Shown piece after piece: positions 1-64,000 of a DNA stretch of 64,000 bases. The translations under genes and the position numbers were made by a program. The notes under the pieces were generated by a model. The model worked only from the letters and a program-made list of their open reading frames with translations. It did no database searches and was not told the origin of the DNA. Location of the stretch: IMG/VR virus record IMGVR_UViG_2049941000_000050; one strand, written 5' to 3'. The stretch is from an uncultured virus (IMG/VR IMGVR_UViG_2049941000_000050) (Duplodnaviria > Heunggongvirae > Uroviricota > Caudoviricetes). Within the stretch, counting starts at the first letter, position 1. The number at the start of each line of letters is the position of its first letter.

Positions 1-1
1 G

Positions 2-625
2 TATGACCCCGAGCTTCTGGACGAGTTCCCATCGTTCGTGAAGAAGGACACCGTCCAGCACAACATATACGCGGCGGTGAAGGGGAGCAACGACGACCAC
101 ATCATGGCGATGATTTGGATGTGCTGGATTCTTAACCCGGCGAATGTCGAGAACTACTACAAGGTCACGGGGACCTTCACCGCCGGGACCAACCAGCTGT
201 TCGCGAAAGGTCTGAAACCGCTTTTCCCGTACACCCCGTCGGAAATAGAAAACGCGCTGTCGAACAGCGTCGTGAATGATTTCCAGATATATAGGGAGAG
301 GAACGAGTCTCTGTGCGACGGGAAAAAGCCGGTGGGAAGCGGCGGAAAGAGCCAGACCGGGAAAAGGTTCCAGGAAAAAGTCGTCCTCTCCGAGAGAGAG
401 CTAATCGATATGATGCGGAGGAAAACAGCCGACGGAGACGACGGCGGGTATTCGCTCCAGGGGGGAGGAGGTTCCGGGGGGTTCTATTTCGCCTCGACCG
501 GAAACGACATCGACTACAGAAACGGTTTCGACCCGGACAAACTAAACGTCATCTGGGAGGACGAGTTCTTCACCGGGGAAGAACCCGAGAGCGACAATAT
601 TTTCGGAATCTTCGATTACGAGTGA
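2..625 (+). CDS. Terminase large subunit, C-terminal part (T4 gp17-like), 5'-truncated by window edge
   Basis: Frame open from nt 2: YDPELLDEFPSFVKK...YAAVKGSNDDHIMAMIWMCW resembles the gp17 nuclease end (WAAEEGYHDDLVMSLVIFGW); TGA stop. Confidence 0.85.
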   Translation, partial: YDPELLDEFPSFVKKDTVQHNIYAAVKGSNDDHIMAMIWMCWILNPANVENYYKVTGTFTAGTNQLFAKGLKPLFPYTPSEIENALSNSVVNDFQIYRERNESLCDGKKPVGSGGKSQTGKRFQEKVVLSERELIDMMRRKTADGDDGGYSLQGGGGSGGFYFASTGNDIDYRNGFDPDKLNVIWEDEFFTGEEPESDNIFGIFDYE

Positions 626-661
626 AACACGCGAGCTTTCCCACTCGTTTCTATAAAAACC

Positions 662-697
662 AAAACCGCGTCGGTTTCCCGACGCGGTTTTTTTTTG
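662..697. terminator. Bidirectional intrinsic terminator
   Basis: AAAACCGCGTCGG-TTTC-CCGACGCGGTTTTTTTTT between convergent genes. Confidence 0.85.
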
Positions 698-716
698 GAA
701 ATGATTTTGACCGAAA

Positions 717-1256
717 TCAAACCTGGTACGCGAGGTCCAGAATGACCTCAAACTCCTCATTGGTGTACATTTTCATAAAGCGGTCGTAAGCCTTCTTGCA
801 CGCTTTGTACGCGGTGTTAGCCCTCTTGTCGTCGGTGTACCCGAATTCCGCCTTGAAATCCCCCGGTGACATGTCCGGGTAGTTGAAGAATATCCCGGCG
901 TCCATAATTCCCATCGCGAAAGCTACTTCCTTGTCGGTCGGCGTTCCGTCTTGTGTGTTTTTGACCGAATCCCAGAAAACGAAATTCGTCTTCCCCTTCG
1001 GGTTGCTGACGAAAACCCTGTACTTGTTGTGATAGTCCCTCGTGTTGAAAATCGGGGAAATCTCGCACCCCATCTTTTTCATCGTCACCGTGGTGTTTGT
1101 CTTTTTCAGGAAATCGTCGATTGAGGAGGCTTCGAACGTCCCGTCGGAAACTTCTTCCTCTTCTTCTCCGGTCTGTCCGGACATTCCGGTCTCGTCATTC
1201 TCAAGCTCTTCCAAAACGAGCTCCCTTATGCTTTTCTTCGTTTTCTTAATTGTCAT
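717..1256 (-). CDS. Hypothetical protein, acidic N-terminus (possible head protein)
   Basis: 179-aa ORF, start overlaps upstream stop; N-terminal LVLEELE. Confidence 0.7.
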   Translation of the reverse strand: MTIKKTKKSIRELVLEELENDETGMSGQTGEEEEEVSDGTFEASSIDDFLKKTNTTVTMKKMGCEISPIFNTRDYHNKYRVFVSNPKGKTNFVFWDSVKNTQDGTPTDKEVAFAMGIMDAGIFFNYPDMSPGDFKAEFGYTDDKRANTAYKACKKAYDRFMKMYTNEEFEVILDLAYQV

Positions 1257-2056
1257 TTTCCTTCTCCGTTGTCAATGTAGAAATTTGAATACGCGAGCAC
1301 CACCGAGTGGTGCACCTCCTCCGCGCTCGCGGACTCGAGACTCAGTTCCTGGAAGCTCTTTATCCAGCAGTTCTGAAACACAAAGTCTATTATGCGGTTT
1401 TTAAACGAGTCGATGAGCCAGACCCTACAATCGACGAAATCCTTTATCGCTATCGTCTCCACGTTCGAGGTGTCGGCTATCTGGTTAATCTGCCCCTCCG
1501 TCGCCGAACACCAGGTGTAAAGCGACCTGTAGTTCATCCACTTTTCGTCGACGATGTACTCTATGACTATCTCTTTCGTTTCCGCGTCCATGACGTGCGT
1601 CGGAAACTCGAACGAGTAACCTTTGAACGAGGTTGTCGTCGAACCCATAACTATCTGCGGAACCGAAAACCTGGTAAGGTTCAGCTCGAGGTTGTTGTAC
1701 CTTTTCCCAAGAACGTTCATCAGCGGGAAATATCCGACCCATTTGTTGACGTGGGAATAGTTGGTGTTCAGCCCCTACATCCTCGCCAGTTCGGACAAGT
1801 ATCCGGTTTCTCCGTCCCGCCTGTTTCCGCCGTTTCCGTTCGGATAATCCGACCCGCCGCCGTTCAGTCTCTCGATTGCCTGAAGAATCGGGTCGGTGGT
1901 GTTCGGAATTGTCGAATATCTGATTCTTCTGAATCCCGAACCGGCGGTTCTGTCTGGTTTTGTGTTGGGAATATACTCCCGACCGTTCAGATTCTGGACG
2001 TAATTTGGCTGAGGAACGTGCCTCGTGTTAGGAATTTCGCGGAAATTGTCTCCCAT
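1253..2056 (-). CDS. Tail tube terminator/sheath stabiliser, T4 gp3-like (1 in-frame TAG at 1777)
   Basis: ORFs 1775..2056 and 1253..1720 join in frame via TAG (LARM-*-GLNTNYSHVNKW); IEYIVDEKWMNYRSLYTW resembles gp3 VRFIVDEELKSWIGMYEW; GTAAATA upstream. Confidence 0.75.
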
Positions 2057-2072
2057 TGGGAAATATTTACCG

Positions 2073-2604
2073 TTAAGACCGGGGTTCCTCGACGAGTCTG
2101 GACAGCTTGAAGAATTTTCCGCTCTCGAGCGCGGAAAGCATCCTTTTCTGTCTCTCAGTCATGTTTCTCGCGAGCTCCGCGTCCTTCTTCTTGCAGGTTT
2201 CCTGGAACCTTATGTCGTCCGGACCGAATCCCATCGAAGACTCCCCGGGATGGTTTATGTCGAACGGGACCTGGTTGTTCCAGCTCCGTCCGCCGCCCGT
2301 TGTGATTTTTCCCCAACGGTACCCAGACCACTCTCCCGGGCTAGGGCCGCCGAAAGAGATTCCCGCCGGGTTTCCCATCGGAACGTTCTGGCAAGGAACC
2401 TAGAGGCTGTCGGCGAAACCGTAATCGGAAAAACACCCCGCGTTCGGAACCNNNNNNNNNNNNNNNNNNNNNNNNNNNNNNNNNNNNNNNNNNNNNNNNN
2501 NNNNNNNNNNNNNNNNNNNNNNNNNNNNNGAAATTCGCCCCGCTCTGTAAATTGTGCCCGGTTCTGTTCAGCGGGTTCGCGAAACCGCGGGTCTGGTAGT
2601 CCAT
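2073..2604 (-). CDS. Hypothetical protein spanning N-gap (in-frame TAG at 2402)
   Basis: Frame of 2073..2378 extends upstream through TAG (FADSL-*-VPCQNVPM); probable start overlaps upstream TAA. Confidence 0.55.
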
Positions 2605-3143
2605 TATCTCTTTCCCCACAACAAATAGGACATTATTTCCTCTTTCTCGGTTTCCGTCAGACCAGTTTCCGGGTTAACGAGCCAGAAACTTTCTTTGAGG
2701 ACCGGGTCGTTTTGGAACCCCTCATTCTTATTGTCCTCCAAAATGGCGTACCTTCCGACAAACCAGTTTTTGTTCGTCTTCAGCCATCGCTTGACCGAGT
2801 CGACCTTATCATAGATAAACTCACCCTTCGGGGTTCGGACCGGTTTCTCGAACGGTGCCGTCCCGAAAACGCTTTCGCCGAACGACTCCATCATCTTCAG
2901 AATCGGGTTCCCGTACCTTTTCCCGTTGTGGACGACACCCCCGTAAAGGGGGAACTTTCTCCAGGTGCTCGTTATGACGATTTTCGCGTTGCACGACGCG
3001 CAAATCTCCCTGATTCTCCTGACTATGTTTTTGTCCGGACCGTATTTCTCGGGAGGATTCGTGTCCATGCTCCCGTTTTTATAAGAATTGCAAACCCCGT
3101 CAAAGTCTAGGAAAACAATGTTTTCGAAGGATTTGTCAGTCAT
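2604..3143 (-). CDS. HAD-superfamily protein (Swiss-Army-knife RNA-repair-like HAD)
   Basis: IVFLDFDGV, IVITSTWR, YAILED motifs. Confidence 0.8.
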   Translation of the reverse strand: MTDKSFENIVFLDFDGVCNSYKNGSMDTNPPEKYGPDKNIVRRIREICASCNAKIVITSTWRKFPLYGGVVHNGKRYGNPILKMMESFGESVFGTAPFEKPVRTPKGEFIYDKVDSVKRWLKTNKNWFVGRYAILEDNKNEGFQNDPVLKESFWLVNPETGLTETEKEEIMSYLLWGKR

Positions 3144-3567
3144 CGTCATCGTTGTCGGGTACAATTTCATAGGATTTCGTAAAATTATAGTGCTGTTTTG
3201 AATATGTCGAAAGACACTCAAGCATAAAGTTCCCCTGAGATTTGGTGAACGGTTTCTTGAAGTGCTTTATCTGCTGTTCCATCGCCAGAACCCACGCCAT
3301 CGTCTCCTCTCGGAAAATCGGCATGTCGCCCTGCCTTTTCGGCTTTCTTTTTGAGAGCATGCAGTGTCCGAGCTCATGAAAGAATATCGCCAGCATAATC
3401 AGGTTCGACGTGTACCTCTGCCCGAGATGGATTTCGTCGTTTCCGTACGAAATCCCGTTGTTCTCAGGAACGGAGGCGTCGTTGAGAATCAGTTTTATCT
3501 TGTGGGCTTTACAGATTCTCGTTATTTTCGTGATGATGTCGTCGTAACTGAATGATGTCCTGGCCAC
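3136..3567 (-). CDS. HExxH Zn-metallopeptidase-like protein (ImmA/IrrE-like)
   Basis: IFFHELGH...EETMAW. Confidence 0.65.
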   Translation of the reverse strand: MARTSFSYDDIITKITRICKAHKIKLILNDASVPENNGISYGNDEIHLGQRYTSNLIMLAIFFHELGHCMLSKRKPKRQGDMPIFREETMAWVLAMEQQIKHFKKPFTKSQGNFMLECLSTYSKQHYNFTKSYEIVPDNDDDD

Positions 3568-3587
3568 GACGATATTTACGGGGTGGG

Positions 3588-4208
3588 TTACCAGGAATAA
3601 GCGAGCAAAACCAGCTCATCTCTGTCGTCCGCCTCGAGATACGCGGACATGACGGTTCTCAGGCATTCGATTATATAAGAGCGGTCTTCGTCTCCGTAAT
3701 CGCAGTCGTCGCCGTTTTTCGGGGGGAACCTGTACCGGAAATAGTTTTCGGAAAGCTCGCCGAGCGGCTCGATGAAATCGTTCTTCATTATCCGCTCGAT
3801 TTCCGGGTCGTAGTGTCCCAGAAGAACGTAATCAGCCGCGACGCGTATTTTCTCCGCCAGATTTTCGTCGATGACTATCTGCGAGGTGGAGTCGTCGTAA
3901 TTTCTCAGTCCGTAATTGTCCGAGAGGTGGTCCCTAATCGGGGAAAACAGGCTGTTGAACGTGTACTCCAAAAGAGAATCGTACGCGTGGTCGGTTCGGC
4001 TCTCGACGTAATCGTACCCGAAATCATCTTTCTTATCCCCGTCCGACATGTAGAAAATGTTCTCCAAGTCGTAAAACTTCGGCGGCTTTCTTTCCTCGCC
4101 GGTCAAACTCTTGCTCTTTTTGTATTCATTTCTTATTTTTTCCAATTCCGCCTCTGTCGGAACGGCTCTGGACTTCCTCATAATAATGAACGTTGTTCCG
4201 CTACTCAT
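3588..4208 (-). CDS. Hypothetical protein
   Basis: ~206-aa ORF, ATGA overlap with infC stop. Confidence 0.7.
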   Translation of the reverse strand: MSSGTTFIIMRKSRAVPTEAELEKIRNEYKKSKSLTGEERKPPKFYDLENIFYMSDGDKKDDFGYDYVESRTDHAYDSLLEYTFNSLFSPIRDHLSDNYGLRNYDDSTSQIVIDENLAEKIRVAADYVLLGHYDPEIERIMKNDFIEPLGELSENYFRYRFPPKNGDDCDYGDEDRSYIIECLRTVMSAYLEADDRDELVLLAYSW

Positions 4209-4774
4209 TGTTTCCTCTTTCTCACCACACACGAAAAAATGTTTCCGGCGAAGGACGGGAGCTGGTCGATGTCGATTGCGCCTTCCAGTTCCGACAGAAT
4301 GCTACGCATCGTGTCCTTCGCGAAATCCTTCCTCTGCATCTCGCGGCGGATAAGGCGGATGGAAATCTTCACCTTGTCGCCGTCGTCGAGAATTTCCCTG
4401 ATTTTGGAAATCTTTGTGTTCTTGTCCCCGTCGTCTATCCGAATCGAGAACTTTATTTCTTTAAGCTCAGAAACCGATTCCCTCTGCTTCCGCCTGAGGT
4501 CCTTCTCCCGCTTTTTCTGCTCGTACTTGAATTTCGAGAAATCGGTAATCTTGCATACCGAGCGGGGGTAATCGTTCTTGTTGTACGCCACCTGGACCAG
4601 ATTCATCCCCTTGGTTTTCGCGAGAAGGATGGCGTCGTCCCTCTCCATGACGGATATCTTACCGTCGTCCCCGACAAGCTTAACCTTGCCGTTGAAAATC
4701 CCGTAGTCGTAATACGTGACGGGCTTCTTCCCGTCCCTCTGGTTTCTGTCGCGCTCCGCGCCTTTTTTGTCCAT
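4205..4774 (-). CDS. infC: Translation initiation factor IF-3
   Basis: VKLVGDDGK...GMNLVQVA...VCKITDFSKFKYEQKKREK...LKEIKFSIRIDDGD...GDKVKISIR: both IF3 domains and linker. Confidence 0.92.
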   Translation of the reverse strand: MDKKGAERDRNQRDGKKPVTYYDYGIFNGKVKLVGDDGKISVMERDDAILLAKTKGMNLVQVAYNKNDYPRSVCKITDFSKFKYEQKKREKDLRRKQRESVSELKEIKFSIRIDDGDKNTKISKIREILDDGDKVKISIRLIRREMQRKDFAKDTMRSILSELEGAIDIDQLPSFAGNIFSCVVRKRKQ

Positions 4775-4792
4775 GTTTCCTTGTCGTTGGTG

Positions 4793-5788
4793 TTAGAAAA
4801 AAATCCCGTAGTCGTGTATCGCCTTATAATAGGCGTCGAGCTTCCTGTCCCATTCCGAGCTGTCCCATTCCTCGTATGTCAGCTCCCAGGTGTTGGTGTC
4901 GACGAAACAGTTCGGGGTCCACCTGTTTCTCCAGTCGTCCGGTTTGAGACCTTTTTTGTACTGGATGAAATCCCTCTGGCAGTACCCCAGTGGGTTCAGT
5001 ACATAAAGTGTGTCCCCTATCTTGAAATTTGTCCGGTGGTGGATATGCCCGGAAAGAATAAGCCTCACGTTCGGGTGGTCCTCAATCCACTTTTCCCGGT
5101 CGGTGACGTAAGACGCGTTCAGCGCGTCCGAAACGTAATCCTCGCTTATGCATCTCGGAGAGAGACAGTGGTGGGTCATCAGCACGATTTGCTTGTCCGG
5201 GTTATTCTCTATGATTTCCGAGACCTTCTCCCACGCGGAAAGGTTGTGCTCCAGATAGTATTTCGGTCTGAGAAACCAGAGCCCGTCCGGAAGCTTGTCA
5301 CTGCCGTTTTTCTCGTACATCTTCTTTTTGGTAACCCCCCAGACGAAATCGTTCATATACGAACGGCTCGTGTCCGGAGAGCACATCCGCATGTTCTCGT
5401 CGCGGTTTCCGTCGTTGTTGTATCCGCGAACCGGAAGGGTATAGTCGGTGTACATCACGTCCGAGACCAGAATAACGTTGTCGCAGATTTCCTTGCTCAT
5501 CACGCCAACTTCGTAATCGAAAAACGTCACGTCCGAGTTTTCCGGAAATTTTTTGTGAAGCTCCTCTTTCAGCTCCTCGATTGGAGTCTTCCTGTCGTTA
5601 TAGACAATGTGGTTTCCGGCACAGAACGCGCCTCTCCTGACATTACCTTTCAACCATTCTGCCGTCTTTTCCGGGTCTCCGGAAATATCCCCGGCGATTA
5701 ACGTGTAAACGTCGTCGCTGTTCTCCAGTTTCAGCGGAAAACTCTCGTTTATGTCCAGATGAAGGTCAGAAATCAGTCTAAGTCTCAT
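4793..5788 (-). CDS. Calcineurin-like metallophosphoesterase
   Basis: SDLH, AGD, GNH, THH, GHIH motifs. Confidence 0.88.
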   Translation of the reverse strand: MRLRLISDLHLDINESFPLKLENSDDVYTLIAGDISGDPEKTAEWLKGNVRRGAFCAGNHIVYNDRKTPIEELKEELHKKFPENSDVTFFDYEVGVMSKEICDNVILVSDVMYTDYTLPVRGYNNDGNRDENMRMCSPDTSRSYMNDFVWGVTKKKMYEKNGSDKLPDGLWFLRPKYYLEHNLSAWEKVSEIIENNPDKQIVLMTHHCLSPRCISEDYVSDALNASYVTDREKWIEDHPNVRLILSGHIHHRTNFKIGDTLYVLNPLGYCQRDFIQYKKGLKPDDWRNRWTPNCFVDTNTWELTYEEWDSSEWDRKLDAYYKAIHDYGIFF

Positions 5789-5815
5789 ACTCTGTTATAT
5801 TATACTGGAAAATTT

Positions 5816-6352
5816 TCAGGACAGTGCGTTCGTCAGCGTTCTTATTTCGGAATGCGCGGCTTCGATTTTTTTGAACACGCCGTTTTTAAAGCTGTCGCTG
5901 TTTTTCGCGACGGTTTTGAAAATTCCGTAAACGCATTCCTCGAAATCCGCGTGGTTCCGGTCGCCGAACATAAATTTCCTGGTGTTCCCAAGATAATACA
6001 AAATGACAAAGGACGGTCGGTGCAGAGCCACCGCCTTTATTATCGGAATATAGTCAAAACGGGAAAAACACCACTTGTTTGGAACGGTCATATCTGTTCC
6101 TTGGAGCTTTATCATCGAGTTGATGTTTTCATCTTTCACGCATTCGACCATAATTCCGCGCTCAAGACAGCTTGTGAGCATTTTGTACACCCCAACTTCC
6201 GTTATCCTTTCAAACATAACGGAAAAAAGTTCGGGACCGAAACTGTGCCCGACAAGAAGAACCCTCATCTCGAATTCCGGAAACGAGGATATTCTTCCGT
6301 CGGACACATTGTCTACCAACTCTTTTAAATCAATCGCCGTAACGTCGGGCAT
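5816..6352 (-). CDS. Hypothetical protein
   Basis: 178-aa ORF overlapping the VWA gene stop. Confidence 0.6.
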   Translation of the reverse strand: MPDVTAIDLKELVDNVSDGRISSFPEFEMRVLLVGHSFGPELFSVMFERITEVGVYKMLTSCLERGIMVECVKDENINSMIKLQGTDMTVPNKWCFSRFDYIPIIKAVALHRPSFVILYYLGNTRKFMFGDRNHADFEECVYGIFKTVAKNSDSFKNGVFKKIEAAHSEIRTLTNALS

Positions 6353-7730
6353 TGAACTTGATTTTCTTTCCCCAGTCGCAGAGGTTTTCGTTGCCGTCGG
6401 CGGTCAGGATGAACAGCGTCGGGACGTTCAGGGGGTTGCCCTTCGGGCAGAGGATTTCCCCGTCGGTGAACACTATCACGCACGAGGGCTCCATCCCTCT
6501 TTTGTAAATTTCCTCGAACGCCGGGTTCAGGTCGCTTCCGCCGCCGCCCCTGAAGTCGTACGACGCCGGGTCGTCGACCGGGAACGGGTTCGAGTCGTCG
6601 AACGTTTCCACGGACTGGACCTGGCAGTCGCAGTTGATTACGCTCAGCTCGTAGCGTCCGAACGTGTTCAGCAGGGAGACCAGTTCGGACATGAACTTCG
6701 GGAGGTCCCCGGCGGTGGAGCCGCTGGTGTCCACGACACACGCCACGCCGAGCTTCTCGCCGCGCCTGGACTGGGCGTAGGTCCCGCTGTACACGCCGCG
6801 CCGCGCCGGGGGAATCCACATCCGCCTGTCCCCTGTGCAGGAGGTGACGAACTGCGAGAGGAGCTCCTCCCACCTGATTTCCGGCTCGCAGACGGAGTCG
6901 ATTGCCATCTTGATGTGCCCCGGGACGGTGCCACGGGTGCGCTCGTACTGCTGGACCTCGGAGATGACCATCTCCCTGATTTTGTCGGCGATGTCCCCGG
7001 CGATTTCGGCCTTGAAGTCGTCGTCGAACCCCTTCTCACCCCACCTGTCCGAGATTGATTCGGCATTTTCCGGGTTTTTCCCGCAGTCGCCGCCGTCTAG
7101 CCCGGACTTGTCGAGGTGCTTGTCGAACTGCCCGCCGATTCCCCCGTCCCGCGCCCCGCCGTTGCCGTTGCCGCTTCCGTTGAACACCATGCCGCTCCGT
7201 TCCCTCTTCGGGGCTTTGGCGAGCTTGTCGTAGATGTCCTCCGCGCAAAGCCCCTCGAGCTCCCGGGGCGGGTAGCAACAGTCCTTCGGCACCGAGAAGC
7301 CCTCCTGCTTCAGGGCGTAGTTGATTTCGCAGTCCGTGGCGAGGTTCCACACTTCCGGGTTTCGGTTGCCCCGGCGCAGGAAGTGCATGAGCGCGACGTG
7401 CCACACCTCGTGGGCGAGGACGAAGACCCGCTCCTTCCGGCAGAGCCCGGCGTAGAAGTCGATGTCGAAGAAAATCCTCGAGCCGTCCGTGCACGCCGTC
7501 GCCAGCCTGCAATCCCTGACGGGGATTACCGGGATGCGGAGAATCAGCCCGCTCGTGAACACCTGCCTCGACACCAGCTGTTGGATGTCGATTTCGAGCG
7601 ACTTGAGCATCTTCCCCTTCAGGACTCCGAGGTCTCCCTCCCTGAGGGTGGTCCTCTCCTTCCCCTCGAGGACCCTCCCGACGTACTCGCCGAACTTCTT
7701 CGAATCGCGCCCGTTTCCCTTGCCGTCCAT
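6330..7730 (-). CDS. DUF2201-type metallopeptidase + VWA domain protein
   Basis: TACTDG, FVLAHEVWH, WNLATDCEIN; MIDAS VDTSGS, GGGGSD, VFTDG. Confidence 0.88.
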   Translation of the reverse strand: MDGKGNGRDSKKFGEYVGRVLEGKERTTLREGDLGVLKGKMLKSLEIDIQQLVSRQVFTSGLILRIPVIPVRDCRLATACTDGSRIFFDIDFYAGLCRKERVFVLAHEVWHVALMHFLRRGNRNPEVWNLATDCEINYALKQEGFSVPKDCCYPPRELEGLCAEDIYDKLAKAPKRERSGMVFNGSGNGNGGARDGGIGGQFDKHLDKSGLDGGDCGKNPENAESISDRWGEKGFDDDFKAEIAGDIADKIREMVISEVQQYERTRGTVPGHIKMAIDSVCEPEIRWEELLSQFVTSCTGDRRMWIPPARRGVYSGTYAQSRRGEKLGVACVVDTSGSTAGDLPKFMSELVSLLNTFGRYELSVINCDCQVQSVETFDDSNPFPVDDPASYDFRGGGGSDLNPAFEEIYKRGMEPSCVIVFTDGEILCPKGNPLNVPTLFILTADGNENLCDWGKKIKFNARRYGD

Positions 7731-7733
7731 GCC

Positions 7734-8930
7734 TCACTCCTTCCCGTCCGTGTCCACGTCGACGTCGATTTCCCTGTGGATGTTGTCGCGGTGGGTCTTG
7801 ATGAAACTGCGGAACCCCGCCGAGCCGGACAGGATTTCGCAGGCCCTCGCCTTGGTCACGCCGCACCCGCCCGCCGCCGCGCCGAGGCACCCCATCGACG
7901 CGAACTCCGGGGTGAGCCGCTCGAGGACGCGGAAGAACCCGTCCACGCGCCGCCTCGTCTCCTCCGCCGACCCGCCCCTCCACACGTGGTAAATCAGCGC
8001 GGTCGTCAGCGCGTACTTCCTGCTCATGTCGAGCTTGGCGAGGCTCCCGTAAGCCTTCTCGATGTCGAGCGACGGGTCGAGCATGTACTTGAGCACGTCC
8101 TCGAAGCTCTCGCTGAGCTTGAAGAACTCCATGAACTCCACCCCCGCCGCGTTTCCGACCAGCCCGTAGACCGCCTTCCGCAGGACCGCCTCGTTCTTGG
8201 CGAACACGTAGCACATCTTCGACACGTTCTCCCACGAGCGCGGAGACGGCCACCCCCGCTCGAGGTTCTGCTTGTCCATCGAGAACAGGCTGTCCGGGCG
8301 GTACTTGACGAACCCCAGCACGGCGGGGTGAATCCCGTTCCGGACCCCCCACTTGAACCAGTCCTCCGCGTTGCAGTCGAGCTCGAAGTGCATGAAGCGG
8401 TTCGCCAGTGCCGAGCTCATGGTGCTGGAGACGGCGCGGTCGGTGGCCTTGTTCCCCGCCGCCACGACCAGCCACCCCTCCGGGAGCGAGTAGAGCGTCC
8501 CCAGTCGGCGGTCGAGGATTAGCTCGTACGCCGCTACCGCGATGGACTTGTCGCACGCGCTCAGCTCGTCGAGGAAGAGAATCCCCTTGGACTCCTTGTC
8601 CCTCGGCCACACCCCGTTCACGAACCAGTTCATGACCTTGTTCTCCTTGTCCGGCACGGGGAGCCCCCTTATGTCGCACGGCTCAATCTGGCAGAGCCGG
8701 ACGTCGATGAACCCGATTCCCAGGTCCTCCGCGCATTTCCGGACGACGGACGATTTCGCGATTCCGGGGCTCCCCCACACCATAATCGGCATGGACTTGA
8801 TTTTGGACCTTGTCGCCTCCTTGTTCATCGTCTTCGGGTCGTGGAACGATTTGAAGACGGTTTTGATGATTCCCTCGAGCCCCGTGGGGCTGACTTTGTT
8901 GTGCAAATCGATTTTTGCGTTGTTTGCCAT
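7734..8930 (-). CDS. MoxR-like AAA+ ATPase (partner of VWA protein)
   Basis: GSPGIAKS Walker A, ILFLDE Walker B, VAAGN, ALANRF, SPRSW. Confidence 0.88.
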   Translation of the reverse strand: MANNAKIDLHNKVSPTGLEGIIKTVFKSFHDPKTMNKEATRSKIKSMPIMVWGSPGIAKSSVVRKCAEDLGIGFIDVRLCQIEPCDIRGLPVPDKENKVMNWFVNGVWPRDKESKGILFLDELSACDKSIAVAAYELILDRRLGTLYSLPEGWLVVAAGNKATDRAVSSTMSSALANRFMHFELDCNAEDWFKWGVRNGIHPAVLGFVKYRPDSLFSMDKQNLERGWPSPRSWENVSKMCYVFAKNEAVLRKAVYGLVGNAAGVEFMEFFKLSESFEDVLKYMLDPSLDIEKAYGSLAKLDMSRKYALTTALIYHVWRGGSAEETRRRVDGFFRVLERLTPEFASMGCLGAAAGGCGVTKARACEILSGSAGFRSFIKTHRDNIHREIDVDVDTDGKE

Positions 8931-8995
8931 AATTTGTTACTCCATTCTGTTGTCTTTTATGCGGAAAAACCCTTTCTTCCACAAAAACGAGACAG

Positions 8996-9024
8996 ACTTT
9001 ATCATAGTCCGTTTGTTTTGTCAA
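8996..9024 (-). promoter_or_regulatory. Host sigma70-type (early) promoter
   Basis: TTGACA-17 nt-TAAAGT upstream of the AAA/VWA operon. Confidence 0.75.
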
Positions 9025-9046
9025 CATTATCGTGGAGATTTTTTTC

Positions 9047-9084
9047 AAAAAAAAGAAGAACCCCTCCGACTGGAGGGGTTCTTC
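9047..9084 (-). terminator. Intrinsic terminator
   Basis: GAAGAACCCCTCC-loop-GGAGGGGTTCTTC with U-tract on minus strand. Confidence 0.85.
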
Positions 9085-9109
9085 GGTAGGTGTCGGTTTA
9101 TCCAACCTT

Positions 9110-9853
9110 TTAGTCTTCGAAGGTCAGATTAACGTAGGACGGCAGACCGAGCGTCTTGTTGGTCAAGCCGTTCTTTTCGGCTTTCTTCGACTTGGAGGAG
9201 TTATACTTCATGGTATAGGTGCCGTTAACCACGGTCTTGTCCCAAGTCTCGGAAAGTGAACACGCACAGTCGCAGATTGTGAGGGCCGCGCTCTGTGTGG
9301 TCTCGTCCGGAATCTCCGCGCACGGGCCGCAGGAACCGCGAACGGTCAGGTACGGGGCGTCCTTCCACCCAGTGACCTTGCCGTTGGAAATCGAGAGATA
9401 GTCGAATTCCGAGGAGTTCTTGGACTCGTGGTATTTGCCGAAACCGGCGAGCTGGAGATGGTACTGAAAACCCTGCTGGTCTTCAACGGTAAAGGTCACC
9501 AGGTGCTCGACAGTGTTCTCGTCCTTGCCGATGCGCTGGACGATTTCCGTCTTGTACGTGACGTTGGTCAACTGGACCTTGGAGGTAGCGTCCCAGAACA
9601 CGTACAAAAAATTGACGCATGTGGGGTCACCGGCGGCGGCGAGACAGCCGCACCCGGCGATAACGCCGTAAACCTTGATATTCTTCTTAGCCCTATAGAT
9701 ATAAGATTCTCCACAAGGAGTGGCGGTCTCACCGAGAGCCTTCGTCGAGGTAAGAGACATCTTAACATCGTAGACCTTGTACTGCGTCTCAGCAGTAAAA
9801 CCGTTACAGACGCAACCCAGTGCGACCATCAAACCTAGAATCATCTTTTTCAT
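9110..9853 (-). CDS. Cys-rich exported protein with signal peptide
   Basis: MKKMILGLMVALGCVCNGFTA signal-like N-terminus; multiple Cys clusters. Confidence 0.7.
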   Translation of the reverse strand: MKKMILGLMVALGCVCNGFTAETQYKVYDVKMSLTSTKALGETATPCGESYIYRAKKNIKVYGVIAGCGCLAAAGDPTCVNFLYVFWDATSKVQLTNVTYKTEIVQRIGKDENTVEHLVTFTVEDQQGFQYHLQLAGFGKYHESKNSSEFDYLSISNGKVTGWKDAPYLTVRGSCGPCAEIPDETTQSAALTICDCACSLSETWDKTVVNGTYTMKYNSSKSKKAEKNGLTNKTLGLPSYVNLTFED

Positions 9854-9969
9854 TATCGTTTTCCTTACTTTTCTGTTTTGTTCGTTCGAAACCAACACCC
9901 GTGGTTTTCAAAGGTCATATTATATCGAAAAAAATCGACACAACGGGAATTATTTACGGATTTTTTTTC

Positions 9970-11871
9970 TCAGTGCTTGTTGAACACGAGGTTGTAGGCG
10001 ACCTTTCCACCCGGTCCCCATAGCTTTCCGTAACACGCGCCGCACGACGAGCAGGTGATTTTGGAGTCGGAGTATTCCGTGCAAGGACAGACGTACTTAT
10101 CCCGCATCAGTATGCCGTTTTTCCCGACGGAGACGATTTTCTCGTCTTTTTTCCTTTTCCCGCCCGACATTTGGTCGACAGTGTTGCCAATTTTGTCCAG
10201 AAAACCCTCGCTCTTCGAGCCCTCGTTGATATAGGCGACGGGGAATTTCTTCTGGAGCTCAACGTCCGGGACAAAATAGTCTCCCCATGCGGAGAGAATT
10301 ATGTGGAGGTTTCTCGGCGGGTTGACGTTCTTCACCCGGTCGTAAATCTTTGTGTAAAGCCAGAACTCGACGCTCGGGCACGCTTCCGCGACCCTGAAGA
10401 TTGTTTCGAGATATCCGGCGGGCTTTATGTCGCCCGAGACGTTGAACCGGAAAAGCCTCACCTTCGACTTCGGGTGTTTCAGGAACGCGGTAAGCTGGTC
10501 GAACAGCCTCTGCGGTCCGTCTGGCTCGAGGAACATCGTGTAGTTCTTCAGCCACGCGGCCCTGGTTCCGTTGTAGAAAAACGCGTCTGCCGCGTAGCAC
10601 CCGTCGCGGAGGCACGGGACGTTGTCGGCGCAGGTAATCCCGGGCGGCATCGAGAAGCTCGCCACGTCGGACTCGCCGATTTTCTGACCCTTGGTCTGCA
10701 CGTTGAAAGTCTCCCAGTAGAGTTTCCCGTGGAACCATCCCTTCCAGCTGTACATCCTAGCGTCCTTTTCCGGAACCTGCCCCAACTCCCGAACGAGTTT
10801 CTTCAGCTCGTCGTCCGTGAGCGGGCGTTCCGTCCCGCCCGCGTCTTTGACCGTGAAGGTTTTCTTCTCCCAGTCGTAGCCGTAAAACTTTTTCGTTTTT
10901 TTCGGCTTGCCCGAGGACACGTTCAGCACCGATAGAATCTTTTCCTCGTCGGACGAGTCTATGTCCTGCCAGTTTTCCTTCGGGAAGTGCTGTAAGCGCA
11001 TGAGACCCGTCTCGTCTATCTCCCAGTCCTTGTCGGAAAGACCGGTTATTTTCCGCATGGAGCCGTCGTACGACTTTTTGTCGCCGTTTTGGGCGTACCA
11101 TATTCTGTAGAAGGTGTCTCGACCGTACTTTTTCGCGACGCGGTCGTTTATCTCCTTGTTCAACTTTTTGTACGAAACGGCTCTAAGCTTTTTCGCCAGT
11201 GAGGCGATTTCTTCTTCGGACGCGCCCTCCGGAAGGTCGGACTTCGGGACGGAGAGGAGCTTCCCGTCGACAAAAACGAACCCGTGGGTTCTCAGTGTCG
11301 GTCCTGACGACTTCTTGTGGACAGCGTTCTTCTGGTCGAGAATCTGCTCGATGTCGTCCTTGGTCAGTGCATGGTACTTGTTCTCGTCGAACTCCTTCTT
11401 GTAGATTTTCCCGTTCTTAATGGTATAGTTCGACGCGGTTTTCTTGAATTTCTTGAAGGAGAGGGACTGCTCCGCGTTGGATTTGGACGAGTCGTGACGG
11501 TGCTTTTCCAGATATTTTATCGTTCTGGTGTCAGCTTTTCCTGTTTCGCCGGTCTCCTCGTCGAAAATGTCATCCTCGGTCAGGAACCAGGGGATTTCCT
11601 CCTCTTCCTCGGCTACGACATCGCCGTCGTTTTCCACGTCCGGAAGAAAAACGGTCGTGTCCCCGCCCCAGAATTTCAGTTTCGACGGGTCTTCGTCCTC
11701 AAGTTCCCCTTCAAGCTCCTCGACCTCCTTCTCGGCGTCCATTTTTTCAAGAAGCTCGCCAATCGGGTGGGTTTCCCACCCGTCAAATTCCCCGCTTCCT
11801 CCGCATTCGGCGCGGCAGTCCCTAAAAATGTCTTCCTTGTTCTCGGTTATGAACTTTCTGAGGCTTTCCAT
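9970..11871 (-). CDS. Large protein with acidic N-terminus and C-terminal GP88-like Cys-rich domain
   Basis: SFSMPPGITC...C...CYA, LFRFNVSGD, FWLYTK, C-terminal CP...CSSCGAC. Confidence 0.65.
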   Translation of the reverse strand: MESLRKFITENKEDIFRDCRAECGGSGEFDGWETHPIGELLEKMDAEKEVEELEGELEDEDPSKLKFWGGDTTVFLPDVENDGDVVAEEEEEIPWFLTEDDIFDEETGETGKADTRTIKYLEKHRHDSSKSNAEQSLSFKKFKKTASNYTIKNGKIYKKEFDENKYHALTKDDIEQILDQKNAVHKKSSGPTLRTHGFVFVDGKLLSVPKSDLPEGASEEEIASLAKKLRAVSYKKLNKEINDRVAKKYGRDTFYRIWYAQNGDKKSYDGSMRKITGLSDKDWEIDETGLMRLQHFPKENWQDIDSSDEEKILSVLNVSSGKPKKTKKFYGYDWEKKTFTVKDAGGTERPLTDDELKKLVRELGQVPEKDARMYSWKGWFHGKLYWETFNVQTKGQKIGESDVASFSMPPGITCADNVPCLRDGCYAADAFFYNGTRAAWLKNYTMFLEPDGPQRLFDQLTAFLKHPKSKVRLFRFNVSGDIKPAGYLETIFRVAEACPSVEFWLYTKIYDRVKNVNPPRNLHIILSAWGDYFVPDVELQKKFPVAYINEGSKSEGFLDKIGNTVDQMSGGKRKKDEKIVSVGKNGILMRDKYVCPCTEYSDSKITCSSCGACYGKLWGPGGKVAYNLVFNKH

Positions 11872-12308
11872 GGTTTTCCCTTAAGGATATTTGGATTATT
11901 TACCCCATCTTGGGTGACGAGAATCTCCCCGTCGAAGTCGGCGAAACGGGATTTCATACATTTAAGGGTGGATTCCGGCACGTTGTGCACATTGCCGAAA
12001 TCGTTCCCCATCCTGATTACGGACAACTCGGCTCCGCACTCTTCCGTGAGGGAAATGTATTTCTCCATTTCCTGTCGGGTTGTGAATGTGTTGCAGACAA
12101 CGACGTCCATACCGGATTTTAAAGCGTTCCGACACGTATCGAAACACCACCTCACGGCTTCGCCCTGCCTTTTTCCCGTCCATCTGTACTCTCCCCCGGA
12201 AACGTGGTACATATCGTTCTCGAGCACAAGACAGTTGAAATTATTTTTGGCGTAGGTCGATTTTCCGGAACCGGGGAGACCGCGAACTAGTGTCAGTTTG
12301 TTTTTCAT
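11847..12308 (-). CDS. Small P-loop kinase (AAA_33-like)
   Basis: RGLPGSGKST, VVVCNTF, NVHNVP. Confidence 0.85.
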   Translation of the reverse strand: MKNKLTLVRGLPGSGKSTYAKNNFNCLVLENDMYHVSGGEYRWTGKRQGEAVRWCFDTCRNALKSGMDVVVCNTFTTRQEMEKYISLTEECGAELSVIRMGNDFGNVHNVPESTLKCMKSRFADFDGEILVTQDGVNNPNILKGKPWKASESS

Positions 12309-12316
12309 GGTCGGGG

Positions 12317-12345
12317 ATTTTAAGATTACCGCACGTTTTTGTCAA
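12317..12345 (-). promoter_or_regulatory. Host sigma70-type (early) promoter
   Basis: TTGACA-17 nt-TAAAAT just upstream of ATG 12308. Confidence 0.8.
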
Positions 12346-12373
12346 GGTTTTTTCTCGAAATTGCACGTTTTTG

Positions 12374-12685
12374 TCAGGATTTTCTCTTGGAATCGCTCAT
12401 TTTTGTCGAATTCGTTGAAAAACACGGGTGTTTTCTCCTCCATTCCACGAAGGAAGAAAATTTTTGGTCGTTCCTTAGCGATTCGATTGTGTTCAACCTT
12501 TTCCTCAGCTCCCCGTCGCTGAAATAAGCGTGGATTGTTCTGTGACACGTTCCGCAGACATATATGTGGTTTTCGGGGTCGTTCTTCTTCTTGGAGTTTT
12601 TCCCGCGACATTCCCTGACCGGAATCAGGTGGTGCTTTTCGAGTTTTTCCTCGAGACCACACAGCTGACATTTTCCGTATTCCAT
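12374..12685 (-). CDS. Small HNH endonuclease-like protein
   Basis: CQLC...EKHHLIP...N...CGTCHRTIH. Confidence 0.8.
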   Translation of the reverse strand: MEYGKCQLCGLEEKLEKHHLIPVRECRGKNSKKKNDPENHIYVCGTCHRTIHAYFSDGELRKRLNTIESLRNDQKFSSFVEWRRKHPCFSTNSTKMSDSKRKS

Positions 12686-12749
12686 AAGGAATATTCTACG
12701 GAAAAATCTATTTAGCGGTAAATATTCCAAAAACGGGAACCGAACCACC

Positions 12750-13958
12750 ATGAACCAGTTTAATTATGATTTCAACGAATACCAGAGGTCGTTCAACAGA
12801 ATCGCGAGGGAAATCCTTTTCGAGTCGAGCCAAGCGGACGAGGAAAACTGCCCCGTCGACGACGATGTCTAGGAGGCGTGCGACAGGATGGACGAGTCCG
12901 AAGTCACGTACCAGAAGATAAAGCGGATTCTGAACACCCCCGAAATGATAAAGTCCCACGCGTACCTATATTCCCTCAACATGGAGGACGTCGACGAGTG
13001 CGACAAGCTTAAAATCGACAAGCTGTACAAGCTGGGACAGGCTCGCGGAGTAATCCCCCCGGACAAAGAAGACGACGATGATGGAGACCGCGGGGACGAG
13101 GATGAGTACGACGAGTACGGCGGGTACAGCGACGACGAAATCTGCGGCGGTCCGGACGATTTCCTCCAGAAAACCGAGCTGGACGCGTTCGGTGGCGACG
13201 ACGGCGGAGAAAGATGCTCGTACACTGTCCTTTACTCCGCGACCAAAAACGGGAAAATAAAGACCGGCGAGTACTACTCGACCGCGTCCAGCCAAGAGGA
13301 CGCAAAGCGCGAGTGCGAAAACAGCCTCGTCCCCTTCGGGTACGGCGATATAAAGGTCCTCGGAATCGAAAAGAGTGGAGAAACCTGCGGAAGCTCAAGC
13401 ATCGAGGGTCTTTTCGAGGACGACTCCGAGGATTACGAGAAACAGGAGACCGGCGATATCTCCGAGCCCGAGACCGAGGAAAAACCGAAAGACGAAAAGC
13501 CAGCCGAAGAGCCGGAAACCGAAGAGAAGCCGGAGAAAGAAGAGAAGCCGGAGAAAGAAGAGAAGAAGGATTCCGGGAAAGAAGAAGAAAAGAAAGAGGT
13601 AAATCCCGAACCCGAGAAGAAATCCGAAAAGGACGAAACCCCGGAGAAGGAAGACTCAGCCGAGGAAGGGACCCCGGAGGAAAAACCCGAGCCGGACAAG
13701 AAAGAGGATGGGGGTGAGGACGAAAAGACCGAACTCACCCCCGCCCAGAAGCAGAACCTCAAGGATGAATATGTGGGGTTGTTCAAGTCCGTTCTCCACG
13801 ACGGCGGTCTGGAAAAATCCGTGAGCGAGATGTCGATTCAGGAAAAGTCCGACTTCTGGGCGACCATATCCGAAAAATGGACGAGGGAAGAGCCGTCCGA
13901 ATTCATGTCCAAGAACGACATAAAAGACCTCGATGAATTGGTCGTCAAAACGAAGTGA
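12750..13958 (+). CDS. Acidic protein with E/K/P-rich linker, probable head protein (TAG at 12870)
   Basis: ATG 12750 after GTAAATA is in frame with 12888..13958 through one TAG. Confidence 0.75.
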
Positions 13959-13978
13959 CGGTTGGTTAAATTTCCCGT

Positions 13979-14224
13979 ATGACGTATAACGGTAAAGAAG
14001 TATCCCCGCACGCGAAGTGCTGTCTCAACTGCGGGGCATTTGACGAGAGGACCGGGTTTTGCAGGAGGCACCCCCCAAAACCGATTCCGATGCAGTACGT
14101 CAAAAGCCCGCAGTACTATATCCCGGTGTTCCCGAAAATAGCGATGCCGCACGTGGACTGGTGCGCCGACGGGCTGTTCGATAATGCGGGGGAAGAGTGT
14201 CCGCACGACCTGGAGATGATATGA
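13979..14224 (+). CDS. Small Cys-rich hypothetical protein
   Basis: CCLNC...GFCRRHPP...DWC. Confidence 0.7.
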   Translation: MTYNGKEVSPHAKCCLNCGAFDERTGFCRRHPPKPIPMQYVKSPQYYIPVFPKIAMPHVDWCADGLFDNAGEECPHDLEMI

Positions 14225-14601
14225 AGGTAACCAGAAACATTCTCGACAACGACAAGGTCATAGTCCACCTGGAGTACACCAACCAGGAGCTCCAGCAGGT
14301 CCGCCAGGATTGCCTCGAAAGGTCCATGCGCCGGGCGATGGACAAGCAAATAAAGAACGAGGAACTGAGACTGAAGAGAGCGGAAACCACCGAGAAAATC
14401 CGACAGCAGTTGGAGGAGCGGAACGCGAAATCCCAACCCCAGGTTTACGAGCTGACAGACGAGGACTACGAGGAAATTTTCTACTGGGGGGAAGAGGAGG
14501 AATCCGAAGAATACAAGGAATAGGAAGAGATTCCCTCGGGGGAGCAGAAAGAGAAAGAACCCCCGAAGGAAGAGGCACCCCCCTCCAAAGAGTCCAAATG
14601 A
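14221..14601 (+). CDS. Hypothetical protein (TAG at 14521)
   Basis: Reading through TAG ends at TGA 14601, directly at the terminator. Confidence 0.7.
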
Positions 14602-14626
14602 CGCGGCTTTCGCCGCGTTTTTTTTT
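14601..14626 (+). terminator. Intrinsic terminator
   Basis: ACGCGGC-TTTC-GCCGCGT followed by T-run. Confidence 0.8.
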
Positions 14627-14640
14627 GTATAATATTTTTT

Positions 14641-15516
14641 GTGGAAAACAGCGAGAAAATAGACGCCGTCATAACATACGTGGATAATTCCGACCCGGTG
14701 TGGCTGGAAAATTTTCTGAAATACTGCGACTCTTCCGACACCCCGAGATACAGACCATACGGGACTCTCCCCCTTTTTGTAAGGGGGATACGGAAATTCA
14801 TGCCCTTCGTGGGAAAGATTTTCCTCGTTGTCTCCAACCCGGAACAGGTACCCGCTGAGCTGGGCGGAAAGGTCGAAGTCGTTCTCCACAAAAGCATAAT
14901 TCCCGAAAAATACCTCCCGACATTCAACTCCACCACTATCGAGATGTTTCTCCACAAAATACCCGGTCTCTCAGAAAGGTACGTGTATTTCAACGACGAC
15001 ATGTTCCCAGTCGGGAAGCTTTCCGAGACGGACTTCTTTAGGGGTGGGAAACCCGTTTACTTCAAGATGTGCGGCGACGAAAGGGGTACAATCTGGACGA
15101 GGCAGATTTACAACAGCTACCGTTTGGCGAAGCGGGTTTCCGGGTATAGCGCGGACGAGCACGGGGTCGGCGGAGGGAAATACTTTTACGTCCGGCACTC
15201 ACCGACCCCGCTACTGAAATCCGACTGCGAGGAAATCTTCTCTGCGGCGGAAAAGGACATTCTGTACAGCCTGACCAAACTGAGGGAGCCGTTCAACTTC
15301 ACACAGTACCTCTTCTCGGATTACTCGATGATGAAGGGGAATTACGCCAGCGGGGGCTTCCCGTTCGCGTTCTATACGGTTTTGGAGCTGGACGCTCTGG
15401 AAGAGGACCTGAAAAGCGGGAAAAGCCTCGCGGTGTGCGTCAACGACGCCGACACCCCAGACAACGAGAGAACGGGAAAACGCCTCCGCGAGATTCTGTC
15501 CTTGAAAATGGATTAA
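14641..15516 (+). CDS. Stealth-family hexose-1-phosphate transferase
   Basis: CR1 IDAVITYVD, CR2 LPTFNSTTIE...IPGLSERYVYFNDDMF, CR3 HSPTP, CR4 CVND. Confidence 0.88.
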   Translation: MENSEKIDAVITYVDNSDPVWLENFLKYCDSSDTPRYRPYGTLPLFVRGIRKFMPFVGKIFLVVSNPEQVPAELGGKVEVVLHKSIIPEKYLPTFNSTTIEMFLHKIPGLSERYVYFNDDMFPVGKLSETDFFRGGKPVYFKMCGDERGTIWTRQIYNSYRLAKRVSGYSADEHGVGGGKYFYVRHSPTPLLKSDCEEIFSAAEKDILYSLTKLREPFNFTQYLFSDYSMMKGNYASGGFPFAFYTVLELDALEEDLKSGKSLAVCVNDADTPDNERTGKRLREILSLKMD

Positions 15517-15521
15517 AAAAA

Positions 15522-16211
15522 ATGATTCCGAAAAACCTTATATTCTGCTGGGTCGGGAAAGATGTTCCCGAGTACGCCAAATTCGCGATGGATACCTTCG
15601 GGGAAATGAACCCCGGGTTTAAACTAATTTTCGTCCACGAGCCGGACATCGAAAATCTCCAAAACCCCGACGCGAGGAAATGCATGTCGCTGGTGAAGTC
15701 CAAGCGCGGCAACATTTACCGGCACATAACGAACCGACCATTCGCGAAAAGCGTCATGAGCAAATTTAAGGGGGGAGAGACAACCGCGTTCACGGACGCG
15801 CTGAGGATTTTCCTCGTGAACAAATACGGCGGGATTTACCTCGACACGGACACGTTTCCTGTGAAACCTTTTGACAGCGAACTACTGTCGAGGGATTTCG
15901 CCGTCATAAATTTTCCGAATAGCGGTACAAACGCGTATTACGACATTTTTTTCTTCGGGTGTGAGCCCGGTTTTGTGGGAAAGGGATTGGTGGGCGTCAA
16001 GGACAGGAAGGTGCACGAGTGGGTGTTCGACCCGTGCGTCCGGCAGATATACTACCCGCTGGACATAAGCAGATGCTCGAAAACCAAGGCGGAAAAGCTC
16101 GGGAAAAAGTTCCGCGAGGGAACCTTAACCGTTGGCGAGACGCTGATGGAAAAAGATTATATCCCGAACTACTACATCGACCATTTCCGGTTCGGAAGCT
16201 GGAGAAGATAA
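15522..16211 (+). CDS. DXD glycosyltransferase (GT32/OCH1-like)
   Basis: MIPKNLIFCWVG, DALRIFLVNKYGGIYLDTD. Confidence 0.85.
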   Translation: MIPKNLIFCWVGKDVPEYAKFAMDTFGEMNPGFKLIFVHEPDIENLQNPDARKCMSLVKSKRGNIYRHITNRPFAKSVMSKFKGGETTAFTDALRIFLVNKYGGIYLDTDTFPVKPFDSELLSRDFAVINFPNSGTNAYYDIFFFGCEPGFVGKGLVGVKDRKVHEWVFDPCVRQIYYPLDISRCSKTKAEKLGKKFREGTLTVGETLMEKDYIPNYYIDHFRFGSWRR

Positions 16212-17648
16212 TTAAAGGACTCCAACCTCCGGTCCGCAAGTAAACGGAACGGAACCGAGATTCTCGAAAAACTGACCGGAAACGTTGTCGTAAAATTTTC
16301 CGACGTCTTCTACCTTGACCGGAACCAAATCCAAAACCAGTGTATCGTTGTGCTTTATCTGAAAACCATACATTCTCACGTTCGCGGTCGAATTGAATAA
16401 CACCATCGTCCCGGTATCCTCTGTGCCACTTGGAGCAGTTAGAGTAACGGACTGAAGTTGAGTTCCCGATGTTGAAAATATCGTGAGAGATTGGTATTTG
16501 AGATGGACAACCTTTCTGGTCGATAGGTCTATGGTTGCAGTGGTTTGGGAACTAGCCTATCTCCTATAGCCGAAATAATATTTGTTAGCGGTTGTTTGAT
16601 AATGAATGAATCTCGTCGCCGCCGCGGATTCCGAAGTATAGGTTCCAAAATACCGAGCCCAATTTGATGTGGGTGCGCCCATAACCTACATATCGGCTAT
16701 AATCTCAAAATTATTATCGGTTATTTTTATTCCGGTATCCACTCTCGTACCAGAACCGGAACTGTAAAGATACTCAACCTGGATTACCTGTGGGGGAGTG
16801 GGTCCGGAAGATGAACCGCTTGAAGAACCGGAACCGCTTGAAGAACCGGAACCGGAAGACGGTGTGTGCGGATTTATTACAACGATGCCTTCCTGACAAT
16901 AACACACAACCATGTGTGTTATTCCCTACCTGTCAATTCCGATTTTCATTTCGAGTGCGTGTTGGGTCACCCAAGTCGTTGTCTGCCCGTAAAAACGGAC
17001 CGTTTCCAAACCGGCACAATCGATAAAGGTGTCCGTCGTATCGAAATAACAGTCTTTGCCGAAACTCATCGATTCGACCGCATCTATAGTCATTCCATTG
17101 GCAAGATTACTGCTCAGCGTCGAAGAGTCTATCGCCGTGGTAATCCACCTTATGGTGTAGTTCCCAGCTCCGTCCGCCATAACCACGCTATAGTCGGTCC
17201 TCGCGGAGCCGGAACCGCTTCCCTGCGAATTTCCGTTAACGACGATGATTCCGTCGTTACAGTATACCACCACCATGTGCGTCTTTCCCTACGGGTTGAC
17301 GCCTATTTTCCAAGTCTGTATTTTGTCCTGGACGAAACTCACCGTGTAAAGGCTTCCCTCGAGCTTTATGTACTCGATGCTGTCGCAGTAAAGGAAAATC
17401 CCGTCGCTCGGGTCGAGGGTTATCCCGCTCGGAAACACGATAGAGGCTATTTTCTCCTCCTCGCCACGGATGTTGTCGGCGAGCGTCTGTTGGGTGAAGT
17501 CGGTTTGCGCGGTGTAAGTGAAGGCTTCCCCGTAACCGTCGGTGTATGTCAGTTTAACCCTCCGCGGGTTTCCCGGTCTCTGGTCCACGAGAATCTGTTT
17601 CACGCTGTCCTGGGGCTCGCCCAAAAAATACGCTATGTTGACCGCCAT
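16212..17648 (-). CDS. Tail-fibre-associated protein, tandem modules plus lectin-like C-terminal domain (TAGs 17291, 16928, 16688, 16559)
   Basis: Four track ORFs join in one frame (478 aa); C-terminal VEYLYSSG...DLVPVK...FYDNVSGQFFENLG. Confidence 0.75.
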
Positions 17649-17660
17649 CGGAACCCCCGG

Positions 17661-20600
17661 TTAGTTAATCTGCTTCGCGTTCGCCACATACGCGCTCGGC
17701 ATTATCTGCGTGAACGACATCATCGTGTAAACGGTTGCGGTCGCGTCGCAGTTAATTACCGGAATGTTGCCGTCGTCTGTGAAAACGTTTATCCCCGTCG
17801 TAACGCTCAGCGTCGGCGCGGAAGCCATTCCCGGGCACTCGAATATGATAACAAAATCGTTAACCTCGCCGCTTACGCTGGGCGGCAACGGGATAACCAC
17901 CTTACCGGTGATGCCGGAGTCGACGCTGACGTGGGTTATGGTGTTGGTTTTAACGCTTATTGTCTGGTTGCCGCTGGCCAGCGTCCCGCTGTCCTCCACG
18001 AGTGTGTACTGCGTCGCGGAGGAAAGCGTGCTGACCGCGTCGTCGAAATCGTTCTTTCCGACAAAATCCTGCTGAATCTGCCACATCGGCATCGCGTCGT
18101 CCAACTCCTCGGCCTCGGCAACGTTAGCGACCCTCGCGCCGTACATATCGTTGTACTCCGCGCTCGTGACGTAAAGCGTGTTAGAGAGAATCTGGTTGTT
18201 GGCGAGAAGTGATTGGTAATCCGACAGCGCGATGTGCATCATGTTCACGTTATCGAAGTTCCCGTCCACGGAAACCGCGCTCTTTTTGGAAATCGCCTGG
18301 GTAACCGTAACCCGCTCGAAGTAAGACGAGGTGTTCGCCCACGTTCCCGACGCGTGGTCCGCCTTACAGATATAATACTGTTGGGTCGCCGGATAAAACA
18401 CCATCGTCCCCTCTTTGTACGCCTGTGAGGTCAGAAAATCTGGCGGACGCTCATAATTGGAAATCAGTGTGTTGAGATACGACGGGGATGTGGCGTACCC
18501 GATTCCGTACGTGCTGGAAAGGTTGGACGACGTGTAGCTGGTCAAAACCATGACCAGACCGGACTTGTCTGTGGTACCCTTATTGGGTAGCAACGCCACC
18601 CAGTTGGTGCCGTCAAACTCAAACCCAATCGTCTGCCCGCCGTACCAGATGCTCTTGTTGAAGTTGTAATCGGTTGTGGAACCGTTGATTTTAACATCCA
18701 CCGCCCCGGCGGAGTTGACGTTCAGCTGGAGGGTGCTCGTACCCGTGTGGGCGTAGGTAAACTGCACGAACACTATCCGACCCTTGGCGTTGCCGGGGAA
18801 GGACGGGCAAGAGATTACCTTGGTGTTGGCGGAAGCCGCCGTCGAGCACGTCCCGAAATAAACCTCGGCGTCTCTTGAGCTGAGGTACGCCGAGATGGAG
18901 TCCACCTCGGTTTTAGTGTAATAGTCAGAGAGCGACTGGTGTGAGGTAAGGAAATCGCCAGAAAGGCTCTGGAACACGGGGTCCGTTTCCGTGAAAGATG
19001 TCAGCATTTTGTGGTTCAGGACCGAAATCGCGTCGCCAATCCTGAAAACCTCGAATTTGCTAGAAACCGTGTTCCAGTCCTGGTTCCCGGGAACAGCTTC
19101 CTTACACCGATAAACCTGTCCATTGTACTCAACCATGTCATCGATTGAATACGCAACATCTGAAAGCCACGTCGTCGGATAGACCTTCTGGGAGACCGCG
19201 TTGCTGACGTAGTTGTCCCTGGCGGTGAGAATCGCGGAAATCGAGCTGATTGTCGCGGTCAGGTTTCCCGACATGGTGGTGCTCAGCCATCGGTCGTTCG
19301 AGGTCAGGCGGTTGAACACGTTAGTGGTCAGCGTTGAGCTCAGCCACGTTTTGTCCTGACTGTAAGCCGTCGAGTCCACCTTCGCGGTCAGGAGTGTCCC
19401 GCTGATATAGTCCATCCCGCCGGTCAGAACCGAGGAAACGGAATCGACTATCGAGGTGACCTCCCCTTTGCTGTAAAAGTTGGTCAGCGTTTCCGGAATG
19501 GCGGTGATGGTGTTGCTAAGAAACTGAATCCCGGCGTTGAGTGTCGACGAGACAGAGCTTATCGTCGCCGTCAGGTTTCCCGACATGGTGGTGCTCAGCC
19601 ATCGGTCGTTGGCAGTCAGTTTCCCGCTCAGCGTCTGAATCTCGCTTTTATTGTAATAGTTGGTCAGCGACTGGTGCGAGGTCAGCATCATTCCCTTGTA
19701 CATATTGAGAATGTCCCCTATCGGGTATTCCGAGAAACTGGTTGACACCTCGGACCATTCCCCAGCCGTGAGGACGTTGGACTGACAGACGTACATTTTG
19801 CCGTCAACCGTCACGCAGTCGCCGATGTTGTACGTTGAAGACTGGCTGAATTCCTGGGTTGCATTTATCTTGAGCAGTAGTTCGTTCGAGACCGAGCTGA
19901 TTGTGCTCGTCAGGTTCCCGGACATGGTCGTGCTGAGCCAGTCGTCGTTCGCTGTGAGTTTTCCGCTGAGGGTCTGAATCTCGCTCTTGGTGTAATAGTT
20001 GGTCAACGACTGGTGGGACGTGAGAAACTGGCTGGAAAGGCTTTTGAATACGGGGTCCGTTTCCGCGGTAATCATCGCCCCGCTGACATAGGAAATCTCG
20101 TCGGAAAGCCTGGAGTTTATCGAGTTTATCGAGTCGCCGAGGCTTTTCTATGTGAAATTGGAAGAGGTGTCTGCCCACGTCCCGGTGCTGTCGGAGGAGC
20201 ACTGGTAAACCATTCCCGCCGTCAGGACGCAGTCCCCGACCTTATACTGGGTCAAGGAGTTGAAGGCGGTCGGATAAACGAACCCGGTCAGCGTGTTGAA
20301 CACGGAATATCCGGTTTCCGCTCCACTGGCTCGTGCCGCCGTTATCTGCGTCGTGAGAAGTTTCACGGTTCCCTGGTACGCGGAGGTTGCCGAAGGCGGG
20401 GAAACTACGTGGAAGTATGTCCCGTCGTACGCGATGGGGACAATCTGGTTTGCGTACCACATTCTCACGGTTGGTTTGGTGGTTCCGTACCAGTAGAGGT
20501 TTTTGGCCGAGTCGGGCAGACCGTTTACCGAAATCAAAGGCGTCGCGGCTGAATTCGTGACCGTGAATTTGGTAATGAAAATCTACCCAGCGGAAAGCTG

Positions 20601-20843
20601 TCTTATCCCGTCGCAGGAAATCACTTTCGTGGCGGTTGCTGAAGGCGTGGAACAACTTGCGAAGAAAACGTTCTCATTGTCTATGAACGGAGTGTTCAAA
20701 TACGTATCGCCGGTTCCGAGCTTCATGCTCGTCCCGACGGGGGTTTGCACAAAAATCAGCTCGTTTGAACTTAAAGTCGGATTGACACTCTCCCAATTCG
20801 CCTCGGTGTCAGTTCTCTGGATAATCCTAGCTTTAATCGACAT
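17661..20843 (-). CDS. Tail fibre protein with Mtd_N-like N-terminus, ~1060 aa (TAGs 20585, 20150)
   Basis: RIIQRTDTEANW...MKLGTG; three ORFs join in frame; S/T-rich repeats. Confidence 0.8.
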
Positions 20844-20905
20844 GTCTTTACCTGGAAATTGACTCTCTTTTTATTTACGTGTCGAGAAGGAAAGGAACGG
20901 GAAAA

Positions 20906-20943
20906 ACAAAAAAAGAATCCTCCTTTCGGAGGATTCTTTTTCT
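20906..20943. terminator. Intrinsic terminator (bidirectional form)
   Basis: AAAAGAATCCTCC-TTTC-GGAGGATTCTTTT. Confidence 0.85.
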
Positions 20944-20987
20944 ATTGTTTAGGTTCGGAACGGGGATTATCAACTTACTTGGATATC

Positions 20988-22694
20988 TCAGTTGCTGTTA
21001 CCGTTTCCGAGTGCGTTTCCGCAGTCGAACTCGAATATGTCTGAACTCAGCTAGGACATGTATGTCGGCACAATCGCGCCGGACGGTATCCGTGCCGAAA
21101 TAACGTTGCCGTTAACGTAGGTTTCGACACCCTCCATGGTCCAGCCCTCGGACGTAATCGAGCCTGGGTCGCCGCTCTTCGAGATACCGGTGTAGATATC
21201 CACCAGGTCGGACATCGCGGTGGAAATAATCGTGTGGTCCGTGTTGTTGAGCGTTAGCAACAGATATTTCACGCCGTCAATCACCGACACAGCGGCGTTG
21301 TTTACGAACACGTCGTGCGGAATGGAGATTTGCCCAACCGAAGTCTCGTTCTGATATACCGTGTACACGTTGGACGAGGTTTCGGTTGTTACCGGACCGG
21401 AAATCGTCACCTTGGAGGATGTAATCGCGGCCTCGCGTGCGGCGGTAATCTGTGCCGTAAGCGTGTTGTACTTGTTCCCAACGTCAGTTTCAATCGCGCT
21501 TGACACGGAGCTTATCACCGAGGTCAGGTTTCCGGACAGGGTCGGGAGAGCGGTGCCGCTGATGTAGTTGATATCGGCGGTAAGTTTCGCGACGTTTCCA
21601 GTAATCCCGGTAATGAGGGTGCCGCTGATGTAGTTCACATCGGACCTAAGCGAGGTGATGGAGTTGTTCAGCGTCGCGGAAACGGAGCTAATCGTGCTCG
21701 TCAGGTTTCCGGAAACGTTTTTAACGTACGTCCCGCTCAGATAAGTCGCCGCGTTTTCGATGTTGTTGTTCAGGTCGGTACTTACGTTCCCGAGCACGAC
21801 CTGTATGCTGGAGTTTATCGCGGAAATGGCGTCGCCGACGGTAATCCGGCTCACCTTACTCGAAATCGTCTCCCAACTCTGGTTTCCGGGAAGACTCTGG
21901 TTGCACTGGTAGACGTTGCCGTTATAAGTAAACAGAGAGCCCGCGTCGTAAGAATTGGTAGAAAGCCACTGCGACGGCAGTAGATTGTCGTTGATTTGGT
22001 CGCTGAGATATTTATCCTGTGCGGTCAGAACCGAGGAAACCGAATTAATGGTTGCGGTGAGACTGCCCGACATGGTCGTGCTGAGCCAGTTGTCGTTCGA
22101 GGTCAGTCGGTTGAACACATTGGTGGTCAGCGTTGAGCTCAGCCAGTCGTCGTTCGCCGTCAGAGTCGCGGAAACGGAGCTAATCGTGCTCGTCAGGTTC
22201 CCGGACATGGTCGTGCTGAGCCAGTTGTCGTTCGCCGTCAGGGTCGCGGAAACCGTGCTCATGACGTTGGTCAGCGCGTTGGAAAGGTTGGGAATCGTGG
22301 TCAGATTGATAGTGTCAATCGTTCCGCTGAGGAAATTGATTGCCGCCTGTTGGGAACCGACGTCGAGCTTCGCGATTTCCGCCGAAATGCTTTCGGGTTT
22401 CGCGACGAGGACCGTGTTTCCGGTGTCTTCTGCGGCGTTGAAAGCGGAAAGGTCGACCCTCTTTATCTTTACGTCCTAGAAGAGAGTCCCGTCAACGGAC
22501 AGATTGGTGTCGACATAGGGAAGGGTGGTGAAATTGTGCGTTCCATCACCGATTTTCATGCGCCACACAGGATTGGACAAATCATTATTGATTGCCACTA
22601 GGGCGACTTCACCGGCTTTCAGAACGGTGTTCCCGTTTGCGGTCCAGGCGGACAGCGTGTCGCGGCGAAGTTGGATAGAAGTTTTAATAGCCAT
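20988..22694 (-). CDS. Tail fibre protein with Mtd_N-like N-terminus, ~568 aa (TAGs 22478, 21053)
   Basis: IQLRRDTLSAW...LKAGEVA...MKIGDG...LPYV; joins 22476..22694 and 21051..22262; TGA 20990. Confidence 0.8.
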
Positions 22695-22759
22695 TCAAGT
22701 TGTTCTCCAAATCAAGCTCGTTTTTATTTACGGTCGGGAGACATCAATGACTGAATTTT

Positions 22760-22939
22760 TCACAAAAGATACGTTATTTTTTGGGAATTTTCCTGTTCCT
22801 CGGTCTTTTCGGGACGGAGACAGGCGCAAATCGGGCACTGGTCGTTCGCGTATTCCTTAACCTGGAACTGGCAGTACCCCCAGATAAGTTCGCAGGTTCT
22901 CGGGTTGTCTGATTGGGCGTATTTGCAAAAAGCTTCCAT
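22760..22939 (-). CDS. Small Cys-rich protein (59 aa, not in track)
   Basis: MEAFCKYAQ...CPICAC; ATG 7 nt after GTAAATA. Confidence 0.55.
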   Translation of the reverse strand: MEAFCKYAQSDNPRTCELIWGYCQFQVKEYANDQCPICACLRPEKTEEQENSQKITYLL

Positions 22940-22949
22940 TTCCCGTTAT

Positions 22950-23501
22950 TTACGGTTTTCGGGGAAGGAAAATTTCCTAAATCAGAGGGTACCCCTCAAA
23001 AACCTTGGACGGCTTTCTGGTTTTTCTGGTGACTCTGAAATCCCCGATAATCCCGAATTTTTTGAAAAAAACCTTCGGTTCGAGCTTATAGACGTAAAAA
23101 CCCTCTTTTTGCCAAACCCATTTCTAGTCTATCGAAAATGAACGCTGATTTCGGTTGAAAGAGCCTTTGACGTCAACGTAAATGTAGTTGTTTTCGTCCC
23201 CGAACGGGACTTTGAACTCGTTTCTCAGGTTTTCCGCCCCGGGGTTGAACCTTATCAGGAAATCCGGGCTGTAAACGTGGTCCCGGAAAAGTGTTTTCTC
23301 CCTTTTCCCCGAACGGTAGGTCGCCTTTTTGGAAAGCGTGAACGTTCTCGGCTGATACCAGAACTCCTCGACTATCCCGAGTTTCTGGGCTTCGAGAAGC
23401 CACTAATAAACGAGAACCTCTTCGTTACTGTCCACGCGGACGTTTTCTTCCGTTCTGTCGTCGAAAACCGAGAACTGACTGTTTTTGTTCTTACCTGGCA
23501 T
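22950..23501 (-). CDS. DUF1064-like PD-(D/E)xK nuclease, visible only with TAG as sense (TAGs 23405, 23126, 22979)
   Basis: Hand translation, 183 aa: VDSNEE...WYQPRTFTL...VYSPDF...IYVDVKG. Confidence 0.75.
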
Positions 23502-24180
23502 TTACCATCCTCCTGACGTACTGGATTACCTCCCCGCCGACCGGGGACGAGAAAACCGACCTCAGAATCTCGGTTTTTCCTCTCGAGTACTTATCGACCG
23601 CGTCGTTTATTTCGGAAACGCACCTCGCGTCGCCGAGGTTTCTGTCCTTCGGGAGGTTCCTCACTTTCGCGCCGTACTCCCATTTCAGAATCTTGAACAC
23701 GGAATAGCTGTCCAGGCTTCTGTTTTTAACCAGAAACGCGTTTCCCCTTCCGAACGGGTCGCTTTTTCTGAAAAGCGAGTTGAACACGTTCTCAGAGAGG
23801 GAATTGAACATTCCGAGGTCGATTTTTATGTCCTTTTCTTTCAAGACAAACTTTATCTCCGGTTTCGAGGCAATCGCGGACCGGAGCCTCGCCGGGAAAA
23901 CCCCGCCCGTTGAATTTTTCAGAAGAATGTTGTCCGCCGGGTAGCATGAGCCGATTACGATAAGGAAATCCCTTCCGGATTCGGTGTATTCCGGAACCAG
24001 ACCCGAAACCGCCTCCTTGAAATAAAGTGAGAATTTTTTCTCAAGGGAGGACTCGGAAGCCCGCGACGAAAATATGTAGGTTCCGTCATCCCCCCTCGAA
24101 AAACTGTCGCCGTATTCCCCGAAAAACCTCAAAAAGCACATGTCGAGGACGTTTTTGTGGAAAATCGCGTGGAGCTTCAC
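23491..24180 (-). CDS. Hypothetical protein
   Basis: 229-aa ORF overlapping both neighbours. Confidence 0.65.
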   Translation of the reverse strand: MKLHAIFHKNVLDMCFLRFFGEYGDSFSRGDDGTYIFSSRASESSLEKKFSLYFKEAVSGLVPEYTESGRDFLIVIGSCYPADNILLKNSTGGVFPARLRSAIASKPEIKFVLKEKDIKIDLGMFNSLSENVFNSLFRKSDPFGRGNAFLVKNRSLDSYSVFKILKWEYGAKVRNLPKDRNLGDARCVSEINDAVDKYSRGKTEILRSVFSSPVGGEVIQYVRRMVNAR

Positions 24181-25124
24181 AAGACAAACCCGTAGTCCAG
24201 AACATCCCTCCGCTCGCTCTCGAAATCCAGTTTCTCGTCGAGCATTCTCGACACCCTTTTCTTGAGAGACTTCGGGATTTTTTTGAAATTTATGAGATAT
24301 GCGTTGAGCTTGAACCTCTCAGTCGCGGACAAATCCTTCCTCAGCATCGTGTTCAGCCTTCCGCGGTCCATAACCAAATCGAACGACTTCTTGTCTCCGT
24401 ACTTCGGGAAAACGTTCCTTATGTTGTCCGAAACGTCGCCGCGGATGACTTTCCAGAGGACAAACTCGCTTCTCGAGAGAACCACGTTGTTGATTCCGGG
24501 AACAGTTCTCATAACCCGTTCCCCCCAGCAGTTATACTGCTCAACGTCTTTCAGCTGGAGAAAATCCCGGTCGGAAGAAAATAAAACCCTCAGCATGTAA
24601 TCCGGGTACTTTTCCATTATGACGGCGACGATGTCGTCGCACTCGCACGATTTGTCGCCGACGATTCTGCACCCGGCTCTCTCCACGCCTATTTCCTCGT
24701 AAATGACGTTTTGGATATAATCCTTGATGGCGAACACGTCGTATCTTTTCTTTTGTGCCCTCCTCTGGGCCTTGTACAGCGGGTACGCCTTCTTCCGGAA
24801 ATTGTCGGACAGCTTGCCATCCAGCGCGAACACAAAATCCACCCCGCTGGCGCAGTCGACGCAGTCGCGGTGGTTGTCCCTGACAATCTGCTTCAGGTAG
24901 TCGAACTTCCTCTGGACGCTCTCACTGAGCCGACGTTTGAATGAGTTGTAGTTCAACAGGTTCGGAAGATTCTCCTGGTCGGTGTCCTTCGCTTCGCGGA
25001 GCACCGTGGACGCCTCCGCGGCGTTTTCCCTTTCCCAGTTCGAGACCGCGTTGTTGATGCAGACGTACTCGAAATTCGATGAGTCTATCACGACCAGTAT
25101 CCTGGTTGACCTGTCGAACATCAC
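24177..25124 (-). CDS. rnh: 5'-3' exonuclease / T4-type RNase H
   Basis: VIDSSN, FRKKAYPLYKAQR, ECDDI, SSDRDFLQL, RGDVSDNI. Confidence 0.88.
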   Translation of the reverse strand: MMFDRSTRILVVIDSSNFEYVCINNAVSNWERENAAEASTVLREAKDTDQENLPNLLNYNSFKRRLSESVQRKFDYLKQIVRDNHRDCVDCASGVDFVFALDGKLSDNFRKKAYPLYKAQRRAQKKRYDVFAIKDYIQNVIYEEIGVERAGCRIVGDKSCECDDIVAVIMEKYPDYMLRVLFSSDRDFLQLKDVEQYNCWGERVMRTVPGINNVVLSRSEFVLWKVIRGDVSDNIRNVFPKYGDKKSFDLVMDRGRLNTMLRKDLSATERFKLNAYLINFKKIPKSLKKRVSRMLDEKLDFESERRDVLDYGFVL

Positions 25125-25903
25125 AGTCCCTCACTTAGGAGCCGCTTCATGGCTCTGACCTCGTCCGGGTAGTTCGACCTTATGTCCTGATTCTTGACGC
25201 ACCAGGAAAGGTACTGCGGGTCGTCCGCGGCTTCCGAGATTTTCCTGCCCTTGTATTTTCCGAAGGAGAAAAATTCGGCATCACGCTCCTTTTTCATAAA
25301 ATCGAAAGCCTCTCCCACCGAACGAATCCCCTCCCTCTCCATAACCTTTCTGAGAATCGTCCTGGTCGCGAAAATGTTGTTGCCCATACTTCTGTCTATG
25401 TCCATGTTCCCGATTCCGAAATATTCCATAACCGACTTGGTGCTGTGGTTGCCTATCTCGGTTATCGGGACGGATATTATACAGAGTTTCATGACGTCGA
25501 GAAGCGTCCCCGGATGAAAATCGACCCTTTTTTTAAAAAGCCTCTCGAAGGTGGAGTTAAGTACCCTGAGGTCGTAGTTTACGTGGTTATATCCTATAAT
25601 AGGGACGTTTTTCTCGGAAAACGCCCTCAGAATGCCGAATATGCGGACCATCGATTCCGCGAGGCTTTTGTATTCCGTGTCTTTTTCCCATTCACCCTAG
25701 GAAAAACCGTGGAGCGCGGTCCCGTTCGGGAGGATTTTTTCGTCGGGGATTATCTTCATCTCGAGGTACTTTTTGTCGGGGTCGGAGTCCGAAAGAAAAT
25801 CCCTCTCGCCGATTATTTCGCACCCGAAGCGGACCGGGCAGTTGTTCGAACCGTACAAATCGTTCTCGGTCGTAAAAACGTCTATAAATGCAATTTTGTC
25901 CAC
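25121..25903 (-). CDS. DnaQ/ExoX-like exonuclease fold with degenerate motifs (TAG 25699)
   Basis: ALHG, IGYNHVNYDL, C-terminal FGKYKG...PQYLSW; two ORFs join via TAG. Confidence 0.7.
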
Positions 25904-25910
25904 GGATATA

Positions 25911-26822
25911 TTATACGCGGGGAGCATCCGAGATAATATTCTTAAACATCGGAGTCAAAATCTTTTCGTAGAACTCGTCGACGCCGACTCTGAAAACCCC
26001 CCTGAGCATGTGCCTTTCACCGTTCAAAACGTACTGTCCGGACCGTTTAACCCGGTCGAAGAAACCGGACTTAACGCAAACGGAATATTTTTTCAACGCG
26101 CCGAGCCTTTCCGCAAATTTTGAATAGAGAATCGTCCCGGAATTCGGAAAATAATTCTGGATTATCTCCATCTCTTTTCGTCCGTCTTCAATGTGGTCGA
26201 AAATCCTGCTTCTGTCATGGACGACGACGCATATCGGTTTCTGTTTGAAACGGGTCTTGAACAATTCGGAAACGAAATTTTCGTCGATTCCGTATGGGAC
26301 GCTGACACAGTGTTCCATAAGGGAAATGATATTCTTAATCTTTTCCTGGGTTTCGGTTTCAATTGTTTTCGGGCGGACAATCATCGTTCCGGCGGCGAAA
26401 CAGTGTTTGTTTTTCAAAAACTGTCTCGTTTCGAAAACCAAAAGGCAGAACTGCGGCCTGTCCTGGAGATATTCGATTTCTGAGAAATATTTTTCGATTG
26501 GGTAGTCTCCCTCAGCGGAAACCGCGATGTCGGATTCGTTGTCGAAAAAAGCCTCGAACCGCCAGAACATGCCGTTCAACCCGCTGTTTCTCCGGTGGAT
26601 TCCGTAGATTATCCCGGAATCGTCTATCCGCTCCTGTCTTAGAATGTCCTTGATGACCTTCAGCGTGAAGTCATCCGTGTGGATTTTTATGAAAACGTTT
26701 TTGCCTTTCAGACCGCTTTTGTTGTAGGTGTCGATATTGTCGCACATTCTGAGAATGTACGACAACGAATTGTCGACGTTGTCCGAGGAGAAAATCGAAT
26801 AGTGGAAACAGATTCTTTCCAT
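25911..26822 (-). CDS. Putative glycosyltransferase-like protein
   Basis: GMFWRFEAFFD...D.AVSAEGD, AAGT, YGIDENF; family call from motif recall. Confidence 0.5.
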   Translation of the reverse strand: MERICFHYSIFSSDNVDNSLSYILRMCDNIDTYNKSGLKGKNVFIKIHTDDFTLKVIKDILRQERIDDSGIIYGIHRRNSGLNGMFWRFEAFFDNESDIAVSAEGDYPIEKYFSEIEYLQDRPQFCLLVFETRQFLKNKHCFAAGTMIVRPKTIETETQEKIKNIISLMEHCVSVPYGIDENFVSELFKTRFKQKPICVVVHDRSRIFDHIEDGRKEMEIIQNYFPNSGTILYSKFAERLGALKKYSVCVKSGFFDRVKRSGQYVLNGERHMLRGVFRVGVDEFYEKILTPMFKNIISDAPRV

Positions 26823-26824
26823 AA

Positions 26825-29800
26825 TCAGTCCGTGTAGATGAACGTGTCGGCCCGTTTCTCGCGAATCGCCTTCATCGTGTTCCGGATTACCTTCTTGGTC
26901 TTCTTTATGTCCTCGACCGTGCATTTGTCCGGTTTGCCAACCTTTCTGAAAATTTCATCGCTCGGCATTTCCAGGTACTTGTTCAGAATCTGGAGGCATT
27001 TTCTCAGGAAACGCTGTACGATTGACAAATTGTTCAGCATCTCGTTGGTCTCGATTGGGGTGCAGTACTGGAGCTTCGGGTTGAGGTCGAGGTTGTACGA
27101 GCGGAATCCGCGGTTGTCGTCGTCTTCCTCAAACATCGTCAGCGAGAGACCGTAGGTGTAGTCGTTGTGTGTGAAGCGGCATCTCGCGCATAGTGAGTTT
27201 CTCTTCCAGTCGGCCCACTGGGACCACTTGAATTCCTTGCCGATTTCTGGGAAGCAGTAGAACCCCTCGTCCTCGGTGTGCTTGATTCCGAAGTCGGAGA
27301 AGGAGACAATTTTTCTCCCGGAGTTCGTGTAAATCTGCTCGCCAGCGGCGTTCTTCCCGCGGGAACGGGACTTGTCAATGTTTCCCTTTCGAAACTCGCC
27401 GCCCTCGGCGACCGGCTTAACCGGGAGATAGTTTACCCTCTTCTCTCTCACCCCGGAGAGGAGTTTCGAGAAGAACGGGTCGCTTTCGGGCCAGAGTTCG
27501 AAAAGCCTGGAGCACATCTTCTTGCAGAAAACGGTCCTGAAGAACTCCTGCATCTGGAGGGGGGTCAGCTTCTCGGTACCGTTCACCCTTGAGTCCCACT
27601 CCACGCCGTTGGTGTCCAGGAATATCTCCACCGTGTCGCCGTTCTTGAGTCCGAACACGACATCGACCGCCTTATCCGGGTAATTTTTTGGGGTGTACGG
27701 CTTTTCGTCGGTCCCGTCTTCCTCGGAAACCTGCATGTTGTAGGCGACTATTCCAATCTCGGAATCGGATATGGTCCGGTCGTCCAGATGGATGTCCGGG
27801 CGGTCCCCGTCCTCCTCGTCGATTCGTTTCGGCTCAATGTCGATATTCTTTTCCATAGATTCACCCGCGTCGGTCGTTGCTTCTGATGGCCTGTTTCTCT
27901 CAATCATTCTCATTGTTTCCTGGGGGATTTTTTTCGAGTCAAAAACATCTTTGAAAAACTCAACGTTGTTTCCAAATGTCACTTCTTCGATGTTTGGACA
28001 TTCATAAAAAGTTTCGTTCATAACCAAACATTTATCTTTTTCCGACTGAATGTCTACTGTAGTCAATTGACTGCAAGAACGAAAAGCCCCCACATCAACA
28101 ATGTACACATTTTTTGGAATTACAACACTCGTTAATCCGCAATACGCGAACGCCTCTATACCTATCACTCCTACGGATTCCGGAATCGATATATCTTTTA
28201 AATTATCACATCTAAAAAACATGTAAATTGGAATTTCCTTTATCCCGTCGGGAATTCTGATACTCGATAATTTCTCACAGCCCTCAAACGCATACGCATC
28301 AATAGATACAACGCTATTTGGAATAAATACGCTCGTTAAATTTTCACAATATCCAAAGGCATTGTTTCCTATTTTGGTCAGTCCGTCGGGAAGAATAATA
28401 TTTTTCACTTTGGACGAGTAAAACGCATATTTCCCGATACTCTTCACATTTTTGGGGATGATTATCTCGTCTACGCGAGAAAACGCAAACGCCTACGGTT
28501 CGATTTCTGTAAAATCGTCCGTTTCAACGAGTTTCCCGTTTTCGGATTTAAAGAATTTTCCGTTTATAAACGCGACATTGTATTTTATTTTTATAACACT
28601 GGCGATTTTTCCATCGATTAATTTCTTATACATCGGAAAAATATTAACGTCAGATGGGGAGTAGTTGTATTTTCGCTTAACGATTTGTTCACTATTCTCG
28701 TCGAACAAAACCCGGATACAACCAAATTGCTGAGCAAACCCGTCTTCCGGTTGCTGGTATTCTTCGACATATTTATTCCAAATCTCTTCCTGAGAGTACG
28801 GCTTAAACGTCTCGTAGAAATTCACACCGAAAAACTCGGAAATCTGTTTCGTGTCCATCATGTTGTCGTTGGCACCCTGTTCATGATTCCACCGGCACGT
28901 ACAGGTGTTCAGCGAACCGTCGTCGTTAACCCCAACAGCAATCATCGATTTGCCGTATGTGTCCATCGGGCACCCGTCGCCCTCTTTTTTCGGGACTTTC
29001 TCAAACCCGTCCGCCAGACAGAAATAAAATCTCCCCAGTCCGCCGCCGGTGTAGTTGTTGTACATGTTTTCGTCATGCGCCACACACCACGAGACGTATT
29101 TCCCGTATTTCTCGGCTTCTTCAAAACTGTCTATCGGGACAATCCTATAGTCCGCGTTTTTTATGAGCTTGAGTTTTCTCAACTCATCTTTGTCGGAATC
29201 GAGCTCTTTTGAAACGGAAGTTTTGAACTTGTCGTTGATTTCTTCCGCCGTCAAACCGTTAAAGTTGTTGTCGTATTCGTCGGCGTGGGACGTTGCCAGA
29301 ATCTTGAGGGTTTTGTTAAGCTGGGACATGGTCCGCTGGAGATTTCGCGGGTCGGACTGAAAATCGAAATAGATTCTGGTTACCCCGAGAAGGAATTTGC
29401 AGTCCGCCAGTCTCGAACTCGGAACCATGTTCCTGATTTCCTGTGTCAGAACCCTCGGGGTTATTACCGTGCCGTCTTCGAGTTTCTGACCTATGACCTC
29501 CGGGTGATTGTCCTTAATCCACTTTTCGCATTTGTTTATGTTTTTCCCCTCTTTGTCCTCGACCAAAAGCGACTCGAACACCGTCGAGTCGCGGCGGNNN
29601 NNNNNNNNNNNNNNNNNNNNNNNNNNNNNNNNNNNNNNNNNNNNNNNNNNNNNNNCGGTTTGAGCGGGACCGCCGTTTTTCCCGCAAAGAATCCCGCAGA
29701 TTTTCGCAAACGTGGCGTCGGTGACGAAAGACGGGAAATAGTCCCTCAGGAACTTTTTCTCGTCTATTTTCCCTCTGGCGTCGGAAGCCGAATACCCGGG

Positions 29801-32800
29801 GATTTCGACGTGGAAACTGGTTTCCGCCGGGGGGAGGATTCTCACGCCGTTGCTTTTGAAGAAACCCGTGTCGATTTGGTCAAACCTTCTGTCGTCCCCG
29901 CCCTTGTCGGACACGCCAAGGATTACGTCGCAGTCTTTCAGCAGTGATATCTTTCTCAACGCGCTCTTAATCGGGTTCGCGTCGCTCCCGAGTTCGGCGC
30001 GGACGTTTTTCAGCCCCGAATCCCCCAGGCAGAGGTTTATGATTTTTGCCGCGTCCGCCGGGGAAATCGTTCCGCCGAGACGGGTTTTCCTTTCGGATTC
30101 TTCCCCGGGTTTGGAAACCACGACGACCACGTCGTCGCAAATGTCCGCGTAATGCTCGACCATTTCCATGTGGTGCTTCCCGAACGGTCTGAAAGAGCCC
30201 GGAATGAACGCCACGGTTTTTCTTTTCCCACCCGACTCGCCAAATACGGCTTCTTCCTTACCCATGATATCCTAAATCCTCTTTTTTGTCTCTTCGGACA
30301 GCTTCGGACATTTCTTAAACGCGAATTGTTCGATTTTTTTCACGCTGTCCGGTATTATAACGTCGCGAAGGTTGTCGCAATGATAGAACGCTGTTTTTTC
30401 TATTTCTTCCACCCCATCCTTTATTTCTACGGTTTCAATCCCATCACACCAGAAGAAAGATGACTGCGGTATCTTTTTCAGGCTTCCCGGAATGGTTATG
30501 TCCGTTAACTTGTAGCAGTGGTTGAAAACCGCGTTCCCCATAACTTCCAGTGATTCCGGAAGGGTCACCCTTTCCAGTTCCTGACAGTCGGCGAACGCCG
30601 AGTCCCCTATATACCGAACACCGTTCGGTATGTCCAGCTCCCTAAGGGCACACCTTTCGAAAGCGCAGTCACCGATATTATTCACCGTGTCGGGAATTTC
30701 TATTTCCCTGAGATATTCGCACCCGCTAAACGTATATTCATCTATGTTTTTGACTCCGCGACCGATTTTGACAGACTTGAGCCTGGTTGCGAGCTGGAAA
30801 GCCGAGTGTCCGAGCCACGCTACGGAATCCGGGATGACAACGCTATTTAAAAATTCGCACCGCATGAAAGCCATCGGACCGATGATGGTTACGCCGTCCG
30901 GAATCACCAATTCCCTGATTTTGCACCCATAAAACGCCCCATCCCAAATTGTTTTCAGGTCTTTCGGGAAAATGACGCGTTCCAAATTCTTGCATTTGGC
31001 GAACATTTCCTTGGGTATTTTGGTAAAGTAATCCGGGATGTTTATCTGTGTGATAGACTCCGCGTATTTCCGGACAAGTTTGTAAAACTGGTCCGGGTCC
31101 TTGGCCTCGGAAATCTTTTTGTTTACGGAATCGCTGACATCTGTTCGAATCTGCTATTTGAAAATCTTCTCACACTCGTTGCCGTATTTCAAATTGTAAA
31201 GTTCGGTGTTTTCGTCGTTTCTGTCGAGAATCGGGTTTCTGAAATCGGAATCCGCCTGCCCGATGAGGAGCTCATTTCCCCTTCCAACCATTTTATTGTA
31301 GATTTTTATAACGGTCGGGTCAGACAGGTCCCCGACGGAAAACTCGACATCCTTCGGAAATCTCTCGAGGAACCAGTATTGTGTGTAGTCTTCCCCAAAA
31401 CCCTCAGAATAGTCGTCCCAGTGGTTCTTGGAATGCGTGCAGTAGGGGGTTTGGTCGGTCGGGTCTCCCCACACGTCGCCGCGCCCCAGAGTCTTCGCGT
31501 TCTACCAGAGGTGATACACGAATTTGTTGGTGGTTTCGTATCCACGGGTCGCCCAACACATAACGTTGGTCGTAAACGCGAGAAGCCTGATGTCCTTTCT
31601 GTCGTTTTCGTCGAGTTTGTATTTCTCGTTTCCTGTCGGAATTTCCGACTTGGAATACAGCTCGTCGCCCATAGCGGAAATGACCCGTCTCGCGCCGTCA
31701 AAACGCCTGATTCTGTCAAAATCCTTGAGCGGGTCGACCCGGACTTTCTTCCCGTCCTCGGTTCCCACCTCTACCCTTTTTCCGACCATGTCGGACTGCC
31801 TGAAAATCTCCGCGTACTTTTCGTAGGTCTTCAGGTCGTCGAGGATGTTGTCAAGGTTGTCAACGAAAGTAGTTTTAAGCGTTTTCTCGTCGGTTCCTAA
31901 TTTCCTCTCGTTCCGGTACCAGCGGATTATCCTGTCCGCGTGGCGGCGTTTCTTGTCCAGTTTTTCCCTGATGGCTCTCTCGATGCCGTCATCCGGGTTT
32001 TCCGGGATAGTCATTCCCTCGTCGACCACAGACTCCGAAACAACGTCGGAACCCGACATAACCGGGAACCTTTTCTCGCTGTCGAACGAGCACTCGTACT
32101 TCTCTTCCCCGCTTTTTTCCTAATCGGCGAGAATCTTAACGTCGCAGACTATGTTGTAATAATAGCGGTCGTTTTTCTTCAGTTTCTTCTCAATGCCTTT
32201 TGCGCGGAACTGGATTCTCCCGACGCGGTAAGCCTCCTCGAGAGTTTTCAGCTCCTTCCCGTCCTTTGTCTTCAGACCGAGCGGGTTGTATTCCCGGTCG
32301 ACGATATAAAGCTCGTCGCCGACCTGGATGTAGTACACCGGCTCTTTCTTGGCGGAGGCGTAATAGTCGGAAATCGTTTTCCCGAAACCGTCCAGCGGGA
32401 TTTTGTCGGTGATGAACTGGACGTCGTTGTCGGTGTCGTCGACGCTTCCGCTGGCTTTCCACGCCTTTATCAGTTTCGGGGTTATGTCCTTCGGAAGAAC
32501 GACGTCGTCCTTCTTCAGATACTCTTTACAAAAGGAGACGAACTTTTTGGAGCCGCTTTCCAGCTTTTCGAGATAAAACTCGGTCAGTGGATTTTCCTCC
32601 CTTGTTGTGGTGCAGGACCATTTCCCGTCGCGATACTTGAAGCTGGGGCCGCCCAGGTTGGCGTATTTGTTCTTTTTCACCTCTATCCAGACGCGGTTCC
32701 CGCTCTTCTCGTTCTCGACGTAAACGTCGGAGTAGAATTTCGTGTCCGTCCCGGAATAGCGGGAAACTTTCATACCGCCCTTTCCGCCGATTTTCAGGAA

Positions 32801-32878
32801 TTTCTCTATGTTGTCCCTTATTTCGGTCTCGAACTTGTCGGACTCGGTCTCGGAAGTCTTCAGTCCCTCGCAAATCAT
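26825..32878 (-). CDS. Giant multidomain protein, ~2000 aa: PD-(D/E)xK-like, BspA/LRR_5 arrays, HIGH-type nucleotidyltransferase-like (TAGs 32122, 31504, 31156, 30274, 28495; spans N-gap)
   Basis: Six track ORFs lie in one frame separated only by TAG; xIPxxVxxIGxxAF repeats; IPGSFRPFGKHH; SDVYV...IEVK. Confidence 0.7.
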
Positions 32879-35037
32879 TTATCGGTGTCCTTCGGTTGGG
32901 TTTTCGTCTCTTTGAAAAGGTTTTGGGCTATTACGGAGGGCTCGCTTATCAGGCTGAATCCGTAATCTGTCAGCGACAACTCGCTGTACTCCGCCATCTC
33001 GGTCCAGCTGTGGTATCTGGCGTCGGCGGCTCTCTTCGGGTAGAACCTTATGTCGAGGTTCAATGCCGTGGCGTCTTCAACGCACACCTGGACTACGATG
33101 TCGGTAGTGTTGTTGATTTCCTCTATCTGGGGGACGCCTTTAAATCCGAGCGGGTTTTTGCCCTTGTTCAGCTGGTAAAGGTCGGCGGCGACCTGGACGT
33201 ACCGCGTGTGCTTCAGCTCGTCGTAATACCTGACTATATCCCCGAGCACCGCTTCTTTTACCGCCGCGTCCAACAGTGACAGCTGGTTTTTGTTGTCCGA
33301 CGTGATGCGGAAGCTGAAAATCGTGTAGTTGTTCTCGGAGGTGGGGTATTCCGCGCCGTCGGTTCCTGTCCGTTTGTGTCTGTCGGTCGAGATGAAAATC
33401 TTGTACAGCGAGCTGAACTTGTCAAAGGCGTCCATCATCTTGACCGAGTTCACCTTTTCCCTGAGGACACCCTTCTCGCCGCAGAGCCGCGTAATCTTTT
33501 TCTCGATTTTCCTCGCGGTCTGCTCGTATTTCCCGGAATCCTCCCCGCTGAGCGATGCGCGGATATATTCGGACAGAAGGTACTTGTATCTTCTCGTCCA
33601 CTCGAGGATGTAGAAGTTAAAAACCTTGGACATTTCCACAAAACCGCCCGGAAGCGAGTTCAGCTTGGAGAGGTCGATTTCGAGACCGTTTTCGCCGCCG
33701 CTTTTTTTCCTTTTTTCGACAAGCTCCCTTATGTCGTCGGCGCACTGCGAGATGTTCAGCGCGAGCTGTTTCAGCCCGTCCCCAACCTTCTTCATAACCA
33801 GGTTGGTCAGATGCTTGTTGAAATCTTCGGTAAACCCGCTCTCGGACGGGTCCCCCTACTGGCGCACGATTTTGACGTTCTCCACCTTCCCGTTTTCAAC
33901 GGTGAACGTTGAGACCGTGTTGAATTTCAGATACTTGGACTTGTAGTAGTTCAGTTTTACCTCGACGAAAAAACACCTGTCGGGCCTTTCACTGACCATT
34001 TTCCCGATTTCTTTTTTATCCTGGGTGGCATCCCCGTCAAGCGAGACAAAAACGTCGGAGTGCTTATCCCCGCCGACATTTACCGCGTAGGTTTTTTCCG
34101 GACCGCCGCCGAGTTTCTCCCTCAGCGCGTCGTTCAGTTTCTGGGCAACCTCCTTCTCCCGCTTCTGCCACCGCGCTTCCTCTTTGCTTTTGGACTCCTT
34201 CAAGGTTTTTCTGGACTTTTCCTTGGTCGAGGGAAGCGACGTTTTCTGTGAAAACTCTTTTCTAAGGGCTCTGACCCTTTCTTCGGTCTCGGCGACCGTT
34301 GAACCGGGAAGCGTGATACTGCCGTCTAGAATCGGGAACGACACCTTAACCGAGGCTCCATCCTGCTCCAGCGTGCAGACCTCCATAGCCAGAATGTTGT
34401 CCAGTTTGTCGACAAATTCCTGGTCGGTCTTGGTGAACAGCTTTTTCCTCGACCTGTTGCTCGCCAAGTGGTTCCCGAGCGTGTTGAGAATCCTTTCGAA
34501 CGTATTATGCGGGTTCAGAAGGTCTTTGAGAAGCTCCCTGAAACCCTTTTTGGACAAATATTCCCTTTTTTCCGCCCATCCCCAGTTCTCGGAAGGATGG
34601 ATTAGTGTGTTTTTATAAAGCTGGTTCGACCGCGATATGAGGGTGTTAAGGTCGGTCGGGCTTTTCTTGTCATAACCGCCGCCGGACTTGCTCTTTACAG
34701 AAAAGTCGGTGAACCTCAGGCACTCCTTGCCTTTTCTGTCGGTGGTGGCGACGAAATTCACGGTGATGACGTAATTCCGCTTGTAAACTTTGTCCACGTA
34801 CACCTTCTGTCCTCTCGGGAACTTTTTCTAAACGGGTCCGGAATACAGTTTCGCCATCAGCTCGGCGACGCTGAGCGGCGGCGCAGAACTGGCTTCCTCA
34901 TCCTCGTCCCCCTCTTCCTTGCCGTTTTCGGAATCGGGGGAATCCGGTTCCTGTCGCTCCTATTCGGATTCGAGAAGTGACGACCCATTTTCAAAGAAAA
35001 ACTCTTTGAAAGAAATAATGTCCATTGTCCGACTCAT
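32875..35037 (-). CDS. ~720-aa protein with PD-(D/E)xK-like motif, probable head protein (TAGs 34962, 34830, 33858)
   Basis: In-frame joins; ATGA overlaps at both ends; SDVFVS...FVEVK; N-terminal ISFKEFFFE...LLESE. Confidence 0.7.
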
Positions 35038-36338
35038 TTCTTAAGAAGGTGCATAATCTGGTTTATCTGTCCGAACTGCCCGACGATTTTGTAGCATTTG
35101 CCGGTTTTACCGATTTTAATCACGACGCCCTCACTGGGGAAGTAATTGTCCTTCCAGTCGTTCAGCTTCTTCATGTTGCGGTTGAAGAGGCGGAGCTTGT
35201 CGCTGGTCAGCTTCCCGTTGTCCCTCTCAATCTCGCTAATCACGCTCTCGAGCTCGAGAACCAGCTTTTGCGAGGTTTTTGCCGGGTCGGCGGAAAGAAA
35301 GCCCATAAGATTCCTCATAAGGAGCGTCCCCGCCTTAGAGACGAGTTGTTCGACCGGGCGCATGATTTCCTCATTCATCTGGTCCCTCCCCCCGTCCAGT
35401 GTCTCTATGACCTTCTTGTACTCCTTCGAGTGGACGTTGACCCCGGCTCGCTTCGCGAACGTACAGATGTCGGCTTTGGTCGGGCGTTTGTGGGACATGT
35501 GGTTTAGGCGGTCTGCCAGCTCGCGGACGAACGGGCAGTCCGTGTCGACGCAGATATTGTTGTGGTTGCAGACGTTGATGATGTAGCGTTTCAGACGCTG
35601 GTTCGCATAGTCCTGAATCGTTGTGTTTAGCGAAAACCCGTCCAGAATCTTGTCAAAATCCTCAAGAAGTGTATCCAGAGCCTTTTTCGCGTTGACCGAG
35701 TCTTTGATTCTGAGAAGGTTCTGTTCGGTTATCTCGAACATTTCCTGGACAAGCGCGTTGTTCCTCTTTAACGTTTCGTAAAGCCACTTCGCGGAATCGC
35801 GGTCCTCGGAAATCTTATTGAACTTCGGGTCGAATACGTCAATTCCGTTAATCTGGAGGAAACACTTGTTGCCATAGTCGAGGATGTTCTTACACGGTGG
35901 ATAGACAATCTCGATATTGGCGAAGTTCTGCCCGTTGTTGAAAACCTTGTTGAGGTCCGTTGGGTCAATGGTCTTGAGCGCGGAGCAAAAATCCCTAGCG
36001 GAGCGGGTGAAGGCGTCCCTCAGTTTGGGGTTCCCGTCGAAATGGCACCCGAGGTGCTCGAGGTTCATCGGGTTTCGGAGGCTTTCCTTGTTTCTCGCGT
36101 ACCCGAACTTCCCGTCCTTGTACGTCACCATCAGGTTCATCCCGTCGATTTTCTCTCGGAGAACAGTTTTTCCTTGGAACACGTCCTGGAAAATCTGGCG
36201 CATCTCGTTGAAGGTCATCTTCCCATCTTGATATAGGTGTTGGATGCTTCCGCCCGCGCCGCCTTCCAAAAGAAGGTCCGCATCGTTGAAAGATTCGTTA
36301 ACAATCCGGAGCAAGTCAAGTCTGTTGTCGCTGTTCAT
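35034..36338 (-). CDS. Nucleotidyltransferase/RNA-ligase-like fold protein (DUF6267-like)
   Basis: LLEGGAGG..H, EKIDG (KxDG), EGVVIK...YKIVGQF. Confidence 0.6.
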   Translation of the reverse strand: MNSDNRLDLLRIVNESFNDADLLLEGGAGGSIQHLYQDGKMTFNEMRQIFQDVFQGKTVLREKIDGMNLMVTYKDGKFGYARNKESLRNPMNLEHLGCHFDGNPKLRDAFTRSARDFCSALKTIDPTDLNKVFNNGQNFANIEIVYPPCKNILDYGNKCFLQINGIDVFDPKFNKISEDRDSAKWLYETLKRNNALVQEMFEITEQNLLRIKDSVNAKKALDTLLEDFDKILDGFSLNTTIQDYANQRLKRYIINVCNHNNICVDTDCPFVRELADRLNHMSHKRPTKADICTFAKRAGVNVHSKEYKKVIETLDGGRDQMNEEIMRPVEQLVSKAGTLLMRNLMGFLSADPAKTSQKLVLELESVISEIERDNGKLTSDKLRLFNRNMKKLNDWKDNYFPSEGVVIKIGKTGKCYKIVGQFGQINQIMHLLKK

Positions 36339-36368
36339 AGTAAATTTTCCCAAAGTCCCCGTTCTTCT

Positions 36369-36455
36369 TATTTACGCCCCCAAAACGGCAAAAAAACCCG
36401 ATGGAGTAAATAACACCACGTCTAAATTGTCTGTATAATATTTAACATATTATAC
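36369..36455. promoter_or_regulatory. Divergent promoter cluster: GTAAATA on both strands plus palindromic GTATAATAT pair
   Basis: TATTTAC 36369-75 (-), GTAAATA 36406-12 (+), GTATAATAT-TTAAC-ATATTATAC 36433-55. Confidence 0.65.
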
Positions 36456-36471
36456 GGATTTCATTCGGAAA

Positions 36472-37107
36472 ATGAACAGCAAAAAGAAACAGCCCGAGAG
36501 AAAAGGCAAGTGCGCCCAGCAATAGCACAAAAGGACGAACAACCCGTTCCTCCACAAAAACAAAAAACCGGCGAAATCGATTCTCGAAATGACGGATGAA
36601 GAGCTGGAAAAAAGAATATAGGAGAAAAAGAGGAGGGACGAGCTGAACAAGGAGCGGTACTACGTCAACAACGCCGACCTCATTCGCGAGCTGGAGAGAT
36701 GGCGCGACAGCGGACCGACTTACGAAACGCGGGTAAAACCCTCCGACGATTTGGGGAGAATGTTCCTGGAGTTGGCGAGAAAGATATCCAACCATTCGAA
36801 TTTCCGAAACTACACCCTCGAGATGAAACAGGACATGATTGGGCACGCCTGCGAGAAGATGGTCCAGAGCGGGCTGAAAAACTACAACTTCAAATACACT
36901 AACGCGTTCGCCTACTTCTCCCAGACTTGCTTCAACGCCTTCAAAACCTACCTTTCCCAACACTACAAGCAGATTAACCTGAAAAGAAAATACACCAAGG
37001 ACGCCATTTTGGAACTGGACGTCCACATGCCGAACTCCGGGATGTCGAAATGCCTCGAAAACCAGTTCACCGGGAACGATTTCGACGATTTTTCGGATTT
37101 CGACTGA
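36472..37107 (+). CDS. Late-transcription sigma factor, T4 gp55-like (TAGs 36523, 36619)
   Basis: YYVNNADL...LGRMFLELARKISNHSNFRNYT...KQDMI...NAFAYFSQTCFNAF parallels gp55 YVNNKEL...FNFSGYT...WKQEMI...PHAYITQACFNAF. Confidence 0.88.
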
Positions 37108-37123
37108 TTCCGCGGGGGGAAAA

Positions 37124-37702
37124 ATGTCAACCGAGAAAATAAACCAGGCTCTGGGAATCGAGTCCATAGACTCGTTCCTTTCGTCGCTGAACGTGGACGA
37201 CGAGAAGATAAGACAGCTCGACGACATCGATACCCAGGTGAGGGGAGACGTTGAGAAAATAGACAAACAGATTTAGAACTTCAAGGAATCCGGGATTCAG
37301 GGGGTGAACCTGGACGACATAGACAGCTCACTCAGGCACATAAACGAGCTGATTGAGATTTCGAAGGACACGATACGGTTCGTCTACAACCAACTCACCG
37401 ACTCGGAACTGGTGGATTCGGAACTGGTCTCGAGCTTCTCGAAGCTCTTGGAGGCGGTCCACATCCAAATCCAGGAATACATAAGCCTGTACAAAGACCG
37501 CCAGAGCTTTTACTACAAGGTGAGGCTGGCGGCGATAAACCACAGCAACAAGCTCGAACAGATAAGGCTGAAACACAACCTGGATTTGGAAAAAATAGAG
37601 AAAATCAGGAAAAAGGGCGACAGCGTGGACGTTGAAAACCGGTACACCTATTCACAGGAAGACCTGATAAGCGAGCTCGACAAGATGGAGCAATCGCTCT
37701 GA
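37124..37702 (+). CDS. Helical hypothetical protein (TAG 37274)
   Basis: ATG 37124 is in frame with 37304..37702 through one TAG. Confidence 0.7.
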
Positions 37703-37709
37703 AAAGCCG

Positions 37710-38789
37710 TTATCCCTCGCCGCCGTCGGGGAAGGGATATTCCCAATCGCGATTAACGTCGCCGCCGTTGATATGCATCAGGTCGTCGCTGATGTTGTCG
37801 ATGAGGTCGATTCTCCCGTCGACGAACTCCCTCAGACCGCGAACATGGTCCGCGTCGACATCGGTTATCGTGGAAATATTGTCCTCTATGTAGGTACAGA
37901 GATAACTGTCCAGACCGACAACATCCGACGCGCCGACACTGACCATAGTAGAGACATTTGCCTCGATGAAATCGCTGAGGTGCTGGTCAAGTCCGGAAAC
38001 CTGGTCCACGCTGATACTGAGGTCACCCGTCACCGTCTGGTCAATGAAGCTCTCCAAACCGACAACGTCCTCCGCCTTTACCTTCATACCATAGGCAATG
38101 CACTCCAACGGGATGGAGACCTTCCGTCTCTGGTAATTTTTACAAATACCGTTAAAATCCACTCTGGGGTGGGGGTTAAAAACATGCTTTCCACCAAAAA
38201 ATGGCGGTTTCGGCATCGGGTACGGCTAGAAAGACGAGTACTCGGAAAGGAGCCCATACCCATAGTCGCACATGTGCGGTCTATATACTCCGTCCGGACG
38301 TTTCGGGGGGCAACCGTTACCCCCCGGGTTCCTAAAATTTTCAAAAAGGACAAAATTTTCGGGATTTGTGCAAATAAGGTCTGAACGAGTTGAACCGTTG
38401 TAATATTGGAGTCTACGTTTGTCCATGTCCTGTTTACAGAAAACACAGTTGAAACAACAATCCGGGTTTATTTTTTCGTAATGTATTCTCTTAGCGTAAG
38501 ACTCTATATCGTCAACCGGGTTGTACTGGAGTGTGACCACCGAATTGTAGTTGGCTACATTCCGCTCAAACTCTCTACAAGCGTCCTTCAGAAGAATATA
38601 GTCGTCTGAAACGTAAATCGGGTCTTCATCTACATCGTTGTAAACCCTAACGGTATACACGTACACGGTTTCCATTGATGGGAGGTCTTTTACACTCTTT
38701 TCCAATGAGACTGTATACTTTATTTCGTTCTTGTAGTTTTTTATCTCGACAGTCTTCTGAGTTTCTTGAATTCTCGTTCTGCGTTTCAT
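37710..38789 (-). CDS. Hypothetical virion-type protein with 'V.GL..' repeats (TAG 38228)
   Basis: Joins two ORFs; ATG 8 nt after GTAAATA; repeats DVVGLES/QVSGLDQ/DVVGLDS/HVRGLRE. Confidence 0.7.
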
Positions 38790-38810
38790 ACTGGGATTAT
38801 TTACAAAAAG

Positions 38811-38840
38811 AAAAAGCCCGGATTTCTCCGGGCTTTTTTT
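38811..38840. terminator. Intrinsic terminator after capsid gene
   Basis: AAAAAGCCCGGA-TTTC-TCCGGGCTTTTTTT. Confidence 0.85.
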
Positions 38841-38866
38841 ATCAGACTTGTCGTCCAATGCCTTTA

Positions 38867-40432
38867 TCAAGCAAACACGGTACCGTTCTTCACGGTCGTG
38901 TACGGCTGGATGAACTGGCGTTCGCCGTTTGCCCAGTTGTACGGGGAGGTCAGACCCTCGACCATGATGTAGTGGTAGTAGTTCTTGGCATCCCAGACGC
39001 TGTTCATGATGCCGTAACGGGTGCGGGCACCAATCCGAGGGGTCATGGTGAACGGGTCGAGAACGCGTTGCAACTGCACCGGGACGTACGGGCAGTAGAT
39101 GATGCCGTTGTCGGCGGGGTGTGCGCCCTTGTAACCCATGACGATGTAATCGCCGACCGCGAACACGTCGCGGACCAGAAGTTGCTGACCGTCGTTCAAC
39201 AGACCGACCTTAGTCAACGCGCCGACGCCGGAATCCGGAACGCTCGGTGTATTCTTCGAGTTCTGGAATGAGACGAACTTTTCACGGCTCATCTGCTCGA
39301 GCAACGCGCAGACGCGAGGCGAAGTCACGACGAAGTTGGCGTGACCGCGACGGGTGCGGATGGCAATCTGGTTGGCTTCGATGGTAATCTGGGTCAACAG
39401 GGTCTGCAAACGTCCCATCTGGTCGAGGCCGTCCGCATACGCGGGGTTCCATGCGGTGACGGAGCCACCGACGATGGCGGTCTTCACCATCTCGGTGATG
39501 AGCTGACGGTCGATTTCCGCGCCGAGCTCGTAGGAAACCAGCTTCACGAACTCAGACTCAACGTCGAAGTTGTGGATGGCATCCATGTCCTCGGCCAGTT
39601 CGGGAGACCAACCAGCACCGAGCTTACGGGTCTTCGCCTCAACCATGGTCTTGAGGAAGTCGAAGCTCACGGTCGGATACGAACCGTCCAAGAACGAAGC
39701 GTATTCGGAAGCGGTTCCGACTTCGCGACCCTGACCGGTCCAAGGCTTCAGGCCGTCGGTGCCGAGATAGGCTTTCCACGCGGCTTCCTTGGTGGGAACG
39801 GTGGCTCCGCTGACGGTCTCGCCGGTGAACTCGATTTGGTCGGGGGCGTTCTCGGAGGTCAGCGAGGTCAGGTTGGTCAGTTCAACGCCGGTGTACCGGG
39901 TGTCGGTCGGATTGAAGCCGATTTCGGTCTCGGGAAGTGCCACCTTGGGTTGAAGTTCCGGACGGATGGTGTTGCCCAGCCAGCCGTCGGAGCCGTACTT
40001 GGCGCGGTACGCCAGAGCGTAGCCCACGGGACCGTTCATCGCCTGGACGCCGACCAGCTCATGCGCGATGAGGGACGGGAACAGACGGCGGACCATCGGC
40101 ATGATAGCGTTAGGCAGATAGTAGTCGCCGTAATTACCACCCCTGGCGATAGCGTCGCGACCAAAATCGCCCTTCATGAAGCCGGTAGAATACTTGCCGT
40201 TCTTAGAGACCGGACGCGGCTCGCCCAGCGGGCGCGGAGCACCAGCCGCCATGCCGACGCCGGTGGCCTCGGTCAGTATGCCAGCGTTTACGAATTCGCG
40301 GGCGGTGTTCTCAAGCAACTGCGAGAGGGACTTCTTGACCTCGAAGCTCTGAACCTTCTCGGCTCCGGCTTCGACGATAGGTGCCCAGCGTCTCATCACA
40401 GTTTCGATGTCTTCAATAACTCTCTTAGCCAT
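38867..40432 (-). CDS. Major capsid protein, T4 gp23-like
   Basis: MVRRLFPSLIAHELVGVQAMNGPVG, EAKTRKL...ELAED, EIDR, YCPYVP, PRIGARTRYG; LTE|A cleavage-like site. Confidence 0.97.
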   Translation of the reverse strand: MAKRVIEDIETVMRRWAPIVEAGAEKVQSFEVKKSLSQLLENTAREFVNAGILTEATGVGMAAGAPRPLGEPRPVSKNGKYSTGFMKGDFGRDAIARGGNYGDYYLPNAIMPMVRRLFPSLIAHELVGVQAMNGPVGYALAYRAKYGSDGWLGNTIRPELQPKVALPETEIGFNPTDTRYTGVELTNLTSLTSENAPDQIEFTGETVSGATVPTKEAAWKAYLGTDGLKPWTGQGREVGTASEYASFLDGSYPTVSFDFLKTMVEAKTRKLGAGWSPELAEDMDAIHNFDVESEFVKLVSYELGAEIDRQLITEMVKTAIVGGSVTAWNPAYADGLDQMGRLQTLLTQITIEANQIAIRTRRGHANFVVTSPRVCALLEQMSREKFVSFQNSKNTPSVPDSGVGALTKVGLLNDGQQLLVRDVFAVGDYIVMGYKGAHPADNGIIYCPYVPVQLQRVLDPFTMTPRIGARTRYGIMNSVWDAKNYYHYIMVEGLTSPYNWANGERQFIQPYTTVKNGTVFA

Positions 40433-40458
40433 TTTTCTTTATCCTTTTGTTCTTTGGC

Positions 40459-41445
40459 TTAGTTTTTCGGGGTGATGCGTTCAAGGATTTCAATCCAGTT
40501 CTGCATCATCGACTCGGTGATTTTCACCTCGGCATCCTCTTCGTCAGCCTCGGGTTCCTCTTCCTCACCTTTGTCGGCGGTCCGAACCGGAATGTTTTCC
40601 GTATTTCCCTTTTCCTCATCACCGGTCTTTTCGGAAGTTTCTACCTCGTTCTTTTCCAGAATGTCGGCTATCGCCTCCTCCAAGTTCTTTTCTTCCTGAA
40701 TCTGGTCCGCCTCGCGGACAACCTCTTCGTGCACAGACTCAAGGATTTTCTTGAAATTCTTCTCGTCCTCGACCTCTCTCAAAGACAGTTTCGAAAGGAT
40801 TTTCCTCGCTTTCCTGGACTCGGCTATCGGAAGGTTCTTCGTCTTTTGCTTGATGATTCCCCTCTTAACGATTTCCTGATACCCGTTGGAAAGCTTGTCG
40901 GTTTTTTCCGCGGCTTCTTTGAGGATTCTCTTGTATTTACTGACCTGTTTCTTCAGGTCTTCGTTTTCGCTCATCAGCTTCTCGTCGCGCTCGTCTCTGA
41001 GCTGGCTGATTTTCTCCTCGGCGTCGCCGACAACCAGCATCTCCTTTAGCGACTCGAGCAACTGCTCCTGCTTCTGCATCCGCTTGTAATCAACGATTTC
41101 CTTCTTCGGAAGCACTTTCTCGATGTGTTTTCCGAGATACTTGTCGACGGACTCGATTACGAGGTTGAGGTCCTTCTTGCGGTCAATCTCGTTCGCCTTC
41201 TGAAGAATCATCTTCTGCTTCCTGGCGATGCTCTCGAAAATTTTCCGGAATTCCGCCTCGTTCTGTTTTTCGACAACCTTCCGGGTCGCCTCTATAGCCC
41301 GGTCCCTGGTCTCCGCCAGTTTGGTCTGGAGGTCCAGCATGAACGTGTCCAGACTCTGCTTTTGCGACTCGGTAAGCTTTACTCCGGCTTGTTCAAACGC
41401 CGCGAGCAAGTTGTCGTAGCTTTTTCTTAGTGATTTAATCGTCAT
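40459..41445 (-). CDS. Prohead core scaffolding protein, gp22-like
   Basis: Charged helical protein directly upstream of gp23; ESVDKYL; many [ILV]xES motifs. Confidence 0.7.
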   Translation of the reverse strand: MTIKSLRKSYDNLLAAFEQAGVKLTESQKQSLDTFMLDLQTKLAETRDRAIEATRKVVEKQNEAEFRKIFESIARKQKMILQKANEIDRKKDLNLVIESVDKYLGKHIEKVLPKKEIVDYKRMQKQEQLLESLKEMLVVGDAEEKISQLRDERDEKLMSENEDLKKQVSKYKRILKEAAEKTDKLSNGYQEIVKRGIIKQKTKNLPIAESRKARKILSKLSLREVEDEKNFKKILESVHEEVVREADQIQEEKNLEEAIADILEKNEVETSEKTGDEEKGNTENIPVRTADKGEEEEPEADEEDAEVKITESMMQNWIEILERITPKN

Positions 41446-41546
41446 GATAAAAATCCTATGGTGTGCTTTCCGATTGAAGTTATTTACGGCTTATTAACAA
41501 AAACGGCGTCAAAAAACGCCATTTTTGTTAAAAAATTTTGATTTTT

Positions 41547-43498
41547 TTATCCTAAACCGAGCGGACGCTCCTCGTTTTCGCCCTCTTTGGGGGCTTCGGG
41601 GGGTTCTTCGCCGGGTTCCGGTGCCTCGGGAACCTCGGGCGGTCCCTCTTCCTCCGGAGCCGCGCCCCCTTCCCCGCCACCCTCTGTCGGCGTCTCTTCG
41701 TCGCCGGAAAGGCGAATCGGGGACTTGAAGTCGAGCGGTCTGTTCTCGTCGGAAATCCTGTCGGCATAGTAATCGGCGAGTGCGACCAGCTGTTTCTCCT
41801 TGATGAGGTTCAGGAAGTTCTGGTCGATTTGCTCGTCGGTCATCTTCAGAATCCGTTTCATCGCGTCGATTTTCGAAAGCTCGTCTTGGTCGACAACGGA
41901 CTTGTATGTATCCATCATCGCGGTTACCTTTTTCTGCGTCTGGTAGAGGTCGTAAAGAATCGGGGCGTTGAAATCGATGCTGAAGTCGGACTCCTTCATC
42001 TGATAGGTTTTCCAGAGCCCGACGAGTTTCAGATGGGTGATGAAGCTCCTCTTCAACCCCATAGCCATCTTTCTCTGGATTCGGATGACCATTCTCGCCA
42101 TCGAATATTCCTCGTAAGAGATGGTTTCGTCTCGCTCGAGTGAGTTTTCGGGTGCCTTGTACCTCGAGAACGGGACTTTAAACGCCTTGAAAAGCCCCCT
42201 CAGGAAGAACTCTATGTCCGCGATTTGCTCGTAGTCTGCCGTTGAGCCGACGGATTCTATGGTTGTGCCGTCGTTGGCGTTCGATTTCCCGAAAAAGTAT
42301 GTTTCGAGCATCGAAACCGGGTTGTAAACGCTGGTGATGTCTCTCTGCCCGTCGCCGTTGTGGTCGGTCGGCGTGACGATTCTTTTTGACTTGAGGTCAT
42401 TGGCGAAGTTTTTCAGCCTCTGGCGGGCGATTTTGTCCGAGACTCCCCCGGTGTTAATGTTGAACAGTAGCCGTTCCGGGGCTCTGGTCACGCGGAGAAT
42501 GACTGCCGCGTCTTTCATCAGGGCAAGCTGGTGGTACGGCTCGCGGCAGTTTTCCATAATCGGGTAGGTTATCAGACCGTCCTCGGAGGTCTCGCCGAAG
42601 GAAATGTAGGTTAACTGCGGCCACAGAAGCGGGATGAGGTTGTTGATGTTGAAGTCGACCATCGGCTGGGTGTTGACCATGTTGTTAAACACACACCTCG
42701 AGCCGAGACAACTGCTGGAGACGATTTGCTTGAGGTCGACGTTGAGCTGTTCCTTATTAAAGACGATTCCCATCGTCTTGATGCTGTGCCCGTTGACAAT
42801 CGTGTCGTAATACTCTGTCGGGAGATACTTAACGCCTATGATTCCGAGCTCTGGTTTATCGGGATTGATGATGTTCTCGTACGCGAGCTCCCCCTCGACA
42901 AGAAGCTTCTTCACCATCCAGAAGGAATCGTCCTTGAACTTGAACAGTTCGATAAACTTGTCGAACTGAAGCTGTAGAATGGTCCGCTTCTCGGAGTCGA
43001 GGTGTTTTTTGTTGGTCGGGATGGTGAGGCGTATGGACTGCCCGGTCTCGTCCTCGTGGAGAACGTCGTCCGCGATTTCGGACAGGCAGAAATTGCACTC
43101 GGAATACCGCGCCATTGCGCGGTACTGCCGTATTCGCTGAGGCTTGTTGGTGAAAACCGGGACGGCTTGAATCCCGTCGAAAACCGAGGTGTAATAGTCG
43201 TTGGTCTCGAAAACTTCGTCGTCCGGCTGGTATCTCGTGACGACGGACCTTCTGTCGATTATGTCTGCTATGTTGTTCTATGCGTTGGAAAACACCCTCA
43301 GATTGGGGTTCTTACGTTCGGCTTCCGCGCCGAACGGCCCGCCGTTTTCCTCATCGGGGGTACAGAGATANNNNNNNNNNNNNNNNNNNNNNNNNNNNNN
43401 NNNNNNNNNNNNNNNNNNNNNNNNNNNNNNNNNNNNCCGTGGTTAATAGACTTATTTTTATTGCTGTTCCTGTATCTTCTAAACAGAGTCTCAAACAT
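41547..43498 (-). CDS. Portal protein, T4 gp20-like (TAG 43280; spans N-gap)
   Basis: QYRAMA...EIADD, RVTRAPERLLFNI, SMLETYFF, DIEFF...VPFSR; N-terminus recovered only by read-through. Confidence 0.93.
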
Positions 43499-43558
43499 AA
43501 TCGTACCTTAACGGAAAAATCCCACGGGGGACTTTTCCCTCCGTGGGTTAGAAAAATA

Positions 43559-44248
43559 TTAGGCTACCGAAGGCGAGGTCAGTTTTTCGTTGGGGAGCTT
43601 CGCCCCGGCTTCAGCCATCTGATTCCAGAAAAACGTGTTCACGTAGGCGGGTGTCACGTCCGTTCTGGTTGCCAATTCGCTGAGCTTGCGGTTCAGTTTC
43701 TGCCAAAACCCGGTGTTTACCTAAACCACGAGAGTGAGCGGGGTTTTATCGTCGGTTAGGCAGTCGAATATGACCTCGGTTTCCTGTGCCCCCTGGTTTA
43801 CTTTTTTCGGCTAGGGGCTCAGGTCGCGGTACTTGTTTACTTCAAAGTTTTTTTTTAAGTCTTCCTCTTCAGACTCGTCACACTCTTCGCCGTCGCATTC
43901 CTAATCGGAGCATTCCCCATCGGCGCACTCTTTTCCGGACTCGGAAACCTCGGACTTAATTTGGGCGGTAACACTCTTAATCAAGCTGGAATCCGCGTTC
44001 GGGACCGACTCGTCGCACATCTCTACGGTTTCGTCTTCGGTCTCGTCGCCCGTGGTCTCGGCGATTTCCCCGTCCGGGGGGATGTCCTCTTCTTCTTCGT
44101 CGATGTCGATGTCTTCGCCGTCGATGTCTTCTTCATCCATGTCGGTGTCTTCGCTGTCGATTGCCTCGCGGAAGCATTCGTCGGAAAAGCGGTCTTCGTT
44201 AATCATTTTGACCCAGGCGTTCATGGTCGATTCGGAAATAAAGCTCAT
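43559..44248 (-). CDS. Acidic hypothetical (probable head) protein (TAGs 43903, 43813, 43723)
   Basis: Read-through extends the ORF to TAA 43561, just before a hairpin; GTAAATA upstream. Confidence 0.7.
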
Positions 44249-44293
44249 AAGAAAATCCTTCTGTTGAAATACTTTAAATTATTTACGAATTTT

Positions 44294-44569
44294 TCAGCGG
44301 ACGGCTTTTCCGTCCCGTATGAACCTTATCCTTTCCAGATAATCCTCGTCCGTCATTTCCGAGACCGGCTTTCCGTCTTTCGAGACCGCCGAGCTTTCCG
44401 AAATCAAAACGTTCCTTTCGGTTGGTTTCCTTCTCGACTCGGCGACCGCGGTACGGTTCCCGGACTCGAGGACCTTCCTTATTTTGGAAAGCTCGTCGGC
44501 TATGCTCTTCAGCTCCGCGGCGATGGTTTTAACGTAAGATACCAGAGTCACTTCGTTGGTGTTGGCCAT
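44294..44569 (-). CDS. Hypothetical protein
   Basis: 91-aa ORF with SD. Confidence 0.65.
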   Translation of the reverse strand: MANTNEVTLVSYVKTIAAELKSIADELSKIRKVLESGNRTAVAESRRKPTERNVLISESSAVSKDGKPVSEMTDEDYLERIRFIRDGKAVR

Positions 44570-44572
44570 TTT

Positions 44573-44767
44573 TTATCCCCCAATCACTTTCTTGGCTTTC
44601 GGCTCTTTCAGCGGGACCGGGGCAAAAGAGGTCAGGTCGTCCGAAACCCACAGCTTCCTGTCCGTGTCGTAATAATAGAAATTCACCTTTCTCGACAGCT
44701 TATCCCAGTCCAAAAAACCCTGGAACTTCTTACCGTCCGAGACTCTGACCATTGTCACTATATTCAT
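44573..44767 (-). CDS. Small hypothetical protein
   Basis: 64-aa ORF downstream of GTATAATAT. Confidence 0.6.
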   Translation of the reverse strand: MNIVTMVRVSDGKKFQGFLDWDKLSRKVNFYYYDTDRKLWVSDDLTSFAPVPLKEPKAKKVIGG

Positions 44768-44870
44768 AATATCTTGGCGAAGGAAACGCAACCATCTTTA
44801 GTGGTTGCGATGAATTCGCCACTCCTCTTCATCTAATATTATACGGCTTTATGCTGTCTTGTATCAATCA

Positions 44871-45021
44871 GTACTGAATCGGGAATCAACGCCTGCGGAG
44901 TTGAAGGCTCTGATTTTGGATGTCGAACATCCAAGATGAAACCATCGACATTGAAGCAGGAAAATCCGAGGGAAGTTCAACCACCCTCAATCTCAACGGT
45001 CTTCAGCCGTTGAGCAGTTGA
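44871..45021 (+). mobile_element. Orphan tnpB 3' end / omegaRNA (reRNA) scaffold and right end of an IS200/IS605- or IS607-type element
   Basis: AACGCCTGCGGAG...TTGAAGCAGGAAA...terminal hairpin CTCAACGG-TCTTCAG-CCGTTGAG-CAGTTGA; encodes RESTPAE, like TnpB C-termini. Confidence 0.65.
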
Positions 45022-46236
45022 AAATTTCTCCGTATTTCTCGCGGAATCCCCCGCTATGAGGAGTGAAACCAACAAATTCGCGGCGTATCCGCACAAAATC
45101 AGAACCATAACCGGGAAGAACCCGCTAAACCTGCCCAGAACGAACGTCGAGCAGAGATAGGCCATCAATGAGGCCATTCCCCACGAAGTTAAACAGAAGC
45201 CGTGCCTTTGGGACAGTGTGTCCTTACCGTACCGGCTCTCGAGGACGCTCGGGAGGACGGCGAAAGCCGCCCCGTACCCGGAGTGGACCAAAATCACGGC
45301 AATCGCGGCGGGAACCGCCATCCACCCGATTCCGAAGGAGAGGAGAATCGGTGCCATGAGAAGAATTTCGAACGCGACAATCGAAACCGTGATTTTCGAC
45401 CGGTTTTTCAGAAAATCGCTGACCGCCGGGAAAACGAGACGCCCGACGCCGTTGAAAATCCCGCACAGCATCATCACGGTTATGACCGCTTCCCCGGAAA
45501 GACCCATCTCCCTGAGAACGCTCGCACAGGAGCCGATGAGAATCAGTCCCATGGAAATGTTCAGGAACATAAAGAGCCAGGTTTTCCCGAAGAACCCGCT
45601 TTTAAGCGTGTCGATGTACGAAAACGGGCTTTTTTTCTGCCTTTTAAGCTTCAAAAGGGCGTATTTCGGCTTGTTGATGAGAAAAGCGGAAAGAAACGCC
45701 GGGACAGAATAAATCGCCGCGAGGGAATAAAACATTCCGGAAATTCCCGCCTTCGGGAAAAGGGTTCCAAAAAGCCACGAGCAGACGGCGGAGCCGAGAC
45801 CGAAGGTGAAAATCGAAATCGCGGAGAGAATCCCCTTATGTTTGGTGGCCGGGAACCAGAGAATCATGTTCTTGTTCGGGGTGACGTATCCGCACCCCTC
45901 CGCGGTTCCGGCGAAAAACCCGCACCCAAGGTACATCAACCAAATGTTTTTCAGCTGGCAGGCGAGACCGCCGAGAGCCAGACCGACAACAAGAAGCGTC
46001 GCGGAAACGGTCGCCGCAAGCCCGATTCTCTTTTCGACGAGCGGACCGAAGGTGGCCGCGCCCATCCCGAGGAAGAATATGTTCAGGCAGAACGTGAACT
46101 GGGCGGATTTTACCGAACAGCCGATTGCCTCGGCGATATGCGGCGTAAAAAGACTCCACGCATAGCAGAACCCGATGCAAAGGGTTAAAAGAACGCAGGG
46201 GATTACGGATTTCGAAAGCTTGTACAGAAGTTTCAT
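44977..46236 (-). CDS. MFS transporter, oxalate/formate antiporter (OFA) family
   Basis: ~12 hydrophobic segments; CIGFCYAWSLF, GCGYVTP...WFP...KG, FNGVGRL...SD, YGAAFAVLP. Confidence 0.88.
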   Translation of the reverse strand: MKLLYKLSKSVIPCVLLTLCIGFCYAWSLFTPHIAEAIGCSVKSAQFTFCLNIFFLGMGAATFGPLVEKRIGLAATVSATLLVVGLALGGLACQLKNIWLMYLGCGFFAGTAEGCGYVTPNKNMILWFPATKHKGILSAISIFTFGLGSAVCSWLFGTLFPKAGISGMFYSLAAIYSVPAFLSAFLINKPKYALLKLKRQKKSPFSYIDTLKSGFFGKTWLFMFLNISMGLILIGSCASVLREMGLSGEAVITVMMLCGIFNGVGRLVFPAVSDFLKNRSKITVSIVAFEILLMAPILLSFGIGWMAVPAAIAVILVHSGYGAAFAVLPSVLESRYGKDTLSQRHGFCLTSWGMASLMAYLCSTFVLGRFSGFFPVMVLILCGYAANLLVSLLIAGDSARNTEKFSTAQRLKTVEIEGG

Positions 46237-46288
46237 TCAATATTACCCCTCTTTTCAACTTCTTCTTTTATGTCTATGGTCTTCATTT

Positions 46289-46879
46289 TTAACCCTTTTT
46301 AAATATTTCATCGTACTTTTCTTTTATGAATTCTTTAACAATGAATAGAAGACAATATCGCCGGTGTTGCTCGTTGAGATAAAACGGGACTGTCATCAAC
46401 GTATTTTTCAATTGGGAACCGAGCTCTTTTTCCTTCCATATATTCCAGACAAATCTCCCCCCGTAATAAACCCCGACCGCGCCGGGAAGCGGGGATTGCA
46501 ACGGCTTTCCAATTTCTACCGGAATGTCCACGGAAATTCTACCCAAAAAGAAATCGTCGGTTTCAACCACAAATCTGGTCTCTACGCTCTTTTCCTTGAT
46601 TTCGGAAATCAATTCCGAAATCTCGCCCACGTTGGTTATCTCCCAAGTGTTAAAAAACACGGATTTTTCGTTTTTAAACACGTACTTTTCTTTGGAACGG
46701 TCATACTCAAACACCCGCACCCTGGGAAAATACTCAGACTCCGTGGATTGGAAAAATTCCTCAATCCTCTCTTTTGCCGCCTCCAGAGAGTGTGTCATAA
46801 AGATGGTTTCGTCCCAATGGGCGCAATGCGGGTCATCCTCGTTCTCAGAGACGACGGAATAAAGGGTGGGTTTGTCCAT
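46289..46879 (-). CDS. Hypothetical protein
   Basis: ATG 46879 five nt after GTATAATAT; the upstream part of the track ORF is a polB shadow. Confidence 0.65.
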   Translation of the reverse strand: MDKPTLYSVVSENEDDPHCAHWDETIFMTHSLEAAKERIEEFFQSTESEYFPRVRVFEYDRSKEKYVFKNEKSVFFNTWEITNVGEISELISEIKEKSVETRFVVETDDFFLGRISVDIPVEIGKPLQSPLPGAVGVYYGGRFVWNIWKEKELGSQLKNTLMTVPFYLNEQHRRYCLLFIVKEFIKEKYDEIFKKG

Positions 46880-46896
46880 AAAGAATATTATACTTT

Positions 46897-48210
46897 TCAC
46901 AAATCGTCGATTTCCATCATGTTCATGTTTCTCGGGTCGAAATTCGGGAAACCGGTCGCGACGAGAAAGTTCCTCAGCGTGTTGATGATGAGCTTTTCCC
47001 ACATAACGTCGTAGTCGATTTGAAAAATTTCCCCGAACTCCTTCGGGTACTGGTCCGGCTTGTACGCGAGAACGTTTATCGCGAACTTGTTCGACGGCTT
47101 GACGTACAGGAACCTCACCTTGTCCCCGACCAGAATGTGGTCGTACAGTTTCCCGAGCCCCATCTTGTCGATAATCTGGTTGTAGAACGTGCAAGCCTTG
47201 GCGATGCCCGTTGTTCCCTTCATCATTTCCAGAAATCCGGTGGACTCCCTCTCGGTGCCGTACCCCTTCCAGAAAGCTATCTCGTCCACACCGAGCCTTA
47301 TGAACTTTTCGTACGCGGCGGACAGGTATTTCCTGAAATCGTCGGATTTCCACCTCTTCGTCAGAACGCCGCCGTAAATGTCGCCGAGAATCTCCTTAAC
47401 CATCGGCGGAACGTTCCCCTTCTTGAGCTCGATTCCGGAATACTTGATTTTGTCCACCACCTCCGGACCCTCGGAAACGATTTTCCTGACCCCGTAGTGC
47501 TTCTTCGACTCGTAGATTCCCGTGTCGGCTATGTATTCCAGCGAATACCTCAGCACCCCCGGGTTTTCCGAGCGGTACTTTTCCTTGACAAGGTTCTGGA
47601 CATAGGGGTTCAGGTCGTTCTCGACAAAATCCTCGACGTATTTCCACAGCTTCAGCTTCCACTCGTCGGACCAGTCGATTAGGTTTTCCGGGAGGTTGTT
47701 CTGACGCCTGAAAAAGTCGGTTATGCAACGGATGGAAATGAACTGCGAGTTGTGGACGAGGATGTTGTCCGCGTAAAAGCAGTGCCCGTCGTCGTCGACC
47801 TCGATGTCGTAGACCCACTCCTCGGTTTTCCCGGTGTCATCGATTTTCGAAATTTCCCCGACCAGCTCGGAATCCGACTTTCTGTCGTAGACGGAGACAA
47901 GGTCCCCGACGCGGAGCTCTTTGGCGGCCTTGTTTTCGAAAAAGTGGTCCGTGTTGTAAACCATGCAGACGTGGTCGGTCGTTACGGTTACGGAATCCTC
48001 GCCCCTTTCCGAGGAAACGGTCACCCTAATCATGTTTTTCACGGTCTTGTGCCTCGAGACGTAGATTATCCTCGAGAAACCGTTTCCGAGCGTCCTGGTT
48101 TCCACGTCGCCGCAGTAAATCAGCTCGTAGCCGTTCATCTTTATGACTTTTCTCCCCTCGTCGAGTAGGGACTGGTAAAAATCTTCCAGCGAGACGTCTT
48201 TTTCTTCCAT
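46897..48210 (-). CDS. DNA polymerase B C-terminal half preceded by 154-aa C-intein (48210..47749)
   Basis: Intein blocks TTDH, WVYDIEV, NILVHN|S; then KKHYG...KYSGIELKK polB motifs. Confidence 0.92.
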   Translation of the reverse strand: MEEKDVSLEDFYQSLLDEGRKVIKMNGYELIYCGDVETRTLGNGFSRIIYVSRHKTVKNMIRVTVSSERGEDSVTVTTDHVCMVYNTDHFFENKAAKELRVGDLVSVYDRKSDSELVGEISKIDDTGKTEEWVYDIEVDDDGHCFYADNILVHNSQFISIRCITDFFRRQNNLPENLIDWSDEWKLKLWKYVEDFVENDLNPYVQNLVKEKYRSENPGVLRYSLEYIADTGIYESKKHYGVRKIVSEGPEVVDKIKYSGIELKKGNVPPMVKEILGDIYGGVLTKRWKSDDFRKYLSAAYEKFIRLGVDEIAFWKGYGTERESTGFLEMMKGTTGIAKACTFYNQIIDKMGLGKLYDHILVGDKVRFLYVKPSNKFAINVLAYKPDQYPKEFGEIFQIDYDVMWEKLIINTLRNFLVATGFPNFDPRNMNMMEIDDL

Positions 48211-48219
48211 GATAATATT

Positions 48220-49506
48220 TTATGATTTCAGAAAATCAAGGCATTCGGAAATAACCCGCTTCGGGTCTTTATAAAAATCACCTTCCCACACTATCTTAAC
48301 CTTATAACCGGCTTTCTCGATTGCCTCGATACGTTTTCGGTTTTTCTCCCATATAAGTTTCGCCGGTCTCGTCAGAATGATATCGTCCTCCCGGTACCTC
48401 TTAGGGTTGGCGTGATAAAAATCCCCGTAAAATTCTATAACCTTATCAAAAAGGGTATAATCCAGGCTAACCAGCTTATGTTCCCCGCCGATTTCCAAAT
48501 TCAACGAGAGTTCTCCGTTGTTCTTATCTCCGTATCTTGAATTTATCCTGGAAATTTCATACATTTCGTCCAATGTGTAAAAAAGCTCCACACTGACCCC
48601 GGAATAATTGTTGTTCTTTTTTGTAACGTAAGAAATCCACTTCAACGCCCCTTCGTTTTCCCCGTACTTCTTTATGAAATTGTCGTATGTGATTCTTTTG
48701 TCTTTGCAGACTCGCCTGTACTCCTCTAAACCTTTCTCTTTCCCGTATTTTTCGACGAAATACTCAAGTTTGCAACCAGCATACGCCTGTCTTTCACAAT
48801 AATCCTCCCACATTTTGGTTCCGACCTCGGTCCCGTGCCTCAAAATAAGATTTTCTTTTGTCACGGCTCGGCTTTGGTTGAATTTATTCCATTCTTCCTC
48901 GGTCATTCCCTTCTCACCCATCATATACTCTTTAGAACAGGTGTATGCCTGCCTTTTCGTGTATTCTTCGTATTTTTTCCTTCCCTCCACTTCTCCGTGA
49001 CGCTTTATGAAGGATTCTAGTGACGCGGTATCGAATTTTCTATGTTCAACCTCAAGCTCTTCGTCGGTTATGTCAAACAAAAGCTTGAAATATTTCGACG
49101 GCGACGTCCAAGCCGCCGGTGGGCGAAAAATCCCGCTCTTAACGTCCTTATACCACGATGATTTTAACGCTCTCTTTGAAATATTTTCAATCTCTGGGAG
49201 GTGTTTAAAAAAGCAGTCCCAGCACACCTTTCTGAAAAACGTCTTTCCGGACAGTTCCCGCCCCCTGACAAGCCATCTGTTGTGTTCGTTTTCGACATAT
49301 TGTCGATAAACGCCATTCTTCACAACAACAAGTTTCAAAATGCTCCTTGTAGCATCTGGTTTGTATCTCACATCAACAATATCGTTGACATCCACCATAA
49401 ATTTTCCGCACTCCCTGCAATAGAAATCGTTGATTTTCAAACCGTTATCTTTCCAATAATCAACCAACGTCCAGCCGTTAATTTTCTCAATTTCTTTGAA
49501 TGTCAT
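48220..49506 (-). CDS. Free-standing putative homing endonuclease (Vsr/DUF559-like C-terminus)
   Basis: LDY...VIEFYGDFYHANP...R...GYKVKIVWE; CxxC pairs; four (K/R)(H/Y)GxxxG repeats; AT-rich. Confidence 0.8.
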   Translation of the reverse strand: MTFKEIEKINGWTLVDYWKDNGLKINDFYCRECGKFMVDVNDIVDVRYKPDATRSILKLVVVKNGVYRQYVENEHNRWLVRGRELSGKTFFRKVCWDCFFKHLPEIENISKRALKSSWYKDVKSGIFRPPAAWTSPSKYFKLLFDITDEELEVEHRKFDTASLESFIKRHGEVEGRKKYEEYTKRQAYTCSKEYMMGEKGMTEEEWNKFNQSRAVTKENLILRHGTEVGTKMWEDYCERQAYAGCKLEYFVEKYGKEKGLEEYRRVCKDKRITYDNFIKKYGENEGALKWISYVTKKNNNYSGVSVELFYTLDEMYEISRINSRYGDKNNGELSLNLEIGGEHKLVSLDYTLFDKVIEFYGDFYHANPKRYREDDIILTRPAKLIWEKNRKRIEAIEKAGYKVKIVWEGDFYKDPKRVISECLDFLKS

Positions 49507-49579
49507 GGATTTCCTTTAATGGTTATGATTCATATTATATTTACTTTTTAGTGGGGACACAGCTTTTTAAGAAAAGAAA

Positions 49580-51676
49580 TCAGCTTTTTGTGCATATTTT
49601 TAGCTAGGATGGGCATTTTCTCACACAAATACTTGTATGGGGGGACGCCGTGTCCGTATCGCCTGAAATTAAATATAATAATTTTTTACTATCCCCCAAA
49701 ACGTCTATCAAATTCGGCGGCGGCGGGAGCGCGAACTCGCTCCCGAATTTTTTGTTGAAAACTTCCGCGACGTGCAACGCCGCGTTTATGTTGCAGAATT
49801 TTCCCGTTCTCGTGATTGTCTGTGCCATGTACAGATTGTAAATCGGCGAAAAAGCCGTACCGATTATACCGTAAATCGAGTTAATCATGATTTTGAGAGC
49901 CTGCTGTCTCGAATCGAGGTACTGTATCAGCTCCTCGGTTTTCGGGATTTCGCTTTCCGGGACCTCTTTCCTGTGGAGCGACATTTTCAGCCTCCCCATT
50001 TCCTTCTTGGTCGCCTTTCTGAGGTTGAAAAAGTGGGTGCACCACTCCGCGACGACGCCCTTCCGGACGCTGTGCTTGAGGAAGAGCGTGTTGTTTCTCG
50101 TGAAGATGCACTTTTCTCTCAAAAGCCCGTCGAGCTTCTCCCTCGAGACGGTTTTCTGCTCGCCGCTGGCTGAAAGAAGGTAAAACCTTTCTATGCCGGT
50201 TTCCGTCTCGAGGTCTATGGGGGGCTCGGTTTTGAACGCCTCCATGTTTTCCCCTATCGGGTTCCTGGAGATTTTACCGACGTACGTTTCCGGAGAAATG
50301 TTCGCGGCGCGGATTGACGACGGGTAGAGGGAGTTGTAGTCGACCACCGCTATCCCGTCGCGGTATACTGAGGGAACCGGCTCGAAAACGAACGCGCCCT
50401 CGAATTTCTCGTTGCTGTCCTTCCTCGACTTGTAGGAGGTGAAGACGGCTTTCCCCATGTTGGTCCTCGCGAAGGTGACCAGCGAGCCGACCAGGTAGCC
50501 GATTGAGGAGTATATGGAGTTGTAGTCGCTCAGACCGCTCGAGGTTATGGTCCGGGAAAGCTGTATCAGGCGGCATTTCTCCTCGATTCTGCGGAGGAGG
50601 TCCACGTCTCGGACGTTGTACTCGTAAAACTTCTGGAAATCGTTCTCGTAGAGCGTCTTGAGGTTTCCCTCGTACGCGACTTTCCTTCCGAGACCCTCGG
50701 CTTCGCCGACGTTGGAGAGACCGTATCCGCCGTCGAGGGGGTTCTTGATTTTGAACTTGTCGCGGTAGAGGACGAGCGCGTCGGCGAGGAATATTCCGGA
50801 TATTTCCGCGAGGATTTCCGCCTGTTTGTTGGCGCGTTGGTTCTCGGTGTTGTTCTCGCGCACGGAGACCCTCCCGACCGGGGACAGGCGTTTCGTGGTC
50901 TCAGAGAGACGCCCCGTTCCGACGTTGTCCGGGTTGCCGAGGACGCGCTCGACGCGGTTTACGATGTAGGGGATATCGTAGGACTGCGAGTTCCATCCGC
51001 AAATCACGTCCGGCGGGTTGTTTTCCATCCACCGCACGAAATTGAGGAGCATCGAACGCTCGTCGCCGCGGAATTTCCTGATTTCGAACAAATCCCCGGG
51101 CATTTCGGTCATCGGGCTCTCGGAGAACTCGCTACTGCACTCGCCGGTGGTCCAGGTGTGGTACTTTTTCGTGACCGAGTCGTGGACCGTAATCATGTTT
51201 ATGGGGTTTCTGGCGGTTTTCGGGGGCTCGAACTGCGCGGTCATCACTGTCTCGATATCGATGTACTGTATTCTGAGCGGCTGTGTGTTGAAATTTTTGT
51301 CGAGCGCGACGGAGTCGAACATTTTGTGGAGAAACTCGCTCTCGGGTCGGAGGCACTCGACTATGTTCAGCGAGCCGTTGCATGCGTCGACGTACGAGGA
51401 GCGGGCTTTGGCGTTCTTGAACGTCCTGGTGTCGACGTACCGACCGTAAATGTCCCTTTCCGCGGTTTTCCTTCTGACCGCGTGCTTAATCCACGACCTG
51501 TGGGGGCAAATGAAGGTTGCCGGGTTCCCGGCTGGGTCGTAGCCGAGAAGGATTATCCTCCCGTTTCTGTCCGCGTCGGTCGTGTAGTGGCAGGAACGGT
51601 AGCCGTTCCCAATGTAATCCTTCCATTTCTCGAAGGGGATATCGGTCAAATCGACCGCTGTGTCGAAAATGCTCAT
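49580..51676 (-). CDS. DNA polymerase B N-terminal half ending in short N-intein (from 49651; ends TAG 49604 or TGA 49580)
   Basis: DIET, GWNSQSYD, YNVRD, DYNSLYPS, KIMINSIYG, SGDTD|TASPHTSICVRK. Confidence 0.93.
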
Positions 51677-51696
51677 GGCTTTGGCATATTATACAA

Positions 51697-51725
51697 AAAA
51701 AACCGGGCTGAAAACAGCCCGGTTT
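51697..51725 (-). terminator. Intrinsic terminator
   Basis: AAACCGGGCTG-AAAA-CAGCCCGGTTT with A-run on plus strand. Confidence 0.8.
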
Positions 51726-53151
51726 AATTCTTTCTTTTTTTTTNNNNNNNNNNNNNNNNNNNNNNNNNNNNNNNNNNNNNNNNNNNNNNNNNNNNNNNNN
51801 NNNNNNNNNNNNNNGTTCCGCGCTTGGCGACCCTCACGGTGTGGTCGCCCGCCCTGTAGTTTCCGTAAACCTTCTCGGTGTCGTAGACGTAATACTCAAT
51901 CCAGAAACTGGCGACAATCCAGCGGTATTGGGTGTCGAAAAACGCCTTTCCCGCAATCTCGCCGAACGGGGTCGAATCTTTCGGGCGTTGGCCGCGGCGA
52001 TACATCTCGGTTTTCCAGACACCCCACCAGTAAACCGGAAGGGCGTAGCCCTTAATCTGGGACAAACCCTTCTTGAGGGGCTTGTTGGAGGCGGTTACGC
52101 CGCCTTTCCCGCTGAGTTTGGTGTTTTTGGGCGGTCTCGACTCCAGCAACGCGCCGTACGGCATTTCCACGAGTTTGTCCGACGAAAGCTCCAGCTTCTC
52201 GACGTTCGGATTCCCGTCCTTGTCCAGAATCGGATTCCCGTCCTTGTCGACTTCGGTGACCTCGATTCCGATGTTCTTTGAGAGCTCGGAAATCCGCTTC
52301 ACGCGGTCCTCGACGAACTTTTTCCCGGCTTCCATCGAGCCGACGTTCTCCTCCGTGTAAATGGTCATGAACTTGAACAGCTTGTCGACCTCGGTCCTCG
52401 GTTTGCGGACGATGCGGAAATACTTCGTTTCGCTTCCGAACTTCAGAGTCACAAACTTTTCGAGCTTTCCGGAAAACTCCTTGCTCGGGGTCCACTTGGA
52501 ATCGTCCCAAAAGCCGCCGTTCTCTTTCATGTCCGCCTTTTCGCCGACGAAAACGAAGGTCTTCGTCTTGTTTTCCTTTTCCGCCTCCCGGGCGTTGCCC
52601 TCCATCTGGGACATAATTGCGTCGTAAAGGTCTTCGAGCTCGTCTTTGGTTACGGTGTTGTTCTCTTTGGGGGTGTTGTCTGTGTTGATTACCTCCCCCG
52701 TGGCGGGGGTGTCTTCTGCGGAACCCGTGTCGGAAGTTTCGTCGTCGTCACCGTAGTCTTCTTCATTCTCGTCGCCGCCTTTAACCAGACCCTGGCGGAG
52801 TTTCGTGATTTTGTCCGGGGAGGTGTGGAAACCGTAGGTGTATTTCCCCTCGAAGAAACTCCCGTCCTCCTCCGGCGCGAACGCGATTTCGTTAATCTGC
52901 TTGCGGATGTCTTTGTAAATCTTCGGGAACTTGTTGAACAGCCCATAATACTCGTCCTCGGTCATCGCATCCGACGGAATCTCGTCGAGACCGGCTCTCT
53001 TGCAAATCCTGATGATGTCGACGTATCTCGGCTTTCCCTCCTCGGCTTCGTCTCCGTCCTGAATCGTGTAACCGTCGTCGTCGACGGTCTAGCTTTCTTC
53101 CTCGGTAATGACCCGGGCCATCTTTTTGATGAAATCGTCGATAGTTTCCAT
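51724..53151 (-). CDS. Hypothetical probable head protein (TAG 53091; 3' end uncertain, N-gap)
   Basis: METIDDFIKKMARVITEEES-*-TVDD joins 51724..52965; GTAAATA upstream. Confidence 0.7.
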
Positions 53152-53240
53152 AAACTTCCTTGAGAATGATTTTCTTTGCCTTTATTTACGAAAAAACCCC
53201 GGGCTTGGAAAAACACCGGGGTTGTATTCGGAAGAATGGG

Positions 53241-53459
53241 TCAGTATGTGACCCTGAACGGACCGAACATTTGCGGAATGGTGCAGTTGCAGGTTCCGCT
53301 TCCGCCGTTTTTCGGGTTGTTCGGACATTTTTGACACGGGTCCTCGAAAATTCTGTCCATTGATTCGAAAACGTCGGTCCCGCATTTGGAAAACGTGTAC
53401 GGGTTTCCCATTTCTCTCTCGAAATTTTCCCCGGTGTTGGAAAAAGCTTTGGCAGTCAT
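53241..53459 (-). CDS. Small Cys-rich protein
   Basis: CQKCPNNPKNGGSGTCNC. Confidence 0.65.
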   Translation of the reverse strand: MTAKAFSNTGENFEREMGNPYTFSKCGTDVFESMDRIFEDPCQKCPNNPKNGGSGTCNCTIPQMFGPFRVTY

Positions 53460-53602
53460 AATTTTTCTTCCTCAACGGTGTCGAAACACTCGTCATCCCC
53501 ATCGTCGTCCAGACTGACCATCTTGCTGAGAACGTGCAGAACGAAACTGGCGGTAGACGCCAGCAAAACAACGGACATAACGATAATTTCAACAAAACTC
53601 AT
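53456..53602 (-). CDS. Small single-TM protein (48 aa, not in track)
   Basis: MSFVEIIVMSVVLLASTASFVLHVLSK plus acidic tail; abuts both neighbours. Confidence 0.55.
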   Translation of the reverse strand: MSFVEIIVMSVVLLASTASFVLHVLSKMVSLDDDGDDECFDTVEEEKL

Positions 53603-53875
53603 TTAGATTTCCACCGTACACATCAGGTTGGACAGTTTGAAAAGATAAACCGTCTCATTGGGATTTACCTCGATTTCGTCCCCGGTGGAATTCGACATAA
53701 CCTTATCGCCGACCTTGAAGAAAAACCCCTCCGGAAGGGTTTTCGGGAGGGAGACAATCTCGTAAATGTCCACGGATTCCCTCTTCACGAGGATACCCCC
53801 GGACTCTTCCTTGTGGTCCCCACCGGAGGTTTTTTTGCATACAGCAGAATCGTTTAGTGGGACTAACTTTCTCAT
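53603..53875 (-). CDS. GroES/Cpn10-like co-chaperonin
   Basis: LVPLNDSAV...ESGGILV...FKVGDKVM. Confidence 0.75.
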   Translation of the reverse strand: MRKLVPLNDSAVCKKTSGGDHKEESGGILVKRESVDIYEIVSLPKTLPEGFFFKVGDKVMSNSTGDEIEVNPNETVYLFKLSNLMCTVEI

Positions 53876-53876
53876 T

Positions 53877-54449
53877 TTAATCAATTTCCACTTTGCAGAC
53901 GACCATGTCGTACTTGTAAATGAAAACGTGCTCCGTTCCGACGGTGAAGGAATCCCCTCCCTTGGAAATCATGACGTAATCCCCGACCTTGAAAGGGACC
54001 TCGATTCCCGGGTCGACGTTCATCGAGACGACCTTCCCGATGTTCAGCTGTTTCTTGTAGTTTGATACGAGGATGCCGTCCACGTCCGTGACGAATTCTG
54101 GGTTGTCTTGTACAAAAACCCGGTTCCTGAGCGGGGAAAACTTCTTGTTTTCGGAATCGGTCCTGGCTATGATGTTAGTATACTTCATGACCGCTACAGG
54201 GCTAGTCTTGTAACACTGCGCCAGCCTGTCCGCAACGACGTAGTCGCCCTCCTTCAGACCGTATTCCTCCGCGGCCTTGTTTCCCACCGCCGTGACCTTG
54301 TAAAATCCGAGCCTTTCGTTTCCGTAAGAACTGGTCGGGACAAGAATCCCGTCCACCTCGAAATCGTCGTGCCGGTCGAGAACCTCGAGAACGACGTATT
54401 CCGGTGCCGGGACACATTTTTTGTTGAAATTGATAGTGTCGTTTAGCAT
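53877..54449 (-). CDS. Tandem two-domain GroES-like protein
   Basis: P.PEYVVL...DGILVP...VTAVG...LKEGDYVV and PLRNRVFV...DGILV...GKVVS...FKVGDYVM. Confidence 0.75.
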   Translation of the reverse strand: MLNDTINFNKKCVPAPEYVVLEVLDRHDDFEVDGILVPTSSYGNERLGFYKVTAVGNKAAEEYGLKEGDYVVADRLAQCYKTSPVAVMKYTNIIARTDSENKKFSPLRNRVFVQDNPEFVTDVDGILVSNYKKQLNIGKVVSMNVDPGIEVPFKVGDYVMISKGGDSFTVGTEHVFIYKYDMVVCKVEID

Positions 54450-54491
54450 AATTTTTATCCTTTTATATTATACAAGAAATTCCCGCGATAG

Positions 54492-54632
54492 ATGCAACCC
54501 TTCGAAGAGAAAAAGGCTAAAATCAAAGCTTCTCTCTCATTAACCCGCGAAAAGCGGAAATTTCAGGTCTGTCGCGTATTCAAAGTTAAAATACAGAATA
54601 ACCGCCTCTTGAAAAAACAGAAAACGGTTTAA
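54492..54632 (+). pseudogene. Truncated N-terminal fragment of a TnpB-family protein (46 aa)
   Basis: KKAKIKASLSLTREKRKFQVCRVFKVKIQNNRL recalls TnpB N-termini (KIK.TL..TRERRK.Q.CKV..LKI). Confidence 0.5.
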
Positions 54633-55651
54633 ATCACGTCCGCCACGGAATATATCCCGTAATTTTCGTGGAGAAACCCCCTTAGTTTCGATAACGCGCT
54701 CTCTTTCGCCGTGACTATCGTTTTCTGCGGGATGTTGAACATTGTCGAAAGTTTTTTCAGGCTGGCGTTGCTGTTGTAAAACGTTTCCTCGAGAATCCCC
54801 CTCTCCAGTGACGAAATCTCCGGGGACGAGTTTATGAAATCCCTGAGACGGTCGTAAATTTGGGTGCACTCGTTCGAGGAAACCGTTTCCACCAGCTCCG
54901 GCTGGCGTTTGTAGTCCGGGGAAATCATGTCGTCGAGGTAGTTCTCGAAGGTGAGGGTTTTGTTCACGCCGTTTTTTACCTTCACCAGCTCGTGAATCGA
55001 CGTGGAGTTGTTGTCGATTTTGATTCCCTTGTCGTAAAACTCCTGCATCACGTACTTGAAAATCCAGAACTGCGCGAACGTGTTGAATTTCACGAAATTC
55101 GGGTTCCCGCTCTCGTCGTACTGTATGTCGTGTTTGATAACCGCACGGAGCTCGCCGGTTTTCTTCTTTCTGAGCGTCCCGTAAACCGTCAGCGGGTTCA
55201 TTTCCGCGTCGCACACGATTTTCTTCTCTCCGGAGCCTATCAGCTCGGGGTATTTGTCGGGCGGGAGCTTCGTTTTCGTCACGACCAGTCGGAACGGGTG
55301 GAAAATGTTTGACGCCTTGGTCAGGCCGTACAGCCCCTTCGCGTACATGTTGTCGTAATCCCTCGTGTCCTGGCAATGCTTCGACGAAATGTTGGTTACC
55401 GCCTGGAGATTGTGCATCGTGAGGAGCTTTCTCATCTCAGATTCGTTCCCGACCCACTCGAAGTCGCACTCGAAATCGTCGTTGAAGCTAATCTTTCCGT
55501 TTTCGTCGCGTTTCAGTCGGGCGTAGCTCTCAATCATGGAACGCTCCTCGTCCTTCGTGAAAATCTGGTACTTCTTATTCAGTTTTCGTTGCTTGCGGAT
55601 AAAATCCGAGGCCGTCTTGTTGTTCTGAATGATTCCGTTTGAGTTTATCAT
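54629..55651 (-). CDS. Phage sigma70-family factor with insertion in region 2
   Basis: FTKDEE, HNLQAV.NIS.K, GLYGLTKA..F, KFNTFAQFWI, C-terminal HTH SLKKLSTMFNI...ALSKLR. Confidence 0.8.
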   Translation of the reverse strand: MINSNGIIQNNKTASDFIRKQRKLNKKYQIFTKDEERSMIESYARLKRDENGKISFNDDFECDFEWVGNESEMRKLLTMHNLQAVTNISSKHCQDTRDYDNMYAKGLYGLTKASNIFHPFRLVVTKTKLPPDKYPELIGSGEKKIVCDAEMNPLTVYGTLRKKKTGELRAVIKHDIQYDESGNPNFVKFNTFAQFWIFKYVMQEFYDKGIKIDNNSTSIHELVKVKNGVNKTLTFENYLDDMISPDYKRQPELVETVSSNECTQIYDRLRDFINSSPEISSLERGILEETFYNSNASLKKLSTMFNIPQKTIVTAKESALSKLRGFLHENYGIYSVADVI

Positions 55652-55678
55652 GGTACTTTTTTCTCCAAAAACACCCAT

Positions 55679-55707
55679 AATGTAACACAGCTACGGGTTA
55701 ATGTCAA
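55679..55707 (-). promoter_or_regulatory. Host sigma70-type (early) promoter for the phage sigma gene
   Basis: TTGACA-17 nt-TACATT. Confidence 0.75.
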
Positions 55708-55783
55708 TTTTTTTGACCGAAAAAATGCAAAAAAAAAACCGCCTCCGTCGAAGGAAGCGGTTCTGTGGGAGAAAAACGCGGTT

Positions 55784-56605
55784 TCACCCGCAAAGCACCT
55801 TCCTGATGTCCTCGAATATCTCGTCCACGTTGAAATCCGCGTGGAAATCATAGTTTCTCTCCTTGAACAGCTTGTCCTGGGCGGCGATTTCCGCCGGTTG
55901 GAACTTGTAGTCGTCGGATGGGTCGAGATGCCTGAAAACTTTCAGCTCTTCGGGCACCGACGGGTAGAAATTCATGTAGTAAACGTCCCCAGGCTTCTTG
56001 GTGTTCCTCCTTCTGGAGAGAAATTCGATGATGTGATACATCGGGAACGGGAACTCCTCGAGGAATTCCATATCCTCCTTCGCGGCGAGGGTCGTGTCGA
56101 AGCACATCCAGAAGGTGTTCGCGTTCGAGCACCACGCCAGCGTGGTATCTAACACTTTTTTGCAATCCTCCTCGTCCACCGCCATAAAAACCCTCGGGTT
56201 GTACTTCTAGAAAACGTAGTTGCACATGTCGCAGGACGTGTTCAGCCACGATTTCTGCCCCAGCTTGGACATCATCTCCTCGATTTTACCGACGAACCGC
56301 TCCGCGTCGCCAAAAATCTGGACAGTGTCGTCGATTACGTGAAGAAAACCTTTGAACGCCTCGCCCGAATTCTCGGAGGTTACCTTGTTGTAGACCTTCG
56401 GGAGGTTGTTCCACATCTTGTCGTCGAAAAATTCGACCGCGACGCCGAGTTTCCGCACGTTTTCCAGCTTTTCGGCATAATCCTTGTCGTTCTCGAACGA
56501 GCCTCTGGCGTAAACGGTTTTTTCCCAGTCGGGTGGAAGGCGTTTGAGGATGTTTTCGGCGATGTCCATGCTCCCGTGGGTGTGAATCACTGCTATTTTT
56601 CTCAT
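55784..56605 (-). CDS. Hypothetical protein, possibly GT-A glycosyltransferase-like (TAG 56209)
   Basis: Two ORFs join in frame; N...FLHVIDD. Confidence 0.6.
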
Positions 56606-56615
56606 TTTTACCCTC

Positions 56616-57971
56616 TTATCTCATTATTTTCGCGCCGCACTTGGTTTCAAAGATGAGTTTTTTCGCCTCTTCCTCTGCGGCGGCTCTCTTGTGGTCGAAA
56701 TAAAGCTTCATCGAGCATATCGGTGCCTTCTGGCGGAGCCTGAACATGTCCACCCAGATGTTCAGGTTGTCCTCGAGCCACCCGTTCTTAATCTTGAAGT
56801 CCCCGTCCGGCATCGGCGAGTTCAGCCATCGCCAGTTTTCCTCGATTACCTTCTGATATGCCCCACTTGATGAGAATTTCAGGCTCATCAGCTTCGCCTT
56901 CAGCTCATCCTTGTCGTCAAAAAGGTGCTCTTTTCGCATAACCCCCGAATACGGAAGCATGTTTGACGCGAAAAGGGGTATACCGGAGGCGCAACACTCG
57001 AGATACTTGATGTGCGACTTACACTTGTTGAACTCCATGTCCTTAATCGGCGCGACGATTGCCTGGAGCTGGAGGTTTTCCATCTTAGATGGGTAGTTAA
57101 GAATCGGGACGCCGTCGTGAAACTCGATTTTCTTCGCCTGTATGAGGTCTTTCAGCTTGGGCGGGGCGTAGCCGAAGAATACCCACTGGAAATCGTTGAC
57201 CGTTTCCCTAATTATGTCGATTATAAGGTCCATGTCGTCGGTTATGACCTCGGTTTCCTTAAAATCGACCACTTTGCCGTCTTGGTTTATCCAGACCTCT
57301 TCCCCGGTTTTCCCGTCTTTCTGCTTCCGGCAGGCTTTTCCTTCCCTGTCGACCCTCATACCGTCGACGTTGTAGTGCGAAAGGGAGGAGACGATGCCGA
57401 TTCTCGGTCTTGCCTTGAACTTTTGGAACTGCTTGACCTTTCTTTCGGGGTCGAAACGGTCCCCGAACCACCACCTGGGGAGAAGGTTCGGAACCGCGAC
57501 GATGTTTTCCAGCGGCACGCCGTATTTCTCGTGGTAGTACTTCTTGATGTAGTTCGTCGTGACGACAACCAGGTCCGAAACGTTCAGCATGTACCTGATG
57601 TTCTCCTGAATCTTGTCGCTCGCGAAAGCCTGCCTCCCCTTATTGAAAAGCGGGATTTCGTCGTAATGCATCGCGTCGTCGATGGCGTAAATCAGCCACC
57701 CACGGTTCTAATCCATGACCGGCTTCAGAAGGTGCCTGACCAAATCGGCGTGTTGGTCGCCAATCCACCTCTGGATTGTCACGGAGTTCATCCCGGTGTA
57801 GTATTTCGGGTCGATGACCGGCACCTGGGTGTAGGTGTTGAGAATTCCGAGCCCCTGGGCTATACAGTTTACCTGCGTAATCTGCTAAATGTGCCTCCAG
57901 AACCCGGTCCCGGAAACGTCCGCGCAGTAGACGATGTTCCTGAACTGCTGTTGCTGTTGCTGTTGTTGCAT
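56616..57971 (-). CDS. GT-B glycosyltransferase (TAGs 57887, 57710), poly-Gln N-terminus
   Basis: D.SGTGFWR, QRW, IYAIDD, VVVTT, VPNLLP, IVAPIKDMEFNKCKSHIKYLE; first 100 aa need read-through. Confidence 0.8.
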
Positions 57972-58080
57972 TAAAATATTTTCCTATAGGAAAACACGCG
58001 TAAATCTTCCGTTTTAAAGGTAAAAACAGATAAATCGCGTGTTTTGGAAATATTATACAAAAAAAAAAACGTATAATATG

Positions 58081-58374
58081 TTAATTTTGTTCTGAATATG
58101 TTGCCTGACAGGTCACGTCGGATGAAATGATTTCGGGAAGACCTTGCCACCCCTCGAAAACGTAACCCTCGTGGGGGGAAACGAAACCCGTTCCGACGTC
58201 GGAGTTGTCTATCCCGTACGTGCAGGTCAAGTTGGAAAGAACATCTCCCCCGAAAATATCGGAATCGAAGAAAGTCACAGAGTATCTCTCCCCCCAGACC
58301 TGTTTTTCGCCGATTTCGATTTTAAGGACGCGCTTGTCCCCGACGCTGAAAGACTTTACATCAGAGAAATCCAT
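58081..58374 (-). CDS. Small protein with Flg_new/InlB-B-like repeat
   Basis: YSVTFFD...EGYVFEGW...DVTCQATY. Confidence 0.65.
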   Translation of the reverse strand: MDFSDVKSFSVGDKRVLKIEIGEKQVWGERYSVTFFDSDIFGGDVLSNLTCTYGIDNSDVGTGFVSPHEGYVFEGWQGLPEIISSDVTCQATYSEQN

Positions 58375-58379
58375 TTAAA

Positions 58380-59723
58380 TTACTCCGAATTGGTGTAGAC
58401 CGCAGACAAATTGGTGTTATCCAGAACCGTTAATGTCCTTGTGGTGGCGGTCAGCGTGGTATTATCTGCCCAGTGAATAAACGTTTTGTTTGGTAACTCC
58501 GGAGCGGAAATCTGCACGCTTTCGCCGTAGAAATAAGTATCGCTCGAGAGGAGAGTCCCGTCATCCTGGAAAATTCTCAGCTAAAACTGTTCGTTCAACG
58601 CAACGACACGCTTGGTTATCGTTTCTGGCTCGTCGTTTTCATTAAGAACGGTGAAAGTCCACGTCTCAATGTTGTTGGGGTTGATGGAAACCGTAAAAGT
58701 ATTTCCATTTTTCTCGGATTTTACCGCCAGATACCCGGAAACCTGCGGAAGCGGGTTTCCCTGCACGACCAATCCTTCGTTGTTAACATAAACCGGGGTG
58801 TTTTCGTTCCCGACAAACTGACCATCGTGACGATAGACCTTGTTTGACCTCGTCAGACCGGAATTTATCGCTTCCCACTGTTCGGAATTTAAATCCGCAC
58901 TCTCAATTTTATGATGGACTTTCCAATAATTGAGATGATATTCAGTTTCATCACCGTTTTCGGGAATAACATAACTTACCACCCACTATCCGCCATCGGA
59001 CAACTCGGGAATACTAGGGTCGGGAATAGTGGAACCGTCGAAAATCACAACATAATCGTTCTGGTCGGGATGTTCATCTGATATTTGGGATGCGGTAAGA
59101 CCGTGCCAGGTTTCAAAACTGCCGAGGAACCTCACGTCGCGCTTTTTAACTTCCGCCTGGACATATCCGACATTGGCGAGAGTATCCGACAATCCCATGT
59201 TTTCCTCGGTCGGGTAGGTTTCCTAAAGTTTCTAGAAGAAATCGTTGCAGAGTGACCGCACGGTCAGGTTGTCAGCGGACAAATCTAGTACGGAGATTTT
59301 CTCGGAGTATAACGCGGAGAGTGTGATGTCCGGAGTAATCCGTTTCAGTGCGTCCGAAAGGGCGTAGGCGTCGGCGGAAACCGGTTTTCCCATCTCGAAC
59401 GTCATTGAGCTGATTATGTAGGGGGGGGTAGTAGACGCCTGTACGGATGTACTGGGAAGTTCTTCCTTTCTAACGTAATCGCTCAGATTCTCAACCTTTG
59501 AGGAAATATTTTCCAGCCCAACTTTTCCAACTATGTCCGCCACCAGGTCGCCGTACTGGCAGAATTTGGACATGAAACCGGTTCTGGTCGAAATCTATTC
59601 GTTTTTCTGGGAAACCAGAAACAGGTCTTCGTCTTTAAGCTCAACGGTTTTATCTTCCAACTCGGAAACCGCGACACAGCTGAGCTTGTCCATTTCCGAC
59701 GAGATGACGGTGTAAACGTTCAT
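58380..59723 (-). CDS. Tail/baseplate-type structural protein, 447 aa (TAGs 59597, 59234, 59225, 58988, 58583)
   Basis: Three track ORFs plus flanks form one frame ending at TAA 58382. Confidence 0.7.
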
Positions 59724-59739
59724 TGGTAAAGTCTCCGGT

Positions 59740-60663
59740 TCAGTCGTTTCTCAGAACGTACCCGACGAACGAGCACGGCTAGTTTTGGATAAATGTCAGC
59801 GTATTATACGCCGGGTTCTGGAAACCTGAGTTCATCGTGTTCACGGGGAACCCGGTCATTATTTTCAACTGCATATTCTTCTTTACCGGGACGTTGAAGC
59901 CGACGTACTGGAGAGCCTGGCTCTTCTGCCCGATAATCCAGGGCTGGATTTGGAGGGCGACCCAACGCTTCCTCTGGGACTGGATGTCCCCGATGGTGAC
60001 GTATCCGAAAAGACCAACCCAGGCTTCCTGCGCGGCGACGTTCCCGTTGTCCGCCAGCCAGCCGTATACCACAAGGTTGCCGGTGTGCTTCGCGAACACG
60101 GGTCCGGCTTTCTGGTTGCTGTACTGGTCCAGTATAAACTGGGAAGAATCCCTTCCGTCCTGGTCGAACCTCCACACCATGAAATTTTCCTCGTCGAAAA
60201 CCGTGTTCGGAGTGGAGTTTTCGGGGTCCGTGTCAACGTATGTGGTGCTCGGCGAGAGGAAATTGCCGTAGTCCTGTGAAGTCTCCGACGCCATTTCTCT
60301 CGTGATGAAATCGTTGTCGTCGATGTCCGCCAGTTTAAGCGTTTCCGCGTACCCGACCGGATTTCTGAAAAGCTTTTTCCCGGAAATGGAGACGTTTTCG
60401 CCGGAGAGGACGGAATCCACATCCTTCTTAACCTTTCTGAGGCTAATCGGAGGACCGTTGTCGTCCCCCTCGTTCATTTCGAAGGTCTGCTCGATTTCGG
60501 ACGAGATGGAGCCGGTCGAGCTCTCTTTTATTTTTCGGAAATCGACAGCGCGACTATCATATTTTCCGTCCGCAGTGGGGACTTCCACCTCGAACAGGCA
60601 GTTGTCTGTCAGCCTATCTTCTTCCCCGAGCCTTGGTAACTGTGAAACCGTTTGTACTATCAT
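59740..60663 (-). CDS. Tail/baseplate-type structural protein (TAG 59781)
   Basis: N-terminal TVSQLP..D.LF motif shared with neighbours; ends at TGA 59742. Confidence 0.65.
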
Positions 60664-60669
60664 ATCTCA

Positions 60670-63456
60670 TTAACACTGATAACCAATAGAGAACATAACT
60701 ATCCTATCATCGTCAAAAACATTCGCGGAAGCCGTGCCTGTTTGAGAGAACGGGTTGTAAACATAATAATTATTTTCCAACGATTGGGTGTTTTCGTCTT
60801 TTAACGGTCCGTCCGCACCAAGTAAAAAGAACCGCCTCCCGAGAGACTAAGAAGCGTTGGTAACCCCAATCGAACCGGTGGTTTGGTTGTTCTTGAGTAT
60901 CGCGTTGACACAACCACTGATTTCGGCGGCAACTTTACTTTTATCAACCGAACCGTCGGTGAGATAAGCAGAGACGTTGCCGCTCAGCCTAACCGCCAAG
61001 AAATAATCCTTGTCCCCGTCGGGGCTATATTTCAACTTATAAGCGTAAGTTGAACCCGTCTTGGAATTCGCCTTAAACCTGGGGGCACTCAGAAACGCGT
61101 CGACCGCGATTTCGGTTATGGAGGAATCCAGCGTAACGCTCTTAAGGCTTTGACAATTGAAGAACGTCCTACTTCCGAGAGAAGTTAACGTGGGCGGCAA
61201 CTCCACCCCGGATAATTCCCGACATTCAAAGAATGTATAATCGGTCTTATCGGCGTCGGTGGACTCTATGTTTGCGCTCTTGAGATTCCTACACTGACAG
61301 AACGTGGAAAGAAGACCGCCGTTTTCGATGTGATTGTTGTTGAATGTCACGCTTGTCAATTGCGGAAGCATGTTTCTTGACGCCGCGCTGATATTTCTGG
61401 TACCGGTTGTGTTATTAGCCGAAAGGTACATTTCGGTTCCGAAAGTTGTTAAAGCCGGGTTGGAAACCGCCTCGTTCATGAAGAACGTGCAATTTCCGTT
61501 CATTGAAACGCACGACGGAATACTCATGGACGACAAACTTACGCAATATGCGAACGCGGAGTCGTCGATAGTTACCTGGTATTCACTGTCGGACGTTAAT
61601 ATTGCTCCCGACACGGAAAAAGCCGATGTGTTGGCGTCATAGCTGGTCTTTTGTGTAGCGAAAGTCACCCCGGTCAGTGTACACCCGATGTCGGCGTTTG
61701 TCACTCCGTTGGAAAACGCGGCGTTGCTTCCCTTTTTATTGTTTCCGAGGCTTGTTACATTAAAGGGGAAACACCGTATTCTGGTAACGTGTTTTGGTTC
61801 CACCCTATATTCGAAGTTCACACACCCGATTTTATCATCTTCGATTCCACCGTCGCCGTTAAAACTGTTCATGTCCGTTAAAATGGCGGACAAATCGGTT
61901 GTGTTCTTGACAAAATGCATCATCATGTCACAATCGTCTGATTCGGGGCCGATGGAACGCTGGACTTTACCAGAACCGTGGTCTTTCTCATACACGAAGT
62001 TGGGTTTATCGGAGGCCACACCCAAAAACGCCATCTGTTTCCTGGATTTTCCGTAATCAGACGCACTGACCGCGAAATTCCCGCTGGTAACGTTGTAGAC
62101 GGTGCTTCCTATATTCACGGTTTTACCGATTCCGGAAGGTCTGCCGAGATATTTTCCGTACCCAAACCGGTGGTATGTGGTGCTTGTTAAATCGAACCTA
62201 TTATCGAAAATAGCATCGGAACTGACCAGTGGGTTGAGAACCGTTTCCTCGTCAATGATTTCGTTCAATCCCGCTACTTCCGAAGAAATGTCGGAAAGCG
62301 ACGTGAATTTCAGCAAAGAGAAGTTTCTGTTCCCGGAACCGTCATTTGTTGCGCCGTATTTGTCGTTAAACACCGAATCCGAGGAAATAAAAACGCAACT
62401 TATCTGGTCACTGGTAATCGTGGTATCTTTATTGACATAATAATACCTATCATTAAAATTGTCCGCGAGAACCGTGGGTTTTGTGGAAGTCTAGTTGAAC
62501 GGGACCGTTTTGTATGAGTTTCCGAGTGGGAACGTCACGTCACCCTTGGTTTTCCCGACAACAAAAACATCACCAGATTGCCACGGCTTTGTGGGAACCA
62601 GTTTGTCGGCGTTGACGAAACGACCGCTGGTATTGATAAAACCGCGTTTCGTGATGGGTTTCTCATCGGAGACGTTTCTCTTGTCGATAGAGGCACGCCA
62701 CTCGAAAGATTCTGTTCCGAGGGGCTTGTCGTTCATCGTCATAACGATGGAATTCGTACATCTATTGGAGAAATTGTTGCTTCCGTTGTTACTACAGAAA
62801 TTGGAAGAGATATACGAGCTGTTTCCGCACTTTTCCAGCAACAGCCTTATTTGCGAACCGGCATAGAAAAACCCATGGAAATCCAAATCAAAAATAGAAC
62901 TCCTGAGCGGTTCTTGACAGATGCTCTACCACCCATTTTCGGTAAGAACCTGGAGAGAGGCTATATCTTTGTAATTTACACCGCTGTTACTGGAATAATT
63001 AGCAAGGCTCAAACAGTTAAACGTGATATGGATATACGCGTTGGCGTCGGATTTGAAAGTATAAATTTCCGATTCCGCGTTCCCGTTAGTAGCACTAATC
63101 ATCGATGTAAAAGACGACGAAAGCGAGTACACCTTTCCAGAGAACACGTTCTACTGGGTCATCTTTATGTTGTTGATTGATTCGTCTATACTTTCCATAA
63201 ACTCTTCGCCGTCCCCTAAGTTCTGAATGTTGATGTTTGTGAGCTGGTTCTTCAGTATGTCGTTAACGATATACTGCCTTATCGTTTCGAGAGTTATGCC
63301 CCTCGCATACGACAACGCCTGTTGGGTCAAATCGTTGTTGTTTGTCTCGTGTGAAACAACAAACACATCACTACCCTTTACGGTAGTATCGTCTCTTCCG
63401 GTGTCCAGATTTAACTTGGTCAGGTCGTCTATGGTCTTTACTTTGATGTTTGACAT
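60670..63456 (-). CDS. ~928-aa structural protein with BspA/LRR_5 repeats (TAGs 63153, 62928, 62493, 60849)
   Basis: Four ORFs join in frame; TFFECRELSGVELPPTLTSLGSRTFFNC; GTAAATA upstream. Confidence 0.75.
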
Positions 63457-63489
63457 TTGGATTTACCTTACGAGAATTATTTACGTCTG

Positions 63490-64000
63490 TCAGATGGGGT
63501 ACCCGGTGGATTTTATCTTCGTCCACGGTTTCAAAACGTTAGCTGTGGTCTATTCCTAATTCATGTCGTTGTTGAGGTCGTACTGCATCGTTCCGACATA
63601 CTCGCCGTCAACATCGTTCAAAAGCCTCAGTAGGATGATATCGCTCTCTTCGATGTCTTCCCCATCGATTTCCAATTGGAGATACGGGCCGAAAAATTCC
63701 GTTTCGTCCTCTTTTAGGTACGGGTTCTGCTGGTCATTTACGATTCCAACTCCCTATAAGTCCAACGACAGAAGGTTTTTCTGAACGGTTTCCGTAATCG
63801 AGTAGAAATCCGGACTGGGGAAATCTTCTGGATTTTCCGGGGTGGACCAGTCCGCGCCGACGTCGTGTCTGTAAAGCGGGCCGTTCAGGCTTCCCTGTGC
63901 CCACCCGAGAATCCTGTCCCCGACCTTAAAATACTTTCCGTCCCCGTTGTTTGAGGTTAAAACGCCGTAAGCTATCCTGCTGTCGGCGGAAATATTCTCC
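63490..64000 (-). CDS. 3' part of a gene absent from the track (TAGs 63756, 63558, 63552)
   Basis: Frame open from window end to TGA 63492 except for three TAGs. Confidence 0.6.

Follow-up and report, generated by a model that had tools for sequence, protein, structure and literature searches.

A T4-type late sigma factor gene with in-frame TAG codons ahead of its conserved core in a recoded cattle-gut phage

The window, by which we mean the whole 64,000-nucleotide stretch analysed here, comes from a T4-related cattle-gut phage that reads TAG as glutamine. On its plus strand, at 36472-37107, lies a gene whose product we assign to the T4 gp55-type late sigma factors. The features of the locus are as follows.

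36369..36375, minus strand: GTAAATA late-type box of the divergent neighbour gene 35034-36353, 16 nt before that gene's start
36406..36412, plus strand: GTAAATA late-type box, 60 nt upstream of ATG 36472, containing the T4 late promoter core TAAATA
36429..36459, no strand assigned: perfect inverted repeat with a 13-pair stem and the loop TTAAC, holding two back-to-back TATAATAT boxes
36434..36441, plus strand: TATAATAT box, -10-like, 31 nt upstream of ATG 36472
36472..37107, plus strand: long form of the gp55-type late sigma factor gene, spanning 211 codons when TAG = Gln, TGA stop at 37105-37107
36523..36525, plus strand: first in-frame TAG, codon 18, in a basic, disordered N-terminal tail
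36589..36591, plus strand: internal ATG (Met40)
36619..36621, plus strand: second in-frame TAG, codon 50, centrally placed in predicted helix 42-58; YYVNN follows 12 codons later
36631..36645, plus strand: AGGAGG (36631-36636) and, after a 6-nt gap, CTG (Leu58), where translation might weakly initiate internally or re-initiate to give MNKERYYVNN..., a T4-like N-terminus
36658..36672, plus strand: YYVNN motif, which opens the sigma-region-2-like core and aligns with residues 8-13 of T4 gp55
37072..37104, plus strand: acidic/aromatic C-terminal tail GNDFDDFSDFD, kept in relatives, a candidate sliding-clamp-binding motif by analogy with the T4 protein as described in the available text of two papers (PMC7892883, PMC2988020)
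37124..37702, plus strand: downstream co-oriented gene of 192 codons that matches no family and has one in-frame TAG, at codon 51

The gp55 identity given in an initial annotation of this DNA is confirmed by the agreement of sequence and modelled fold. The protein matches PHROG 234 (E 1.1e-25, residues 59-182) and, by sequence, the T4 gp55 chain 7d7c_F (E 4e-13, window residues 61-174). The same chain heads a fold search against the PDB (E 1.6e-4, probability 1.00, TM 0.70 on the target), superposes with an rmsd of 2.0 A over 112 columns and is the sole PDB match at E <= 0.001. A family search matched 1374 phage records, annotated mostly as gp55 or late sigma among the matches listed; a Pfam search with the protein returned no family. 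At 0.30 per codon, the frame's codon-usage score ranks among the higher ones of the window. The AF2 model (pLDDT 74.6) predicts helices at 67-78, 92-106, 116-137, 145-185 and 190-200, arranged as a sigma-region-2-like helical core (H1-H4) followed by a long helix-loop-helix. In T4 gp55, the H3 acidic residues E70, D74 and E77 are described as binding the RNAP clamp helices (PMC7892883, in its accessible part). The corresponding window positions read D, H and E, two of the three being acidic, and the D is invariant in the relatives' alignment. At the C-terminus the pattern NQFxGNDxDxFxE[FY] is kept in relatives and is disordered in the model; the T4 sequence alignment stops at residue 174.

How this protein would be translated is the central question. 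Both candidate ATGs, 36472 and 36589, lie 5' of TAG 36619, and ATG, GTG and TTG were sought in frame between that TAG and YYVNN and none was found. The codons following the TAG read GAG AAA AAG AGG AGG GAC GAG CTG AAC AAG GAG CGG TAC TAC GTC AAC AAC, and no canonical start recurs in frame until TTG 36751, 31 codons past the motif. On this point the initial annotation was right, and the first TAG, at codon 18, is one that it did not mention. Under the standard code, the two ATGs yield peptides of 17 or 10 residues. The requirement is real: the conserved form of gp55 is reachable only by crossing a TAG.

The region ahead of the core is an N-terminal extension of 61 residues, with a basic disordered tail and then a single helix (42-58, predicted with pLDDT 66-78). 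Met40 is equivalent to a Met at -24, counted back from the motif, that is kept in three of the nearest loci (L081, L082 and L084) and with which the database proteins P0003 and P0007-P0010 begin. Counted from this ATG, TAG 36619 is codon 11. These five proteins align from Met -24 across the position of TAG 36619, where more distant relatives show S, K, E or R. Further upstream, the frame lacks TAA and TGA in 5/5 members of the nearest group, which have a PF(G/L)(G/H)K patch in common, and L081-L084 also bear 1-3 TAGs in the N-terminal tail. Lys, Glu and Gln are abundant in the extension and constraint is weak. Sequence comparison and the model together indicate that the extension is translated, and its TAGs would have to be decoded because they sit in an extension that relatives conserve as protein.

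A related strain, X7, is about 87% identical to the window (40 of its 106 differences were listed for comparison). Its codon at 36619 is CAG and at 36523 CCG, and its indels between 36498 and 36533 sum to zero. The TAG/CAG exchange at 36619 fits a reading of TAG as Gln. At CTG 36643, X7 has ATG with GAGG kept upstream. Coverage by X6 is limited to 36200-36258, and X10 gave no coverage. The matches of X5 over 36593-36644, each 39 nt long, purine-rich, with 7 mismatches and loose at both ends, were treated as chance.

Two kinds of box precede gp55. GTAAATA occurs 17 times in the window against 3.7 expected, a count that no shuffle reached, and it stands strand-matched 5-60 nt before 15 gene starts, including those of the tail tube, two fibre-like genes and the scaffold-capsid unit. 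By analogy with T4, as set out in the part of PMC2988020 available to us, GTAAATA would be the gp55-dependent late promoter. The TATAATAT box has 14 copies against 0.23 expected and also precedes polB, one GroES-like gene and other TAG-free genes; upstream of gp55, ATAACA-18-TATAAT scores 10 of 12. The inverted repeat at 36429-36459 (dG -12.7 kcal/mol, z -4.0) places TATAATAT boxes on both strands. Among relatives, gTATAATat recurs 20-60 nt before the first gp55 ATG, the GTAAATA box is likewise found upstream of gp55, and many share the two-box layout. The two boxes lie 31 and 60 nt before ATG 36472, much as they do before the first ATG of relatives, which supports a start at ATG 36472. In favour of the reading in the initial annotation, gp55 lies behind a TATAATAT box of the type preceding the TAG-free polB and GroES genes; that gp55 also owns a GTAAATA box weakens it. 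A Shine-Dalgarno-like match of even 4 nt is found in 20 of 54 window genes, and the lack of one was for that reason dropped as an argument against ATG 36472 or ATG 36589.

Recoding is not confined to gp55. The 54 predicted genes hold 49 in-frame TAGs in 19320 codons, spread over 23 genes and making up 8.7% of Gln-type codons (49/563). ORFs of 2017, 1060, 928 and 720 codons are open only if TAG is sense, with 2-5 TAGs each, and the conserved genes that bear TAG include those for the tail tube, the portal and a glycosyltransferase. The window phage is one that uses TAG as a sense codon (code 15). Its reading as Gln is supported at the sequence level by the CAG of X7 and by relatives, in two clades of which TAG alternates with Gln at the same N-terminal helix columns. 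These counts use a gene map built on a codon-usage model; a greedy longest-ORF map with TAG as sense gave antisense shadows, one of them over gp55. A search for tRNA genes in the window found none, and neither did the tRNA model on the records of four recoded relatives, which are fragments 24-69% complete; the same search found 10 tRNAs, only in a non-recoded relative.

The initial annotation had also contrasted TAG-bearing genes with a set of TAG-free ones. The following genes are indeed TAG-free.

4205-4774: infC
6330-7730: VWA gene
7734-8930: AAA gene
11847-12308: kinase gene
24177-25124: FEN/rnh-like gene

Both GroES-like genes and the polB C part are also without TAG, as had been listed. 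The polB N part, listed with them, carries a single TAG, which lies past the GDTD motif and 7 codons short of the end; the idea that a polB TAG gates replication first was rejected, this sole TAG lying in the 7-codon tail. The phage sigma70 proposed at 54629-55678 has no Pfam or PHROG match. As a whole the division has little statistical backing (8 TAG-free genes against an expected 7.7, p 0.52), and the only block standing out is 3100-12310, where 0/56 Gln-type codons are TAG (p 0.006). The major head protein gene (38867-40432) and the scaffold-like gene (40459-41445) are TAG-free, and therefore TAG is not simply a marker of late genes. For the same reason, and with the dispersion test flat, an equation of TAG-free with early was rejected. 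The TAG share of genes immediately preceded by GTAAATA is average (14/178), with 7 of the 15 TAG-free, and the proposal that such genes are TAG-rich was likewise discarded. The TAG load of gp55 in the window is not unusual in itself, at 2 of 11 Gln-type codons (P(>=2) = 0.25 against the window background), and the phage has a general 5' bias of TAG, with 19/49 in the first quarter of genes (p 0.03).

Relatives were collected by alignment-based scans of viral contigs; a single-protein scan of viral contigs with gp55 found no relative. The initial annotation had looked to 5' TAGs in the gp55 of related recoded phages as a check on its reading, and these are largely present. There is no TAG-free route to the motif in 35/58 non-redundant relatives, and in 39/44 recoded relatives one or more TAGs fall within codons -30 to -1 before it. 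The exact TAG at 36619 is not conserved, being replaced by other residues in the four nearest loci, L081-L084, as well as by CAG in X7. At -30 to -1, TAG makes up 33% of Gln-type codons (55/166), compared with 21% (103/489) over the opening 60 codons of 177 flanking ORFs (Fisher p 0.002). N-termini were delimited by taking the first ATG, a rule that may take in non-coding triplets and that was the same for the control ORFs. Further controls were the rest of the flanking ORFs (310/1735), the gp55 core (38/242) and the Lys/Glu/Gln/Arg-rich blocks of flanking ORFs (4/53, p 1e-4, a small sample). Whole gp55 exceeds its flanks (OR 1.5, p 0.002) and the extension exceeds the gp55 core (OR 3.4, p 2e-7), whereas the core does not differ from the flanks (OR 0.81, p 0.40).

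The enrichment weakens once related sequences are collapsed. Clusters at 80% identity give 16/21 with TAG against 9.8 expected (p 0.002), those at 70% identity 11/16 against 7.1 (p 0.03) and those at 60% identity 5/9 against 3.2 (p 0.16). TAG positions vary between and within clades, over at least 12 positions, and yet 23/23 members of one clade and 10/10 of another retain at least one TAG despite these shifts. In several loci gp55 is the sole TAG-bearing gene among its neighbours, at 4/11 vs 0/73 in L082, 3/9 vs 0/49 in L101 and 4/8 vs 0/16 in L088.

We propose a model in which the gp55 mRNA would begin just upstream of ATG 36472. The first transcripts would come from the TATAATAT promoter of -10 type, shared with TAG-free replication and chaperone genes, and later ones also from gp55's own GTAAATA late-type promoter. 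Ribosomes starting at ATG 36472 would pass UAG at codons 18 and 50, and those starting at ATG 36589 would still pass the second, so that full-length gp55 would require a UAG-decoding tRNA. The GTAAATA promoters of tail, fibre, portal-region, scaffold and capsid genes would then hang on UAG decoding as well. Since GTAAATA transcription would need gp55, even the TAG-free capsid genes would be placed downstream of the code change. Taken as a whole, this account of a late sigma gene in a UAG = Gln phage is the explanation we favour, with somewhat better than even confidence. Within it, the dependence of gp55 on UAG decoding is well supported, late transcription probably waits for the phage's change of genetic code, and a gate on the late programme selected as such is plausible but unproven. 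The model supposes that the host terminates at UAG and that the phage makes its suppressor tRNA before or while the gp55 mRNA appears; UAG dependence may then set the timing or dose of gp55. The gate put forward in the initial annotation survives in its need for TAG read-through, while its claim that one recoded regulator couples the two programmes is plausible and is weakened by the non-conserved TAG and the ordinary TAG load.

It is tempting to speculate further that the extension is a selected amber checkpoint across a clade of TAG-recoded T4-like gut and rumen phages, a possibility that we hold as tentative and on balance doubtful. At least one UAG would be kept before the sigma core by turnover of positions, and gp55 would accumulate only once a UAG-decoding tRNA works, bringing all GTAAATA-driven genes, including the TAG-free, highly expressed capsid and scaffold genes, under the code change. 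With its own late-type promoter, gp55 might make late commitment self-reinforcing and switch-like.

The same TAGs could be ordinary synonymous Gln codons, with the UAG-decoding tRNA already present by the time the gp55 mRNA appears and the pile-up arising from an extension with many Lys, Glu and Gln residues and little constraint. There would then be no gate, and we give this reading a minor yet serious share of our belief. It accords with the background-level TAG share of window gp55, with the TAG/CAG exchange between strains at a position that is not conserved, with a core no richer in TAG than flanking genes, with the fading of significance as clades are collapsed and with the general 5' bias of TAG in the phage; the N-terminal region of gp55 homologues is also described, in the accessible text of PMC7892883, as poorly conserved and often absent. 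It sits less easily with the excess at -30 to -1 over both the flanking ORF starts taken by the same rule and the small sample of Lys/Glu/Gln/Arg-rich flanking blocks, with the two clades in which every member keeps a TAG though positions shift, and with L082, L101 and L088, where gp55 alone among its neighbours bears TAG. The TAG-free block at 3100-12310 further argues for a phase without UAG decoding. Far less credible, to the point that we all but discount it, is that these TAGs are not stops to be recoded at all, because the host reads UAG as sense, the gene is a pseudogene or the assembly is in error. The absence of both TAGs from one related strain, X7, speaks for it. Against it, four runs of the probable source sample contain 99-100% of sampled words from the DNA, and the gp55 frame has the codon usage expected of a gene. 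A UAG-sense host would leave the TAG-free gene block hard to explain, and we know of no bacterial lineage with UAG = Gln. In-frame TAGs in 23/54 genes, very long conserved ones included, and the same pattern in relatives from many samples also stand against this reading.

A bypass of the TAGs is conceivable at CTG 36643. Stop, Shine-Dalgarno and start in succession are the classical layout of translational coupling, and UAG 36619, the Shine-Dalgarno run and the CTG follow it. A 154-residue gp55 (MNKERYYVNN...) might be initiated there under the standard code behind GAGGAGG, either directly or by re-initiation of ribosomes terminating at UAG 36619, 21 nt upstream of the CTG, and late transcription would then be independent of the code change. 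The initial annotation had raised AGGAGG 6 nt before an in-frame CTG as a caveat. It stands and is sharpened by the ATG that replaces CTG in X7. AGGAGG-CTG is among the best Shine-Dalgarno matches near any window start. T4 gp55, whose motif starts at residue 8, and many non-recoded relatives have an N-terminus as long as the one that would result. The phage also encodes a homologue of IF-3, the factor that governs start-codon fidelity. We nevertheless consider the bypass improbable. CTG is a poor initiator in studied bacteria, and L081-L084 lack a conserved Shine-Dalgarno run or start-type codon, having CTG without a Shine-Dalgarno, CCG, TAC and CAG. AGG AGG just encodes an Arg-Arg pair that aligns with K-R, A-R or Q-R in relatives, and a Shine-Dalgarno is not required in this phage, as the small share of genes with one attests. 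The upstream extension is conserved as protein, so the main product would include it.

The favoured reading, in which gp55 depends on UAG decoding, can be set against what is known of T4. There, gp55 belongs to the middle proteins and no late transcription proceeds without it (PMC6024815, PMC2988020), and the timing and dose of late-sigma activity have been argued to be critical (PMC2988020), as far as the available text of these papers goes. The window protein resembles T4 gp55, which works with gp33 and the gp45 clamp, in the sequence and fold of its sigma-region-2-like core. It also has an acidic/aromatic C-terminal tail where T4 has its clamp-binding motif, according to the accessible part of PMC7892883. 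In both phages a single-element A/T-rich box with the core TAAATA lies before structural genes. The T4 late promoter consensus is TATAAATA, and the window box, (c)GTAAATA, differs from it. A similar promoter change, at -13/-12, is mentioned for phage Aeh1 in the portion of PMC2988020 consulted. Unlike T4, where some 7 residues precede the motif, the window gp55 has its 61-residue extension with two in-frame TAGs. The late-type box of the gene's own is a further difference, and gp33 and gp45 were not found in the window, the 53 other predicted proteins giving no clamp (gp45) or gp33 family match among PHROGs.

T4 gene 55 amber mutants, which are conditional-lethal, show no late transcription without a suppressor tRNA (PMC2988020, in its available text), and the window gene is a natural counterpart of that genotype. 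Unlike those mutants, the amber codons are the wild-type state of the window phage and lie in an extension absent from T4, and the suppressor would presumably be supplied by the phage during infection.

Recoding of TAG to Gln (code 15) has been put forward as a way for gut phages to control their late and lysis genes, in the accessible parts of a preprint by Borges et al. (bioRxiv 10.1101/2021.08.26.457843) and of the Lak phage paper (PMC6784885). As in those phages, TAG-free genes stand beside TAG-bearing ones in the window. Both papers, in the text available, point to structural and lysis genes, whereas here recoding falls on a late-class transcriptional master regulator and the genes for capsid and scaffold have no TAG; control would move up one level, to the transcription of the late class. 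The word 'sigma' is absent from the available text of the preprint (bioRxiv 10.1101/2021.08.26.457843), and sigma factors are mentioned only as auxiliary genes in that of the Lak phage paper (PMC6784885). A literature search, which covered Borges et al. in part and as a preprint, found no description of a recoded late sigma factor. We regard this gene as a new variant of the known idea that recoding regulates late genes.

Earlier work has put recoding forward as a timer of late and lysis proteins; the gp55 gene offers a candidate link between the code change and the transcriptional programme. If the late sigma factor itself needs UAG read-through, the reprogramming of translation sits upstream of late transcription, and one tRNA would control a whole promoter class, including genes without a recoded codon. 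The hypothesis is concrete and can be tested although the phage is uncultured. For annotation, standard-code gene callers truncate or miss the gp55 regulator, and the database entries of relatives begin at internal Met codons.

The gp55 frame runs for 211 codons, from ATG 36472 to TGA 37105-37107, and inspection of the window sequence shows that the conserved protein can be reached only by a route across UAG. The relevant sites are:

36523-36525, + strand, first in-frame TAG, gp55 codon 18, absent from the initial annotation
36589, + strand, second ATG of gp55, 10 codons 5' of the TAG at 36619
36619-36621, + strand, second in-frame TAG, gp55 codon 50

The codons 3' of TAG 36619 read GAG AAA AAG AGG AGG GAC GAG CTG AAC AAG GAG CGG, followed directly by TAC TAC GTC AAC AAC, the YYVNN motif (36658-36672). 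Codon-by-codon reading finds no in-frame ATG, GTG or TTG between this TAG and the motif, in agreement with the initial annotation, and the next canonical in-frame start, TTG 36751, lies 31 codons beyond the motif. The accompanying caveat also holds, AGGAGG (36631-36636) standing 6 nt upstream of an in-frame CTG at 36643.

With TAG translated as glutamine, the gp55 product (P0001) matches PHROG 234, 'late sigma transcription factor' (E 1.1e-25), and T4 gp55 (7d7c chain F; sequence match E 4e-13); a Pfam search with it matched no family. AlphaFold modelling from 18 sequences gives a structure that is all-helical from residue 67 onward (pLDDT 74.6), and 7d7c_F is its only PDB match at E <= 0.001 (rmsd 2.0 A, TM 0.70 on the target). 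Three acidic H3 residues of T4 gp55 are described as binding the RNAP clamp helices (PMC7892883, section 7); two of the three aligned positions are acidic in P0001, and the alignment of relatives shows a conserved acidic and aromatic C-terminal tail at the place corresponding to the T4 clamp-binding motif. The proteins differ ahead of the motif, where T4 gp55 has about 7 residues and the window gp55 has 61. Within this N-terminal extension, the model predicts disorder over residues 1-35 and a helix over 42-58, with TAG codon 50 in mid-helix.

A protein search with P0001 gave 17 relatives out of 87 candidates. In the database proteins P0003 and P0007-P0010, which open with M-[TS]-D/K-x-E..., the alignment to the window protein runs from Met40 through the TAG position to the motif; they were compared as translations, in which the presence of TAG cannot be told, and their start at the Met40 equivalent may itself reflect gene calls made under the standard code that begin only after a TAG further upstream. 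The nearest relatives at the DNA level are loci L081-L084 (49-61% identity). Each of them has an ATG further upstream, at -63 to -76 counted in codons before the motif, and the frame from it to -24 is free of TAA and TGA but has 1-3 TAGs. L083, L084 and the window extension also have a PF(G/L)(G/H)K patch in common. Sequencing run X7 contains a 956-nt contig of a related strain, about 87% identical, that spans gp55 with 91 differences and 8 gaps over 36430-37144. It has C at 36619, so that the window TAG reads CAG, and A at 36643, so that the CTG reads ATG; CC replaces the window bases of the first TAG at 36523-36524, and four single-base indels within 36498-36533 are net zero. The TAG/CAG exchange at 36619 directly supports both the glutamine reading and translation of that codon. 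At the level of sequence comparison, these data demonstrate that the extension is coding and that UAG means glutamine in this phage; the exchange also shows TAG 36619 itself to be labile.

Two scans yielded 160 loci, 74 of them with E <= 1e-20 to P0001 and 60 after removal of duplicates; 58 were anchored on the motif, with L120 and L128 left out. A TAG-free route to the motif from ATG, GTG or TTG is missing in 35 of the 58. Such a route exists in nine recoded loci, in five of which it is an internal TTG alone, 11-26 codons 5' of the motif and within the conserved helix. The other 14 give no sign of recoding; L081 and L083 are counted here only because short contigs allow no judgement on them. 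At least one TAG falls in the 30 codons before the motif in 39 of 44 recoded loci, and all members of both large clades (23 and 10 loci) keep at least one. By these sequence counts 5' UAGs recur in the gp55 of relatives. Conservation, which the initial annotation proposed to test, stands as recurrence and not as fixity of position: TAGs occupy at least 12 positions, varying within and between clades. In the window's nearest group they lie at -37 to -64, save in the window (-12) and L088 (-9, -8, -6). The short extension of L088 has three TAGs within a five-codon stretch shortly before the motif (...SQ TAG TAG E TAG KNTDRYYVTN), and TAG accounts for 0/16 Gln-type codons (TAG plus CAA/CAG) in its single flanking ORF.

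Pooled over 56 loci, TAG makes up 99/295 Gln-type codons in the extension, 37/304 in the core and 408/2464 in flanking ORFs. When stratified by locus (34 loci that have 400 or more flanking codons and one or more TAGs), the share is higher in gp55 than in its flanks (OR 1.5, p 0.002) and in extension than in core (OR 3.4, p 2e-7), and core against flanks gives OR 0.8 (p 0.40). The 30 pre-motif codons of the 44 recoded loci have TAG at 55/166 (33%). The corresponding share is 103/489 (21%) over codons 1-60 of 177 flanking ORFs, delimited by the identical first-ATG rule (p 0.002), and 310/1735 (18%) over the remainder of those ORFs; their Lys/Glu/Gln/Arg-rich blocks, a small control sample, have TAG at 4/53. 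The enrichment case weakens as related sequences are collapsed, from 16/21 clusters with 9.8 expected at 80% identity (p 0.002), through 11/16 with 7.1 expected at 70% (p 0.03), to 5/9 with 3.2 expected at 60% (p 0.16). A slight 5' bias of TAG is present in relatives' flanking ORFs (21% in the first 60 codons, 18% in the remainder). Window genes show a 5' bias in general, with 19/49 TAGs in the first gene quarter (p 0.03).

The window has 50.6% G+C and four short N runs, none near gp55. Its genes, called by a codon-usage model with TAG as sense and annotated by PHROG and Pfam, number 54 (19320 codons), with 49 in-frame TAGs spread over 23 genes, or 49/563 Gln-type codons (8.7%). The T4-like set comprises major head protein, portal, tail tube, split polB, exonucleases, IF-3, AAA ATPase and VWA protein, two GroES-like genes and fibre-like giants. 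An early TAG-free gene set stands out, though modestly: TAG takes 0/56 Gln-type codons in the block 3100-12310 (infC, phosphoesterase, VWA, AAA, kinase, others; p 0.006), while the overall split, normalised to Gln-type codons, is weak (of 28 genes that have 8 or more such codons, 8 are TAG-free against 7.7 expected, p 0.52), and the capsid genes, undoubtedly late, are TAG-free as well. The major head protein (521 codons) and scaffold-like protein (328 codons; pair at 38867-41445, -) have TAG at 0/36 (p 0.04) though behind a GTAAATA box, which may reflect UAG avoidance in the most highly expressed late genes. The gene previously called a phage sigma70 (54629-55678, -) has no Pfam or PHROG match; it lies directly behind a TTGACA box, and its C-terminus is helix-turn-helix-like by eye only.

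Two promoter boxes are over-represented in the window. GTAAATA, a late-type box whose core TAAATA matches the T4 late promoter, occurs 17 times against 3.7 expected and is strand-matched 5-60 nt upstream of 15 gene starts, among them tail tube, fibre-like genes, the scaffold-capsid unit and gp55. Seven of these 15 genes are TAG-free, and the 12 with a GTAAATA box alone have TAG at 14/178 Gln-type codons, the average share. Phage Aeh1 is described as having a late promoter variant at -13/-12 (PMC2988020). The -10-like TATAATAT has 14 copies where 0.23 are expected. It stands 6-30 nt upstream of TAG-free polB, a GroES-like gene, phosphoesterase and others, also of a Stealth-family gene, and resembles a second class of promoter whose leaders are very short or missing. 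The kinase gene has a classical TTGACA-N17-TAAAAT promoter upstream.

36369-36375, - strand, GTAAATA box of gp55's divergent neighbour
36406-36412, + strand, GTAAATA box of gp55
36434-36441, TATAATAT box of gp55, upstream of ATG 36472
5797, 9917, 14628, 44836, 49532, 51686, 54465, example TATAATAT sites (7 of 14)

Thus gp55 is preceded by a putative middle-type and a putative late-type box, both just 5' of ATG 36472, and the late-type box of its own suggests positive feedback. The pair recurs 20-60 nt 5' of the first ATG in many relatives, which supports that ATG as the gp55 start; the relatives' late box often occurs as the palindrome TAAATATATTTAC. At 36429-36459, two back-to-back TATAATAT boxes form a perfect hairpin of 13 pairs with loop TTAAC (dG -12.7, z -4), and a second such pair, with an A-run between the boxes, lies at 58050-58079. 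These arrangements could be bidirectional promoters, operators or RNA hairpins in the late-promoter transcript.

Provided that UAG is a stop for the host, that a tRNA able to decode it comes from the phage during infection and that gp55 reads GTAAATA, late transcription, TAG-free capsid genes included, would depend on the code change. In T4, gp55 belongs to the middle proteins, and late transcription does not occur in its absence (PMC6024815; PMC2988020); late-sigma dose and timing relative to replication have been argued to be critical (PMC2988020, section 9), an argument that provides a rationale either for gating gp55 in time or for lowering its dose through inefficient read-through. Of the coupling proposed in the initial annotation, one step, that gp55 needs UAG to be decoded, has good support and, taken alone, is very probable; that the UAGs are a selected gate is plausible, and we advance it tentatively.

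The TAG load of gp55 is ordinary for this phage (2/11 Gln-type codons, P 0.25), and it is conceivable, if doubtful, that its TAGs are synonymous codons of no selective consequence, in a Lys/Glu/Gln-rich tail under weak constraint, with the suppressor present early enough to be irrelevant. A short form initiated at CTG 36643, which GAGGAGG precedes, either directly or through ribosomes that terminate at UAG 36619 and start again, gains from the ATG at that site in X7 but is weakened by a Shine-Dalgarno-like run and start that are both unconserved in L081-L084 and by conservation of the extension, and we judge it improbable. IF-3 governs start-codon fidelity, so the phage homologue (4205-4774, -; PHROG 9787, E 2.6e-36; TAG-free) may bear on non-AUG starts such as this CTG. 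It is likewise unlikely that the host natively reads UAG as sense or that the TAGs are artefacts. The model in which recoding regulates late genes, in the accessible text of its sources, targets structural and lysis genes (Borges et al. preprint; Lak phages, PMC6784885). The word 'sigma' is absent from the Borges preprint, PMC10607447 and PMC11210395, and in the main texts of the literature searched a late sigma factor with recoded codons is nowhere described.

Elsewhere in the window, polB lies in pieces (46897-51676, -). Its N part (49580-51676) ends soon after the GDTD motif, and its C part (46897-48210) opens with about 150 residues that are intein-like by eye, ending HN then S. The ORF between them (48220-49506, 428 codons, PHROG 22677) has GTAAATA/TATAATAT boxes to itself. 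Candidate explanations of the split are an intron with homing endonuclease, an intein, or both. TAG-free genes also include an MFS transporter (44977-46236, -; Pfam MFS_1, E 6.5e-20), flanked by structural and replication genes, a GP88-domain protein (9970-11871, -; E 1e-23) and a Stealth_CR2 domain protein (14641-15516, +; E 1e-25), of a family known from capsule phosphotransferases.

Follow-up and report, generated by a model that had tools for sequence, protein, structure and literature searches.

A PolB16-family split intein with a natural threonine at position 1 in the DNA polymerase of an uncultured phage

AceL-TerL, GOS-TerL and VidaL are atypically split inteins of phage origin that pair a short N-fragment with a long C-fragment; they sit in other host genes than the locus described here, and carry Cys at position 1 or +1. 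The closest described system is the intein PolB16 OarG, whose structures have been deposited (PDB 8CPN/8CPO; Pasch et al. 2023, Chem Sci, PMC10189870). In PolB16 the S1A substitution abolishes splicing, the Arg/Lys-His pair of the NX motif was described as specific to Ser1 inteins, and the histidine of this pair was proposed to possibly polarise the Ser1 hydroxyl; the same work raised the question of how the position-1 nucleophile is selected (PMC10189870). A threonine at position 1 had not been seen in nature according to a 2009 statement (PMC2807308), and the portions of three reviews that bear on position 1 name Cys or Ser only (PMC2807308, PMC7664689, PMC10663303), in keeping with the remark of an initial annotation of the DNA studied here that a natural Thr1 intein would be rare. 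The Tli pol-2 intein remains able to splice when its Ser1 is exchanged for Thr (S1T; PMC2807308). A third point of comparison is given by the fractured genes (Dassa et al. 2009, NAR, PMC2677866), in which an N piece with its IntN, an endonuclease gene, and an IntC with its C piece lie on one strand, as they do at this locus.

The locus belongs to a 64,000-nucleotide stretch of DNA from an uncultured phage of the Caudoviricetes (IMG/VR record IMGVR_UViG_2049941000_000050), hereafter the window, and all of its split-intein parts are on the minus strand (Table 1). A 690-aa ORF (49604..51676) runs to ...SGDTD and is continued by TASPHTSICVRKCPS and then TAG; its polymerase part matches the Pfam families DNA_pol_B (E 3.3e-29) and DNA_pol_B_exo1 (E 1.1e-18) as well as PHROG 262, DNA polymerase (E 2.8e-108), and a PDB sequence search with the last 40 residues of this N piece returned no match. 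Downstream, a 437-aa ORF (46897..48210) begins with the C-part of the intein, which ends in HN and is followed by Ser+1 (SQFISIRC). Since alleles without the intein read GDTD|SQF, the threonine after SGDTD is residue 1 of the intein and not a residue of the extein. Its codon is ACG (49651-49649), as the initial annotation had read it while allowing that it might be an error. The suspicion that a Ser codon had been altered in sequencing or assembly is understandable, because ACG is one base from TCG, the codon by which one relative (L114) encodes Ser1. However, ACG is found in contigs from two studies: in a contig of depth 80 that spans 46800-51594 without a difference (X1), in a contig of depth 11 from another run on that sample, with no difference at the codon (X3), and in a contig of an independent study that covers 49619-49808, again without a difference (X6). 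A further contig (X5, 49639-49907) has two differences, one at 49724 and the other unlocated near the contig end, and was excluded from this support. Other assemblies yielded seven more distinct IntN sequences that begin with Thr. The ACG is genuine, and the chance of an artefact is negligible. As a separate observation, an 841-aa sequence that clusters with the N piece at 90% (P0206) joins polymerase residues 1-663 to residues 13-190 of a GroES-like ORF (53880-54449), and no long repeat that accounts for the fusion was found at the junction.

Table 1. Parts of the split polymerase locus in the window
Feature	Coordinates	Strand	Evidence
N-extein, residues 1-675 of the family B DNA polymerase, with motif C (...SGDTD) at its end	49652..51676	-	Pfam, PHROG
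N-intein (IntN), 15 codons, TASPHTSICVRKCPS	49607..49651	-	fits family profile; contig support
TAG (49606-49604), 7-codon in-frame extension and TGA (49582-49580)	49580..49606	-	reading of frame
Putative free-standing homing endonuclease gene (428 aa) separating the two halves of the intein	48220..49506	-	PHROG, weak Pfam
Compositionally foreign cassette (last 12 N-extein codons, IntN, spacer and endonuclease gene)	48220..49687	-	GC3
C-intein (IntC), 154 residues; NX R53-H54, N3 T77/H80, C2 D135, C1 H153-N154	47749..48210	-	Pfam, PDB
C-extein, Ser+1 (47748-47746) and the remaining polymerase (SQFISIRC...), including the stop codon	46897..47748	-	PHROG

Residues 6-154 of IntC align with positions 10-155 of the 155-position Pfam profile Intein_splicing (E 2.8e-7; 30.9 bits, under the cut-off of 35.8). 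IntC also matches the “PolB16 intein” of PDB 8cpn_A (E 2.5e-43, over residues 1-158), and the C-extein matches PHROGs 262 and 1918, both DNA polymerase. Among 77 aligned C pieces, that of the window included, S52, H54, T56, K58, T77, T78, D79, H80, D135, H153, N154 and S155 are invariant, and R53 of the NX motif is kept in at least 90%; the codon of H54 lies at 48051-48049. The initial annotation had noted Ser+1, an Asp in block F, an RH motif and the lack of a WCT signature, and each of these features stands (S155, D135, R53-H54), which places the intein in class 1 as a Ser-type. Position 4 of block F is Asp and block B reads TTDHVCMV, without Trp, so that the class 3 signature (Trp in block B, Cys in block F and Thr in block G, with no nucleophile at residue 1) is absent, and neither position 1 nor +1 is a Cys. 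By its sequence features, the element is a member of the PolB16 family, that is, an atypically split, cysteine-less class 1 intein that interrupts the PolB of a gut phage at motif C (GDTD|SQF): it is inserted at GDTD|Ser, combines a short IntN with a long IntC (about 150-170 aa in the family), is homologous to the type member, and has Ser+1, Arg/Lys-His in NX, Thr/His in N3, Asp in C2 and His-Asn in C1. The only sequence feature of the family that it lacks is Ser at position 1, and the Thr in its place would likewise offer a hydroxyl as nucleophile. The type locus named in the PolB16 supplement is L115 of our set, and its IntN is identical to that of P0076 among the homologues. This published and structurally solved family had escaped the initial annotation, as had the recurrence of Thr1 in relatives.

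The window and PolB16 OarG share the host gene, the SGDTD|S insertion point, the atypical split and a 15-residue IntN, together with Ser+1, R-H in NX, Thr and His in N3, Asp in C2 and His-Asn in C1, and both carry ruminant gut metagenome as source label (PMC10189870). They differ in residue 1, which is Thr in the window and Ser in OarG, and in IntC, which has 154 residues against 168, with a 15-residue alignment gap before motif N3; the two IntN are unrelated save for the conserved T6, I8, V10 pattern, and, unlike that of OarG, the IntN of the window ends at a TAG in a phage that reads TAG as sense (PMC10189870). It could be argued that the threonine is no nucleophile and that Ser+1 attacks the N-terminal junction directly, given that class 2 inteins exist (PMC2807308, PMC5222942) and that Thr is a poorer nucleophile than Ser. 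Nevertheless, class 2 inteins have Ala1 where the window has Thr, the NX histidine is retained, neither Ala nor another non-nucleophile comes first in any of 96 distinct fragments, and the S1A result indicates that splicing in this family depends on residue 1 (PMC10189870), all of which makes such a class 2-like route highly improbable.

The homologues, to which the initial annotation had pointed, mostly have Ser at residue 1 (87 of the 96 distinct IntN, all sets pooled), but Thr is found in 8 of them, about 8% of distinct N-fragments, and Thr1 is thus not unique to the window; the remaining fragment has Cys. Asn, Gly, Arg, Ile and Ala never occupy the position in these 96 fragments, although they are equally near mutational neighbours of Ser codons. 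Thr1 was present in 7/88 short-tailed N pieces among the 120 matches listed and in 3/12 further short-tailed cluster members. A search of 50%-identity representatives brought 10 more short-tailed N pieces, all Ser1 and none a new Thr1, and the 7 loci (5 distinct contigs) with the short-IntN arrangement and the N-piece end, among 183 from IMG/VR and JGI metagenome contigs, were likewise all Ser1. The profile of IntN admits S, T or C only at position 1, T at 6, I/L/V at 8 and I/V/L at 10, with positions 2-5 hypervariable. Within clusters of polymerases that share at least 90% identity, Ser1 and Thr1 forms alternate, as illustrated by SFFYSTKIYIKR and TFFYSTKIRIKR, an S1 and a T1 form of one such cluster with little else different between them; residue 1 changes at least nine times on an extein tree of 100 N pieces, and two polymerases (P0038 and P0044) have identical exteins and swapped IntN fragments. 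Six of the eight Thr1 fragments start with TF, against 13/87 of the Ser1 fragments with F2 (Fisher p 0.0007, on rows that are not independent), so some Thr1 fragments may share one origin, and because of this possible common ancestry the association of T1 with F2 was left out of the evidence.

Since Thr1 recurs in relatives, only S, T and C are found at position 1, and every other catalytic residue of the window's intein is intact, Thr1 is most likely an active nucleophile. The S1T mutant of Tli pol-2 offers a parallel, since it too derives from a polymerase intein of the Ser1 type and splices with Thr as its first residue, but it is an engineered form of a contiguous archaeal intein, whereas the Thr1 of the window is natural and lies on a short split fragment (PMC2807308). 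Splicing may be slow, because Thr is a hindered secondary alcohol. We infer that in this fractured-gene intein of the PolB16 family Thr1 probably works as the nucleophile and splicing rejoins the polymerase. The polymerase N piece would bring the IntN of 15 residues, or of 23 after readthrough of TAG. In docking on the IntC of 154 residues that heads the C piece, this IntN would supply the HINT fold with its first beta-strands. The hydroxyl of Thr1 would then drive an N-to-O acyl shift at Asp-1/Thr1, with help from the histidine of NX, the threonine of N3 and the aspartate of C2, the acyl group would pass to Ser+1, and cyclisation of Asn154 would leave the polymerase rejoined as ...GDTDSQF....

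The product of the ORF between the intein halves matches PHROG 22677, of unknown function (E 5.8e-52), and its residues 385-424 match Pfam REase_MTES_1575 (PF18741) weakly and under the cut-off (E 0.0032). An atlas search gave leads with scores of 0.89-0.95 to clusters named “DNA mismatch endonuclease family”, DUF559 and NUMOD3, and a PDB sequence search with the endonuclease returned no match. ORFs related to this one also lie between split PolB halves in loci L002, L003, L004, L007, L016 and L020-L022. The fractured genes have endonucleases of the GIY-YIG or Vsr-like family, whereas the Vsr/DUF559-like leads of the window fall under curated thresholds; they are broken at the canonical endonuclease insertion site, and the intein described here near its N-terminus (PMC2677866). 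They also have an RNA hairpin upstream of the endonuclease (PMC2677866), which is not supported 5' of the endonuclease start in the window, where 49495-49615 folds at -8.1 kcal/mol, a value reached by 159 of 200 shuffles (z 0.85).

The third-position composition sets this region apart, with GC3 of 0.25 in the last 12 N-extein codons, 0.47 in IntN and 0.51 in the endonuclease gene, against 0.78 in the N-extein, 0.77 in IntC and 0.785 in the C-extein. The IntN and endonuclease cassette looks recently imported from a donor of lower GC, and IntN may have been carried in of late by a selfish endonuclease, not yet exposed to selection. A Thr1 allele that came with such a cassette might be impaired in splicing or dead, and the polymerase might then act, if at all, as two pieces that the halves of the intein hold together non-covalently, or the phage itself might be defective; the split polymerase is known here from metagenomic ORFs, which by themselves do not prove a viable phage. 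Besides the foreign composition of the cassette (0.25-0.51 vs 0.77-0.785), this explanation draws on the swap of IntN between the identical exteins of P0038 and P0044, from which drive could outrun selection, and on the split gp43 phage polymerases without splicing described by Petrov and Karam (PMC2677866). Decay, however, would hardly confine position 1 to S, T and C in 96 distinct fragments, the catalytic residues of IntC are all invariant, and the exact allele was matched in the contig of the second study (X6), the runs compared being dated from 2011 to 2025. Moreover, an unspliced intein of ~170 residues would interrupt catalytic motif C. An impaired allele is, in our view, unlikely, even if it deserves to be kept in mind, and a Thr1 that works as nucleophile is the reading that we prefer.

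The intein family is already known, and the natural Thr1 is the new part. A literature search, with most subscription journals outside its reach, found no natural Thr1 intein, and neither “Thr1” nor “threonine” occurs in the supplement of the PolB16 paper (PMC10189870). This residue turns up in a family for which a crystal structure and a functioning assay are at hand, and in which Ser, Thr and Cys versions adjoin near-identical polymerases and an IntN of 12-15 residues is easily synthesised. With so short an IntN, and with Ser, Thr and Cys variants natural in one family, the choice of the position-1 nucleophile becomes directly testable. If the Thr1 split intein does work, it would add a cysteine-free tool for ligation.

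The initial annotation also held that codon 16 of IntN is TAG, that a TGA follows eight codons later and that the length of IntN depends on the genetic code, and all of this was borne out. Alignments between paralogues run across 6/26 in-frame TAGs, TAG recurs at one motif position in two repeat copies, and the alignment to a tail protein annotated in a different phage (PV036438.1) continues through TAG-96; these alignments show that the phage reads TAG as sense in its tail-fibre-like genes. The N-fragment can therefore have 15 residues, with TAG as a stop, or 23, with TAG as sense (the tail being computed with TAG as Q). The concentration of TAGs in structural genes, with TAG-free replication genes, is shared with the TAG-recoded gut phages (Borges et al., 10.1101/2021.08.26.457843; PMC9523058), from which the window differs in that its 64 kb, a part of the genome, hold no tRNA gene and so no suppressor tRNA(CUA).

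That the code switch tunes splicing, as was further suggested, found no evidence. According to a published model (10.1101/2021.08.26.457843), translation follows the standard code early and is recoded late, and, with TAG as sense in the phage, this makes two products plausible, a 15-residue IntN early and a 23-residue IntN late, whose different splicing rates could time the maturation of the polymerase. Yet natural IntN tails range from 11 to 37 aa (mode 12), with no conserved tail and with 15 and 23 both within the range, so that eight extra residues probably matter little. The TGA eight codons past the TAG is no evidence of design either, because so early a stop is expected by chance in a spacer of 28% GC. 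The TAG lies inside the foreign cassette, and of the 13 minus-strand genes in the otherwise TAG-free replication block (35034-55690) no other ends in TAG. A regulatory device at codon 16 is thus very unlikely. A broader proposal, according to which the nucleophile would be naturally polymorphic (Ser, Thr and once Cys) on interchangeable endonuclease-linked IntN cassettes that pair with the resident IntC, Thr1 would be fully competent, and the TAG would change the length of IntN between early and late infection and alter polymerase maturation, strikes us as doubtful in this full form. The TAG probably arrived with the foreign low-GC cassette; in all likelihood it was inherited as a terminator and turns leaky when the phage goes over to reading TAG as sense. 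The endonuclease cassette carries IntN along with it, and a stop codon brought in by this route can turn ambiguous in a recoded phage.

Three consecutive minus-strand ORFs encode the polymerase N piece, a free-standing ORF and the C piece (see table below). The N piece closes with ...LISGDTD, followed by TASPHTSICVRKCPS and a TAG, and IntC, the long C-fragment of the intein, terminates in ...ILVHN, after which the polymerase resumes as SQFISIRC. IntC covers profile positions 10-155 of the 155 in Pfam Intein_splicing (E 2.8e-7; 30.9 bits, under the curated 35.8), so the C piece lacks only the first nine or so profile positions, and these are provided by the 15 residues following GDTD on the N piece. 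Among 120 N-piece homologues examined, 30 form an intein-less-or-partial class whose full-length members read continuously from GDTD into SQF[VI]N, which makes the junctions exact: the intein begins with Thr, and Ser takes the +1 position. Were the Thr an extein residue, the spliced polymerase would carry one extra residue within catalytic motif C.

Features of the window discussed in the text
Feature	Coordinates	Length	Strand	Matches or remarks
N part of family B DNA polymerase	49604..51676	690 aa	minus	Pfam DNA_pol_B E 3.3e-29; exonuclease domain E 1.1e-18; PHROG 262 E 2.8e-108
First intein codon	49651-49649			ACG (Thr)
TAG after IntN	49606-49604
Next in-frame TGA	49582-49580
Free-standing ORF, putative endonuclease	48220..49506	428 aa	minus	between both intein halves
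IntC and polymerase remainder	46897..48210	437 aa	minus	first 154 residues match Pfam Intein_splicing
Low-GC segment	49687-48220			12 extein codons, IntN, spacer, endonuclease gene
GroES-like ORF	53877-54449	190 residues	minus	C-terminal half matches phage co-chaperonin GroES family, PHROG 3188, E 1.1e-7
Multi-pass membrane protein, transporter-like	44977-46236	419 residues	minus	weak PHROG 2034 match, E 1.2e-7
Runs of N	2452-2529, 29598-29655, 43371-43436, 51744-51814	58-78 bases

The IntC of the window matches PDB 8cpn_A, the 'PolB16 intein', at E 2.5e-43, with a 15-residue gap ahead of motif N3. According to the accessible text of its description (Pasch et al. 2023, PMC10189870), PolB16 OarG interrupts a PolB-type polymerase of a sheep gut metagenome and combines an IntN (the short N-fragment) of 15 aa with an IntC of 168 aa, Ser1, Ser+1 and the N-extein SGDTD; its splicing is impaired by S1A, T106A, D164N, H182Q and N183Q, and a new 'NX' motif (Arg/Lys-His), whose His is critical, is specific to Ser1 inteins. 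By the GenBank coordinates in the supplement of that paper, the type locus is our homologous locus L115, and its IntN is that of database homologue P0076. Across 77 aligned C pieces (homologues at E 2.4e-45 or better, minus the truncated P0186 and P0190, the weak matches P0200-P0204 being excluded), S52, H54, T56, K58, T77, T78, D79, H80, D135, H153, N154 and S155 are invariant; all catalytic residues of the family are thus present in the window except Ser1, the sole one from which it departs. The RH motif of the initial annotation is R53-H54 of IntC, and block F is Asp (D135) with no WCT signature, as had been proposed. Assignment of the element to the PolB16-type split inteins is very highly probable. 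In a close relative, P0002 (1130 aa; 69% identity across the searched region), the same intein is a contiguous mini-intein of about 173 residues without endonuclease, whose loop PNIHKNNH sits at the break point of the split forms.

The Thr codon had been read correctly, and the suggestion that it could be a sequencing error is ruled out by contigs of public sequencing runs compared over 46800-51700. The X1 contig (depth 80; possibly from the source sample; 46800-51594), the X3 contig from the same sample (depth 11; 46800-49709) and a 190-nt contig of X6, from another study (49619-49808), show 0 differences to the window; a contig of X5, from a third study (49639-49907), has two differences, of which one is placed (49724), and was not counted on the ACG. 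The Thr codon is real, a virtual certainty given these contigs.

Residue 1 was also checked in homologues. Of 164 N-piece homologues at E ≤ 0.001, the 120 listed and examined include 88 with a short tail after GDTD (Ser 81, Thr 7, Cys 0); 12 of 15 additional sequences from the seven Thr1 clusters have one (Ser 8, Thr 3, Cys 1), the motif being absent in the other 3, as do 10 of 147 new 50%-identity representatives (Ser 10, Thr 0, Cys 0). Collapsed over all three sets, 96 distinct IntN sequences of 11 to 37 residues (mode 12) start with Ser in 87, Thr in 8 and Cys in 1. Restriction to nucleophiles is unique to position 1; positions 2-5 are hypervariable, and conservation returns at positions 6 (T 68, S 13), 8 (I/L/V in 96/96) and 10 (I/V/L in 95/96), a pattern that the window IntN matches with T6, I8 and V10. 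In the five distinct paired contigs Ser1 is encoded by AGT, AGC, AGT, TCG and AGC. Single-base changes in these codons can give Asn, Gly, Arg, Ile and Cys, among others, as well as Thr; of these, Thr (8) and Cys (1) alone are observed, as would be expected if Thr were functional and the other neighbours were not. A FastTree phylogeny built from the extein columns of 100 N pieces (90 Ser, 9 Thr, 1 Cys) requires at least nine changes at residue 1, and SFFYSTKIYIKR and TFFYSTKIRIKR co-occur in one N-piece cluster of 90% identity or more. In the cluster of P0042 (≥90% identity), homologue P0218 has a Cys-first IntN, CWDKSSRIWIKL, in this Ser-type family, beside Ser1 and Thr1 versions.

The best-supported reading is that Thr1 probably acts as the nucleophile and that the intein splices. 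Its main rival, an impaired Thr1 allele, appears unlikely. Two points count against the evidence from relatives: six of the eight Thr1 fragments start with TF, so cassette ancestry may be partly common, and the window's is the one Thr1 allele seen as DNA and with its partner IntC. GC3 is 0.78 in the N-extein, 0.25 in its last 12 codons, 0.47 in IntN and 0.51 in the endonuclease gene, with 28% GC in the spacer between the latter two; in the C-extein it is 0.785 and in IntC 0.77, which makes IntC compositionally at home. The low-GC segment looks like a recent import from a lower-GC donor, possibly through homing driven by the endonuclease, with the flank co-converted. Such an import would account for IntN variation among near-identical polymerases, and it would mean that the two intein halves of the window did not necessarily evolve together, a point that can be argued for or against an active Thr1. 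Homologues P0038 and P0044 have identical exteins and different IntN, which argues that IntN was swapped between identical host genes, probably together with the endonuclease gene. Two very different IntN (16 and 11 residues) on identical extein columns were seen on the tree in P0038/P0044, P0039/P0049 and P0041/P0045. In the database protein P0206, from the cluster of the window's N piece (841 aa; 4728-nt contig), polymerase residues 1-663 are fused to residues 13-190 of the GroES-like ORF, exactly at the start of the low-GC cassette (window points 49688 and 54414, separated by about 4.7 kb). A circular or tandem junction, or else an artefact of assembly, may lie behind the fusion, and no long repeat explaining it was found.

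The intein family itself was already known; what is new is confined to naturally occurring Thr1 (and Cys1) and to the fact that these are polymorphic with Ser1. In the accessible text of PMC7664689 (2020) and PMC10663303 (2023) residue 1 is given as Cys or Ser, and two legends state that class 1 requires 'Ser1, Thr1 or Cys1' with no example given there. Searches of the accessible literature, outside which most subscription journals lie, turned up no naturally occurring Thr1 intein, which does not prove absence. A natural Thr1 variant is cheap to test.

The length of IntN does depend on the genetic code, as the initial annotation held: with TAG read as Q the tail has 23 residues. Taking TAG as sense reduces a greedy ORF set from 62 to 47 and raises mean length from 309 to 429 aa, against only 373 and 379 aa for TGA or TAA, and opens a single frame of 2018 codons interrupted by only five TAGs (26825-32878). 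Paralogous alignments span 6 of the 26 in-frame TAGs (seven read-through ORFs). In a tail-fibre-like ORF (17664-20870) both TAGs sit inside domains repeated within the protein, and the repeats align across them; at 16215-17660 a TAG occupies the same motif position in two repeat copies. Across TAG-96, the alignment to an annotated tail protein of Oscillospiraceae phage NatCom_27610 continues unbroken. These alignments show that TAG is translated as a sense codon, for an amino acid, in the tail-fibre-like genes of the phage. TAG-as-sense genes, tail-fibre-like and other large ones, lie at 16215-22694, 26825-35040 and 56619-63462 (minus strand), and the 2017-residue frame (26828-32878) has leucine-rich-repeat-like PHROG matches (35892, 18805). 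No tRNA genes were found within the 64-kb window. Genes of the replication block that includes the polymerase (35034-55690) have no internal TAGs, matching a pattern of standard-code replication genes described in the accessible text of 10.1101/2021.08.26.457843. TAA or TGA ends 12 of its 13 minus-strand ORFs and TAG the polymerase N piece alone, a stop whose presence in a recoded phage would be explained by import of the cassette; a TGA eight codons further on is expected by chance in the AT-rich spacer. The proposal that the code switch might tune splicing found no support: in this TAG-recoded phage the 15/23-residue duality is real at the coding level and most likely without function.

The endonuclease ORF matches PHROG 22677 (function unknown; E 5.8e-52), its C-terminus weakly matches Pfam REase_MTES_1575 (E 0.0032, under the cut-off), and a PDB sequence search gave no match. 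Atlas leads, scoring 0.89-0.95, point to clusters named 'DNA mismatch endonuclease family', DUF559 and NUMOD3; a Vsr-like assignment is a lead rather than a result. At eight other loci, related ORFs separate the two parts of a split PolB; in seven of these (L003, L004, L007, L016, L020-L022) the C pieces match ours only beyond residue 122 or so, and IntC may therefore be short there, at roughly 35 residues. Such an ORF between split halves is the 'fractured gene' arrangement in the accessible text of Dassa et al. 2009 (PMC2677866), whose upstream hairpin is absent at the window endonuclease gene. The IntC gene starts 9 bases past the endonuclease stop (48211-48222), behind an A/T-rich leader with no Shine-Dalgarno-like sequence. 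One of the four N runs falls just upstream of the polymerase start, within ORF 51724-52965. Directly downstream of the C piece lies the gene for the transporter-like membrane protein; it is richer in GC (0.55-0.60) and possibly auxiliary.
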